From an uncultured archaeon (GTDB lineage: Archaea > Asgardarchaeota > Lokiarchaeia > Sigyniarchaeales > SOKP01): a DNA stretch of 40,952 bases. The notes under the pieces are model-generated. The model was not told where the DNA came from, searched no databases, and saw nothing but the letters and a program-made list of their open reading frames with translations. The DNA is taken from positions 5,422 to 46,373 of the forward strand of contig CAYUTF010000010.1 in NCBI GenBank assembly GCA_964447495.1, in the 5' to 3' direction. Both the position numbers and the translations under genes were made by a program. Numbering within the stretch: position 1 is the first letter of the stretch; each line of letters opens with the position of its first letter. Below are positions 1 through 40,952 of the stretch, piece by piece.

Positions 1-41
1 TATTATTCTACTTTTTATTGAATTTTCAATTTTTTTAAATT

Positions 42-212
42 ATGATGGAATATTCATCTTTCGACAGGTTGAATCAAGAAAAGAAAATTGAGGAAATTTT
101 AACTAGGGCTGTTACCCTATTTCAAAGAACTGGCCTTTCAGATTTAGCTGAAAAGTGGGATAAGATTCTTAAAACTTACACATCGCGAGAACAACTTTCG
201 AATAATCAATGA
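42..212 (+). CDS. Possible small protein (56 aa, MMEYSSFDRLNQEKKIEEIL...)
   Basis: Read manually: ATG at 42, TGA at 210-212, helical-looking composition. Below the ORF-track cutoff; no family recognised. Confidence 0.35.
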   Translation: MMEYSSFDRLNQEKKIEEILTRAVTLFQRTGLSDLAEKWDKILKTYTSREQLSNNQ

Positions 213-257
213 ATCATACTTTTTTATTTTCTATTCTATTTTACCATATAAATTTTC

Positions 258-2165
258 TTATAAATTTGCCATATAGTTAATAATGTGTTCCTGTTCTTTT
301 TCATAGATATTGTATAATTGAAAAACTAAACTATCAATTTCTAATTGAATTTTATCGGAAACAGATGGTTTCCTATATTCCTTGTTTAATAAAATATCCA
401 CATTCTTAATAATTGATTTTGCTAATTCTTTTTGATGAGAAGATTTTGGAATAACAATGGGGAAATCCTTGATATTTTGAATTAAAATTCGAGGAAATAA
501 CTTTTTATACAATCCAAATAGTTTAATAAATAAAAATGACATTAACATCGAATTTATGAGACCCAACAAATATTTATTATTAAAAAGTTTGATGGGACTC
601 TTTATAATCTTTAAATTGTAAATTGATTGAGAGTTTAATGCCAAGCTATCAACATGAGTAGCACATATCATATGATCTTGACTTAGTTGTCTAATAATAA
701 TACGATCCTTATATAAGTCGCTTTCCTTGTAATTAATACCTGATTTACTAATGTCAATATATTTGGGGGTTTCGACATTGTAACGTTTAATAGATTGAAT
801 AAAGGGAAGATACTGGCTATTTAAACCAGGTGGAATCCTATCTTTTATAATTTGTTCAATTGAGTCTTCTTGTAATAGAGAATGGCATTCTGGGCAAATG
901 AGGTTTGTTTTTGGAACAGGATAATATCTTTTACAAATCTCACAATAAATTATCGTTCCCTTTTTAGTTAACTCAACTCCTCGATTGAGTAGAATTGTGA
1001 ATTGTTGATCTTCAGATAAATCTTTCAATTTAGGAAAGTTTGTATTTATTTTTCTAATTATTTCTCTATCTTTCTTATCTAAATGAATAAGGAATTTATA
1101 GTTCCAAAGTTTTAGTTCTCTTTGAAGAATCTCATGAGAATCTTCCTCTGAAATATTTAATTTAATTTTGTTTGTTAATCTTTTCTGTTCATCCAATTCC
1201 TTTTCTAGTATTAATATTATGTTTGATACGATTGGATCTTGAAACTTTTGACCAATATGATAAATTTGTTTTATTTTAGTATTATAATATAAATACTTTC
1301 TGATGTTTGAACGATTTGATAATACTAAAAGTGAATCGGGTATAATATATCCAAGTTTCCCTTGAGTTTTTAATAATTTAACACCTAATTCTATAAAAAT
1401 TTGATAAAAATCATATTGTCCCTTATTGGTTTCTAATCCACTGTTTTCAATTAGTAATCGATCCTCTTGATGAATATCGCGAATAAATATATATGGAGGA
1501 TTTCCTACAACAAAATCAAAGTTTTGCTGTGGCTCTAATTGTAAGGAATTGGAATTTTGAATATTAAATACTGGAACTTCAAAATTGGGTTCTGAAAGCT
1601 TAATAAGTTTCAAAATATCATAGAGAACAAAATATATGTTAATTTGGCATAAAATACAAGCGATGGGGTTAACATCTACTCCAACTACATTATTTTTTAT
1701 AGAATTTATTACCTCTTTAGCTTGGTTAAGAGTAAAATCAGATATTTTAGGCTTATTATAGATAACTTTAAATTGCTCAATAATGCGAGCAATTATCTCT
1801 ATAATAAAACTCCCAGCGCCACAACTTATGTCGATTACAGATTTAGCCTTAATATCATATCCTGCTTTAAAACTGACTCCATCCAGTATGTATTTCACGA
1901 TGGAAAATGGAGTAAAAAATTCACCTAAATCCTTTCTATTCTTATGATTTTTACTATTTTGATATAAACCGCTTATCAAATCTAGATTTAAGTTAGAAAT
2001 CTCTCTAAATTTTGACTGTGTATTGATGACAAAATTCTCTTCAAACTTCTTTAGAATCTTTTCGAGTAGGCAAATTTCACTGTTAGATTTTATGTTATTT
2101 TTATAATATTCTGTACATTTATCTATGATTTTTCCATTCTTCAAAAAATCTATGAAATGGCTCAT
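258..2165 (-). CDS. N6-adenine DNA methyltransferase (gamma class, TaqI/Eco57I-like) with C-terminal target-recognition domain
   Basis: GEFFTP motif X, SAM-binding DISCGAGSF, catalytic GNPPY, TaqI-C-like KYLLGLINS...IKDFPI region; CxxC...CxxC insert. Confidence 0.9.
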   Translation of the reverse strand: MSHFIDFLKNGKIIDKCTEYYKNNIKSNSEICLLEKILKKFEENFVINTQSKFREISNLNLDLISGLYQNSKNHKNRKDLGEFFTPFSIVKYILDGVSFKAGYDIKAKSVIDISCGAGSFIIEIIARIIEQFKVIYNKPKISDFTLNQAKEVINSIKNNVVGVDVNPIACILCQINIYFVLYDILKLIKLSEPNFEVPVFNIQNSNSLQLEPQQNFDFVVGNPPYIFIRDIHQEDRLLIENSGLETNKGQYDFYQIFIELGVKLLKTQGKLGYIIPDSLLVLSNRSNIRKYLYYNTKIKQIYHIGQKFQDPIVSNIILILEKELDEQKRLTNKIKLNISEEDSHEILQRELKLWNYKFLIHLDKKDREIIRKINTNFPKLKDLSEDQQFTILLNRGVELTKKGTIIYCEICKRYYPVPKTNLICPECHSLLQEDSIEQIIKDRIPPGLNSQYLPFIQSIKRYNVETPKYIDISKSGINYKESDLYKDRIIIRQLSQDHMICATHVDSLALNSQSIYNLKIIKSPIKLFNNKYLLGLINSMLMSFLFIKLFGLYKKLFPRILIQNIKDFPIVIPKSSHQKELAKSIIKNVDILLNKEYRKPSVSDKIQLEIDSLVFQLYNIYEKEQEHIINYMANL

Positions 2166-2262
2166 CTATTTAATATAATATAGAAGGTGAATATTTCTAT
2201 TTTTTTATTAATTTCAAAATGAACACATTAAGTATATAATTAGAATTATGTTTAGTTGAAGT

Positions 2263-2769
2263 ATGGAAATACTAAAAAAAGCTTTGTATGATCCCAAAAA
2301 AAGAAAATTTCCTAAACACATATGCTTTAAACCTATAGGTATTATTCACACACCTTTCAAATCATTAAAAGGGATACCTATTCAATCTTCTATGTCAAAT
2401 AAAAACGGTAAAATTGAAATTTTTGAAGAATTTCAAGAAGGCTTAAAAGATTTAGAAAATTTTTCCCATATTTACTGCCTTTATTATTTTGACTTAATTA
2501 AAACTCCCGTTCCCCTTCAATCAAAACCCTTCTTAGACAATGAGGAAAAGGGGGTTTTTGCGATCAGGACTCCTTTTCGACCAAACCCCATTGGATTGTC
2601 TATATTTGAAATTATAGAGATAAAGGACAATCAAATTATAGTGAATAATGTAGACGTATTAGATAAAACTCCTCTACTCGATATCAAACCTTTTGTCTCT
2701 GAATTTGATTTCAGGATAAATACTAAGAATGGTTGGCTAAATGGTAAGATAAAAACCCAAAAAAGTTAG
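2263..2769 (+). CDS. trmO: tRNA (t6A37)-N6-methyltransferase TrmO/TsaA family
   Basis: PIGIIHTPF, GLKDLENFSH, GVFAIRTPFRPNPIGLS and TPLLDIKPF family motifs. Confidence 0.9.
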   Translation: MEILKKALYDPKKRKFPKHICFKPIGIIHTPFKSLKGIPIQSSMSNKNGKIEIFEEFQEGLKDLENFSHIYCLYYFDLIKTPVPLQSKPFLDNEEKGVFAIRTPFRPNPIGLSIFEIIEIKDNQIIVNNVDVLDKTPLLDIKPFVSEFDFRINTKNGWLNGKIKTQKS

Positions 2770-2898
2770 AAATTTAGAATTAAGAGAATTTTTCATTGAG
2801 AATTAAAAATAAAAGTTTAAGAATACCTTTAAATAATTTTTGAACTATATCTATTTTAAATATCTTTTCGATTGAAATTAATCGGAATCCACTTCGAA

Positions 2899-4002
2899 AT
2901 GATTGGAATTATCAATATTGGATTATATATCTCAATTGTTATTATTACTATAGTTTATTTAATAATTATTAGAGAAAATTACGAACCAGATGCTACCTTT
3001 CTAACCATCCTTATATTGTATTTTCTCAATGAAATTTTTGCTTTCATATTTTTCAATTTATCACAAGAGATATTATTTACTCAGGAGGTGGCATTGACAT
3101 TATGGTATTTCTCTATTATTACAGGGTTGATTTCTGTTGGATTATGGTCTTCATTTCTTACGATTGAGTTAAATAAAAAAAGTAAAGTTCGCTATCTTCC
3201 TGCCCTGACATATATTTTGATATTAGGGATTATCTTCAGTTTAATGTTAAGTCCAAATTTGTTTTTAGTAATCCAATCTATGTCCTATTACTCGTATTTA
3301 TTTTTAAATGATTTATTAATATATTCAATTTATATCTACTATTGCATAATAATTACGTTTTCTTTAATATCACAGATTATAAGTTTCAAAAATTATAGTG
3401 ATAGAGGATTGGGTGTGTTGTTTAACTATTTTGGTTTTTTTTTAATCATCCGCACCATTATATATTCTCTCTTCTTGCTTTATCCTAGTATGATTCTAAG
3501 CTTATCATTTGATATATCCTATTTTACATGTCTAATTATGATGATCATTATTATAATTAAGAAACCTAACTTTTTTGTTGTTTTTACGAATAAAATCTAT
3601 GATTTTATCATATTTCATAAATCAGGTATCTTACTCTATTCTTATAATTTCCAAAAAAATATAGAAGTAAAAGACTCTCTTCTTAAAGGGAGTATCCTAA
3701 TTGGAATAAATCATATTCTTAATAATTTCTCAGATGTAGAAAATCAATTGGAATTAATAAAATTACGTGATAAAGGAGTTATTTTTCAGTTCAATAATGA
3801 TCTAGGGTATGCAACATTATTAATTGCGAAACACAGAAATGCAATATTAGAACGAGCAGTTAATAAATTTAATCAGGAGTTTTCTGAGAAATTTGAAAAC
3901 TATTTGGTCAATCTTAAAGGTTTAATTGACATATCTATTTTCTCTGATACAAAGAGTCTCATTAGTAGTATATTTAAGCGATATATTATAAATAATCAAT
4001 AA
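2899..4002 (+). CDS. 7TM membrane protein with C-terminal longin-like domain (paralog 1)
   Basis: Seven hydrophobic segments ending IIIIKKP, then IYDFIIFHKSGILLYSYNF and a bb-a-bbb-aa pattern. ATG 2899 preferred over TTG 2872. Confidence 0.75.
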   Translation: MIGIINIGLYISIVIITIVYLIIIRENYEPDATFLTILILYFLNEIFAFIFFNLSQEILFTQEVALTLWYFSIITGLISVGLWSSFLTIELNKKSKVRYLPALTYILILGIIFSLMLSPNLFLVIQSMSYYSYLFLNDLLIYSIYIYYCIIITFSLISQIISFKNYSDRGLGVLFNYFGFFLIIRTIIYSLFLLYPSMILSLSFDISYFTCLIMMIIIIIKKPNFFVVFTNKIYDFIIFHKSGILLYSYNFQKNIEVKDSLLKGSILIGINHILNNFSDVENQLELIKLRDKGVIFQFNNDLGYATLLIAKHRNAILERAVNKFNQEFSEKFENYLVNLKGLIDISIFSDTKSLISSIFKRYIINNQ

Positions 4003-4173
4003 ATCAGCGATATTAATTTAAAGTTAAGTAGTGCAATTTTAAAAAATTTATTTGAAGTAATACTTTTATATAAGAATATACTTTTAATTTTTAAAGAGGT
4101 TAAGCTAGTCGAGTGCAAACTGAAACTAAATACTTTAATAATAGATACATATAAAAGAATTTGAATAAAGATT

Positions 4174-5322
4174 ATGTTAAATCTTACTGGTTTATCTTTA
4201 ATAATTGGTTGTGTAATTGCCTTGGGTATATCAATAATATCTAGTATACTCCTTTTAAGAAATCGAACTAGCTATGGTACAGAATTGAATATTTATTTAA
4301 ATGTAGCAATAATTATTAATGGAGGAATAATATATTCTTCTTTTTTCGTATTTTCTCTTCTCTTCTACACATCTAAAGAGATAAACATTTTATTCTGGAA
4401 GATTTCGATAATTTCAGGGTTTCTCTCTTTAATTATCTACTTTATACTTTATTCGTTTTTCAAAGAATATAAGAAAGTACAAATTTTCCCGTTTTTATGT
4501 CTATCAATTCTCTTTGGATTTTTAATAGGAATCCTATTTATACCAAATTCTATTCAAATTTATATCGAATATACAGAACCTATCCCCTTTTTCATCGGAG
4601 ATCCTTCATTAGTTAATTATTATTTTAGTTTTTATGCTAGCCTTATTATTATCACTTTTCAATTATTAATCGCTTCTTATTTATTATATATCTCCTTTAT
4701 AATCGTTTTCAATTCAAAAAATAAAGCTGAGAGTTGGCCTTTATTTATAAATCCTTTTATTTTTTCGCTTCCTATTGCTATGTATATTGCATATATCTTA
4801 TTACGTGAACCAATTTATCGCGAATTGCATATTATTTTAGTTTGGATAACTCAACTTGCATTTGATATTATCCTAATTAAAAAACCTGAAATGTTTGTTA
4901 TTTTACCAAATAAAATATTTGCAGTAAATATCTATCATAAATCCGGAATTTTGCTCTATTCCTATAAATTTGCGAAAGAAGCGGAATTTCAGGACGATTC
5001 AAAGATATGGGGGAATATTTTAATTGGGCTGAACTACATTTTAAGTGAATTTACAGAAAAAGAGGATAAAATAGAATTGATTCAAACAAGGAATTCGGAT
5101 ATTATTGTTAAATATGAAAATAAAGGGGGATATGCCGTAATGATAAGTACAAATAAAAAAAATTCGATTGTAGAAAATTTATCTTACAAATTTTCTGAAG
5201 AATTTGGGAAAAGATATAGTGAAGAATTAAATGAAATTCAAGATCTTAACAAGATTATTAATATCTCAGAATTTGAAGATACGAAATCTCTTATTGAAAA
5301 AACCTTTCAACTCTATCTTTAA
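4174..5322 (+). CDS. 7TM membrane protein with C-terminal longin-like domain (paralog 2)
   Basis: Same architecture; shares KKP, HKSGILLYSY, ILIG(I/L)N(H/Y)IL and FxDTKSLI with the upstream gene. Confidence 0.75.
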   Translation: MLNLTGLSLIIGCVIALGISIISSILLLRNRTSYGTELNIYLNVAIIINGGIIYSSFFVFSLLFYTSKEINILFWKISIISGFLSLIIYFILYSFFKEYKKVQIFPFLCLSILFGFLIGILFIPNSIQIYIEYTEPIPFFIGDPSLVNYYFSFYASLIIITFQLLIASYLLYISFIIVFNSKNKAESWPLFINPFIFSLPIAMYIAYILLREPIYRELHIILVWITQLAFDIILIKKPEMFVILPNKIFAVNIYHKSGILLYSYKFAKEAEFQDDSKIWGNILIGLNYILSEFTEKEDKIELIQTRNSDIIVKYENKGGYAVMISTNKKNSIVENLSYKFSEEFGKRYSEELNEIQDLNKIINISEFEDTKSLIEKTFQLYL

Positions 5323-5431
5323 ACCAAAAACTAAAGCTGAAAACTGGTCTCTAAAAACATTATATTTGAAGAAATATTGGATATAGTAAGATCAAATTAA
5401 TTAAAATCAAGTTAAAAAAGATGATGAAGAA

Positions 5432-5971
5432 TTGGGATTAAATTATTGTCCAAAATGTGGAAGCAAATTAGAAGAAAATACATCTAAATGTGCATATTGT
5501 GGTTATGATACTTCAGAAAGAAAAAACCAGCAACAAAATTCTGTTAGATTTAGTGATTCTAATATAGTATATGCTGATTTTTTCCAAAGAGCAATTGCAT
5601 GGTTTATTGATATGATCATTGTTATTATTATCTCATCACCACTCTCTTTGTTTCTAAACTTCGGAAGCTTGCTTCTTTTAACAAATGTATATAACTTTGC
5701 CATCGGATTTTGTTATTTTTGGCTCCTAGAAACGTTTAATAATGGGCAAACTCTTGGTAAGGTTATATTGAAAATAAGGACTGTAAATGATGAGAATTTT
5801 GAAGTCTCCAATCCAACAATGTATGCAATTAACAATCTTTCAAAAGCTTCGGGGTTTTTACTATTGGATATTATATTAGGAATTTTATTATACTATTCAG
5901 AACAGCAATCGTACAGAAAGATATTGAGAGTTACACAACATCTCGCTCATGTTGTAGTGGTGAAAGTTTAA
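5432..5971 (+). CDS. Zinc-ribbon + RDD family membrane protein
   Basis: CPKCG...CAYCG; YADFFQRAIAWFID and GQTLGKVILKIRTV RDD motifs. Confidence 0.85.
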   Translation: MGLNYCPKCGSKLEENTSKCAYCGYDTSERKNQQQNSVRFSDSNIVYADFFQRAIAWFIDMIIVIIISSPLSLFLNFGSLLLLTNVYNFAIGFCYFWLLETFNNGQTLGKVILKIRTVNDENFEVSNPTMYAINNLSKASGFLLLDIILGILLYYSEQQSYRKILRVTQHLAHVVVVKV

Positions 5972-6076
5972 AAAGTCTACTCTTTAATAGTTTTTTAACT
6001 CTTTTATTTATTTTTAAATTACTAAATCAAGAATTACTAAATCTTTATATATAAAAACCTTCATATAAACATTGGA

Positions 6077-6292
6077 ATGATGGAAAATTTAGCACTTCAA
6101 GATAAAGAATGGGCACATGATTGGAAAATCATCAAACAAATTTTTGAAGCCATTGATAGTCTTAAAAACTTGTTCGAACAATTAGACGTTTCTTATTTAA
6201 GAGAGATTGAACAGAATTTGCTAATCTTAAATCTTGAAAAATACACTTGGAGTCTCCAAAATTACATAATTGAAAAGTATTCAAAACCCTGA
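6077..6292 (+). CDS. Small helical hypothetical protein
   Basis: 71-aa ORF with protein-like composition, preceded by a TATA-like TTTATATA. Confidence 0.6.
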   Translation: MMENLALQDKEWAHDWKIIKQIFEAIDSLKNLFEQLDVSYLREIEQNLLILNLEKYTWSLQNYIIEKYSKP

Positions 6293-6445
6293 TCGAAACG
6301 ATTAAGATAAATGATACTATCGAGATAGCTTTCGCCTTCTGCTCTAGATTGAGAATGTTTACTATTTATTTTCTTTTAACAATTCTTAAATAGAGTATTT
6401 TATTACTATACAGAAATTATTTAAAATAAATAATGATGAATAAAA

Positions 6446-7798
6446 ATGAGTACTCGATTTAGTAAAGGTCAAAAATGGGCTTTTGGAGCGGGATCATTTG
6501 CTCAATGGTTTATAAATACCGCGTTCAATATTTGGGTGTTCACTTATTACTTTACCGTTGTTGGGTTAAGTATAAATTGGTATGTGCTTGCTGCAGTTAT
6601 CTGGACATTATGGAATGCCTTTAATGATCCATTCATAGGTTATTTATCTGATCGTACACATACCAGATGGGGGCGCCGAAAACCCTATATCATGATTGGA
6701 ACAATTCCCATGTTAATCTTAGAGATAATATTATGGCTTCCTCCAACAGGATCTCAATTTGCAATATTTGTATATTTATTGATTATGCTAATTTGTTATG
6801 ACACATTCTATACGATGATAGCGCTTCCCTTTGATAGTTTATTTCCTGAGCTCTATACCACTGTACAGGAAAGATCCGAAGTAAATACAATTAAGCAATT
6901 ACTCGCAGTTGTAGGATTATTAGCGGCAGCACTAGTCCCAGGCTTTATTGTTGATAGTAACACTACCTCATATTTATTAAATGGGATAGTAACGTCGATA
7001 ATCGTCGGATTTTCATTGATAATAGCACTAAAATGGGGCGTTAAGGAAAGAAAGGAATTTAAATTGGATTATCAACAATCGTTTAAATTTTTTGAAGGAG
7101 TAAAGTATTCATTAAAAAATAAAGGTTTTATACTTTATACTCTGATATTCTTTCTCTATGAATATGTTATCTTACTTCTTGCAACCCTGGTTCAAATATT
7201 CGGAAGACAAATTTTACATGCATCACCATTTCAAACTTCTATTATTATGGGTATTATGTATATTATGGGTGCAGTTTCAGTAGTTCTCTGGAGATGGTTG
7301 GATGTCAAAATTGGTTCGAGAAAAGGTTTAGCTCTATCCGTAGTCGCATATTTTCTAGCCTCACTCCCTCTAATGTTTGTTGATGTATATGAAATCGCAG
7401 TTGTGATCGCTATTTTTATGGGGATTGGATTTGGTGGTATGATCTATTTTATTTATTTGATTATTGCAGATGTTATTGATGAGGATGAATTAAAGTCGGG
7501 TGTAAGACATGAAGGAACATTTTTTGGGGTGACTAACTTTTTCATGAGGCTTTCAATGATTCTATCCATAGTGACCATTGGTTTAGTATTTGTACAAAGC
7601 GATTGGGAAGTTTATGACCCATTAGTTGATGTGACTTTTGGACTGCGATTGTTATTTATCGTTATTCCTGGTATTGCATTAGGAGTTTTACTGATATGCT
7701 TATATTTCTATCCTTTCCCAAAATCAAAAGTAGAAGGAATTAAGGCAAAATTAATAGAACTCCACAAAGAAAAGGAAAAGAGAGTTAACTCTAATTAA
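6446..7798 (+). CDS. MFS transporter, glycoside-pentoside-hexuronide (MelB-like) family
   Basis: About 12 TMs; NDPFIGYLSDRTHTRWGRRKPY and ADVIDEDELKSGVRHEG motifs. Confidence 0.9.
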   Translation: MSTRFSKGQKWAFGAGSFAQWFINTAFNIWVFTYYFTVVGLSINWYVLAAVIWTLWNAFNDPFIGYLSDRTHTRWGRRKPYIMIGTIPMLILEIILWLPPTGSQFAIFVYLLIMLICYDTFYTMIALPFDSLFPELYTTVQERSEVNTIKQLLAVVGLLAAALVPGFIVDSNTTSYLLNGIVTSIIVGFSLIIALKWGVKERKEFKLDYQQSFKFFEGVKYSLKNKGFILYTLIFFLYEYVILLLATLVQIFGRQILHASPFQTSIIMGIMYIMGAVSVVLWRWLDVKIGSRKGLALSVVAYFLASLPLMFVDVYEIAVVIAIFMGIGFGGMIYFIYLIIADVIDEDELKSGVRHEGTFFGVTNFFMRLSMILSIVTIGLVFVQSDWEVYDPLVDVTFGLRLLFIVIPGIALGVLLICLYFYPFPKSKVEGIKAKLIELHKEKEKRVNSN

Positions 7799-7984
7799 AT
7801 TTATTATTTTTATTTTTGTTCAATTCTTAAATTGATCTCATTAGCTATTTATGTGGTTTCACCAGTAATTTAATAATTTAATAATTATCTTTTCAATTCT
7901 AAAATATTTTAAATTAAATTTTTATATTGAATTTTCCTTCATATAACTTATACAAATTATATGTAAAAAATAATGTGATTAATA

Positions 7985-8218
7985 ATGGGATGGACACCAC
8001 CAAGTAAATTTACAGTTTTGATTTCCTTTCTTTTGATGGCATTTGGGGTTTTTATTTTACTCGACCAAAATGTGCTACTTTATACCCCGTCTATATTACC
8101 TACTATTCAGATAATATCCACTATTAGCTCTCATGCAAATTGGATAATAATAGCGATAATAGTATTCTTTTTCTCTTGGTTTCTCTTTTTCCTTGGAGTT
8201 TGGTTTAAAGGGATGTAA
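7985..8218 (+). CDS. Small two-TM membrane protein
   Basis: 77 aa with two hydrophobic helices; T-rich tract downstream. Confidence 0.65.
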   Translation: MGWTPPSKFTVLISFLLMAFGVFILLDQNVLLYTPSILPTIQIISTISSHANWIIIAIIVFFFSWFLFFLGVWFKGM

Positions 8219-8280
8219 AATTAAGTTTTATAAAATTTTTTTTCTTTTTTTGATTCTCATCCATTAATAGATTAAAAAGA

Positions 8281-9555
8281 TTATAATTGATTAAGAGCTT
8301 GCTCTAAATCTTTAATTAAATCCTCAGGATCTTCTAACCCGATTGAAAATCTAAAATGTGTATCCGAAATACCCATCAATCTCTTCTCCCAAGATGCAAG
8401 ATCGATCCCCGTCATTAATGAAGTATACTCAATTAAAGAGGTGGTATCTCCTAAAGAGACTCCTACTTTAATAACCTTTAAGAGATCTATGAATTTATAA
8501 CTATCTTCTGCGGATTGGAGTTCGAATCCCATCATCCCTCCAAAATCGGACATTTGTTTTTTAGCGATAAGATGACTCGGATGCGATTCTAAGCCAGGAT
8601 ATATCACAGTTGCTACTTTAGGGTGTGTTTCTAAGTATTGAGCAATTTCCATTGCATTTTCACAATGTTTTTTCATACGTATACTTAACGTACGGCAACC
8701 CCGTAATATTAACCAAGCATTAAAGGGACTCATAACAGCACCTTCTAATTCTTGCCAGAAATAGCGAATATTTTGAATATCGTTTTTTGGTCCAATTATT
8801 ACGCCTCCGAGAGCATCGCCATGACCATTAATATATTTGGTGAGACTCTCTACGACTATATCTGCTCCTAATTCAAACGGTTTTTGTAATACGGGGGAGG
8901 CAAAAGTATTATCAACGATACATTTTCCTCCACTATTGTGAATTAAATTAGTACATTCGTGTATGTCAATTATATCAATCGAAGGATTAGCAGGTGTTTC
9001 TACAAAAATCAACTTTGTTTGGTCGTCTATAGCATTTTTAACTTGATCTAAGTCTCTCATATCAACTATCCTCGGTTCAATCCCCATCTGAGGATAAAGA
9101 TTCATAAATAAACGATAAGTTCCTGTGTATTGGTTTTTATGCATAACTATATTCGGTAATTGTTCGGGATGGGTTTGAGGAAGATATTTAAAAATTTTTT
9201 TTGGCTTTATGCGTTTTAATCTCTGCTGTAATACACTCGAACATGCTAAATGAACGGCTGCCATACCTGAAGCTACTGATATAGCTTCCTCTCCTCCATG
9301 TAACGTCGCTAACTTTTTATCCAAAGCATATAATGTTGGATTTTCAGTTCTAGAATAAAAATAATGATTCTTAAGCATCTCAGTTAAAGTTGGATATACA
9401 TACGATTTCGTAGCGTAAAGTGGTAATCGTAAGCTTGAGGGAGTTTCGGGATATGGATCCTCTCCTGCTCGAATTTGCTGCGTATCAAATTTTAATGTAT
9501 CCCATTTTTTTCTTAATTCTTTATTTATTTGATCTACTGTTTTTTTTTCTTTCAT
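8281..9555 (-). CDS. PLP-dependent Cys/Met metabolism enzyme (methionine gamma-lyase / cystathionine gamma-synthase family), divergent
   Basis: YSRTENPT, SGMAAV, ETPANP, DNTFASP, PLP lysine in SLTKYINGHGD, VSLGD, FRFSIGLE. Confidence 0.88.
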   Translation of the reverse strand: MKEKKTVDQINKELRKKWDTLKFDTQQIRAGEDPYPETPSSLRLPLYATKSYVYPTLTEMLKNHYFYSRTENPTLYALDKKLATLHGGEEAISVASGMAAVHLACSSVLQQRLKRIKPKKIFKYLPQTHPEQLPNIVMHKNQYTGTYRLFMNLYPQMGIEPRIVDMRDLDQVKNAIDDQTKLIFVETPANPSIDIIDIHECTNLIHNSGGKCIVDNTFASPVLQKPFELGADIVVESLTKYINGHGDALGGVIIGPKNDIQNIRYFWQELEGAVMSPFNAWLILRGCRTLSIRMKKHCENAMEIAQYLETHPKVATVIYPGLESHPSHLIAKKQMSDFGGMMGFELQSAEDSYKFIDLLKVIKVGVSLGDTTSLIEYTSLMTGIDLASWEKRLMGISDTHFRFSIGLEDPEDLIKDLEQALNQL

Positions 9556-9557
9556 AC

Positions 9558-11066
9558 TTATCCCTCCAGACCACTAATTCCTTTCACATCTCCTTCTTTA
9601 TCTAAACCTTCAGCTTTTCTAAAAAAATCCATTGTTCGTGAAGTAATTTCTTTAAAATAATCTTTTAACTTATTATCTACGTCGTTTGAAATCCCAGGTC
9701 CCTTTTGAGTTTCGAGGATTTTGTTAACTTTTTCTCGTGCTCTCACAATGATATCTTTTGAACCATTTCTCTTCCAAATCCCTCTTCTATCCCTATCCAT
9801 TAATTTGGGTACGAAGATTTCTTTTCTGGTATTTTTCGCTGTGTGTTTAAGCATTAAATAATTCTTTCCTTCTAATGCTACCCTTTTGATTTGTTCAATA
9901 GCAAGGGTTTCTTCATCTACATTTATTCCGTCTCTTCCTCTATTAACTATATCTATTAATTCGTCATCAATTACCAAGAGTTCTAGTGATTCTGCCAGTG
10001 ATGATTCATAAGTACCAGCACAGGTGATATAATTAATACCTGCATTCGCAGCAAAAGATAACGTCATAAATCTTTCAAACCCATTTTGAATATCAAAACA
10101 TTTTGACTCAGTTACCGCCCCTGGTCCACGTGATGGAATATTATAATAACGTGCTAATTGAGCTGCGCCTGCCGTTATTAATCCCGTTTCAATTGAACCC
10201 CATGCTACATTTCCAGTGGGAGGATCCATAGGGCAATTCATAGTTGAATAAAATACAGGTGCTCCGGGATTAATTAATTCGGTTAGTACGATGGATGAAA
10301 GAACTTCCATATTAGATTGAACCAATAATCCTGCCAAAGTCACTGGTGCGGTTGATCCAGCACTCGCAGCAGGTGCAATTATGGTTGGTTGTTTATATTT
10401 TGCAAAAATAAATAATCCATTTAATAAAATTTTAGTCATCATCAATGGACTTGTTGGATTGAAAAAACCTATTAATCTTGGTTTTTTGATTAATTCCTCC
10501 TCGCTTCCCACAATAATGAACGTAAGATTCATCATATCTTGGCTCGCAATCCTTCCATAACATCCAAGACCATATGGTTTTGAACTATTCATTGCCCATG
10601 CTCGAATAGTGTGATAATGGGTCTCTAAATAAGGTACATCATTGGGCCATACATCAACATGAGAACATCGAATGTTTTTGAGGCTATCCACTATTCTAAT
10701 CTGGGAAACATTATCGCTTAGAATTGTTTTTCTTATACCTTGCTTATGTTCGGGATCATAAATTTTGATCGGGGTCCCTACAGTAGCGAAATTTACATTT
10801 CTCGTATTTATTTCAAACTTATAAGTTCCATCAGAACCCCATAATGTAAATGAATCGGGAACCCTATTTAGTTGTTCTTTCACAAGACTTTCGGGGAATT
10901 TAACATAGTCACTTTTCTCATCAATATCTGCGCCATTCTCTTGTAATAACTTCTTTGCCTCAGGAGAATCAACTCTTACGCCAATACTTTCTAATAGGTC
11001 AAGGGTGTGATTATGGATTAATTCAATTTCATCTTGAGATAACACACTAATGCGATTTGTTTTCAT
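9558..11066 (-). CDS. MttB-superfamily corrinoid methyltransferase, non-pyrrolysine (copy 1)
   Basis: LSQDEIELIH N-terminus, AGSTAPVTLAG, NPGAPV, QLARYYNIPSRG...SK..D.QNGFE; no in-frame TAG. Confidence 0.9.
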   Translation of the reverse strand: MKTNRISVLSQDEIELIHNHTLDLLESIGVRVDSPEAKKLLQENGADIDEKSDYVKFPESLVKEQLNRVPDSFTLWGSDGTYKFEINTRNVNFATVGTPIKIYDPEHKQGIRKTILSDNVSQIRIVDSLKNIRCSHVDVWPNDVPYLETHYHTIRAWAMNSSKPYGLGCYGRIASQDMMNLTFIIVGSEEELIKKPRLIGFFNPTSPLMMTKILLNGLFIFAKYKQPTIIAPAASAGSTAPVTLAGLLVQSNMEVLSSIVLTELINPGAPVFYSTMNCPMDPPTGNVAWGSIETGLITAGAAQLARYYNIPSRGPGAVTESKCFDIQNGFERFMTLSFAANAGINYITCAGTYESSLAESLELLVIDDELIDIVNRGRDGINVDEETLAIEQIKRVALEGKNYLMLKHTAKNTRKEIFVPKLMDRDRRGIWKRNGSKDIIVRAREKVNKILETQKGPGISNDVDNKLKDYFKEITSRTMDFFRKAEGLDKEGDVKGISGLEG

Positions 11067-11243
11067 ATATAATTAATCCTCAACTTCTTGTTAGTAGTTT
11101 TATTTTTTATTAACAAGTTGAACAAGCTTCTTTATTTTAGTATTATTTACCCTTAGTTTATCTATTTTTTGAAAAACTTTTTTTGAAATTAATTGTTGTA
11201 TAAATTAAAATTTTATAGAAATTATTGGATAGAGAAACTTCAT

Positions 11244-11888
11244 ATGTCTATTGAAGAAAAAATGAAAAATCTCGTAGTTGAATGGGATGAGGATGGATTA
11301 AAAGAATTTTGTAGTTCACTTCTTGAACAAAAACGATCCTCAGCAGAAGAATTGTTGAAGATAATAGGCAGTATTATGAAATTTATTGGTGACCAATTTG
11401 AAAATGAAGAGATATTTCTTCCAGATTTAATTGGGGCTGCAAATGTAGTAAAAACTGTTATTGATGAGGTTTTAGACCCAGCAATTAGAGCTATAGGCGG
11501 TGAAAAAAATACTTTAGGAAAAGTAGTTATAGGAACAGTAGAAAGTGATGTCCATAGTATTGGCAAAGATTTAGTAGCTTCATTTCTTTTTTCCAACGGT
11601 TTTGAAGTATATAATTTAGGTGTTGAGGTGACTGCTGAAGAATTTATTAATAAAGCAGAAGAAGTGAGCGCTGATATTATTGGAATGTCCTCTTTATTAA
11701 CAATGTCAATGGATTTTCAAAAGCAAGTCATAGAAGAATTAATTAAAAGAGGTTTGAGAGATAAATACAAAGTAATCGTAGGAGGAGCTCCTACATCAGA
11801 GGAATGGGCTAAGCAGATAGGTGCTGACGCATGGGCTGATGATGCAATCGAGGCAATAGCCGCTATAAAAAAAATAATTAAAAATTAA
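11244..11888 (+). CDS. Methyltransferase cognate corrinoid protein (MttC/MtbC-like)
   Basis: FENEEIFLPDL cap domain; B12-binding DVHSIGK...SSLLT...VIVGG. ATG 11244 preferred over TTG 11193. Confidence 0.92.
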   Translation: MSIEEKMKNLVVEWDEDGLKEFCSSLLEQKRSSAEELLKIIGSIMKFIGDQFENEEIFLPDLIGAANVVKTVIDEVLDPAIRAIGGEKNTLGKVVIGTVESDVHSIGKDLVASFLFSNGFEVYNLGVEVTAEEFINKAEEVSADIIGMSSLLTMSMDFQKQVIEELIKRGLRDKYKVIVGGAPTSEEWAKQIGADAWADDAIEAIAAIKKIIKN

Positions 11889-11909
11889 AGGTAAAGATAT
11901 GAATTTTTT

Positions 11910-13439
11910 ATGAAATTAAAAAAAATAGATGTTTTTTCTCAAAATGAATTAGAAGAAATACACTCCGCATCTTTAGAATTATTAGCGAGTGTTGGAATGA
12001 AAGTGGATTCAGATAAAGCTAGAGCTATCTTACAACAAAATGGAGCAGAAGTAAACGAAGACACTCACTTTGTCAAATTTTCAGAATCATTAATCAAGGA
12101 GAAATTAAAATCTGTTCCGAGTTCTTTCACACTGCATGGTCCAGATGGGAAATTTAAAGCTACTGTGGATGTTAACCACACCGAATTTGCAACTATAGGT
12201 ACTCCGGTCAAAATCTATGACCCCGATCATGATAAAGGTGTAAGAAAAACGGTAATGGCAGACACTATAAATCAAATACGCATTGTGGATAGCTTAGAAA
12301 ATGTTATATGCTCTCATATTGATGTTTGGCCAAATGATATTAAATATACGGCAATTCATGCACATTGTATATATCAATGGGTTAAAAATACAAAAAAACC
12401 TTATGGTCTTGGCTGCCTTGGTAGATTAGCAAGTCAAGATATGATGAATTTGGCATCTTTAATCGTGGGAGGCGATGAGGAGTTGATTAAACACCCTCGC
12501 CTTGTAGGGTTTATGAATCCAACCTCTCCACTACATTTACCTCAATTGATGACAAATGGATTCGAAGTTTTTACAAAGTATAAACAACCAACTATTATAG
12601 CTCCAGAAGCGCTAGCGGGTACATCTTCCCCGGTGACCTTAGCGGGATTGATAACACAGACAAATGCGGAAATTCTTGGAAGCGTGGCTCTTTCACAGAT
12701 ATATAATCCAGGGGCACCTATATTTTATGGTACAGTATCACATATCACAGATATGAGAACAGGGAATTCTGCCATGGGCTCAGTTGAGATGGGCCTTATA
12801 ACTGCAGGAATTGCACAATTAGCCCGTTATTATAATATTCCTTCGAGAGGTCCTGGTTGTGGTTCAGATTCAAAAGTATTAGATTTGCAAAATGGATATG
12901 AACGAATGCAAACCCTAATGCTTGCAGCTCAAGCAGGTATCAATTATATCACCTGTGCTGGTACTTATGAAGCAACTTTAGTTGAAGCGTTAGAATTATT
13001 GGTAATTGATGATGACTTAATAGGGATGGTTAAACGTGCAATAGAAGGGATAACTGTCACGGAGGATACAATTGGAATAAATGTAATAAAGAAAGTTGCC
13101 ACTACAGAGCGAAAAGGAGTCAATTTTCTTGCCGAAAAGCATACAAAAGATCATATGAAGAATGAATTATACTTTCCAAAATTATCTGATAGAAATAGAA
13201 GGGCAACATGGTATAAAAAAGGCGCAAAAGATATCATAATTCGAGCAAGCGAGAAAGTCACAGAAATTTTACAATCGCACCAAGTAAATGATCTACCAAA
13301 AGAGCTTGAAGAAAAGTTGTTAAATTATATTAAAGAAGTAGAAGCTCGTACATTTGATGAATATAAGAAAGCAGAAGATCTTATGGTTGATAGTATTACT
13401 CTACCCGATGGGATTGAGATTAAAGACGAAAAAAAGTAA
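11910..13439 (+). CDS. MttB-superfamily corrinoid methyltransferase, non-pyrrolysine (copy 2)
   Basis: Close paralog of 9558-11066 (FATxGTPxKIYDP, GINYITCAGTYE, QLARYYNIPSRGPG); no in-frame TAG. Confidence 0.9.
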   Translation: MKLKKIDVFSQNELEEIHSASLELLASVGMKVDSDKARAILQQNGAEVNEDTHFVKFSESLIKEKLKSVPSSFTLHGPDGKFKATVDVNHTEFATIGTPVKIYDPDHDKGVRKTVMADTINQIRIVDSLENVICSHIDVWPNDIKYTAIHAHCIYQWVKNTKKPYGLGCLGRLASQDMMNLASLIVGGDEELIKHPRLVGFMNPTSPLHLPQLMTNGFEVFTKYKQPTIIAPEALAGTSSPVTLAGLITQTNAEILGSVALSQIYNPGAPIFYGTVSHITDMRTGNSAMGSVEMGLITAGIAQLARYYNIPSRGPGCGSDSKVLDLQNGYERMQTLMLAAQAGINYITCAGTYEATLVEALELLVIDDDLIGMVKRAIEGITVTEDTIGINVIKKVATTERKGVNFLAEKHTKDHMKNELYFPKLSDRNRRATWYKKGAKDIIIRASEKVTEILQSHQVNDLPKELEEKLLNYIKEVEARTFDEYKKAEDLMVDSITLPDGIEIKDEKK

Positions 13440-13450
13440 TATATACATAA

Positions 13451-14164
13451 CTAAACCATTTTTCTTTTTTTGAAAAATCTAATAAATAATTCTATTAAAT
13501 CAATTTTGAGTAGGATATACATTAGTATTATTATTAAATATAGAGATACTATACTCAAAATCCAGCTTTCTCCTCCAAATAAATTACAAATATTAAATAA
13601 ATTATATGCAAAAACTAACATCAATCCTAATTTTCCTAACCAACACCAGAATACCGTTTTCTTAAGAGAGTATTTTAGCATTCCGAGGGGAATTGTAACG
13701 AAATCATCGGATATAGGAGTTAATGCAGCAACAAAGATAAAGAACGGCCCAAATTTTGGATGTTCAAGTAAAAATTGGTGATATTTGCTCAAGTTACTCT
13801 TGTTTTTTTCAGAAATTAGCTTTATAGAGCCTCGCCCGACAAAATATCCCCCTAATTCTCCTATTAAACAACCAAAACTTGCCACTAAAGCCAGAAGGAG
13901 AGGGATTCCGAAATGCAAGTTATAAAATGGTAATGAGCTGTAACATAGAACAAACGTATAGGGTGTAGGAAAAGGAAGGAGATTTCCTATCAATGTCACA
14001 ATAAAAGTAATTAATATCCCTGAAAATAAATTTTGGAAAGGGGGATATTTTGAGATATTTTCTATAAGATTACGATGTGTCTCATTTAAAATAAAATCTA
14101 TTGAAATAACGGATATGATTATTAAACTGATGATAAACCCAATATCTAATGTTTTTAATCGCAT
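13451..14164 (-). CDS. DedA/VTT (SNARE-associated) membrane protein
   Basis: GCLIGELGGYFVGRG and ALTPISDDFVTIPLG motifs; hydrophobic profile. Confidence 0.8.
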   Translation of the reverse strand: MRLKTLDIGFIISLIIISVISIDFILNETHRNLIENISKYPPFQNLFSGILITFIVTLIGNLLPFPTPYTFVLCYSSLPFYNLHFGIPLLLALVASFGCLIGELGGYFVGRGSIKLISEKNKSNLSKYHQFLLEHPKFGPFFIFVAALTPISDDFVTIPLGMLKYSLKKTVFWCWLGKLGLMLVFAYNLFNICNLFGGESWILSIVSLYLIIILMYILLKIDLIELFIRFFKKRKMV

Positions 14165-14244
14165 TTTTCATGAAAGAAATTCTCTATATAAAATAAAAGA
14201 TTAACGATTTAATAGTTAATGAATGGAAGCTAATTAAATTTTAA

Positions 14245-15009
14245 TTATGAAAGAGATTTTTTATTTTTTTTAATACTATCATCAATTTCAGTATGTTCTT
14301 CTTTTCCATCAACTTTTTCAAGGAGCTCTGTTAGAACAACATTATTGTAGGAGATAAGAATTCTTGGGATTAGATTTTCTACCATATATGGTCCATCTTC
14401 TACCTCTTCCTTTAAAGGAAATAATTGGGGTTCTTTTATGACAGTATGAGGATAATTTTTATCCAATTCTTTATAACCATATAACTTATTTTTTACAATG
14501 ACCATCTTTCTTTTATAACCCTCTGGTAGTCCCGCCTTTTCAAGTATTAAAAGGATTTTTTCTAAGGATAATTCCTTTAGTAGTTCTAAATCTTCCTCTG
14601 TTCCTTCATAAGCGGGACCCGTCTGAGCTTTTGAATAATCAATCTCATCTTCTAAGCCGAGCATAACCTTAAATCCACGCGTCTCTATATCTTGATCTAC
14701 GGCAGATATTCTAAATGCAATTCCATGTTTGTCTCTTATCGGTGCTGCCATTTTCGCAGCAATGAACTTCATTCGAGTTGTAGTATTTAACCCATGCCAC
14801 AACCATACACGATAATGCTGAGGATCAATAAAAAGTAAGATAAAATCTTCGTCTAATAAATCAGATAATCGAACGTCAGGATCAATGATCAATTCTTCAA
14901 AGTCTCCAACTTCATCATTAAATTGATACACTGTTATGGAAAGTTCCTCTCGTTTAGGAATTTCGCCATCTTCTTCATCTTCTTTAAAAGGAGGTTGTTG
15001 ATTTGCCAT
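14245..15009 (-). CDS. Asgard gelsolin-like protein: one gelsolin domain plus domain X (1DGelX-type)
   Basis: LLDEDFILLFID...RVWLWHG..TTTRMKFIAAKMA gelsolin core, then LPEGYKRKMVIV...PRILIS...LTELL, resembling domain X; acidic N-terminal tail. Confidence 0.75.
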   Translation of the reverse strand: MANQQPPFKEDEEDGEIPKREELSITVYQFNDEVGDFEELIIDPDVRLSDLLDEDFILLFIDPQHYRVWLWHGLNTTTRMKFIAAKMAAPIRDKHGIAFRISAVDQDIETRGFKVMLGLEDEIDYSKAQTGPAYEGTEEDLELLKELSLEKILLILEKAGLPEGYKRKMVIVKNKLYGYKELDKNYPHTVIKEPQLFPLKEEVEDGPYMVENLIPRILISYNNVVLTELLEKVDGKEEHTEIDDSIKKNKKSLS

Positions 15010-15214
15010 AAGAAATTAGGGTATAATGAAATGAATTCTAGTATAATAACTAGTTTTAATAATATATTAGTATTATTGATATTAAAATTAATATGCTATT
15101 TGCTTAATTATTAACAAAAGGAAGATAACAAATACTATTGTAAATTATCTACCTTAATATTAATTGAGTAGTATATTATATTTAAGAAATACTTTACCCC
15201 TTAAGAACTAAAAT

Positions 15215-15299
15215 GCGGGGATTGCCAAGTCTGGTTAAAGGCGCTGGACTCAGAATCCAGTCCCGTAGGGGTTCGGGAGTTCAAATCTCCCTCTCCGCA
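15215..15299 (+). tRNA. tRNA-Leu (anticodon CAG)
   Basis: Acceptor GCGGGGA/TCTCCGC with A discriminator; anticodon arm CTGGA-CTCAGAA-TCCAG; long variable arm; T arm GGGAG-TTCAAAT-CTCCC; no intron and no encoded CCA. Confidence 0.97.
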
Positions 15300-15313
15300 T
15301 TAATACTAAAATT

Positions 15314-17464
15314 TCATATTAATTCTAGTTCATTTTTACAATTGGGACAAAACAAAGGGAATTCCTCTTCGCAAGGTTCTAAATCATCACCACTTAACAT
15401 TTTTCTCCAGCATATAAGTTTTTTTTCAGATTTCACCATATCTCTTCCATGATGTTGAGGTAGAATATTACGAATATTGCAGGTTTTACAGATAATTAAT
15501 TTTGCTTCATTTTCCACAGTTTTGACAGGAAGATCTCTATATTTTACTTTATGCCTGAAAATTCGCATACCATTGAGTAATATAGCTAAAGAGAGGCCCA
15601 TATCACCTATTCCTACAGCTAACCATAACGTCATGAGCCCTATTATAGTAAGGATTGCGAATGATACTTTTATAAGAATAGAGCTCCATATATTTTGTTT
15701 AATTATCTTATTAGTTTTTTTTGCAATATCAAAAAAAGTAAGAATTTTTTTTAGATCATCACTCATTATAATTACATCCGCGGTTTCAAGAGTTAAATCA
15801 GTAGCAGAAACCCCTATAGCTATTCCTAAATCAGATAATGCCAAAGCTGGAGCATCATTAATTCCATCTCCAACCATGGCAACTCCCTTGAAGTTTTTTT
15901 TAAACGATTCGATCTGCTCTAATTTTTGATTCGGTAAGAGTTCACCTTGAGCATTATCAATATCTAAACATGCCCCTATAGTATTACATACTTTTTGCGT
16001 ATCTCCTGAAATTAAACTTGTTTCAATTCCCCTCCTTCTTAAACCATCGATAAGAATTGGAGCAGAAACTCTTAAAACATCTCTAATGGTTATAATAGCT
16101 AAAATTTTTTCGTGACTGCCAAGAAATATGGGAATTACGCCTTGCTCCCTAATTTCATTAAGAGTTTCTTCAGGAAGCTTATAGTTTAAATTTTCTAAAT
16201 ATTTCTGGCTTCCAACATGATATAAAGTACCATTTATAAACCCTTTTATGCCCATTCCTTTAACGATTTCAAAATTATCTACAGAATATAAGGATAAATT
16301 CATCACTTGTGCTTGATTGACAATAGCATTTGCAATAGGATGTTCAGAAAGTGATTCTAAACTAGCAATAATTTTTAACATTTCTTCTTTTGTGGAATCA
16401 AAACTGTAAATTTCAAATACTTTCAATTTTCCTTCTGTTAGCGTTCCCGTTTTATCAAAAGCCACTAATTCGACATTATCAGCTAATTCGATAAATTTAT
16501 TTCCTTTCACCAAAATCCCCTCTCTTGCGAGTTTGGTTAAAGCACTAATATTTGCTAATGGCGTAGATAATGTCAATGCACAAGGACATGAAACTACTAA
16601 TAATACTAATCCCCGATAAAACCAATTATAAAAGTTAAATCCAAAAAGTGGAGGGATAACCATAACTAAGATTGATGAGAGAAGGATAATTGGGGTATAA
16701 TATTTTGCAAACTTCTCTATAAATCGTTCATGTTTACCTTTATTTTGCTGGGCAATTTTCACACTTTCGGCAATTTTAGCTACTATAGTGTTGGTGCTTT
16801 CTCTAGTAACTTCAATATCTATAAAACTATCAGAATTAAGGCTGGCTGCAAATACCTCATCACCTTCTTTTTTAAAAATTGGAACAGATTCACCCGTGAT
16901 CGCACTTTCATTGAAATAAGAACTTCCAGTAATAATCACACCATCCAAGGGTACTTTCATACCCGGTTTTATACCTATGATATTTCCAATTTTTATCTCT
17001 TTTGAGGGAACATTTACATATTCATTATCCGTTTTTAATAATGCCTCATCTGGAGCAAGTTCAAACAATTCTTTAATAGCATTTCTTGACTTGCCTGTTG
17101 TTATTTCTTCTAACCTTTCTGCGATAGCGTATAATAATAGAGCTGTTGCACCTTCTTGACCATGCAGTATAAAGAATGAAGCAATCCCCGCAATAATCAT
17201 TAATAAATTTGCGGTTACTTTCTTTTGACTTAGATCTTCGATTATCTCCTTAACCACTCCAGAGCTCGAAAGGAGGATTGAAGCAAGTGCTAAGACTTGA
17301 GCAATTACTACAACTTCAAAAGCAAAATCTAAAAAAATAGAAATGCCAAGTAGCATCACCGCAGAAATTATGAAATACCAGAATTTTTCTTCAAAAAAAG
17401 ATACTTCTTCTTTTTCTTCATCCCCAATTTTACAAACAGATGAAGAACATGCAATAGAAGTTAT
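15314..17464 (-). CDS. Heavy-metal P1B-type ATPase (ZntA/CadA-like) with C-terminal Cys/His domain
   Basis: TGES, SCPCAL, DKTGT, SEHP, GDGINDAP. The frame is open 35 codons upstream of the track start (17359) to an ATA preceded by AGGTGA; start uncertain. Confidence 0.9.
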   Translation of the reverse strand: MTSIACSSSVCKIGDEEKEEVSFFEEKFWYFIISAVMLLGISIFLDFAFEVVVIAQVLALASILLSSSGVVKEIIEDLSQKKVTANLLMIIAGIASFFILHGQEGATALLLYAIAERLEEITTGKSRNAIKELFELAPDEALLKTDNEYVNVPSKEIKIGNIIGIKPGMKVPLDGVIITGSSYFNESAITGESVPIFKKEGDEVFAASLNSDSFIDIEVTRESTNTIVAKIAESVKIAQQNKGKHERFIEKFAKYYTPIILLSSILVMVIPPLFGFNFYNWFYRGLVLLVVSCPCALTLSTPLANISALTKLAREGILVKGNKFIELADNVELVAFDKTGTLTEGKLKVFEIYSFDSTKEEMLKIIASLESLSEHPIANAIVNQAQVMNLSLYSVDNFEIVKGMGIKGFINGTLYHVGSQKYLENLNYKLPEETLNEIREQGVIPIFLGSHEKILAIITIRDVLRVSAPILIDGLRRRGIETSLISGDTQKVCNTIGACLDIDNAQGELLPNQKLEQIESFKKNFKGVAMVGDGINDAPALALSDLGIAIGVSATDLTLETADVIIMSDDLKKILTFFDIAKKTNKIIKQNIWSSILIKVSFAILTIIGLMTLWLAVGIGDMGLSLAILLNGMRIFRHKVKYRDLPVKTVENEAKLIICKTCNIRNILPQHHGRDMVKSEKKLICWRKMLSGDDLEPCEEEFPLFCPNCKNELELI

Positions 17465-17654
17465 GATTTTTCACCTATGTAATAATTGTCTAAATTCGAA
17501 TTAGAATTTATCATTTATGGACTATAAAAGAATGACTCTATAAAGGAACGTGTATAATGGTTTTTTTAAGATGTTTTTATTTTTGATAAATATTAAAGTA
17601 TAATAATTCAAATAACTATATTTGAAAATTAATTTACACTTAATTTTTATTTGT

Positions 17655-18560
17655 TCACTTTATGATATACATCAACTTTTGACTCTCTTGTTCTTCCAGC
17701 TTTAACTTTCGCCTGATTGCATTTCGAATTATATACCCTCCAATATGCAATATCGAATCTTTCAGTATAGAATCTTGGTCCATTGAGGCATTACAAGGAT
17801 AAGCATGATGGGCTTTACTTATTCTTTCGTTTAAAGAAAGTTCTCTATTTTTCCCATTCTTAAAGTACTTTGATTTTAATTGTTGACAAATGTAATAAGT
17901 ACTTCCACATGGAGCACTTTGAATTACACATGTATCTTCAATGGATTCGCCATCTTTACTTAATAGAAATGAAACAATTGGTTCTCCTATCTTAAAATAT
18001 TCTATAAACTCTAAAATATATGATCTTTCTTTGGTGATATTAAACCCAACTTTATTATATTCATTCAAATTACCACTTAAAGCACAGAAAGGTTTTGGAA
18101 AAGCAGCTTGAATTCCAAATTTTTCAAAATCCTCTAAAACCTGCACTTGGAGTCCAGGTGGGACCCACTTAGGATCTTCAACTGGTATGATTACAGCTTT
18201 AATTTCTTTATCTTTAAGATAATATGGTAATTCGGCGAGTAAGTCTTGATGAATTCCAACTACTAATAAAAAATCTACATTTGGAAGATGTTTTGGAAAA
18301 TACATTTCTGGAGACTCAATTAACTCAGGGGCATCTTTTCCGAGTTGTTCATAATAATAAATATTACTAGAAAAGTTTGATACACGCTCTCGGCATTTAT
18401 CACATTTAACATTTTGTTCTAATGATTCACAAGCTTTGCAGAAATCATCATTGCTGATGAGATTTCCCACAAATTTTTGAGTAAGCATTATTGTATCTTG
18501 ATCGATTCCATATATAATTCCAAGTGTATATTTTTTGAGACTCATTGTTATAATAATCAT
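17655..18560 (-). CDS. DUF166 family protein
   Basis: GIHQDL, PKPFCAL, SAPCGST, HHAYPCNASM and ILHIGG motifs; the start may be 18545. Confidence 0.75.
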   Translation of the reverse strand: MIIITMSLKKYTLGIIYGIDQDTIMLTQKFVGNLISNDDFCKACESLEQNVKCDKCRERVSNFSSNIYYYEQLGKDAPELIESPEMYFPKHLPNVDFLLVVGIHQDLLAELPYYLKDKEIKAVIIPVEDPKWVPPGLQVQVLEDFEKFGIQAAFPKPFCALSGNLNEYNKVGFNITKERSYILEFIEYFKIGEPIVSFLLSKDGESIEDTCVIQSAPCGSTYYICQQLKSKYFKNGKNRELSLNERISKAHHAYPCNASMDQDSILKDSILHIGGYIIRNAIRRKLKLEEQESQKLMYIIK

Positions 18561-18715
18561 ATGAAAAATTTTATCTGTTATTATAATAAAAAATAAATCA
18601 TATAATCTTTAAGCCGAACATATTCGATCTTTAATTTAAGGCAATAATATAAGTTAAATATAAGAATTAAGATTCTTATCATGAATATATGATATAAAGA
18701 TATTGAATAATTCTC

Positions 18716-19552
18716 ATGGAATTGCTCGAGATAAGAAAGGAAATAATCAACGGTCTTAAGCAAGATTTACCTGAACTTGTGGATAAATTTAATCATTTTA
18801 TATTAAAGATTCTTCCTAGTAAACAAAACTCAGTAGTCTTATTAACATTTAACAAAGAAACTGATAATCTACCACGTGAATGTGTAATTAAGGTATTTCG
18901 AACTGAAAATGCAGACACTGAGTTTGAAACCTTAGTAAGATTAAAGAAACAAAAATTGTTGGTTCCACGAATACTATATTATAAAAAACCTTATTTATTA
19001 CTCGAAAAAGTTGAGGGTATTAATACATGTGATCTTATCAATAACAAATTAAAGAATATAGAATCTTTTGAGAAATTAGATAAGCAAAGTAAACAAGAAA
19101 TCACATTATGTATAATAAATTTAGCAGATTGGATGGCTAAGTTACATAGAAGTAATATTGTAGCAACTAATAACAATTCTGAGGTCATAGTATTGAATAA
19201 AGGCGACACAAGATTAAGGGACTTTATCTTTAATCCTAAAAATGATGCCCTATATGGTATGGATTTTGAAGATTCATTTGAAGGAAACCATTTAATCGAT
19301 ATATCTTGGATCTGTTGCTCTCTACTAGATACTAATCCGGGAATATTTGAATTAAATGATCCTAGAAATAAAATTGAACTTATAAACCTATTTTTAAAAA
19401 GCTACTATAAGCAAAATCCCACATTTCAATTCGATTTTAAATACTTCGCAGAAAAATTAATTGATAATCTTAATATTGTAATGAAACGGAGAAAGATTAG
19501 TCTAAGTCTTGATAAACGTGAATTCATTAAAGATATTTCAAAAGAGATTTAA
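18716..19552 (+). CDS. Atypical protein-kinase-like / APH-RIO-like phosphotransferase
   Basis: VIKVF, LVPRIL, LLLEKVEG, WMAKLH, catalytic-loop GDTRLRDF, DFE. Confidence 0.75.
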   Translation: MELLEIRKEIINGLKQDLPELVDKFNHFILKILPSKQNSVVLLTFNKETDNLPRECVIKVFRTENADTEFETLVRLKKQKLLVPRILYYKKPYLLLEKVEGINTCDLINNKLKNIESFEKLDKQSKQEITLCIINLADWMAKLHRSNIVATNNNSEVIVLNKGDTRLRDFIFNPKNDALYGMDFEDSFEGNHLIDISWICCSLLDTNPGIFELNDPRNKIELINLFLKSYYKQNPTFQFDFKYFAEKLIDNLNIVMKRRKISLSLDKREFIKDISKEI

Positions 19553-19674
19553 ATTCCAAATATCCTCTAATTTATGAATTTCTTTTATCTCTATTGAAAA
19601 ATGTAAATTTAATAACTATAATTTTTATTTAAAATAAAATAGAAAATCAATTTTTACTTTTTAGGAGAATAAAT

Positions 19675-20430
19675 ATGAGTGAAGTACCCCTATTGGACGC
19701 GAAAACCTCATTAAAAAAGATGGTCTCTTTAATTGTAGATATCAGTGGTTTGACCAGTGATTATATTCCAAAATTAAGAGCACAACCAGAGCGCATTATA
19801 GAAACCATCGAGAAGTTTGAAGTTGAAAAAACTGCATTACTTAAAAAAATCGATGCAAACAATGAAGAAATAAATTCATTAAAAAATCAGATTTCTCAAA
19901 ACCAGCGAGATATTCAAAAATTTGAGGAACATAATAAAGAATTACAAGTAAAGAAACAAGTTTTTCTTGATACTATTCAACAAAAACAGACAGAGATCGA
20001 AGATACTCACACAACTATTCGTATAAAGAAAGAGGAATTTGATAATCGAGCTGAAAGATTAAAAAATCTAAATGATAAAAATATTGAACTTTCTCGGGAA
20101 ATTGACATTTTCGAAAAAAAGATAAGGGATTTAGAAAAAGAGCTTGAAAGTACTTTCTATAAGAAAGAGAGATATGTAAAATCTTACGAAAATAGAGTGG
20201 CGGCAATGAAAATCTTGATTACTAAAAAATATATTAATTCCTCATTATATCAATTTATTCGAGCCCTACAACCAGGAAATGCATTAGATTTAAAAAACAT
20301 ACTACTTGCTATCGATATGAGGGAAGATCAAGCCATACGAATAATAAAAAAAATGATTGAAGAGAAAGCTCCGATTGAATTGGATCAAGACGCCGGAACC
20401 ATACTTCTAAAAGAGGAGGTTGACTTTTAA
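19675..20430 (+). CDS. Coiled-coil protein with C-terminal winged-helix-like domain (A)
   Basis: Long heptad region, then a helix-turn-helix-wing pattern (LDLKNILLAIDMREDQAIRIIKKMIEE...IELD...TILL); AGGAG upstream. Confidence 0.7.
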   Translation: MSEVPLLDAKTSLKKMVSLIVDISGLTSDYIPKLRAQPERIIETIEKFEVEKTALLKKIDANNEEINSLKNQISQNQRDIQKFEEHNKELQVKKQVFLDTIQQKQTEIEDTHTTIRIKKEEFDNRAERLKNLNDKNIELSREIDIFEKKIRDLEKELESTFYKKERYVKSYENRVAAMKILITKKYINSSLYQFIRALQPGNALDLKNILLAIDMREDQAIRIIKKMIEEKAPIELDQDAGTILLKEEVDF

Positions 20431-21167
20431 TGAGTTCAGAATTAAAAGAGATTCTTACGCTTATTGAACAATTAGAAACATATTTTGATGAGTATATTCA
20501 ATCATTTCAAAAAAATAGTCAATCTGCCTTACAAAATTTAAGTAATACCTGGAAAATGATTAAACTAGAGCAAGATGGGGTCAATAAATATGAAGAGACG
20601 AACATAAATCAAAACTCAGAAATAACTGAATTAAAAATAAAGTTGGATGACCTATCTAAAAAAGTTAATAACTTAAAGTCAATAAACAATGAACTTATAA
20701 CTAAGAATACAGAGTTAAACAGTACTGTTGAACGATTGAATAATGAGTTAACGAAACCACTAATGGAATTAGAAGAAACTCTCTTAAAATTAAGCGATAT
20801 CAATCAAAAGATCATTACAAAGGAAAAAGAAAATACTGAATTGGAACAAAAAAAAATTGATAATGAAAATCGAGAATCACAATTGAAAACATTATATACT
20901 ATAGAGAAAATGGAAGATCTCGATCAAAAAATGCAAAAATTGAAAAGGAATAACTATTTCACATCCTTCATAATCGAAAATTCTGAAGAAGAAATACCCG
21001 AAGTAGATATTATTGCCACAATCATGAACCAAGGATCCTGTGATCTTGATGAACTCAAGAAATTGTTAGACGTTCCACCAATTATGGCTGTTAGAACTAT
21101 TAAACAGCTCGCTGTGAAAGGAATCATAAAATTAGATGAAGATACTAACATCGTAACTCTACCTTAG
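20430..21167 (+). CDS. Coiled-coil protein with C-terminal winged-helix domain (B)
   Basis: TAATG overlap and GAGGAGGT SD; heptads, then GSCDLDELKKLLDVPPIMAVRTIKQLAVKGIIKLD. Confidence 0.72.
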   Translation: MSSELKEILTLIEQLETYFDEYIQSFQKNSQSALQNLSNTWKMIKLEQDGVNKYEETNINQNSEITELKIKLDDLSKKVNNLKSINNELITKNTELNSTVERLNNELTKPLMELEETLLKLSDINQKIITKEKENTELEQKKIDNENRESQLKTLYTIEKMEDLDQKMQKLKRNNYFTSFIIENSEEEIPEVDIIATIMNQGSCDLDELKKLLDVPPIMAVRTIKQLAVKGIIKLDEDTNIVTLP

Positions 21168-21242
21168 AATTTTTTTCATTATTTATTCTTTTTTATAATT
21201 TATACTTTTGTAAAATTCAAATATGTAATATATTTAATTCAT

Positions 21243-21257
21243 AAGAGGTAACCTCTT
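21243..21257. promoter_or_regulatory. Palindrome AAGAGGT-A-ACCTCTT, candidate operator
   Basis: Perfect 7-1-7 inverted repeat containing G/C in an AT-rich spacer upstream of the ECF operon. Confidence 0.45.
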
Positions 21258-21262
21258 TATTC

Positions 21263-21290
21263 ATCGTTATTTCCCATCATACATAACATT
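21263..21290. promoter_or_regulatory. ModE-like box ATCGTTATTTC-N6-TACATAACATT
   Basis: GTTAT-N12-ATAAC core; the arms match the recalled ModE consensus ATCGNTATATA-N6-TATATANCGAT at 9/11 and 8/11. Confidence 0.45.
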
Positions 21291-21347
21291 TAAAAAACAT
21301 CTCTGATTATGTTTTATAAAATATTTATTAAAAAATATTTGATACAT

Positions 21348-22529
21348 ATGAAATCAAAAGATATAGTAATTGGAATATTAATAATTATCGCAACAGGTTT
21401 AGCTGGTGGGCTAGGATTTGTAGTAGCTACATGGGAGCCTAAGACAACTGTGAATCCTCCCACTTATCTTTCTGGTTTACCTGAAGACTGGAGCACTGCT
21501 CCAAACTCCACATATTTAATCTTAAATAATCAAACGCATAGTGATGTAAAAATCTATTTTGAAGATATTTTAAAAGCAATAGATGTATATCAAAATGCTC
21601 AAGCAAGTGCTTACGATACTGGAATAGAACTGATGACAATAATCGATCCAGAAACGGATATACCGATCACAGGTATTAGTATAACAGATATCTTCGATCA
21701 ATATCATACTTATTTTCCAGGAGAAATTGAATTTGCTTCTGTGGAGGATACTTATGGACAAAGAAATGTATTCAAAACCACAGCAGGTGATCTCTTAGAG
21801 AAAATGTATGATGGTGAGGAAAATATTATGATTGCTATCGCAGCAAATAATCAATGGTTAGCTGATTCACCTCTAGGCGAAAAATTCGGCAATTTTACAT
21901 TAGTAGGTGAAGGGATGGATGCACGTATTTACAATTTAGAACAAATTAATGTCCTTAGTAATTGGACCTTAGATATCTATGTTGATGATGTTTTACAACT
22001 TTCTTTACAACCAAATAATGTTACCGCTCTTTCCTATAAATATGGTTATACTTATTCTTATGATCGAACTGATGATTGGAGTTTGAACAGATATTATGCA
22101 GGAGTAAATTTATCAATATTATGTGACTGGGTAGGACTTGATGATACCGTAGATTTTGAATTAAAGGCATATGCAGCTGATAACTGGGCCGCACCTCATG
22201 GTAAACCCTCGAAGCGTGGTTTAAATCAAACCGAAGTGTATAATGGGTTAGATTGGAATTCTGATTACTGGGATTATGTCAATTCTACAGGTGTTGGTGA
22301 TCCTGGAATACCTCTTCCTGATGTATATGACGATTTACCTATTATTTTAGCCTATGAACTTCAGATCTTAGGAGAATATGACGGTACATCTACTGCTACT
22401 AATCCTGCATGGCCTGCTATTAAAACGTGTGGGTTTGGGCATGGTCCATATATACTGATCATACCGGGTAGAGAACGATCGAATCAAATCAAAATGATAA
22501 ATAGAATCGAAATTACTACAAATCCATAA
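21348..22529 (+). CDS. Membrane-anchored surface protein with two molybdopterin-oxidoreductase-like (YedY/sulfite oxidase fold) domains
   Basis: N-terminal TM; two repeats of GxxL/I...F-x-A/S-x-D...(I)xIAY/I...G(P/N)xxL; many N-x-S/T sequons. ATG 21348 preferred over 21309. Confidence 0.6.
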   Translation: MKSKDIVIGILIIIATGLAGGLGFVVATWEPKTTVNPPTYLSGLPEDWSTAPNSTYLILNNQTHSDVKIYFEDILKAIDVYQNAQASAYDTGIELMTIIDPETDIPITGISITDIFDQYHTYFPGEIEFASVEDTYGQRNVFKTTAGDLLEKMYDGEENIMIAIAANNQWLADSPLGEKFGNFTLVGEGMDARIYNLEQINVLSNWTLDIYVDDVLQLSLQPNNVTALSYKYGYTYSYDRTDDWSLNRYYAGVNLSILCDWVGLDDTVDFELKAYAADNWAAPHGKPSKRGLNQTEVYNGLDWNSDYWDYVNSTGVGDPGIPLPDVYDDLPIILAYELQILGEYDGTSTATNPAWPAIKTCGFGHGPYILIIPGRERSNQIKMINRIEITTNP

Positions 22530-22596
22530 ATCTCCATTTTTTTTTATTTTTTATGTATACCAAACGTTAAAATTTTATTGTTAATTCGAAAAAATA

Positions 22597-23469
22597 GTGA
22601 TTAAATTGAAACAAATAAAGTTAAATAGCATGCTAATTGTGATTTTTATAAGTCTCGTTTCTTTATTCTACATCTCCAACGTTATAGCATATCCTGGAGA
22701 TGGTGATTGCTCGGATTATCATGGAATAACTTATATTGATGTACCTATCGTTTCCAATGCAGAATTAGTTGTTGATGGCGTTCCGTCCGAGCTATTTTGG
22801 ACCGAAACTGCGAATCCAATAAAATTAATGCTAGCTGAAATTAGAGTTGGAGAAGAAATTCCAGAACTCTATAGCCTAAATATTTCATTTGTGATGAATA
22901 ACGATTATCTTTATATTTTATGTCAATGGGAAGATAATTCGCCTGGATATGATTTTCCTCCTGATCAAGATGGAATCGCTTTTTGCTGGGACATAAATAC
23001 TATCAATTTTTCAGCTTATTATGTCACCGATATGAATACACTTCACATGGGAAATGGAAGTGTAGATGCATGGAGGTGGATATATCAAGATTCCATATCT
23101 CCTGGAGAAGAACATTTATGCGGCGATGATTGTTTTAATGAGGATGGTTGGGTTCAGGGAGATCCTGAGGCTAAAAATATTAATGTGGCTTATACAAATG
23201 ATAGTAGATCCTACACTCTTGAAATGAAAAGAAGATTGAATACAAATGAAATCTATGATGTGCAGTTCACTGAAAAAAAGATCTATAAATTTAATATAGC
23301 AATCCTAAATGACAGTCATGATGAGGACCATGCTATATCATGGACCTATGCTTTGGATTTAAGGGAACCCGAACAAATGATTTGGGGGTTTAATCTTGAA
23401 ATCCTTGTTTTATCTATATCCATCTTAACAATTGTTATTTATGTAATTAAATTTAAAAAAATAAATTGA
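22597..23469 (+). CDS. Secreted DOMON / ethylbenzene dehydrogenase gamma-like (possibly heme-binding) protein with Loki-CTERM-like anchor
   Basis: Signal peptide; VDGVPSE.FW, YLYILCQWED, DGIAFCW, VDAWRW, YTLEMKRRLNT...DVQF; C-terminal IWGF + TM + KFKK. Confidence 0.6.
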   Translation: MIKLKQIKLNSMLIVIFISLVSLFYISNVIAYPGDGDCSDYHGITYIDVPIVSNAELVVDGVPSELFWTETANPIKLMLAEIRVGEEIPELYSLNISFVMNNDYLYILCQWEDNSPGYDFPPDQDGIAFCWDINTINFSAYYVTDMNTLHMGNGSVDAWRWIYQDSISPGEEHLCGDDCFNEDGWVQGDPEAKNINVAYTNDSRSYTLEMKRRLNTNEIYDVQFTEKKIYKFNIAILNDSHDEDHAISWTYALDLREPEQMIWGFNLEILVLSISILTIVIYVIKFKKIN

Positions 23470-23484
23470 ATCCAAACTGGAAAA

Positions 23485-24039
23485 ATGGAAACTAGGAACT
23501 TCTATATACTCATTGCCTCAGTTATCGTTGGAATGGTAATTTTTTGGTTATTTTTATTTGCAGTGGTGGAATTAGATGCCGATTTATTTCAAGATCCAAA
23601 TTCAATCACAATTCAAGGCGAAGGAGTGAATAGAGAGGTTACTATAAGTATATCTCAACTGAAGTCTGATAAATATGAACAATATATTGATAAAACCTTT
23701 CATATAATGAATAGTTTTGAGACAGAATATGATGTAATATATTCTGGAGTATCATTATGGAGCATTTTAGTGGCAGAAGATCTAATCGATCAAGATTCTT
23801 CGGAACTTACTTTTCAATTCTGGGCAAGAGATCTCTATCATTCACCAAAACCGTTAAATCTTTCTATTGCAGAAGACAATTCCGGTATGGTTATTATAGC
23901 ATATGAAGAAGACGGTGCCCCACTTTTCGGAGAGGGACCACTAAGATCTGTTATTGACCAATCAGTTATCCCAGATGGAGAATATAGTTCCCAATATTCT
24001 GTTCAAATGTTAAGTAAAATTATTATAAACTTAAAGTGA
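23485..24039 (+). CDS. Membrane-anchored single molybdopterin-oxidoreductase-like domain protein (no Cys)
   Basis: N-terminal TM; ITIQG, YSGVSLWSIL, FWARDLY, IIAYEEDGAPL, GPLRSV, VQMLSKI. Confidence 0.7.
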   Translation: METRNFYILIASVIVGMVIFWLFLFAVVELDADLFQDPNSITIQGEGVNREVTISISQLKSDKYEQYIDKTFHIMNSFETEYDVIYSGVSLWSILVAEDLIDQDSSELTFQFWARDLYHSPKPLNLSIAEDNSGMVIIAYEEDGAPLFGEGPLRSVIDQSVIPDGEYSSQYSVQMLSKIIINLK

Positions 24040-24690
24040 TTGTTAAAATTGAAAGAAAAAAAGCTAGCTGAACAAGATGTAGATGAAAATCAGGAATCTA
24101 TATATTATCAAGATACTTATAAAGAAACAGGTTTTATAGATAAGAAGAAAATAACCAATCTTGATTTAACATATTCATTTATTATTGGTGTATTAGGAGG
24201 TATAATCTCTAGTCTAATACCGTTTAGCTTATTAATTAAGGTCTGGTACCCTTTTACAGGAGGCACTCAGTTAGTAAGTGGACATCATGTTATTTGGGCA
24301 TCTATAGTCTACGGTTTAACAAAAAAGAAGTATAATATATTTCTTACAATGCTTTCTAAAGGATTAATTGAATTTTTATTGGGGGATCCATGGGGCATAA
24401 TCATAATCTTTGTGAATTTTATGGAAGCATTCTTTTTAGTACAAGGTTTCTTTCTTATGGAAAAATTGGGCGAAGGTGAAACCAAATTAGGATGGGGTAT
24501 TGCGGGAGGGTTAGGAAATTTCTTTCAAGCGCCTTTTTTTTGGATAATCAATCAGAGATGGTATTTACACTGGAGTTTATGGGCATTAGCCTTTATCTTT
24601 GCGTTTATATCCGGGATTTTTATTGTTGGAATATTAGGTAGAGCGATAAAAAATTATCTTATAAAAGCAGGAGTCCCAACAACCTTTTAA
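24040..24690 (+). CDS. ECF transporter substrate-specific S component
   Basis: About 6 TMs, GLIEFLLG motif, ends LIKAGV; lies directly upstream of the ECF A and T genes. Confidence 0.75.
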   Translation: MLKLKEKKLAEQDVDENQESIYYQDTYKETGFIDKKKITNLDLTYSFIIGVLGGIISSLIPFSLLIKVWYPFTGGTQLVSGHHVIWASIVYGLTKKKYNIFLTMLSKGLIEFLLGDPWGIIIIFVNFMEAFFLVQGFFLMEKLGEGETKLGWGIAGGLGNFFQAPFFWIINQRWYLHWSLWALAFIFAFISGIFIVGILGRAIKNYLIKAGVPTTF

Positions 24691-24697
24691 AAGGGAT

Positions 24698-26521
24698 GTG
24701 ATGGAGATAATTCCACAAAATAATATCGCTCTCAGCTTTAAAGATTTTTCTTTTATATATGGAAATAAAGAAAAAGAAAACCCTTCCTTAAAAAATATAA
24801 CATTTAGTCTCAAGGAAGGAGAAACTTTAGTTCTAGCTGGACCGAGCGGAAGTGGCAAATCCACCTTAACTTATGCCATGAGTGGGATTATTCCCTGGAG
24901 AATCAAGGGATTGATGAAAGGAGATGTTCTAATTTTTGGAAAAAATATCTGGGATTATGATTTCATAGATCTATCGAGGATTGTTGGAGTAGTAAAACAA
25001 AATCCCTTAGATCAATTAACAACATTTAAAGTGAGAGATGAGATTGCTTTTGGATTAGAAAACTTAAATTACTCTAAAGAAAAAATTGAACAAGCAGTTG
25101 AAGATGTTTCCAGATTAATGGGAATAAATCACCTTTTAGATCGAGAAACCGATCAACTAAGCGGAGGACAAAAACAACTAGTAATCTTATCCTCATTTCT
25201 AGCTATGAAACCACGGATTCTAATCCTAGATGAGCCCATCGCTTTTCTAGACCGAAATTCTGAAAGTTTATTATTATCCCGTTTAAACAAATTAAGGCAA
25301 TCAAAAGATTATGCAATAACTATAATTATAGTTGAACATCGATTATCAAGAGTTATGAACTTAGCAGATAAAATAATAGTTCTCAATGAAGAAGGAGAAC
25401 TTGTTCTTAATGGAGGAATCAATAATCTTTTTGCCTATCAATTTAATGAATTGAAAGACTGTAATCTACGAGTACCTTGGTTATTTGATATATTTAATGA
25501 CTATAAACAAAAATTTAACTTTAACAGCCTCAAGTTAAATCCTATGAATTTTAAAGAATTTATTGATCATCTTCCGAAATTAAATAGAGAGCAATTATTA
25601 GGATTACGAGAAATTATAATAAATAAAGAAATCCATCCTAAAGCACTTGAGAAGTATGAATCCTATCAAGAAATAATAGAATTTGATAATCTTTATATTG
25701 AATCACATAAAGATGCTAAAAGGGAAGGTTCTGATATCAAAGAAATGAAAAACTTTACACACTATGATGATATAATATTAGAGACTAAAGATTTAACATT
25801 TAAATATCCAAATAGTGGTATTATCGCAATTAATAACCTCTCGATTAAGATACAAAAAGGAGATTTTATTGGTTTAGTTGGGCCAAATGGCTCAGGGAAA
25901 ACCACATTGCTTTATTTATTAGCAAATTTGTATAAACCCACTTCAGGAGAAATATTTTATAAGAATCAAAGCATTGAAAAGCTGGATTCATTCAATTACG
26001 CTAGGAATATTGGCTTTATTTTTCAAAACCCAGAGACTATGATATTCAATTCATCAATAAAAGATGAAATCCTCTATGCTCCAAAAAATTTTGGTATTTT
26101 GGATAAAATTAGTGAAAAATATTTAGAAAAATTAAATGGACTTATAGGTAATGAGACTCTCAATAAAAATCCGTATAAATTAAGCTGGGGGCAAAAACGT
26201 CGGCTAAACTTAAGTTCCATCTTTGTATATAATCCCGAAATCATTTTGTTAGACGAGCCTTTTATTGGTCAAGACCAAAGAACTATAGATGCATTGATTG
26301 AAACCTTATTTATTGAAAATAAACGAGGAAAAACGATTATTATTTCGTCCCATGATTATCATATGCTTTTAAAATATACAAAAAGAATTATAGAATTGGA
26401 TAAAAATGGTTCACTAAGAGATTACGATATAAAAGATAATTATTTTAAGAAGCATAGTGGTCTGGGACCCATTAATTTGCTAGAAAATGTTGAAAAGCGA
26501 TTGGAGGAGATAAGAGACTAA
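24698..26521 (+). CDS. ECF transporter fused double ATPase (A-A')
   Basis: Two ABC domains: GPSGSGKST/LSGGQ/LILDEP and GPNGSGKTT/LSWGQ/LLDEP; DEIAFGLEN. Confidence 0.92.
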   Translation: MMEIIPQNNIALSFKDFSFIYGNKEKENPSLKNITFSLKEGETLVLAGPSGSGKSTLTYAMSGIIPWRIKGLMKGDVLIFGKNIWDYDFIDLSRIVGVVKQNPLDQLTTFKVRDEIAFGLENLNYSKEKIEQAVEDVSRLMGINHLLDRETDQLSGGQKQLVILSSFLAMKPRILILDEPIAFLDRNSESLLLSRLNKLRQSKDYAITIIIVEHRLSRVMNLADKIIVLNEEGELVLNGGINNLFAYQFNELKDCNLRVPWLFDIFNDYKQKFNFNSLKLNPMNFKEFIDHLPKLNREQLLGLREIIINKEIHPKALEKYESYQEIIEFDNLYIESHKDAKREGSDIKEMKNFTHYDDIILETKDLTFKYPNSGIIAINNLSIKIQKGDFIGLVGPNGSGKTTLLYLLANLYKPTSGEIFYKNQSIEKLDSFNYARNIGFIFQNPETMIFNSSIKDEILYAPKNFGILDKISEKYLEKLNGLIGNETLNKNPYKLSWGQKRRLNLSSIFVYNPEIILLDEPFIGQDQRTIDALIETLFIENKRGKTIIISSHDYHMLLKYTKRIIELDKNGSLRDYDIKDNYFKKHSGLGPINLLENVEKRLEEIRD

Positions 26522-27400
26522 TTGAAAAATAAAAACAAATCCTTAGATCACAAAAAATTTATCTTTGCTTATACACCAGGGAATTCTTTAATGCATAAGC
26601 TTAATCCTATTTCAAAGATAATATTTCTGATCTATTTAACAATCATAATTTTTTTAATAAGTAGCTTAATTCTACTTTCAATTATTTCTTTTAGTATTAT
26701 AATTCTTGCGCTATGTTGTGGGATTACTTTTAAAAACTTATTTCGAAAGCTAAAATTTATGATTATTATTCTAATTTTTAGTGTTCTCTTAAACATTTTC
26801 TTTAATGCTATTCCAAGTAATCAAGAAACTATACTCTTTTACTTGTTTAATTTAGAATTTTTACCTATCAGGCGATTAGCAGTATACTATGCCTTTAAGG
26901 CTTTATTTATAGTTTTAACCTTGTTTTCCTCTGCAATAATTTTTTCCAATACAACATCGATGAAAGATTTTGTATATGCCTTGATAAGTTTAAAAATTCC
27001 ATATAAATACTGTTTTTCTTTTATGGTTGGCATTAGATATATCCCTCTTATTGAAGAAGAGGCCAGAACGGTTGCTTTAGCCCAAAAAGCGCGGGGATTC
27101 GGTCTGGAAAAGGTAAATACCTTTAAAAAAGCATACAGATTAGTCTTTGAACGATTAGCAGCAACATTAGTAACTATCTTGAGAAAAAGTCAGGTTACTT
27201 CGATTTCAATGGAAAATAGGTGCTTTGGGATTAGTAAAAAGCGAACCAATTTGACTACAGTTAAGTTTAAGAAAATAGATTATTTTTTTGTGTTGATATC
27301 AACAATTCTATTCTCAATGATGCTTTTATATTTGCTTCAGTTTTTACCATTACCACAATTTCCTTCTTTATATAGCATTTTTCAGCAAATATTCTTGTAA
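26522..27400 (+). CDS. ecfT: ECF transporter T component (EcfT/CbiQ)
   Basis: SLMHKLNPISK, RYIPLI, AQKARG and SMENRCF coupling motifs. Confidence 0.9.
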   Translation: MKNKNKSLDHKKFIFAYTPGNSLMHKLNPISKIIFLIYLTIIIFLISSLILLSIISFSIIILALCCGITFKNLFRKLKFMIIILIFSVLLNIFFNAIPSNQETILFYLFNLEFLPIRRLAVYYAFKALFIVLTLFSSAIIFSNTTSMKDFVYALISLKIPYKYCFSFMVGIRYIPLIEEEARTVALAQKARGFGLEKVNTFKKAYRLVFERLAATLVTILRKSQVTSISMENRCFGISKKRTNLTTVKFKKIDYFFVLISTILFSMMLLYLLQFLPLPQFPSLYSIFQQIFL

Positions 27401-27501
27401 AACGATTATCTTTGAAAGAAAAGTTAAACATATGATTACTAAACTGATTCATTTATTAACAAGGATTTTCATGTTTTTTATAGACAAGGGGGATATTAGA
27501 A

Positions 27502-28317
27502 TTGAATGAATTTAAGTCAGATACTGCTATTAACCAAAATTTAGAACGAATATGGAAAATTAGGGTAATTATTCAAGATCTTCAAAATGTTGTTAATAAT
27601 ATAATTACTATTTTAAGCTCCGATACCACTTTAGATCAAACCTACGCGGAGATAGCAATATCAAATATTAAGGATTGCTATTATCATATTACTATGGCTT
27701 GGGAAGAGCTGAATCTAAAAGTATCTAAAGGGGAAAATGATTTAGATGAGTCAAAAGGATGTTTATATTTTGCTAAAAGTCGTTTAACGCAATCTATAAG
27801 TGAATTCAATGTTTTGGATAATGTAAAATTACCTAATCTGATTTCCCGTTTAAAAGTAGTCTTTGAGACCTGTTGGAACGCATTTTTTAATGAGTATAAA
27901 AGGATTGAACCTGTAAGGGAAAATGATTTTCCTTCTCAAAAAGTCTTAGAACTTTCAGAAACGATGTACCAATTGCCGTGTTCTGTATGCGGGAGGATCG
28001 CAGTTGAATTTAAGATAGGATACGGGAGGTTTGATAAGGATGAATCGCTAATTTTTCGTGGAATCACTCATAGTAGATCCCTAAGAAGAGATCTTAGCAT
28101 AATTTTATTCGAGATTTTGAAGGACGAAAATCTTTCCGGAGTGCACGAGTTCATGAAACAATATCATGGATATGAAGGCTTAGATGCTTATTGCCCTGAA
28201 TGCGATAAGATTTATTGTTGGGAGCATTACAATGCTACAGAAGAATGGGAAGAAGGATTCTACGATTGCACCTATGGAACCTGTCCTGAAGGGCATAAAA
28301 GAATGATTGATGATTAA
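27502..28317 (+). CDS. Hypothetical protein: helical N-domain plus Cys/His-rich C-domain
   Basis: CSVC...CPECDKIYCWEH...CPEGH; TTG start after AAGGGGGA. Confidence 0.7.
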   Translation: MNEFKSDTAINQNLERIWKIRVIIQDLQNVVNNIITILSSDTTLDQTYAEIAISNIKDCYYHITMAWEELNLKVSKGENDLDESKGCLYFAKSRLTQSISEFNVLDNVKLPNLISRLKVVFETCWNAFFNEYKRIEPVRENDFPSQKVLELSETMYQLPCSVCGRIAVEFKIGYGRFDKDESLIFRGITHSRSLRRDLSIILFEILKDENLSGVHEFMKQYHGYEGLDAYCPECDKIYCWEHYNATEEWEEGFYDCTYGTCPEGHKRMIDD

Positions 28318-28543
28318 AAGTAAACATATTAAAGGAGAGGGGATTTCTATTTGCTTACAATTAGATGAAGGAGAAATTGGTCTTATTGGAATTGGCTCTA
28401 AGGAATGTCCATTTTATCCGCCTCCAAAACTAATATGGATTGAAAGTCGACCAATTGATATGATAATAGACGGGTATTTCCCGTTATATTTAATTTGCAT
28501 TATTATAACCATCAGTTTCGTATCAATTTATAAGAATAGTTAA
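28307..28543 (+). pseudogene. Possible remnant of a surface protein with Loki-CTERM-like tail
   Basis: 78 aa ending IDGY + hydrophobic helix + K; no signal peptide. Confidence 0.3.
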
Positions 28544-28585
28544 AAAATTAGGATAATTTTTTAGAAATAATACATTATTTTACTT

Positions 28586-29458
28586 ATGGTTAAAGCTCTT
28601 GATATCATTGAGGATATCCAGCAAAAATATAAAATCATTGGTAGAGCCGAAGAATTAGATAAAATCATTATCTCGCACTCCGCGGGGAAAAACATCTTAG
28701 TCCAAGGACCAGTTGGTGTAGGAAAAACAACAATTGCTCGAGCTGTTTCATCGTTTTTTGATTCACATTTTTATCGAATAGATTGTAATGAAGAAACCTT
28801 ATCTCATAATCTTGTTGGATATTGGGACCCTCCATTAGTAATTTCTAAGGGATATGTGGAAGACTCATACGTTTATGGTCCCTTACCGTTAGCAATGCTG
28901 AATGGAGGGTGTTTATTCATAAATGAAATTAATCGAATGCCAGAAAGTACACAAAATTCACTCCTTACTTCACTAGATGAAGGAATTTTAGATATACCTA
29001 AACTAAAGACTATTCATGCCAAAGAAAATTTTTTTGTAATTGCTACCCAAAATCCAGCCGCACATATTGGAGTTTCCGTTCTTGGTGAGGCTCTCATGGA
29101 TAGATTTATTTGGATACAGTTAGATTATCAAAATTCCGAAGAAGAGATTCAAATAATAAAACAAGAAGCCAATTTTAATGATTCAGATGATAACAAGATT
29201 GCGAAATTATGTCAGCAAATCGTTCAATTTACCAGAGAAAGTACTTCAATTCGCAGAGGGAGTTCTATTAGGGGGGCTATTGATTTAGCTGATCTAATTC
29301 TAAAGTCAGAGAACCAAAATAGCTCTAAAAATTGGGTTGATAAAGCTATTATGGCTCTTTATAATAAGATAGAATTAGAAGATGGAGTAGCAAAATCAAA
29401 AACAGAAATAATTACAAATATAGTTCTTTCGGTGTTAAATAAAGCGGATTTTCAATAA
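28586..29458 (+). CDS. MoxR-family AAA+ ATPase
   Basis: IIGR, Walker A GPVGVGKT, Walker B variant LFINEINR, ATQNP, EALMDRF, GSSIRG. Confidence 0.92.
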   Translation: MVKALDIIEDIQQKYKIIGRAEELDKIIISHSAGKNILVQGPVGVGKTTIARAVSSFFDSHFYRIDCNEETLSHNLVGYWDPPLVISKGYVEDSYVYGPLPLAMLNGGCLFINEINRMPESTQNSLLTSLDEGILDIPKLKTIHAKENFFVIATQNPAAHIGVSVLGEALMDRFIWIQLDYQNSEEEIQIIKQEANFNDSDDNKIAKLCQQIVQFTRESTSIRRGSSIRGAIDLADLILKSENQNSSKNWVDKAIMALYNKIELEDGVAKSKTEIITNIVLSVLNKADFQ

Positions 29459-30570
29459 TCGATGATTTCTCTCCAGAATTTTCAGAAGAGATTGAGAAGA
29501 AACGATTACATGTAAGACTTACGGAGCGCATACCAGATAATGAAATTTTACGGTATGAAATAATTAGAAAAAAAAAGAAAAAACCCGATTACTATTATCA
29601 TTTAGCCAATACATTAGATTATAAACAAATAAAAGAATTAACCTATTTATCCATCCAATACAAAAACCTTGAAGCTATAATGGGCTTACTTAAATCGAAT
29701 GTCTATGCAGCTACCGATGCTCTGGATTGTGATGAAGGAGTTAATTTTTTTGCTGAAAAAGCTAAAGAGTCGGCAGCATCAATGGCTGAAGTTTATTTTT
29801 TTATCAGACGTCCAATTTCTGAGAAATATCGATATATTTTTCGCAGGTTAGCAAGACAAAATATTCTTAGGATGTCTTTAAAGATCACAAGTAAAGGAAT
29901 CAGGGGAAATTACAAGAAAACCGTTCCATTTTATCAAATTGGAATGCCAGAATTTGATTTAGATGAGACAATCCAGCATAATCCACTCAAAGTATATAGC
30001 AAGACTCTAACCTACAAGGATATTTATGGAATAAAAAGAAAGCGACAGAAAAGGAAAATAGCTTTAGTGCTTGACACGAGTGGGAGTATGTATGGAAGAC
30101 TTTTATTGAATGCTGCTCTTACAACATCAGTTTTAGCCTATAACATGGAAAAGGAAGATTATGCGATAGTTTTATTTAATTCTACGGCAATGGTTCTAAA
30201 GAAAATTGATGAAAAAAAACCAGTAATCTCAATTATTGATGAGATACTGGATTCTGAAGCTGTTGGATTTACAAATATATCAATAGGCTTAGAAAAGGGA
30301 TTAGCTGAATTAAATAAAGTAAAGCAAAAAACCAGAAATAAATTTGGGATTTTAATTTCTGATGGAAACTATAACCGGGGAGAAAATCCTTTAGAACTAG
30401 CCAAAATGTATCCTAAATTACATGTAATCGGGATGCCAGCTGAAAATGATGCTGATAGAGGTATAGATACATGCAGAGAGCTGGCAAATGCCGGAAGAGG
30501 CAAATTTTATGCGGTAAATGATTTTAAAGAGATTCCAAGAGCCTTGATTGAATTATTATCTCAAACATAA
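29455..30570 (+). CDS. von Willebrand factor A domain protein (MoxR partner); true start uncertain
   Basis: MIDAS DTSGS, FTNI, ISDG. The frame is open 75 codons upstream of ATG 29680, back to an ATA at 29455 overlapping the MoxR stop. Confidence 0.85.
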   Translation: MIDDFSPEFSEEIEKKRLHVRLTERIPDNEILRYEIIRKKKKKPDYYYHLANTLDYKQIKELTYLSIQYKNLEAIMGLLKSNVYAATDALDCDEGVNFFAEKAKESAASMAEVYFFIRRPISEKYRYIFRRLARQNILRMSLKITSKGIRGNYKKTVPFYQIGMPEFDLDETIQHNPLKVYSKTLTYKDIYGIKRKRQKRKIALVLDTSGSMYGRLLLNAALTTSVLAYNMEKEDYAIVLFNSTAMVLKKIDEKKPVISIIDEILDSEAVGFTNISIGLEKGLAELNKVKQKTRNKFGILISDGNYNRGENPLELAKMYPKLHVIGMPAENDADRGIDTCRELANAGRGKFYAVNDFKEIPRALIELLSQT

Positions 30571-30658
30571 ATCTTAATATTTTAAAATTAACCAATTATA
30601 ATTTTAAACGATTCTTTCTTAAAATTCTAATATAATATACTATCTGTAATGATTTAAA

Positions 30659-31198
30659 ATGGAAAAAGAGAATCTTTTAAAAGGTGTCAATTTAATAGTT
30701 GGTTTAATAGTCATTCTATTATCGATATTAGTGATTATTTTCTCAAGTGCCGCATTATTATCAATAATAATCTTGTTGTCGATTGCTCTGTTGTTTGCTG
30801 GGATTGGGAGATTATATAGCGCTTTTGCTGATGAAAAACTCAATAAAATTGCCAAAGGTCTAAAAATTATTGTAGGTATATTAGAAATAATTATAAGTCT
30901 TACAGTAATAATTATTACTATAATTGAGCCCACGATTTCGATATTACTCTTAATCAATCTGTTTGGGCTTATTTTTATTGTTATCGGAGCCTCGGGGATA
31001 GCCATTGGTCTTTTAGTAGAAAAATTCACAAAACAATACCGTTTTCTTCTTATACTTATTGGTATTATTAGCTTCGTATTTGCATTCATAGTCCTTTTCT
31101 ATCCTACTTTCGGTTATTTCGTATTAGTGATTTTGCTCTCACTGTCCTTGCTTTTTAATGGCTTTGCAAGAGTTTTATATGCTTTATTTGAGAAATAA
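30659..31198 (+). CDS. DUF308/HdeD-like membrane protein
   Basis: Six hydrophobic helices in three repeated hairpins (LLFAGIGRL...LLFNGFARV). Confidence 0.7.
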   Translation: MEKENLLKGVNLIVGLIVILLSILVIIFSSAALLSIIILLSIALLFAGIGRLYSAFADEKLNKIAKGLKIIVGILEIIISLTVIIITIIEPTISILLLINLFGLIFIVIGASGIAIGLLVEKFTKQYRFLLILIGIISFVFAFIVLFYPTFGYFVLVILLSLSLLFNGFARVLYALFEK

Positions 31199-31283
31199 TA
31201 GAAAGTTATCAATTATTAAATCTTTTCAAAAAATATTTTATCACAGATTTTTTATCTTAATCAATTAATAGGTTAAGTTTAAA

Positions 31284-32996
31284 ATGAAAAATATAGAAAT
31301 TGCTAATATACTCTATGAAATTGCTGAACTTCTGGAAATAAATGAAGTAGAGTATAAACCAAGAGCATATAGAAGAGCTGCTCAAAATGTAGAGATGTTA
31401 TCAGAGGATATTGAAAATATATTTAAAAATGGAAGATTGGATGACATTCCGGGAGTAGGAAAAAGTATCGCATTAAAAATACAAGAATACATTGAAACCG
31501 GAGATTTAAAATATTTAAATGATTTAAGGAATCGAATTCCTTCTGGATTGCGAGATTTGCTAAAAATAGAAGGAATTGGACCCAAAATTGCACAAAACCT
31601 ATATAAAAATCTCTCAATTAAGAGCGTTGATGAGTTAGAAACAGCAATTATTAACGGTAAATTGAAAAATATTAAGGGTTTTGGAAAGAAAAAGGAAGCA
31701 AATCTCCTTCAAGCAATTGAACTATATAGAACGTCTCAAGAAAGATCTCTATTGGGAGATATCTTACCCATTGCTAAAGGTATAAAATCTAAATTAGAGG
31801 AAGTAAAAGCGGTTATTATTGTTGAAATAGCAGGCTCTATTAGGAGATGGAAAGAAACGATTGGAGATATAGACCTTTTGGCAGTTACTAAACAACCTAA
31901 GGAAGTAATGGAGGTTTTTACTAAATTACCAGAAAAAAAGACAGCTTTATCAAGTGGAGAGATGAAAAGCACAATTGTTCTCAACAATAATATTCAAGTA
32001 GATTTAACTATTATTGATGATTCTAGCTATGGTTCTGCACTTCAATATTTTACAGGGTCAAAGGAGCATAGTATTCAATTAAGAGAAATAGCTAAAAAGA
32101 ATAATATGAAGCTAAATGAATTTGGACTTTTTAACCTAGTTGATAATAGAAAGATTGCGGGAGCTAAAGAAACAGAAATTTACGAATTATTGGGTTTAAG
32201 TTATATTCAACCAGAGTTAAGAGAAAATCGTGGAGAAATTGATTTTGCTAAGAACAAAAAGCTTCCACAATTAGTAGAGATTGGAGATATTAAGGGAGAT
32301 TTGCATGTGCATACTACATGGAGTGATGGATCGAATTCAATTCAGGAAATGGCTACAGCTGCTAAAAACTTAGGTTATGAATATATTGCAATATGCGATC
32401 ATTCAAAGACTCTAAAAATTGCGGGAGGGTTAAATGAAGAGGATTTAAGGACTCAAATGACTGAAATTGAAAAATTAAATCGTACATTAGATGATTTTAG
32501 AATTTTAAAAGGTGTTGAAGTTAATATAGATTCAGACGGAAATTTAGACATAAATAATACTACTTTAAAAGATTTGGATTTTGTAGTAGCTAGTATTCAT
32601 TCTGGTTTTAAACAAGATGAGCAAATTTTAATTAAAAGAATAGTGAATGCTATGCATAATGATTATGTGAATAGTATTGGTCATCCATCTGGAAGAATAA
32701 TTAACAAGAGAGCACCAGCAATTTCTGACTTCTCAAAAATATTTGAGGAAGCTGAAAAGCATAAGATATCTTTAGAAATAAATGCTTTTCCGGATCGATT
32801 AGATTTATCTGATCTCAATTGTTTTAAGGCAAGAGAATGGAATATTAATTTTTCGATTGGTAGTGATGCCCATAACCTTAATCATTTAAAATTTATGGAG
32901 TATGGTGTATCTGTGGCTAGGAGAGGATGGTTAGAAGGTAAAAATATAGTAAACACAATGAATCTAAAGCAATTAAAAAAAACTTTAGGACTTTAG
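31284..32996 (+). CDS. polX: DNA polymerase X with PHP domain
   Basis: IPGVGK HhH, GSIRR..TIGDID, QVDL, YFTGSKEH; PHP motifs HVHT, DHS, GVEV, GHP, SDAH. Confidence 0.95.
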   Translation: MKNIEIANILYEIAELLEINEVEYKPRAYRRAAQNVEMLSEDIENIFKNGRLDDIPGVGKSIALKIQEYIETGDLKYLNDLRNRIPSGLRDLLKIEGIGPKIAQNLYKNLSIKSVDELETAIINGKLKNIKGFGKKKEANLLQAIELYRTSQERSLLGDILPIAKGIKSKLEEVKAVIIVEIAGSIRRWKETIGDIDLLAVTKQPKEVMEVFTKLPEKKTALSSGEMKSTIVLNNNIQVDLTIIDDSSYGSALQYFTGSKEHSIQLREIAKKNNMKLNEFGLFNLVDNRKIAGAKETEIYELLGLSYIQPELRENRGEIDFAKNKKLPQLVEIGDIKGDLHVHTTWSDGSNSIQEMATAAKNLGYEYIAICDHSKTLKIAGGLNEEDLRTQMTEIEKLNRTLDDFRILKGVEVNIDSDGNLDINNTTLKDLDFVVASIHSGFKQDEQILIKRIVNAMHNDYVNSIGHPSGRIINKRAPAISDFSKIFEEAEKHKISLEINAFPDRLDLSDLNCFKAREWNINFSIGSDAHNLNHLKFMEYGVSVARRGWLEGKNIVNTMNLKQLKKTLGL

Positions 32997-33107
32997 AAGA
33001 GAAATAACCTTCATGCAATGATTAATATTGTATTTTTAATATGAAATATATACATAACTTACTTCTTTTTAATTATATCTATAAATCTAATTAGAGGATG
33101 ATTTTTT

Positions 33108-33758
33108 ATGGAAAATGTTGAAAATCTTGATAGAATAGCAAATGAAAATATAAAAATAGCGAGAGATGAAAAACAAATTGCAATAGAATCCAGAAAAATA
33201 GCAAAAAATCAAATTAGTAAATCTAAAGCAAGGGAAGACTTGGCACAGAGAGGTATTGAATTGGCAAATATTAAAAAAGATCTTGCCGAAAAAACAAAAA
33301 ATTTAATTAAAAATAAAATAGCAGTTAAAGAACTCTTAGAGTATTCTGATATGGGCTTAAAAATTGAAGAGGATCATGCAAATTATAATGAAAAAATATC
33401 AGATATTCAAATAGAAATTGCAGAAATTCATAAAAAAATTGCTAGAATTGAAAAAAAACTTGCTGAAGAAAATGAAAAGTTATTTGAGGAAAAGATTGAT
33501 ACTGCAAAAGAAAGAGAAAAATTGGGTAAGAGGCAATTAGCATATATAAAAATCTTTAGAAGTAGTGCTACTGAAGAGAAAAAAACCTTTGCTAAAGAAA
33601 TTTATCTTTCTCAACAGAAGAATTTAACTAAGTCAGAAAGGAAAATTTTAGAAAAAATTGAGGATCTAAAAAAAATTCAATTTAAATTATCTGATTCAAA
33701 AAGAGAACTCTCTTTAAAGTTATCAGAACGGGAAAAAGTAAAACCATCAATTAATTGA
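33108..33758 (+). CDS. All-helical coiled-coil protein
   Basis: K/E-rich heptad pattern over the full length; AGAGGA upstream. Confidence 0.7.
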   Translation: MENVENLDRIANENIKIARDEKQIAIESRKIAKNQISKSKAREDLAQRGIELANIKKDLAEKTKNLIKNKIAVKELLEYSDMGLKIEEDHANYNEKISDIQIEIAEIHKKIARIEKKLAEENEKLFEEKIDTAKEREKLGKRQLAYIKIFRSSATEEKKTFAKEIYLSQQKNLTKSERKILEKIEDLKKIQFKLSDSKRELSLKLSEREKVKPSIN

Positions 33759-33861
33759 GATACTTGCTAAGAAAAACGCTTTTATTATCATAGATTTAAA
33801 TTATATTGACAATTGATTGAATTTATATATTAAATTAATTAAAATGCTTTAAATATAAATT

Positions 33862-34452
33862 ATGTTTCATAATGTTTCTGAAATTGTTAAAGATAGGATG
33901 AGATTCTTAGAAGAGATTGATTCACGAGATAGAGAGGATGGAACTCCCAGATTGAAGCGTTTGCGGCAAGTCCCTCCCGAAACAGGAAAATTTCTCTCAT
34001 TATTAGCTGCGAGTGCACCCAAAGGGGAATTTATCGAGATTGGAACTAGTGGCGGATATTCAACATTATGGATTGCCCTAGCATGCCAAATGCATGGAAT
34101 TAAAATTAAAACACATGAAATATTAGAGGAAAAAATCAAATTAGCAAAAGAAACAATTAAAGTCACTCAGATGGATAATACCATCGAATTGGTTGAGGGT
34201 GATGCGAGACTGTATTTAAAAGACTATAAAAATATATCTTTCTGCTTTATAGATGCGGAAAAAGAAATTTATGAAGAATGCTATGATTTAGTAATACCAA
34301 ACCTGATTAAAGGAGGATTATTAATTGCTGATAATGCTATTAATCACTATGAAACATTAAAAACAATGATACACAAAGCATTAAACGATTCTCGCGTAGA
34401 TGCTATGATTATTCCTATTGGAAAGGGAGAATTGCTATGCAGGAAGCTATAA
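33862..34452 (+). CDS. Class I SAM-dependent O-methyltransferase (YrrM/COMT-like)
   Basis: [27 protein letters not shown]. Confidence 0.9.
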
Positions 34453-34470
34453 AATAGTAATAAAAAGTAA

Positions 34471-35502
34471 TTATAATTCTCCTAAGAATAGTCCATAAAG
34501 TAAGCCAGATATAATTGAAAATAAGAGAAATATCACAAAGTATAATGCAACGCCTTTCCATTTAAAAAATCTGCTGTTCGGGACCATTGAAACGACATCA
34601 TATGGTTGCCCCATCATGAAAGATAAAGCGGTAGATCTTGCCATTCCTTTATCGAGTAAGGACTTTGTCAAAACTACTTCAACTAAAGTAGGAGTATACA
34701 ATGGGCCACCAACTATCGCGCCAAAAAAGATACCAATATATCCCGTTAATAAAGGCTGAATTAATTCATCTGGAATGTATGCCGCTAAATAGCTTACAAT
34801 GATTAACCCGATAATTAAATATGGCAGAATCATTTTAATCATTTGCCATGAATATTTATACGAATTCAAGACTCTTTCATGAATACTCTCATCAACCGTT
34901 AATTGTTCTGCTTTACCAATTCTTATGTTTTTATATTTATTTTCAATCTCTCTAGCCATTTTGGTCCTGGCATAAATAAGTCCACATATTAATGCAGCGA
35001 TAAAAGAAAAAACATATCGTAATATAACCAAATCCCAACCAATGTAATCTCCTGTAAGCCAAAGAGTTAAAAAGTTAGCTGCTGGTGCCATTAATAGAAA
35101 TGTCATGGCTACTCCTGCGCCTGCTCCCGCCATTAAAATACCTGCATAAACAGGAACTACAGAACAACTGCAAGTCACGAATAAAGGAGCTAATAAGACC
35201 GCAATGATATAATTTCTCTTTTTTCCCGGACCTAGATATTTTAAAATGGTATTTTGAGGTATAAATTCTTGAATGATGCCTGATAATAAAAATGCAAAAG
35301 TTAAACTAAATCCCGCACTTTTAAAATAGTTGAAAAGATATACAAATGGGACTAAATACCATGCAAATTGCGAATAATCAACAATTTCTTCATGTATGGG
35401 TGAAATTGCTAACTGAACTTTCGTCAAAATAAAGAAGCCTAAAATGAAGAAGAAAAAAGCAAATCCAATTATCGTTCTTAATTTAATCTTAGTCTCAACC
35501 AT
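34471..35502 (-). CDS. ArsP/DUF318 family permease
   Basis: TCSCSVVP, AMTFLLMAP, two-repeat membrane topology; located in an ArsR cluster. Confidence 0.82.
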   Translation of the reverse strand: MVETKIKLRTIIGFAFFFFILGFFILTKVQLAISPIHEEIVDYSQFAWYLVPFVYLFNYFKSAGFSLTFAFLLSGIIQEFIPQNTILKYLGPGKKRNYIIAVLLAPLFVTCSCSVVPVYAGILMAGAGAGVAMTFLLMAPAANFLTLWLTGDYIGWDLVILRYVFSFIAALICGLIYARTKMAREIENKYKNIRIGKAEQLTVDESIHERVLNSYKYSWQMIKMILPYLIIGLIIVSYLAAYIPDELIQPLLTGYIGIFFGAIVGGPLYTPTLVEVVLTKSLLDKGMARSTALSFMMGQPYDVVSMVPNSRFFKWKGVALYFVIFLLFSIISGLLYGLFLGEL

Positions 35503-35519
35503 TTTTTCATATCCATTTA

Positions 35520-35795
35520 TTATTTTGTAATAACTTGTTGAAATTGAGCCTTAAGCTTATTTATTGTTGGAACGTGCCCTTGATTAATCAAAACACCATT
35601 CACTGCAACCGCAGGGCTTTGAAGAATTCCATACGTCTCAAGTACTTCTTTGGAGGAAATATCCAAATGAGATATCTCGATTTTATCAGTGTATTCTGGA
35701 AAATCTTTTAACATCTCTTCAAGATTTTTCCTTGTTTTTTTACATTTCGAGCAAGGCTTCTCTGGTCCAATTGTATGAACTATTATCCTATCCAT
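35520..35795 (-). CDS. Small thioredoxin-like protein (MTH895 / Thioredoxin_3 type)
   Basis: GPEKPCSKC, YGILQSPAVAVNG, GHVP. Confidence 0.85.
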   Translation of the reverse strand: MDRIIVHTIGPEKPCSKCKKTRKNLEEMLKDFPEYTDKIEISHLDISSKEVLETYGILQSPAVAVNGVLINQGHVPTINKLKAQFQQVITK

Positions 35796-35960
35796 ACTTT
35801 CTCTACTCTTTTGTATTATTATATTCTATAAAATGTATTTTATATAATTCCCATAATATTATTTTAAAATAATACTCAAATTTTGAAATATGAAATCTAA
35901 TTTAAGTTTTATTAAAATAAAACAAAAAAATTTAAAATAGATATTAATTTCTTATTTATA

Positions 35961-36317
35961 ATGACTGAGGATCGTTTAAAAAATTATATTGAAACATTAG
36001 AAATAGGAACTACATGCAAAGAGTTCTTAGATATAAATAAGAGTATATTAAACCAAATTAAAGATGATCCCGAATTCGTTAATCAATTAAAGATTCATAA
36101 CGCTCTCTCCAATAACAAACGATTTTTAATTATGAAAATTCTTGAAAGAAAAGCTATGTGTACCTGTGCTTTAGCTAAACTATTTGAGACGACTGATGGG
36201 GCAATAACTCATCATTTAAAGATTTTAGAGGAAGCTGGATTAATAATTGGCAAAAAACAAGGATATTATACGATATACTATACTAAAGAGTCTTTAATTG
36301 AACAAATCACAGTTTAA
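35961..36317 (+). CDS. ArsR/SmtB family transcriptional regulator
   Basis: ALSNNKRFLI...MCTCAL...ITHHLKILEEAGLI; CxC metal(loid) site. Confidence 0.9.
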   Translation: MTEDRLKNYIETLEIGTTCKEFLDINKSILNQIKDDPEFVNQLKIHNALSNNKRFLIMKILERKAMCTCALAKLFETTDGAITHHLKILEEAGLIIGKKQGYYTIYYTKESLIEQITV

Positions 36318-36348
36318 ATTAAGAATAACAAAATTTAGGAGAATATAT

Positions 36349-36639
36349 ATGACCATTACTAAAGATGTTTCGAATGAAGAAAAAATTAAATTGGATATTT
36401 ATGTACCCTTAAATGTATGTGCTTGTCAGTGGGAGAGCTTCATGAATCTTGTCTTTCAAGTGATAACGGAATATGGTAAGTATATTGAATTTGAAACGAA
36501 AAATCTTGATTCAGAGGAAGCTCGAAATTTGAGCTTACACGGAAACAGTGTTGTTATCAATGGATCTGAGGTTGTAAGTTCTTCTTTTGCTCTAAAGAAA
36601 AAGTTGCCTGAAATTTTAAAGAACAAAGGGTTAATTTAA
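36349..36639 (+). CDS. Thioredoxin/ArsD-like small protein with CxC
   Basis: IYVPLNVCAC...SVVING; ATG 36349 follows AGGAG. Confidence 0.6.
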   Translation: MTITKDVSNEEKIKLDIYVPLNVCACQWESFMNLVFQVITEYGKYIEFETKNLDSEEARNLSLHGNSVVINGSEVVSSSFALKKKLPEILKNKGLI

Positions 36640-36640
36640 T

Positions 36641-37111
36641 GTGACTGAACTTAAAGAAAAACTGATAGAAAATATAATCTTAATTCCTTGTTCTGGATCA
36701 GAGTATCATGGTGAATTAGCGCGGCAGGCGGCTATTATATTGGCAGAAAAAAGCAAAATATCTGTTATAACATCAATGACTTGTTCCACAATTTTTCTGA
36801 AAAATGTTCTTCTGGGTAAGGATAAACTCGTCGAAATTTCAAAAAACCATCTTAAAAATAGTTTTATTGTCATAATTAATGGATGTACTACATCTTGTGC
36901 AAGTGAGATCTATAGAGCTCTTGAAATAGAACCTGATTTGATCATCTCTGTTCAAAATTTAATCCCAAAACAACATTTAAACTTAAATGATCTCAATGCA
37001 TTCAACAAACTTCCAAAAATGAGCGAAATCAAACAAGAAGATCTCGATCTAGTAATTAATCACATTTTGAGTGAACTTCAAAAGGTAAGATTAGCTATCA
37101 TAAACTTCTAA
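36641..37111 (+). CDS. DGC-domain putative zinc-binding protein
   Basis: PCSG...GELARQAA...C...IINGCTTSCA (NGC in place of DGC). Confidence 0.75.
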   Translation: MTELKEKLIENIILIPCSGSEYHGELARQAAIILAEKSKISVITSMTCSTIFLKNVLLGKDKLVEISKNHLKNSFIVIINGCTTSCASEIYRALEIEPDLIISVQNLIPKQHLNLNDLNAFNKLPKMSEIKQEDLDLVINHILSELQKVRLAIINF

Positions 37112-37187
37112 AATATAACTAGAATAATGCTTTTATTTATAATTCAAATTCAATTCACTCAATAAGGTCTATTTCTAACTATTTCTT

Positions 37188-37787
37188 ATGGAGTATGTCA
37201 AAGTTAAGAAAAAAAGAGTGTATATTGATAATGGATATTTATATTTAGAAAGTTTTAATATTGATAAAATTGCAGATATTAAAAGATTGAAAAAATATCC
37301 TAATTTAAGGGAACTCTATTTAGAAAAAAATAACATTAAATCAATTGAAAACTTAGATCATTTAGTTAAATTAAAGAAATTGCACTTAGAAGCTAATAAA
37401 ATTACAGATATTAAAAATTTAGACGCATTAAAACAGTTAGAAGAACTTGAATTAGGAGGAAACCAAATTTCTGTAATAAAGGGGCTGAATCGTCTAAAAA
37501 ACCTCAAATCATTGTTAATAAATAATAATAGGATAAAAAAAGTAGAAGGATTAGAGAACTTAACCAATCTGGAATACTTAGACCTAAATACTAATTTGAT
37601 AGAAAATATAAATGGCTTAGAAAAGTTAATAAATCTTAAGAAATTGAACCTTTCGAATAATCAAATAAAAGATTTTAACATACTATCTAATTTGATTAAT
37701 TTGGAAGTTCTAGATATAACTGGAAATCCTACTACAAACATTGAATTTCAAAGAATACTCAAAAACCTGAAGAGAATCGAATATTAG
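37188..37787 (+). CDS. Leucine-rich repeat protein (SDS22-like 22-aa repeats)
   Basis: About 7 repeats of LxxLxLxxNxIxxIxxLxxLx. Confidence 0.92.
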   Translation: MEYVKVKKKRVYIDNGYLYLESFNIDKIADIKRLKKYPNLRELYLEKNNIKSIENLDHLVKLKKLHLEANKITDIKNLDALKQLEELELGGNQISVIKGLNRLKNLKSLLINNNRIKKVEGLENLTNLEYLDLNTNLIENINGLEKLINLKKLNLSNNQIKDFNILSNLINLEVLDITGNPTTNIEFQRILKNLKRIEY

Positions 37788-37907
37788 TGGATATTTGAAA
37801 TCTGGTTTAATAAAATTATAAATTAATAAAATTACTTCACTTTAGATAACGTTTAATTACATCTTTCTTAAAATTATATTAGTATAGATTATTAAATGTG
37901 ACTAATT

Positions 37908-39017
37908 TTGAATGGAGAAATCATTTTTCTTCGATTAACAGATGTAGGACGGAAAATTGATCTAAAAAGGGCTTCAAATATATTTCTTGGTACTCTTGAT
38001 AAGCAAATAGCAAAAAGTAAGGATACTCCTTCATATTTAGATTTTCCAAAATCTCTTAATTCAGTGATAAGTCAAGATATTAATTCCGATTCTAATTATA
38101 TAACAAATATTACTCTACAAGTGAAATTATACGAAGAAGGTGTGATCAGCATAATTGCGCGATTAAACTTTAAAGAAACACCCTTAGAAAAATTGCACAC
38201 TATTAAAAAAACTCTTTTATCCACGCCTGATGGAACTTTTACTGTTAATGACTTTTTAAAATTTCAATTCGCTAAATTTTTTTCTCAGATTAAAGGATGC
38301 ATAGAAGAAGAAGGATATATTTTAGGAGTTTCAAAGCATGAAAAATATGTTTTATATTGTATAACGGATGATATTGATGATCCTCGAGCATTTATAGGAC
38401 AAAATAAAAGCTATTTTGCTACTCTTTTAATGGGAGAGAATCCTAATATAAATTTGCATCAAGATCAAATAGATTCTACACTTTCAAATTCGTTTTCATA
38501 TTTAAAAAATGACTATCTTATTTTTGACTTCGACAGAACACTAATAATCGATCCTAACCGTGATTATTATGATATTTTATTAATAACTGAAATTGCTAAT
38601 TACCAACTACTTGAATTACGTACTTTAGATTATCTTTTGGATAAACGGTTAGCAATCGCAGAAGAAGATATTCGCCATATATATTTAAAAAGACGGTCAT
38701 TCGGTCGGAGATTGAATAAAAAAGTTGGAAATTTACAGAGATTAAGTTATGACTTTATATTCGTCTTAGAGAATATTGAAAATGTTTCAAAATTAATAGG
38801 AGATTATTATTTGGTTCAAATATATACTAATTTATCCAAATTATTTGAATTGGGCCATTGGAGTGAGAGCATAAGGCACAGACTTGAATCTATAGAAGAT
38901 ATTTATAAGATTGCTCAAACCAATTTTAATGAACGTTTTCTTTTGTATGTTGAGGTATTGCTTAGTTTTATCTTTATTATGGAATTTATCTTACTCATAA
39001 TAGACCAATTTAAATGA
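37908..39017 (+). CDS. RMD1/DUF155-like protein with one C-terminal TM
   Basis: DVGRKIDL, GVISI, QLLELRTLDYLLD, ENVSKLIGDYYL..IY, W..SI..RL; C-terminal hydrophobic helix. Confidence 0.6.
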   Translation: MNGEIIFLRLTDVGRKIDLKRASNIFLGTLDKQIAKSKDTPSYLDFPKSLNSVISQDINSDSNYITNITLQVKLYEEGVISIIARLNFKETPLEKLHTIKKTLLSTPDGTFTVNDFLKFQFAKFFSQIKGCIEEEGYILGVSKHEKYVLYCITDDIDDPRAFIGQNKSYFATLLMGENPNINLHQDQIDSTLSNSFSYLKNDYLIFDFDRTLIIDPNRDYYDILLITEIANYQLLELRTLDYLLDKRLAIAEEDIRHIYLKRRSFGRRLNKKVGNLQRLSYDFIFVLENIENVSKLIGDYYLVQIYTNLSKLFELGHWSESIRHRLESIEDIYKIAQTNFNERFLLYVEVLLSFIFIMEFILLIIDQFK

Positions 39018-39090
39018 ACAGTTTCTTTTATTTGATGAGATATTGCTTACTTTTATCCTTATTATGGAATTCATCTTACTCATATTAGAT
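38921..39090 (+). repeat. Imperfect tandem duplication, 2 x 85 bp
   Basis: 38921-39005 versus 39006-39090: ungapped, 73/85 identical by manual alignment. Confidence 0.9.
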
Positions 39091-39155
39091 CATACAGGTT
39101 AAATTCAAATAATTAATTAATAAAAAAATTACGCATTTACAAATGAAATATGTGA

Positions 39156-39953
39156 TTATTTCAAAAATTCTTTAATATAGTTAATAACTTTAGCTGAATC
39201 TGGCTGGAAAAATATATGTGCACTGTTATCTAGTAGAATAACTTTTGAATTGGGAATCCTTTTGGCTATTATATCAGCATTTTCATATGGTATAAGAATG
39301 TCTTTTTTTCCGTGAATTATTAGAGTAGGTACTGTTACTTTTTTTAATTTTAGACAAATATTAAAATTCAATATAGCTTTTACCTGACGTTGGAAGATAT
39401 CAGGAGCTATCGGTGATTTGAGTAATTCCTGTTTATAATATTCTATAAAATCTGGATTATTCTTGATGAAATTTTCAGTATAGAGGAGCGGAATTGTACC
39501 ATTAATCAACTCTTCTGGAGTCATATCGTCTTTAGGCGTACGGAGTATCTCAATGACTTCCGCTGAAGGAGGAATCTGTTTGGATCCTCCACAATTAGTA
39601 CATCCTAGAATCAGTTTTTCTATTCTTTCAGGATAATTAAGAGTTAATTCTTGCGCAATCATCCCTCCCATAGAAATCCCCAAAACATGAAATCGCTTAA
39701 AACCTAATGCGTCCATCAAACCTGCTGTATCATCTGCAAGCATTTTAATTGAAAAATCAATATCCGTTTTACTTGTTTTACCCGTCCCTCGATTATCAAA
39801 GATTACTAACTTGAAATCTTCTGCTAAACTCTCTATTACGTCTTTCGTCCACCAATCTATATTTGCAGACAATCCAATAATCATAACAAGGGGAAATCCC
39901 TCTCCATAAACCTCATAATAGATATTAATATCATTAACTTCTATTTTTGGCAT
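39156..39953 (-). CDS. Alpha/beta hydrolase
   Basis: FDNRGTG, nucleophile GISMGG, HGKKD, SAH. Confidence 0.92.
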   Translation of the reverse strand: MPKIEVNDINIYYEVYGEGFPLVMIIGLSANIDWWTKDVIESLAEDFKLVIFDNRGTGKTSKTDIDFSIKMLADDTAGLMDALGFKRFHVLGISMGGMIAQELTLNYPERIEKLILGCTNCGGSKQIPPSAEVIEILRTPKDDMTPEELINGTIPLLYTENFIKNNPDFIEYYKQELLKSPIAPDIFQRQVKAILNFNICLKLKKVTVPTLIIHGKKDILIPYENADIIAKRIPNSKVILLDNSAHIFFQPDSAKVINYIKEFLK

Positions 39954-40129
39954 TATATCACATTTTATGCAAATTAATTATTTCTAATGTAATGTATTAT
40001 GATTTCCGATAATTTAAATCTTCAATGAAAATTGAGAAATTGGACTACTGCAATTTCAAATACCCTTTTAATTTTTCAATCATATAATTAATCTACTTTA
40101 CGATTAAATTAAGAAGTGAGAATAAAATC

Positions 40130-40591
40130 ATGAAAAAGATTTGGATAATCCATAGTTCTGATTATGGAAATTCTGAGAAAATTGCAAAACAACTTGCGGA
40201 AGGGTTAAAAGATATTTATGATGTAAGTGTAGATCATATTAAAAATATTACTCCTGAGCAAGTTGCTAATGATGAGCCTTATGGCTTGATTGCAGCAATT
40301 CGAATCCTCCAATTTAGCTCAGATAGAAAGGTTAGAAAGTTTCTCAAAAACTTAAATGAATCACTAAAAAAACCAATTTCAAAATTTGCCTACTTCTCCA
40401 CTCACGCTCTGAAATGGAAAAAATTCTTCATACGGGGAATAAAAAAAACTGTAAAAAAGGTTGGTTGTTTCGAGGAAGTTTGTCCTGAATATCTTGAAGT
40501 AAGATTGCAAGGCGCAGAGGGGCCCTTTAGGGAGGGAGAAGAGGCAAAAGTAAAAGAATACCTTATAACCTTACGAACTTTTTTACAATAA
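40130..40591 (+). CDS. Flavodoxin-like fold protein
   Basis: IIHSSDYGNSEKIAKQLAEG phosphate loop, FAYFST, GP..EGE. Confidence 0.8.
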   Translation: MKKIWIIHSSDYGNSEKIAKQLAEGLKDIYDVSVDHIKNITPEQVANDEPYGLIAAIRILQFSSDRKVRKFLKNLNESLKKPISKFAYFSTHALKWKKFFIRGIKKTVKKVGCFEEVCPEYLEVRLQGAEGPFREGEEAKVKEYLITLRTFLQ

Positions 40592-40676
40592 AGTAATTTA
40601 CCCTTTTTTTTATTTTTTAGCAATTTTTTAAAATTTTGTATAAAGAATTTTAAATAAAAGAGATGTGGTGATATCA

Positions 40677-40952
40677 GTGACCTTGAGTTTTATACAGATT
40701 GTGAATGGATGTTTTAGTCTTATATTTGTAATTATCTCAGTTGTAATTGCTATATTATTCTTATTTAAATATCGTCAATATAAGAATAAATTGATTTTAT
40801 TATTTGGGATTGTATTATTGATGCTCATTTCTTCATGGTATGCAAGTTCGAGCTCTTTTATTATTGCACTTGTTTTAAATGGAACGGGGTATATGACAAC
40901 TCCATATATTTACTTTATAATAGGGTTTACTCCACTTCCAATAGCAGCTTAT
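40677..40952 (+). CDS. Multi-pass membrane protein, N-terminal part (runs off the window)
   Basis: Not in the ORF track. GGTGA at 40667 then GTG at 40677; 92 open codons MTLSFIQIVNGCFSLIFVIISVVIAILFLFKYRQYK... with about 3 TMs. Confidence 0.75.
   Translation, partial: MTLSFIQIVNGCFSLIFVIISVVIAILFLFKYRQYKNKLILLFGIVLLMLISSWYASSSSFIIALVLNGTGYMTTPYIYFIIGFTPLPIAAY

Follow-up and report, generated by a model that had tools for sequence, protein, structure and literature searches.

Tandem genes for seven-helix membrane proteins with predicted cytoplasmic longin domains in a Sigyniarchaeales genome

A conserved tandem of paralogous membrane proteins

The window (the whole stretch of DNA that was analysed, 40,952 nucleotides from an uncultured Lokiarchaeia archaeon of the order Sigyniarchaeales) carries two neighbouring genes on the same strand, here called A and B, each encoding a membrane module that continues through a short linker into a cytoplasmic tail of about 130–145 aa. 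Their features are as follows:

2899..4002, + strand: gene A, 7TM-longin protein (P0001); open reading frame with ATG start, 367 aa
2899..3558, + strand: membrane module of A, seven TM helices, N-terminus outside (hydropathy averaged over 40 orthologs)
3559..3567, + strand: KKP exit from TM7 of A, K221 K222 P223 (translation and BLASTP alignment)
3574..3999, + strand: predicted cytoplasmic longin domain of A, residues ~226–367 (identity to the B tail; A1 profile)
4003..4173, no strand: A–B spacer, 171 bp, AT-rich (sequence)
4174..5322, + strand: gene B, 7TM-longin protein (P0002); open reading frame, 382 aa
4174..4878, + strand: membrane module of B, seven TM helices (Kyte–Doolittle; K+R counts; TM7 peak)
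4879..4887, + strand: KKP exit from TM7 of B, K236 K237 P238 (translation and BLASTP alignment)
4915..5319, + strand: predicted cytoplasmic longin domain of B (AF2, Foldseek, VIA)

An alternative TTG start for gene A lies at 2872; the consensus of its orthologs begins as in the ATG form. The two proteins align at 33% identity over 329 columns (BLASTP, E 1e-40), in agreement with an earlier note on this DNA that had described them as diverged tandem paralogs, and the landmarks which that note had picked out are borne out by the alignment: the KKP linker after TM7, with IIKKP present in the consensus of the A orthologs and P238 of B nearly invariant among 64 orthologs, and the opening of the tail with I-x-HKSGILLYSY (A238–249, B253–264). 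Similarity is higher in the tails than in the membrane parts, as had also been remarked, both between A and B (44.8%, 65/145, vs 29.1%, 58/199) and between each protein and its orthologs (for A, 52% in the tail and 27% in the membrane part; for B, 62% and 44%). Residues S242, L245, L246, K263, G264 and others of the A tail are invariant across 40 orthologs, and the A1 tail profile matches this tail with an E of 3.7e-46. A and B are almost certainly integral membrane proteins, built from a variable seven-helix bundle, a KKP linker and a conserved cytoplasmic longin domain.

Homologs of B number 342 at E 1e-3 or better, all of them unnamed or ‘hypothetical’, and 66 of the 68 genomes in this GTDB family contain a match, well beyond what chance would give. 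Among the data sets listed as containing this DNA, 23 are DNA samples, mostly salt-marsh metagenomes, and none is an RNA sample. The tandem, whose conservation the earlier note had named as a check, is kept as A then B, with both genes on one strand, in 19 of 20 related genomes, the remaining one (G144) having a single copy. The ‘first gene’ copies form one clade (support 95/87) and the ‘second gene’ copies another (87/96); judged from the sequences, both genes of the tandem stem from one duplication. Outside the GTDB family, a lone member of the longin family was seen within the flanks examined at 17 of 19 loci, the exceptions being L035 and L040. An A4-based search for related loci recovered 110 relatives, with titles mostly of Promethearchaeota or Promethearchaeia. 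In the literature searched we found no description of a 7TM–longin fusion: the main text of Liu et al. (bioRxiv 10.1101/2020.10.19.343400) uses neither ‘transmembrane’ nor ‘7TM’, and the available text of Tran 2024 (PMC10933270) does not use ‘transmembrane’.

The spacer between the two genes varies from 16 to 221 bp across 19 relatives, according to ORF calls. A scan for terminator-like sites of bacterial type found 0 in the region, and a sigma-70-type promoter scan returned 33 sites vs 29.7 expected, a bacterial-type scan that is uninformative here.

The seven-helix bundle

In A, the TM cores lie at approximately residues 1–21, 33–52, 67–85, 101–118, 136–159, 177–192 and 201–219 (mean hydropathy of 40 orthologs), and the TM helices of B span approximately 1–31, 42–65, 70–97, 100–131, 149–182, 190–210 and 217–236, with seven Kyte–Doolittle segments of mean at least 1.6. 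In the 64-row hydropathy average, TM7 of B (~217–236) falls below the length filter and peaks at 2.16, vs a maximum of 1.09 in the soluble tail. Single-sequence AF2 of full-length B gives seven long helices at low confidence (pLDDT 42.5). The loops that follow TM1, 3, 5 and 7 carry a mean K+R of 11.07 in A, vs 2.23 for its other loops, and of 8.75 vs 2.65 in B (64 orthologs). Hydropathy and charge together uphold the earlier reading of seven TM helices in each protein and a cytoplasmic C-terminus. The same seven TM helices with N-terminus outside and C-terminus inside are found in GPCRs, a feature common to many unrelated families.

Searches of A and B against Pfam and NCBIfam, membrane modules included, gave no significant match, and transporter families matched neither protein. 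The 7TMR-DISM_7TM model (PF07695) had no match in the source genome at E 1 or better and matched one of 89 relatives (E 0.0076). The earlier note had suggested a bundle of the prokaryotic HisKA_7TM type, and what stands of this suggestion is a weak, sub-threshold but collinear hhalign match: against 17 Asgard HisKA_7TM regions, the TM cluster of the A/B type reached a probability of 19% (E 1.2e-3, 207 collinear columns), a sister TM cluster reached 72% (E 3.3e-5, 191 columns) and a further sister 27%, with reversed controls at 0.8% or below, and the TM clusters are linked to one another at 74.7% and 95.1%. What did not materialize is a Pfam match, as the HisKA_7TM model (PF16927), searched in the source genome down to E 1, hit neither A nor B, and it hit none of 25 genomes of the GTDB family at 1e-5. 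In the Protein Atlas, a B-like cluster is automatically named HisKA_7TM (TM-part feature match 0.86), which is a lead only. HisKA_7TM proteins, like A and B, have an N-terminal seven-helix module followed by a cytoplasmic output domain, but this output is a histidine kinase in the former and a longin domain in the latter, and a longin domain occurs in 0 of the 17 true HisKA_7TM proteins. The sequence comparisons suggest that the bundle is, at best, distantly HisKA_7TM-like.

Over the wider family the bundle is nearly without conserved residues, so that the role of an anchor fits it as well as that of a sensor. We propose that this fast-evolving bundle would act as a membrane anchor and possibly as a sensory input; ligand sensing by it appears rather unlikely.

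The tail adopts a predicted longin fold

The tail of B, modelled by AF2 from a 29-row alignment (pLDDT 80.2, pTM 0.76), has the order bb-a-bbb-aa that the earlier note had read as longin-like: b1 248–255, b2 260–265, a1 276–294, b3 302–304, b4 309–315, b5 320–326, a2 331–354 and a3 364–377 (in model numbering E16–23, E28–33, H44–62, E70–72, E77–83, E88–94, H99–122 and H132–145). The model has no N-terminal helix; two strands come first and helices last. With Foldseek, 28 PDB matches were obtained at E 1e-3 or better, all of them longin or roadblock-type chains, led by AP sigma, TRAPP Bet5/Trs23 and Mon1–Ccz1. The top 26 VIA rows are likewise all longin-fold (Z 12.7–10.1, 111–129 residues aligned; VAMP7 longin domain 12.7), and the SNARE longins VAMP7, Sec22 and Ykt6 are among the best structural matches (Z 12.7–9.9). 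By sequence profile, the best PDB matches of the tail are TRAPP Trs23 and Bet5 (3cue_A, E 0.0013; 7ea3_D, E 0.0014), and VIA gives Z 11.7 for 3cue_C and 11.4 for synbindin 2zmv_A. The structural and profile matches agree with the earlier assignment, and we conclude from the model that the tail of A and B has a longin fold.

Across 29 and 89 relatives, all Pfam matches to longin models are weak (best E 9.6e-5), and the scores examined lie below their cut-offs. The commonest is Intu_longin_1 (PF19031), like Fuz_longin_1 (PF19036) a model of the tri-longin families, which matches 9/29 and 11/89 members, its best E being that same 9.6e-5; Sybindin (PF04099) matches 5/29 and 5/89 members (best E 0.0043). 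A has no longin match in Pfam, B scores 15.2 bits with Intu_longin_1, under the cut-off of 23.7, and both proteins are below the cut-off for Sybindin.

Roadblock domains are the nearest other fold. MglB/Roadblock-LC7 (PF03259) platforms are related alpha-beta sandwiches that form dimers and bind a small GTPase. In VIA, roadblocks score no higher than Z 10.0, and over a shorter aligned range, with MglB 3t1r_A and MP1 3cpt_A both at 10.0 and both covering only model residues 11–122. Roadblocks also begin with an N-terminal helix and have no extra C-terminal helices, in contrast to the strands-first, helices-last order of the B tail. The Loki Roadblock–Longin protein (PDB 8yqg), of the same phylum and fold as A and B, matches at Z 9.9 (8yqg_B). 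A PAS/GAF tail was rejected, no PAS/GAF chain appearing in the VIA top 50 or among the Foldseek matches listed.

A portable longin module

With the A1 tail profile, 5348 clusters are matched at an E of 1e-3 or lower, which makes this a very large family. Among the best 149 of these, 81 are 330–419 aa long, 77 of them with 6–8 TM, and 24 are 520–659 aa long with 9–14 TM, apart from one exception with a single TM. The source genome contains 19 ORFs of this longin family. Its C70 protein is an MFS-like transporter with a longin tail (MFS_1 35.4 bits vs a cut-off of 33.4). The same domain ends three PAS-HisKA-HATPase kinases (P0199, P0202 and P0208) as well as TPR proteins (A1 profile). These kinases are probably the proteins of Liu et al. 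(10.1101/2020.10.19.343400), the available text of which describes Asgard longin–GTPase fusions and an ‘NPRL2-like longin’ fused to two-component domains. Since the same tail is carried by transporters, histidine kinases and TPR proteins, it behaves as a general, portable output or adaptor module.

The occurrence of this tail on MFS-like proteins raises the alternative that A and B are themselves transporters or channels in their membrane part, which the longin tail would regulate or report on, as in a transceptor. Polar positions conserved in the TM7 region of B (W224, R216) would fit such a function, but neither A nor B matches a transporter family, the sole sequence lead for the bundle is a HisKA_7TM sensor module, and a topology of seven helices, N-out/C-in, typifies receptor-type modules without being confined to them. 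We consider a transporter or channel very improbable.

Pairing of the A and B tails

Paralogous longins typically heterodimerise, as in the TRAPP and Mon1–Ccz1 structures. Because paralogous longins pair in TRAPP (Bet5–Trs23), in Mon1–Ccz1 and in Fuzzy–Inturned, we propose that the longin tails of A and B would likewise pair beneath the membrane into a longin–longin platform. TRAPP Bet5/Trs23 (TRAPPC1/TRAPPC4) has the longin fold in common with A and B and joins two paralogous longins in one Rab platform; it is soluble, flanked by Bet3-type subunits and without membrane helices, whereas A and B are integral membrane proteins of a putative platform. Mon1–Ccz1, Fuzzy–Inturned (CPLANE) and BLOC-3 are heterodimeric tri-longin Rab GEFs, paralogous longin pairs like A and B, and the tail matches 5ldd, 9rs7 and 7q3d in both Foldseek and VIA. 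These proteins carry three longins each and are soluble, peripheral at membranes, in contrast to the single longin and integral membrane part of A and B.

Complex prediction for the two tails gave an ipSAE of 0.33 (runs 0.33, 0.27 and 0.35), a weak score, with the best of three controls at 0.02; at least 89% of contacts are shared between the runs, and partner pLDDT is at least 73. In calibration, 116 of 157 solved complexes reached the mark, as did 2 of 215 mismatched pairs; at scores of 0.60 or less, only 18 of the 157 solved complexes pass, together with both of the passing mismatches. By this calibration, a weak score is more often false than true if the pairing was not probable to begin with. 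As solved longin heterodimers exist, the pass of A and B may also reflect likeness to them.

A and B might instead act separately, as homodimers or monomers, and be paralogous sensors or anchors with different inputs, adjacent by descent. The single copies outside the family and in G144 would be natural on this account, as would TM parts that are far more diverged than the tails, which is expected for changed input specificity; the variable spacer leaves room for separate promoters, and the A–B complex score is weak. That both copies, born of one old duplication, keep their order in 19 of 20 genomes speaks for a joint function, however, as do the excess of the A–B score over every control by 0.31 and the habit of paralogous longins to heterodimerise. 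Separate action appears doubtful, and for pairing of the tails, as predicted by the models, we see the balance as even.

A possible link to small GTPases

The proposed platform would dock a cytoplasmic partner, most plausibly a Ras-superfamily GTPase of the same genome, in which 74 Ras-family matches and roughly 55 strong Ras-family proteins, Arf- and Rag-like ones among them, were found, and would work as a scaffold or in the manner of an exchange factor, not as an arginine-finger GAP. Taken whole, this explanation (a platform of paired longins, a GTPase-type partner and a 7TM anchor) is held tentatively, as somewhat short of an even prospect; a small GTPase as the actual partner of the tails is a doubtful proposition in itself. 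Longin and roadblock dimers are described as GTPase platforms in the available texts of Levine 2013 (PMC3747258) and Tran 2024 (PMC10933270). Longin GAPs (FLCN, NPRL2 and SMCR8/C9orf72) carry a GP motif just before strand 2 and a catalytic arginine finger, according to the available text of PMC12290439. The A and B tails lack the GP motif, the loop reading H-K-S-G-I/V-L, and no Arg is invariant in alignments A1, A3 and A4, leaving no arginine finger, so that the sole catalytic longin mechanism with known motifs, as far as that text goes, is inapplicable. A search of the source genome with the NPR2 Pfam model returned nothing.

Near the longin family in this genome, GTPase genes are not enriched: a strong Ras-family match lies within 5 kb of 2 of 17 independent loci, compared with a background of 11.4% (binomial tail 0.59), and neither A nor B shares an operon with a GTPase gene. 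Among the distant family members, a GTPase gene is near only 2 of 20 loci examined (L035 and L043). In MK-D1, too, GTPase genes are generally not in operons with longin genes, according to the available text of Tran 2024 (PMC10933270).

The longin tails might instead be membrane-tethered adaptors for a partner other than a GTPase. SNARE longin domains regulate without touching a GTPase, and VAMP7, Sec22 and Ykt6 are among the top structural matches; candidate partners would be other longin, roadblock or V4R proteins, or cytoskeletal or ESCRT parts, and the 19 longin-family ORFs of the genome are available as mutual partners. The tails without a catalytic motif and the unenriched GTPase genes fit such a role, as do the longin roles beyond GTPase control noted in the available text of Tran 2024 (PMC10933270). 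Homologs of the own-genome TPR–longin protein, however, have a Ras-like GTPase gene as their immediate same-strand neighbour in 13 of 30 loci, and GTPase–longin fusions are documented in Asgard archaea (Tran 2024, PMC10933270; Liu et al., 10.1101/2020.10.19.343400; available texts of both). In A and B, moreover, no SNARE or coiled-coil segment follows the longin domain, which ends the protein. Both the SNARE-like adaptor role and the partners named for it appear improbable.

A bolder version of the GTPase reading is that each protein is a receptor-to-switch in one chain, a sensory bundle carrying half of a longin platform, and that the A–B pair would recruit or activate a Ras-superfamily GTPase upon an outside or membrane signal. 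We regard this version as unlikely. In eukaryotes, SLC38A9 with Ragulator and GPR155/LYCHOS with GATOR1 are cases in which a polytopic membrane protein reports to a roadblock/longin GTPase regulator; they offer the nearest functional analogy for this boldest reading, the GTPase link of A and B being conjecture, and their sensor and longin/roadblock parts are separate polypeptides, whereas in A and B both are in one chain. If true, the arrangement would parallel, in a prokaryote, both GPCR-to-G-protein coupling and the lysosomal sensor-to-Rag pathways, and would be a candidate origin of membrane-identity signalling predating eukaryotic organelles.

To our knowledge, Asgard archaea have dozens of small GTPases and longin/roadblock proteins, almost none of which has been assigned a partner or a membrane. 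A longin joined to a polytopic membrane protein fixes the location of one such platform, and the A and B tails are two short soluble pieces that lend themselves to expression and to screening with the GTPases of their own genome. Should a GTPase partner be found, the origin of membrane-localised GTPase signalling would become directly testable; should there be none, the Asgard longin expansion would serve another purpose.

Two GTPases of this genome bear on a possible link at the level of the domain family. A Rab-type GTPase with a roadblock-like N-terminal extension (C10:3922-4848; Robl_LC7 E 0.075, ortholog 7.4e-4; both sub-threshold) is encoded ~3.5 kb upstream of A, on the other strand and with a DNA methylase and TrmO in between, and is kept in the regions of 13 of 20 relatives; conserved neighbourhood inside a single family may simply be inherited. 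An Arf-like GTPase gives a weak match to the A1 profile in its tail.

Two tandem paralogues with seven-helix bundles and longin tails

Genes A and B lie on the same strand, 171 bp apart, in DNA of low GC content (26–35% across the window). The tandem and its nearest neighbours are listed here, with the share of 21 regions that hold each flanking gene.

Contig C10 of the same genome, G000:C10:3922-4848 (locus L089:3922-4848), minus strand, ~0.6–1.5 kb before the window's first base: 308-aa GTPase with a roadblock-like extension
Window 258–2165, minus strand: Eco57I/TaqI-type DNA methylase (19/21)
Window 2263–2769, plus strand: TrmO (11/21)
Window 2899–4002, plus strand: gene A, 367 aa, from the ORF reading
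Window 4174–5322, plus strand: gene B, 382 aa, from the ORF reading
Window 5432–5971, same strand as B and 110 bp downstream of it: zinc-ribbon and RDD membrane protein (13/21)
Window 6077–6292: unannotated 71-aa protein, following the zinc-ribbon RDD gene (10/21)

As an earlier note had proposed from the sequence, A and B are diverged tandem paralogues (BLASTP, 33% identity over 329 columns, E 1e-40); their homologues carry the source labels Promethearchaeota or Lokiarchaeota. The seven hydrophobic helices claimed for each are recovered by Kyte–Doolittle analysis in B and by hydropathy averaged over 40 orthologues in A, where seven cores appear. The seventh helix of B is less hydrophobic and falls below the length filter in a 64-row average, yet its peak is 2.16, and the soluble tail does not exceed 1.09. 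In both proteins TM7 ends in I-K-K-P, which supplies the proposed KKP linker (A221–223; B236–238), and the domain of ~135 aa that follows begins I-x-H-K-S-G-I-L-L-Y-S-Y. The tails are indeed more alike than the membrane parts (44.8% versus 29.1% identity). Lysine and arginine are enriched in the loops after TM1, 3, 5 and 7 (11.07 versus 2.23 in A, 8.75 versus 2.65 in B), a positive-inside pattern that, with seven helices, puts the N-terminus outside and the tail in the cytoplasm. Each feature that the earlier note saw in the pair is confirmed.

The tail is a longin domain

The longin reading of the tail is right. An AF2 model of B's tail built on alignment A1, 29 rows of tails drawn from different architectures, reached pLDDT 80.2 and pTM 0.76, with the element order b-b-a-b-b-b-a-a that the earlier note had read. 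At E ≤1e-3 Foldseek matched the model to 28 PDB chains, of which AP-2 sigma, TRAPP Bet5/Trs23 and Mon1-Ccz1 rank first. In an independent structure search (VIA), longins fill all of the top 26 rows: the best are VAMP7 (4afi_B, Z 12.7), Sec22 (3egd_C, 12.7) and the SRX domain (6frk_y, 12.6), and AP mu and sigma, Bet5, synbindin, CPLANE and Mon1-Ccz1 also appear. Roadblock chains rank below them, with Z ≤10.0 and a shorter matched range; the solved Lokiarchaeota longin 8yqg_B scores Z 9.9. The link at the sequence level is faint but consistent: the A1 profile finds Trs23 (E 0.0013) and Bet5 (E 0.0014) as its best PDB sequences, and the commonest weak Pfam matches are Intu_longin_1 (9/29 and 11/89 members) and Sybindin (5/29 and 5/89), every score inspected lying under its family cut-off. 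PAS and GAF identities were rejected, no such chain occurring in the top 50 VIA rows or among the Foldseek rows listed.

A longin module shared by many architectures

The A1 profile matches 5348 clusters (50% identity) at E ≤1e-3 and 2062 at 1e-10. Among the best 149 of the 5348, 81 measure 330–419 aa, of which a crude count gives 7 TM in 44 and 6–8 TM in 77, while another 24 measure 520–659 aa and have 9–14 TM, save one with a single TM. Pfam searches of chosen examples found MFS-like N-termini, mostly just below cut-off (a protein on contig C70 of the same genome exceeds it, at 35.4 bits), PAS-HisKA-HATPase kinases with a C-terminal longin domain (P0199, P0202, P0208), TPR proteins, and one longin followed by an alpha/beta hydrolase. 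The genome itself encodes the domain (E ≤1e-3) in 19 ORFs, one of them a stand-alone form of 152 aa. Given this spread of architectures, the tail behaves like a portable output or adaptor module.

That stand-alone ORF (L003:1471-1929, G000:C59) is very similar to the C-terminal part of an MFS-like longin fusion of 544 aa from a genome of the same genus (L043:1831-3465), and it seems that proteins acquire or lose the domain whole. Fusions of ‘NPRL2-like longin’ domains to domains of two-component signalling feature in the available text on Asgard archaea by Liu et al. (bioRxiv 10.1101/2020.10.19.343400), and the kinase–longin fusions seen here are probably the same; the NPR2 Pfam model has no match in this genome.

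The membrane module and its likeness to HisKA_7TM

Pfam and NCBIfam give no family match to the membrane module of A or B. When the membrane parts of 81 representative 7TM-longin proteins were clustered (38, 19, 7 and smaller groups), profile–profile comparison linked cluster 0, which is the A/B type, with cluster 1 (74.7%) and the latter with cluster 2 (95.1%), each alignment being in register and the reversed controls at ≤1.6%. From these links the 7TM-longin architecture looks old rather than convergent.

The bundle had been proposed to be of HisKA_7TM type. Scores of the three clusters against 17 genuine Asgard HisKA_7TM regions are 19% (207 collinear columns), 72% (191 columns) and 27%, with reversed controls at ≤0.8%, and an Atlas cluster of B-like proteins was automatically named after HisKA_7TM. 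The HisKA_7TM Pfam model, like that of 7TMR-DISM_7TM, finds nothing on A or B, and the former matches in 0/25 genomes of the same GTDB family. The profile likeness stands as a lead in favour of that proposal, not as membership.

One duplication, retained in tandem

Of 301 genomes sampled from the phylum, 154 have a match to the tail, as do 66/68 of the same GTDB family. The tandem itself is conserved: in regions of 11.7–18 kb from 20 relatives, 19 hold two adjacent family genes on one strand, A-like then B-like, and one (G144) a single copy. A careful maximum-likelihood analysis of 52 rows places every first gene in one clade (95/87) and every second gene in another (87/96), the two uniting against eight homologues from outside the family (98/99). 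The pair accordingly stems from a single duplication near the family's base, with both copies retained since.

Outside the family, 17 of the 19 loci fetched hold a single member, the exceptions being L035, where two members lie in tandem, and L040, where a TPR-longin gene accompanies a second member. Three consecutive 7TM-longin genes in one relative (L048, G291:C20:13000-21867) and the separate pair of a distant family (f7; L035:2357-4731) indicate that tandem duplication of this architecture recurs. A B orthologue (49% identity) lies on a contig titled Nanopelagicaceae bacterium (L107), probably a mis-binned Asgard contig.

Pairing of the tails and the link to small GTPases

The earlier note read the tandem as a heterodimeric sensor coupled to a small GTPase. 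Complex prediction with A 220–367 and B 234–382, each with its own orthologue alignment, scored 0.33 (runs 0.33, 0.27 and 0.35), three controls reaching 0.02 at best. The runs have at least 89% of their contacts in common, with partner pLDDT ≥73. This score does not discriminate an A–B heterodimer from homodimers. The mark used for calibration is reached by 116/157 solved complexes and 2/215 mismatched pairs, and scores ≤0.60 that reach it include only 18 of the 157 together with both passing mismatches. Since longin heterodimers have already been solved, likeness to them may drive the score. The prediction lends weak support to pairing of the tails.

Two tests of the GTPase link point opposite ways. 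In favour, among TPR-longin homologues, a Ras-like GTPase gene immediately neighbours the longin gene in the same orientation in 13/30 loci (11 downstream, 2 upstream), a copy from this genome among them, and the genome has 74 Ras-family matches. Against it, only 2/17 independent longin loci of the genome lie within 5 kb of a strong Ras-family match (background 11.4%, p 0.59), and distant loci have a GTPase gene in range in only 2/20. The 308-aa GTPase (Ras/Rab-like, Ras 127.8 bits; sub-threshold Robl_LC7 matches in its N-terminal extension, E 0.075, and in an orthologue, 7.4e-4) lies ~3.5 kb upstream of A, and 13/20 relatives retain it some two genes away from the pair, which speaks for a link, but it is on the opposite strand to A and beyond a methylase, which counts against one. 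Also in favour, an Arf-like GTPase of the genome matches the tail profile weakly.

GAP-type longins are marked, in the available text of PMC12290439, by a GP motif and an arginine finger; the A/B tails and their orthologue alignments have neither, the loop reading H-K-S-G-I/V-L with no invariant arginine. Should the partner be a GTPase, the tails would more likely serve as a scaffold or in an exchange-type role than as an arginine-finger GAP. The heterodimeric, GTPase-coupled receptor is still a hypothesis, for which the pairing evidence is weak and the GTPase evidence mixed.

The TPR family has undergone a huge expansion: a single genome can have as many as 20 matches, and tandem arrays occur. 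One TPR-longin gene (G000:C20:37147-39099) precedes, by ~100 bp, the gene for a Ras-like GTPase of 182 aa (C20:36497-37045; L090), and a second case pairs C5:34224-35888 with C5:36043-36537.

The literature searched yielded no text on 7TM-longin fusions: ‘transmembrane’ is absent from the available text of Tran 2024 (PMC10933270), as are both it and ‘7TM’ from the main text of the Liu preprint (bioRxiv 10.1101/2020.10.19.343400) in its available form. Earlier cataloguing is possible, for instance in Figure 5c or the supplements of that preprint or in Klinger 2016. The tandem is a variant within known Asgard longin proteins and not yet a mechanism; the pair is of real interest for work on eukaryogenesis.

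Neighbouring genes

The genes flanking the tandem are housekeeping-like and also syntenic, and the window holds no obvious restriction partner for the methylase. Further along, 6446–13439 groups an MFS_2 transporter, a Cys/Met-metabolism PLP enzyme, two full-length MttB-family methyltransferases without an in-frame stop and a corrinoid-binding protein; it looks like a cluster for methylated-amine or betaine-type methyl transfer, and is syntenic in several relatives. At 19675–21167 lie a 251-aa coiled-coil protein with a weak resemblance to crescentin and tropomyosin and, directly after it with no gap, a 245-aa protein that ends in a MarR-type winged helix. A MoxR-type AAA ATPase and a VWA protein occupy 28586–30570, and a 199-aa leucine-rich-repeat protein 37188–37787.
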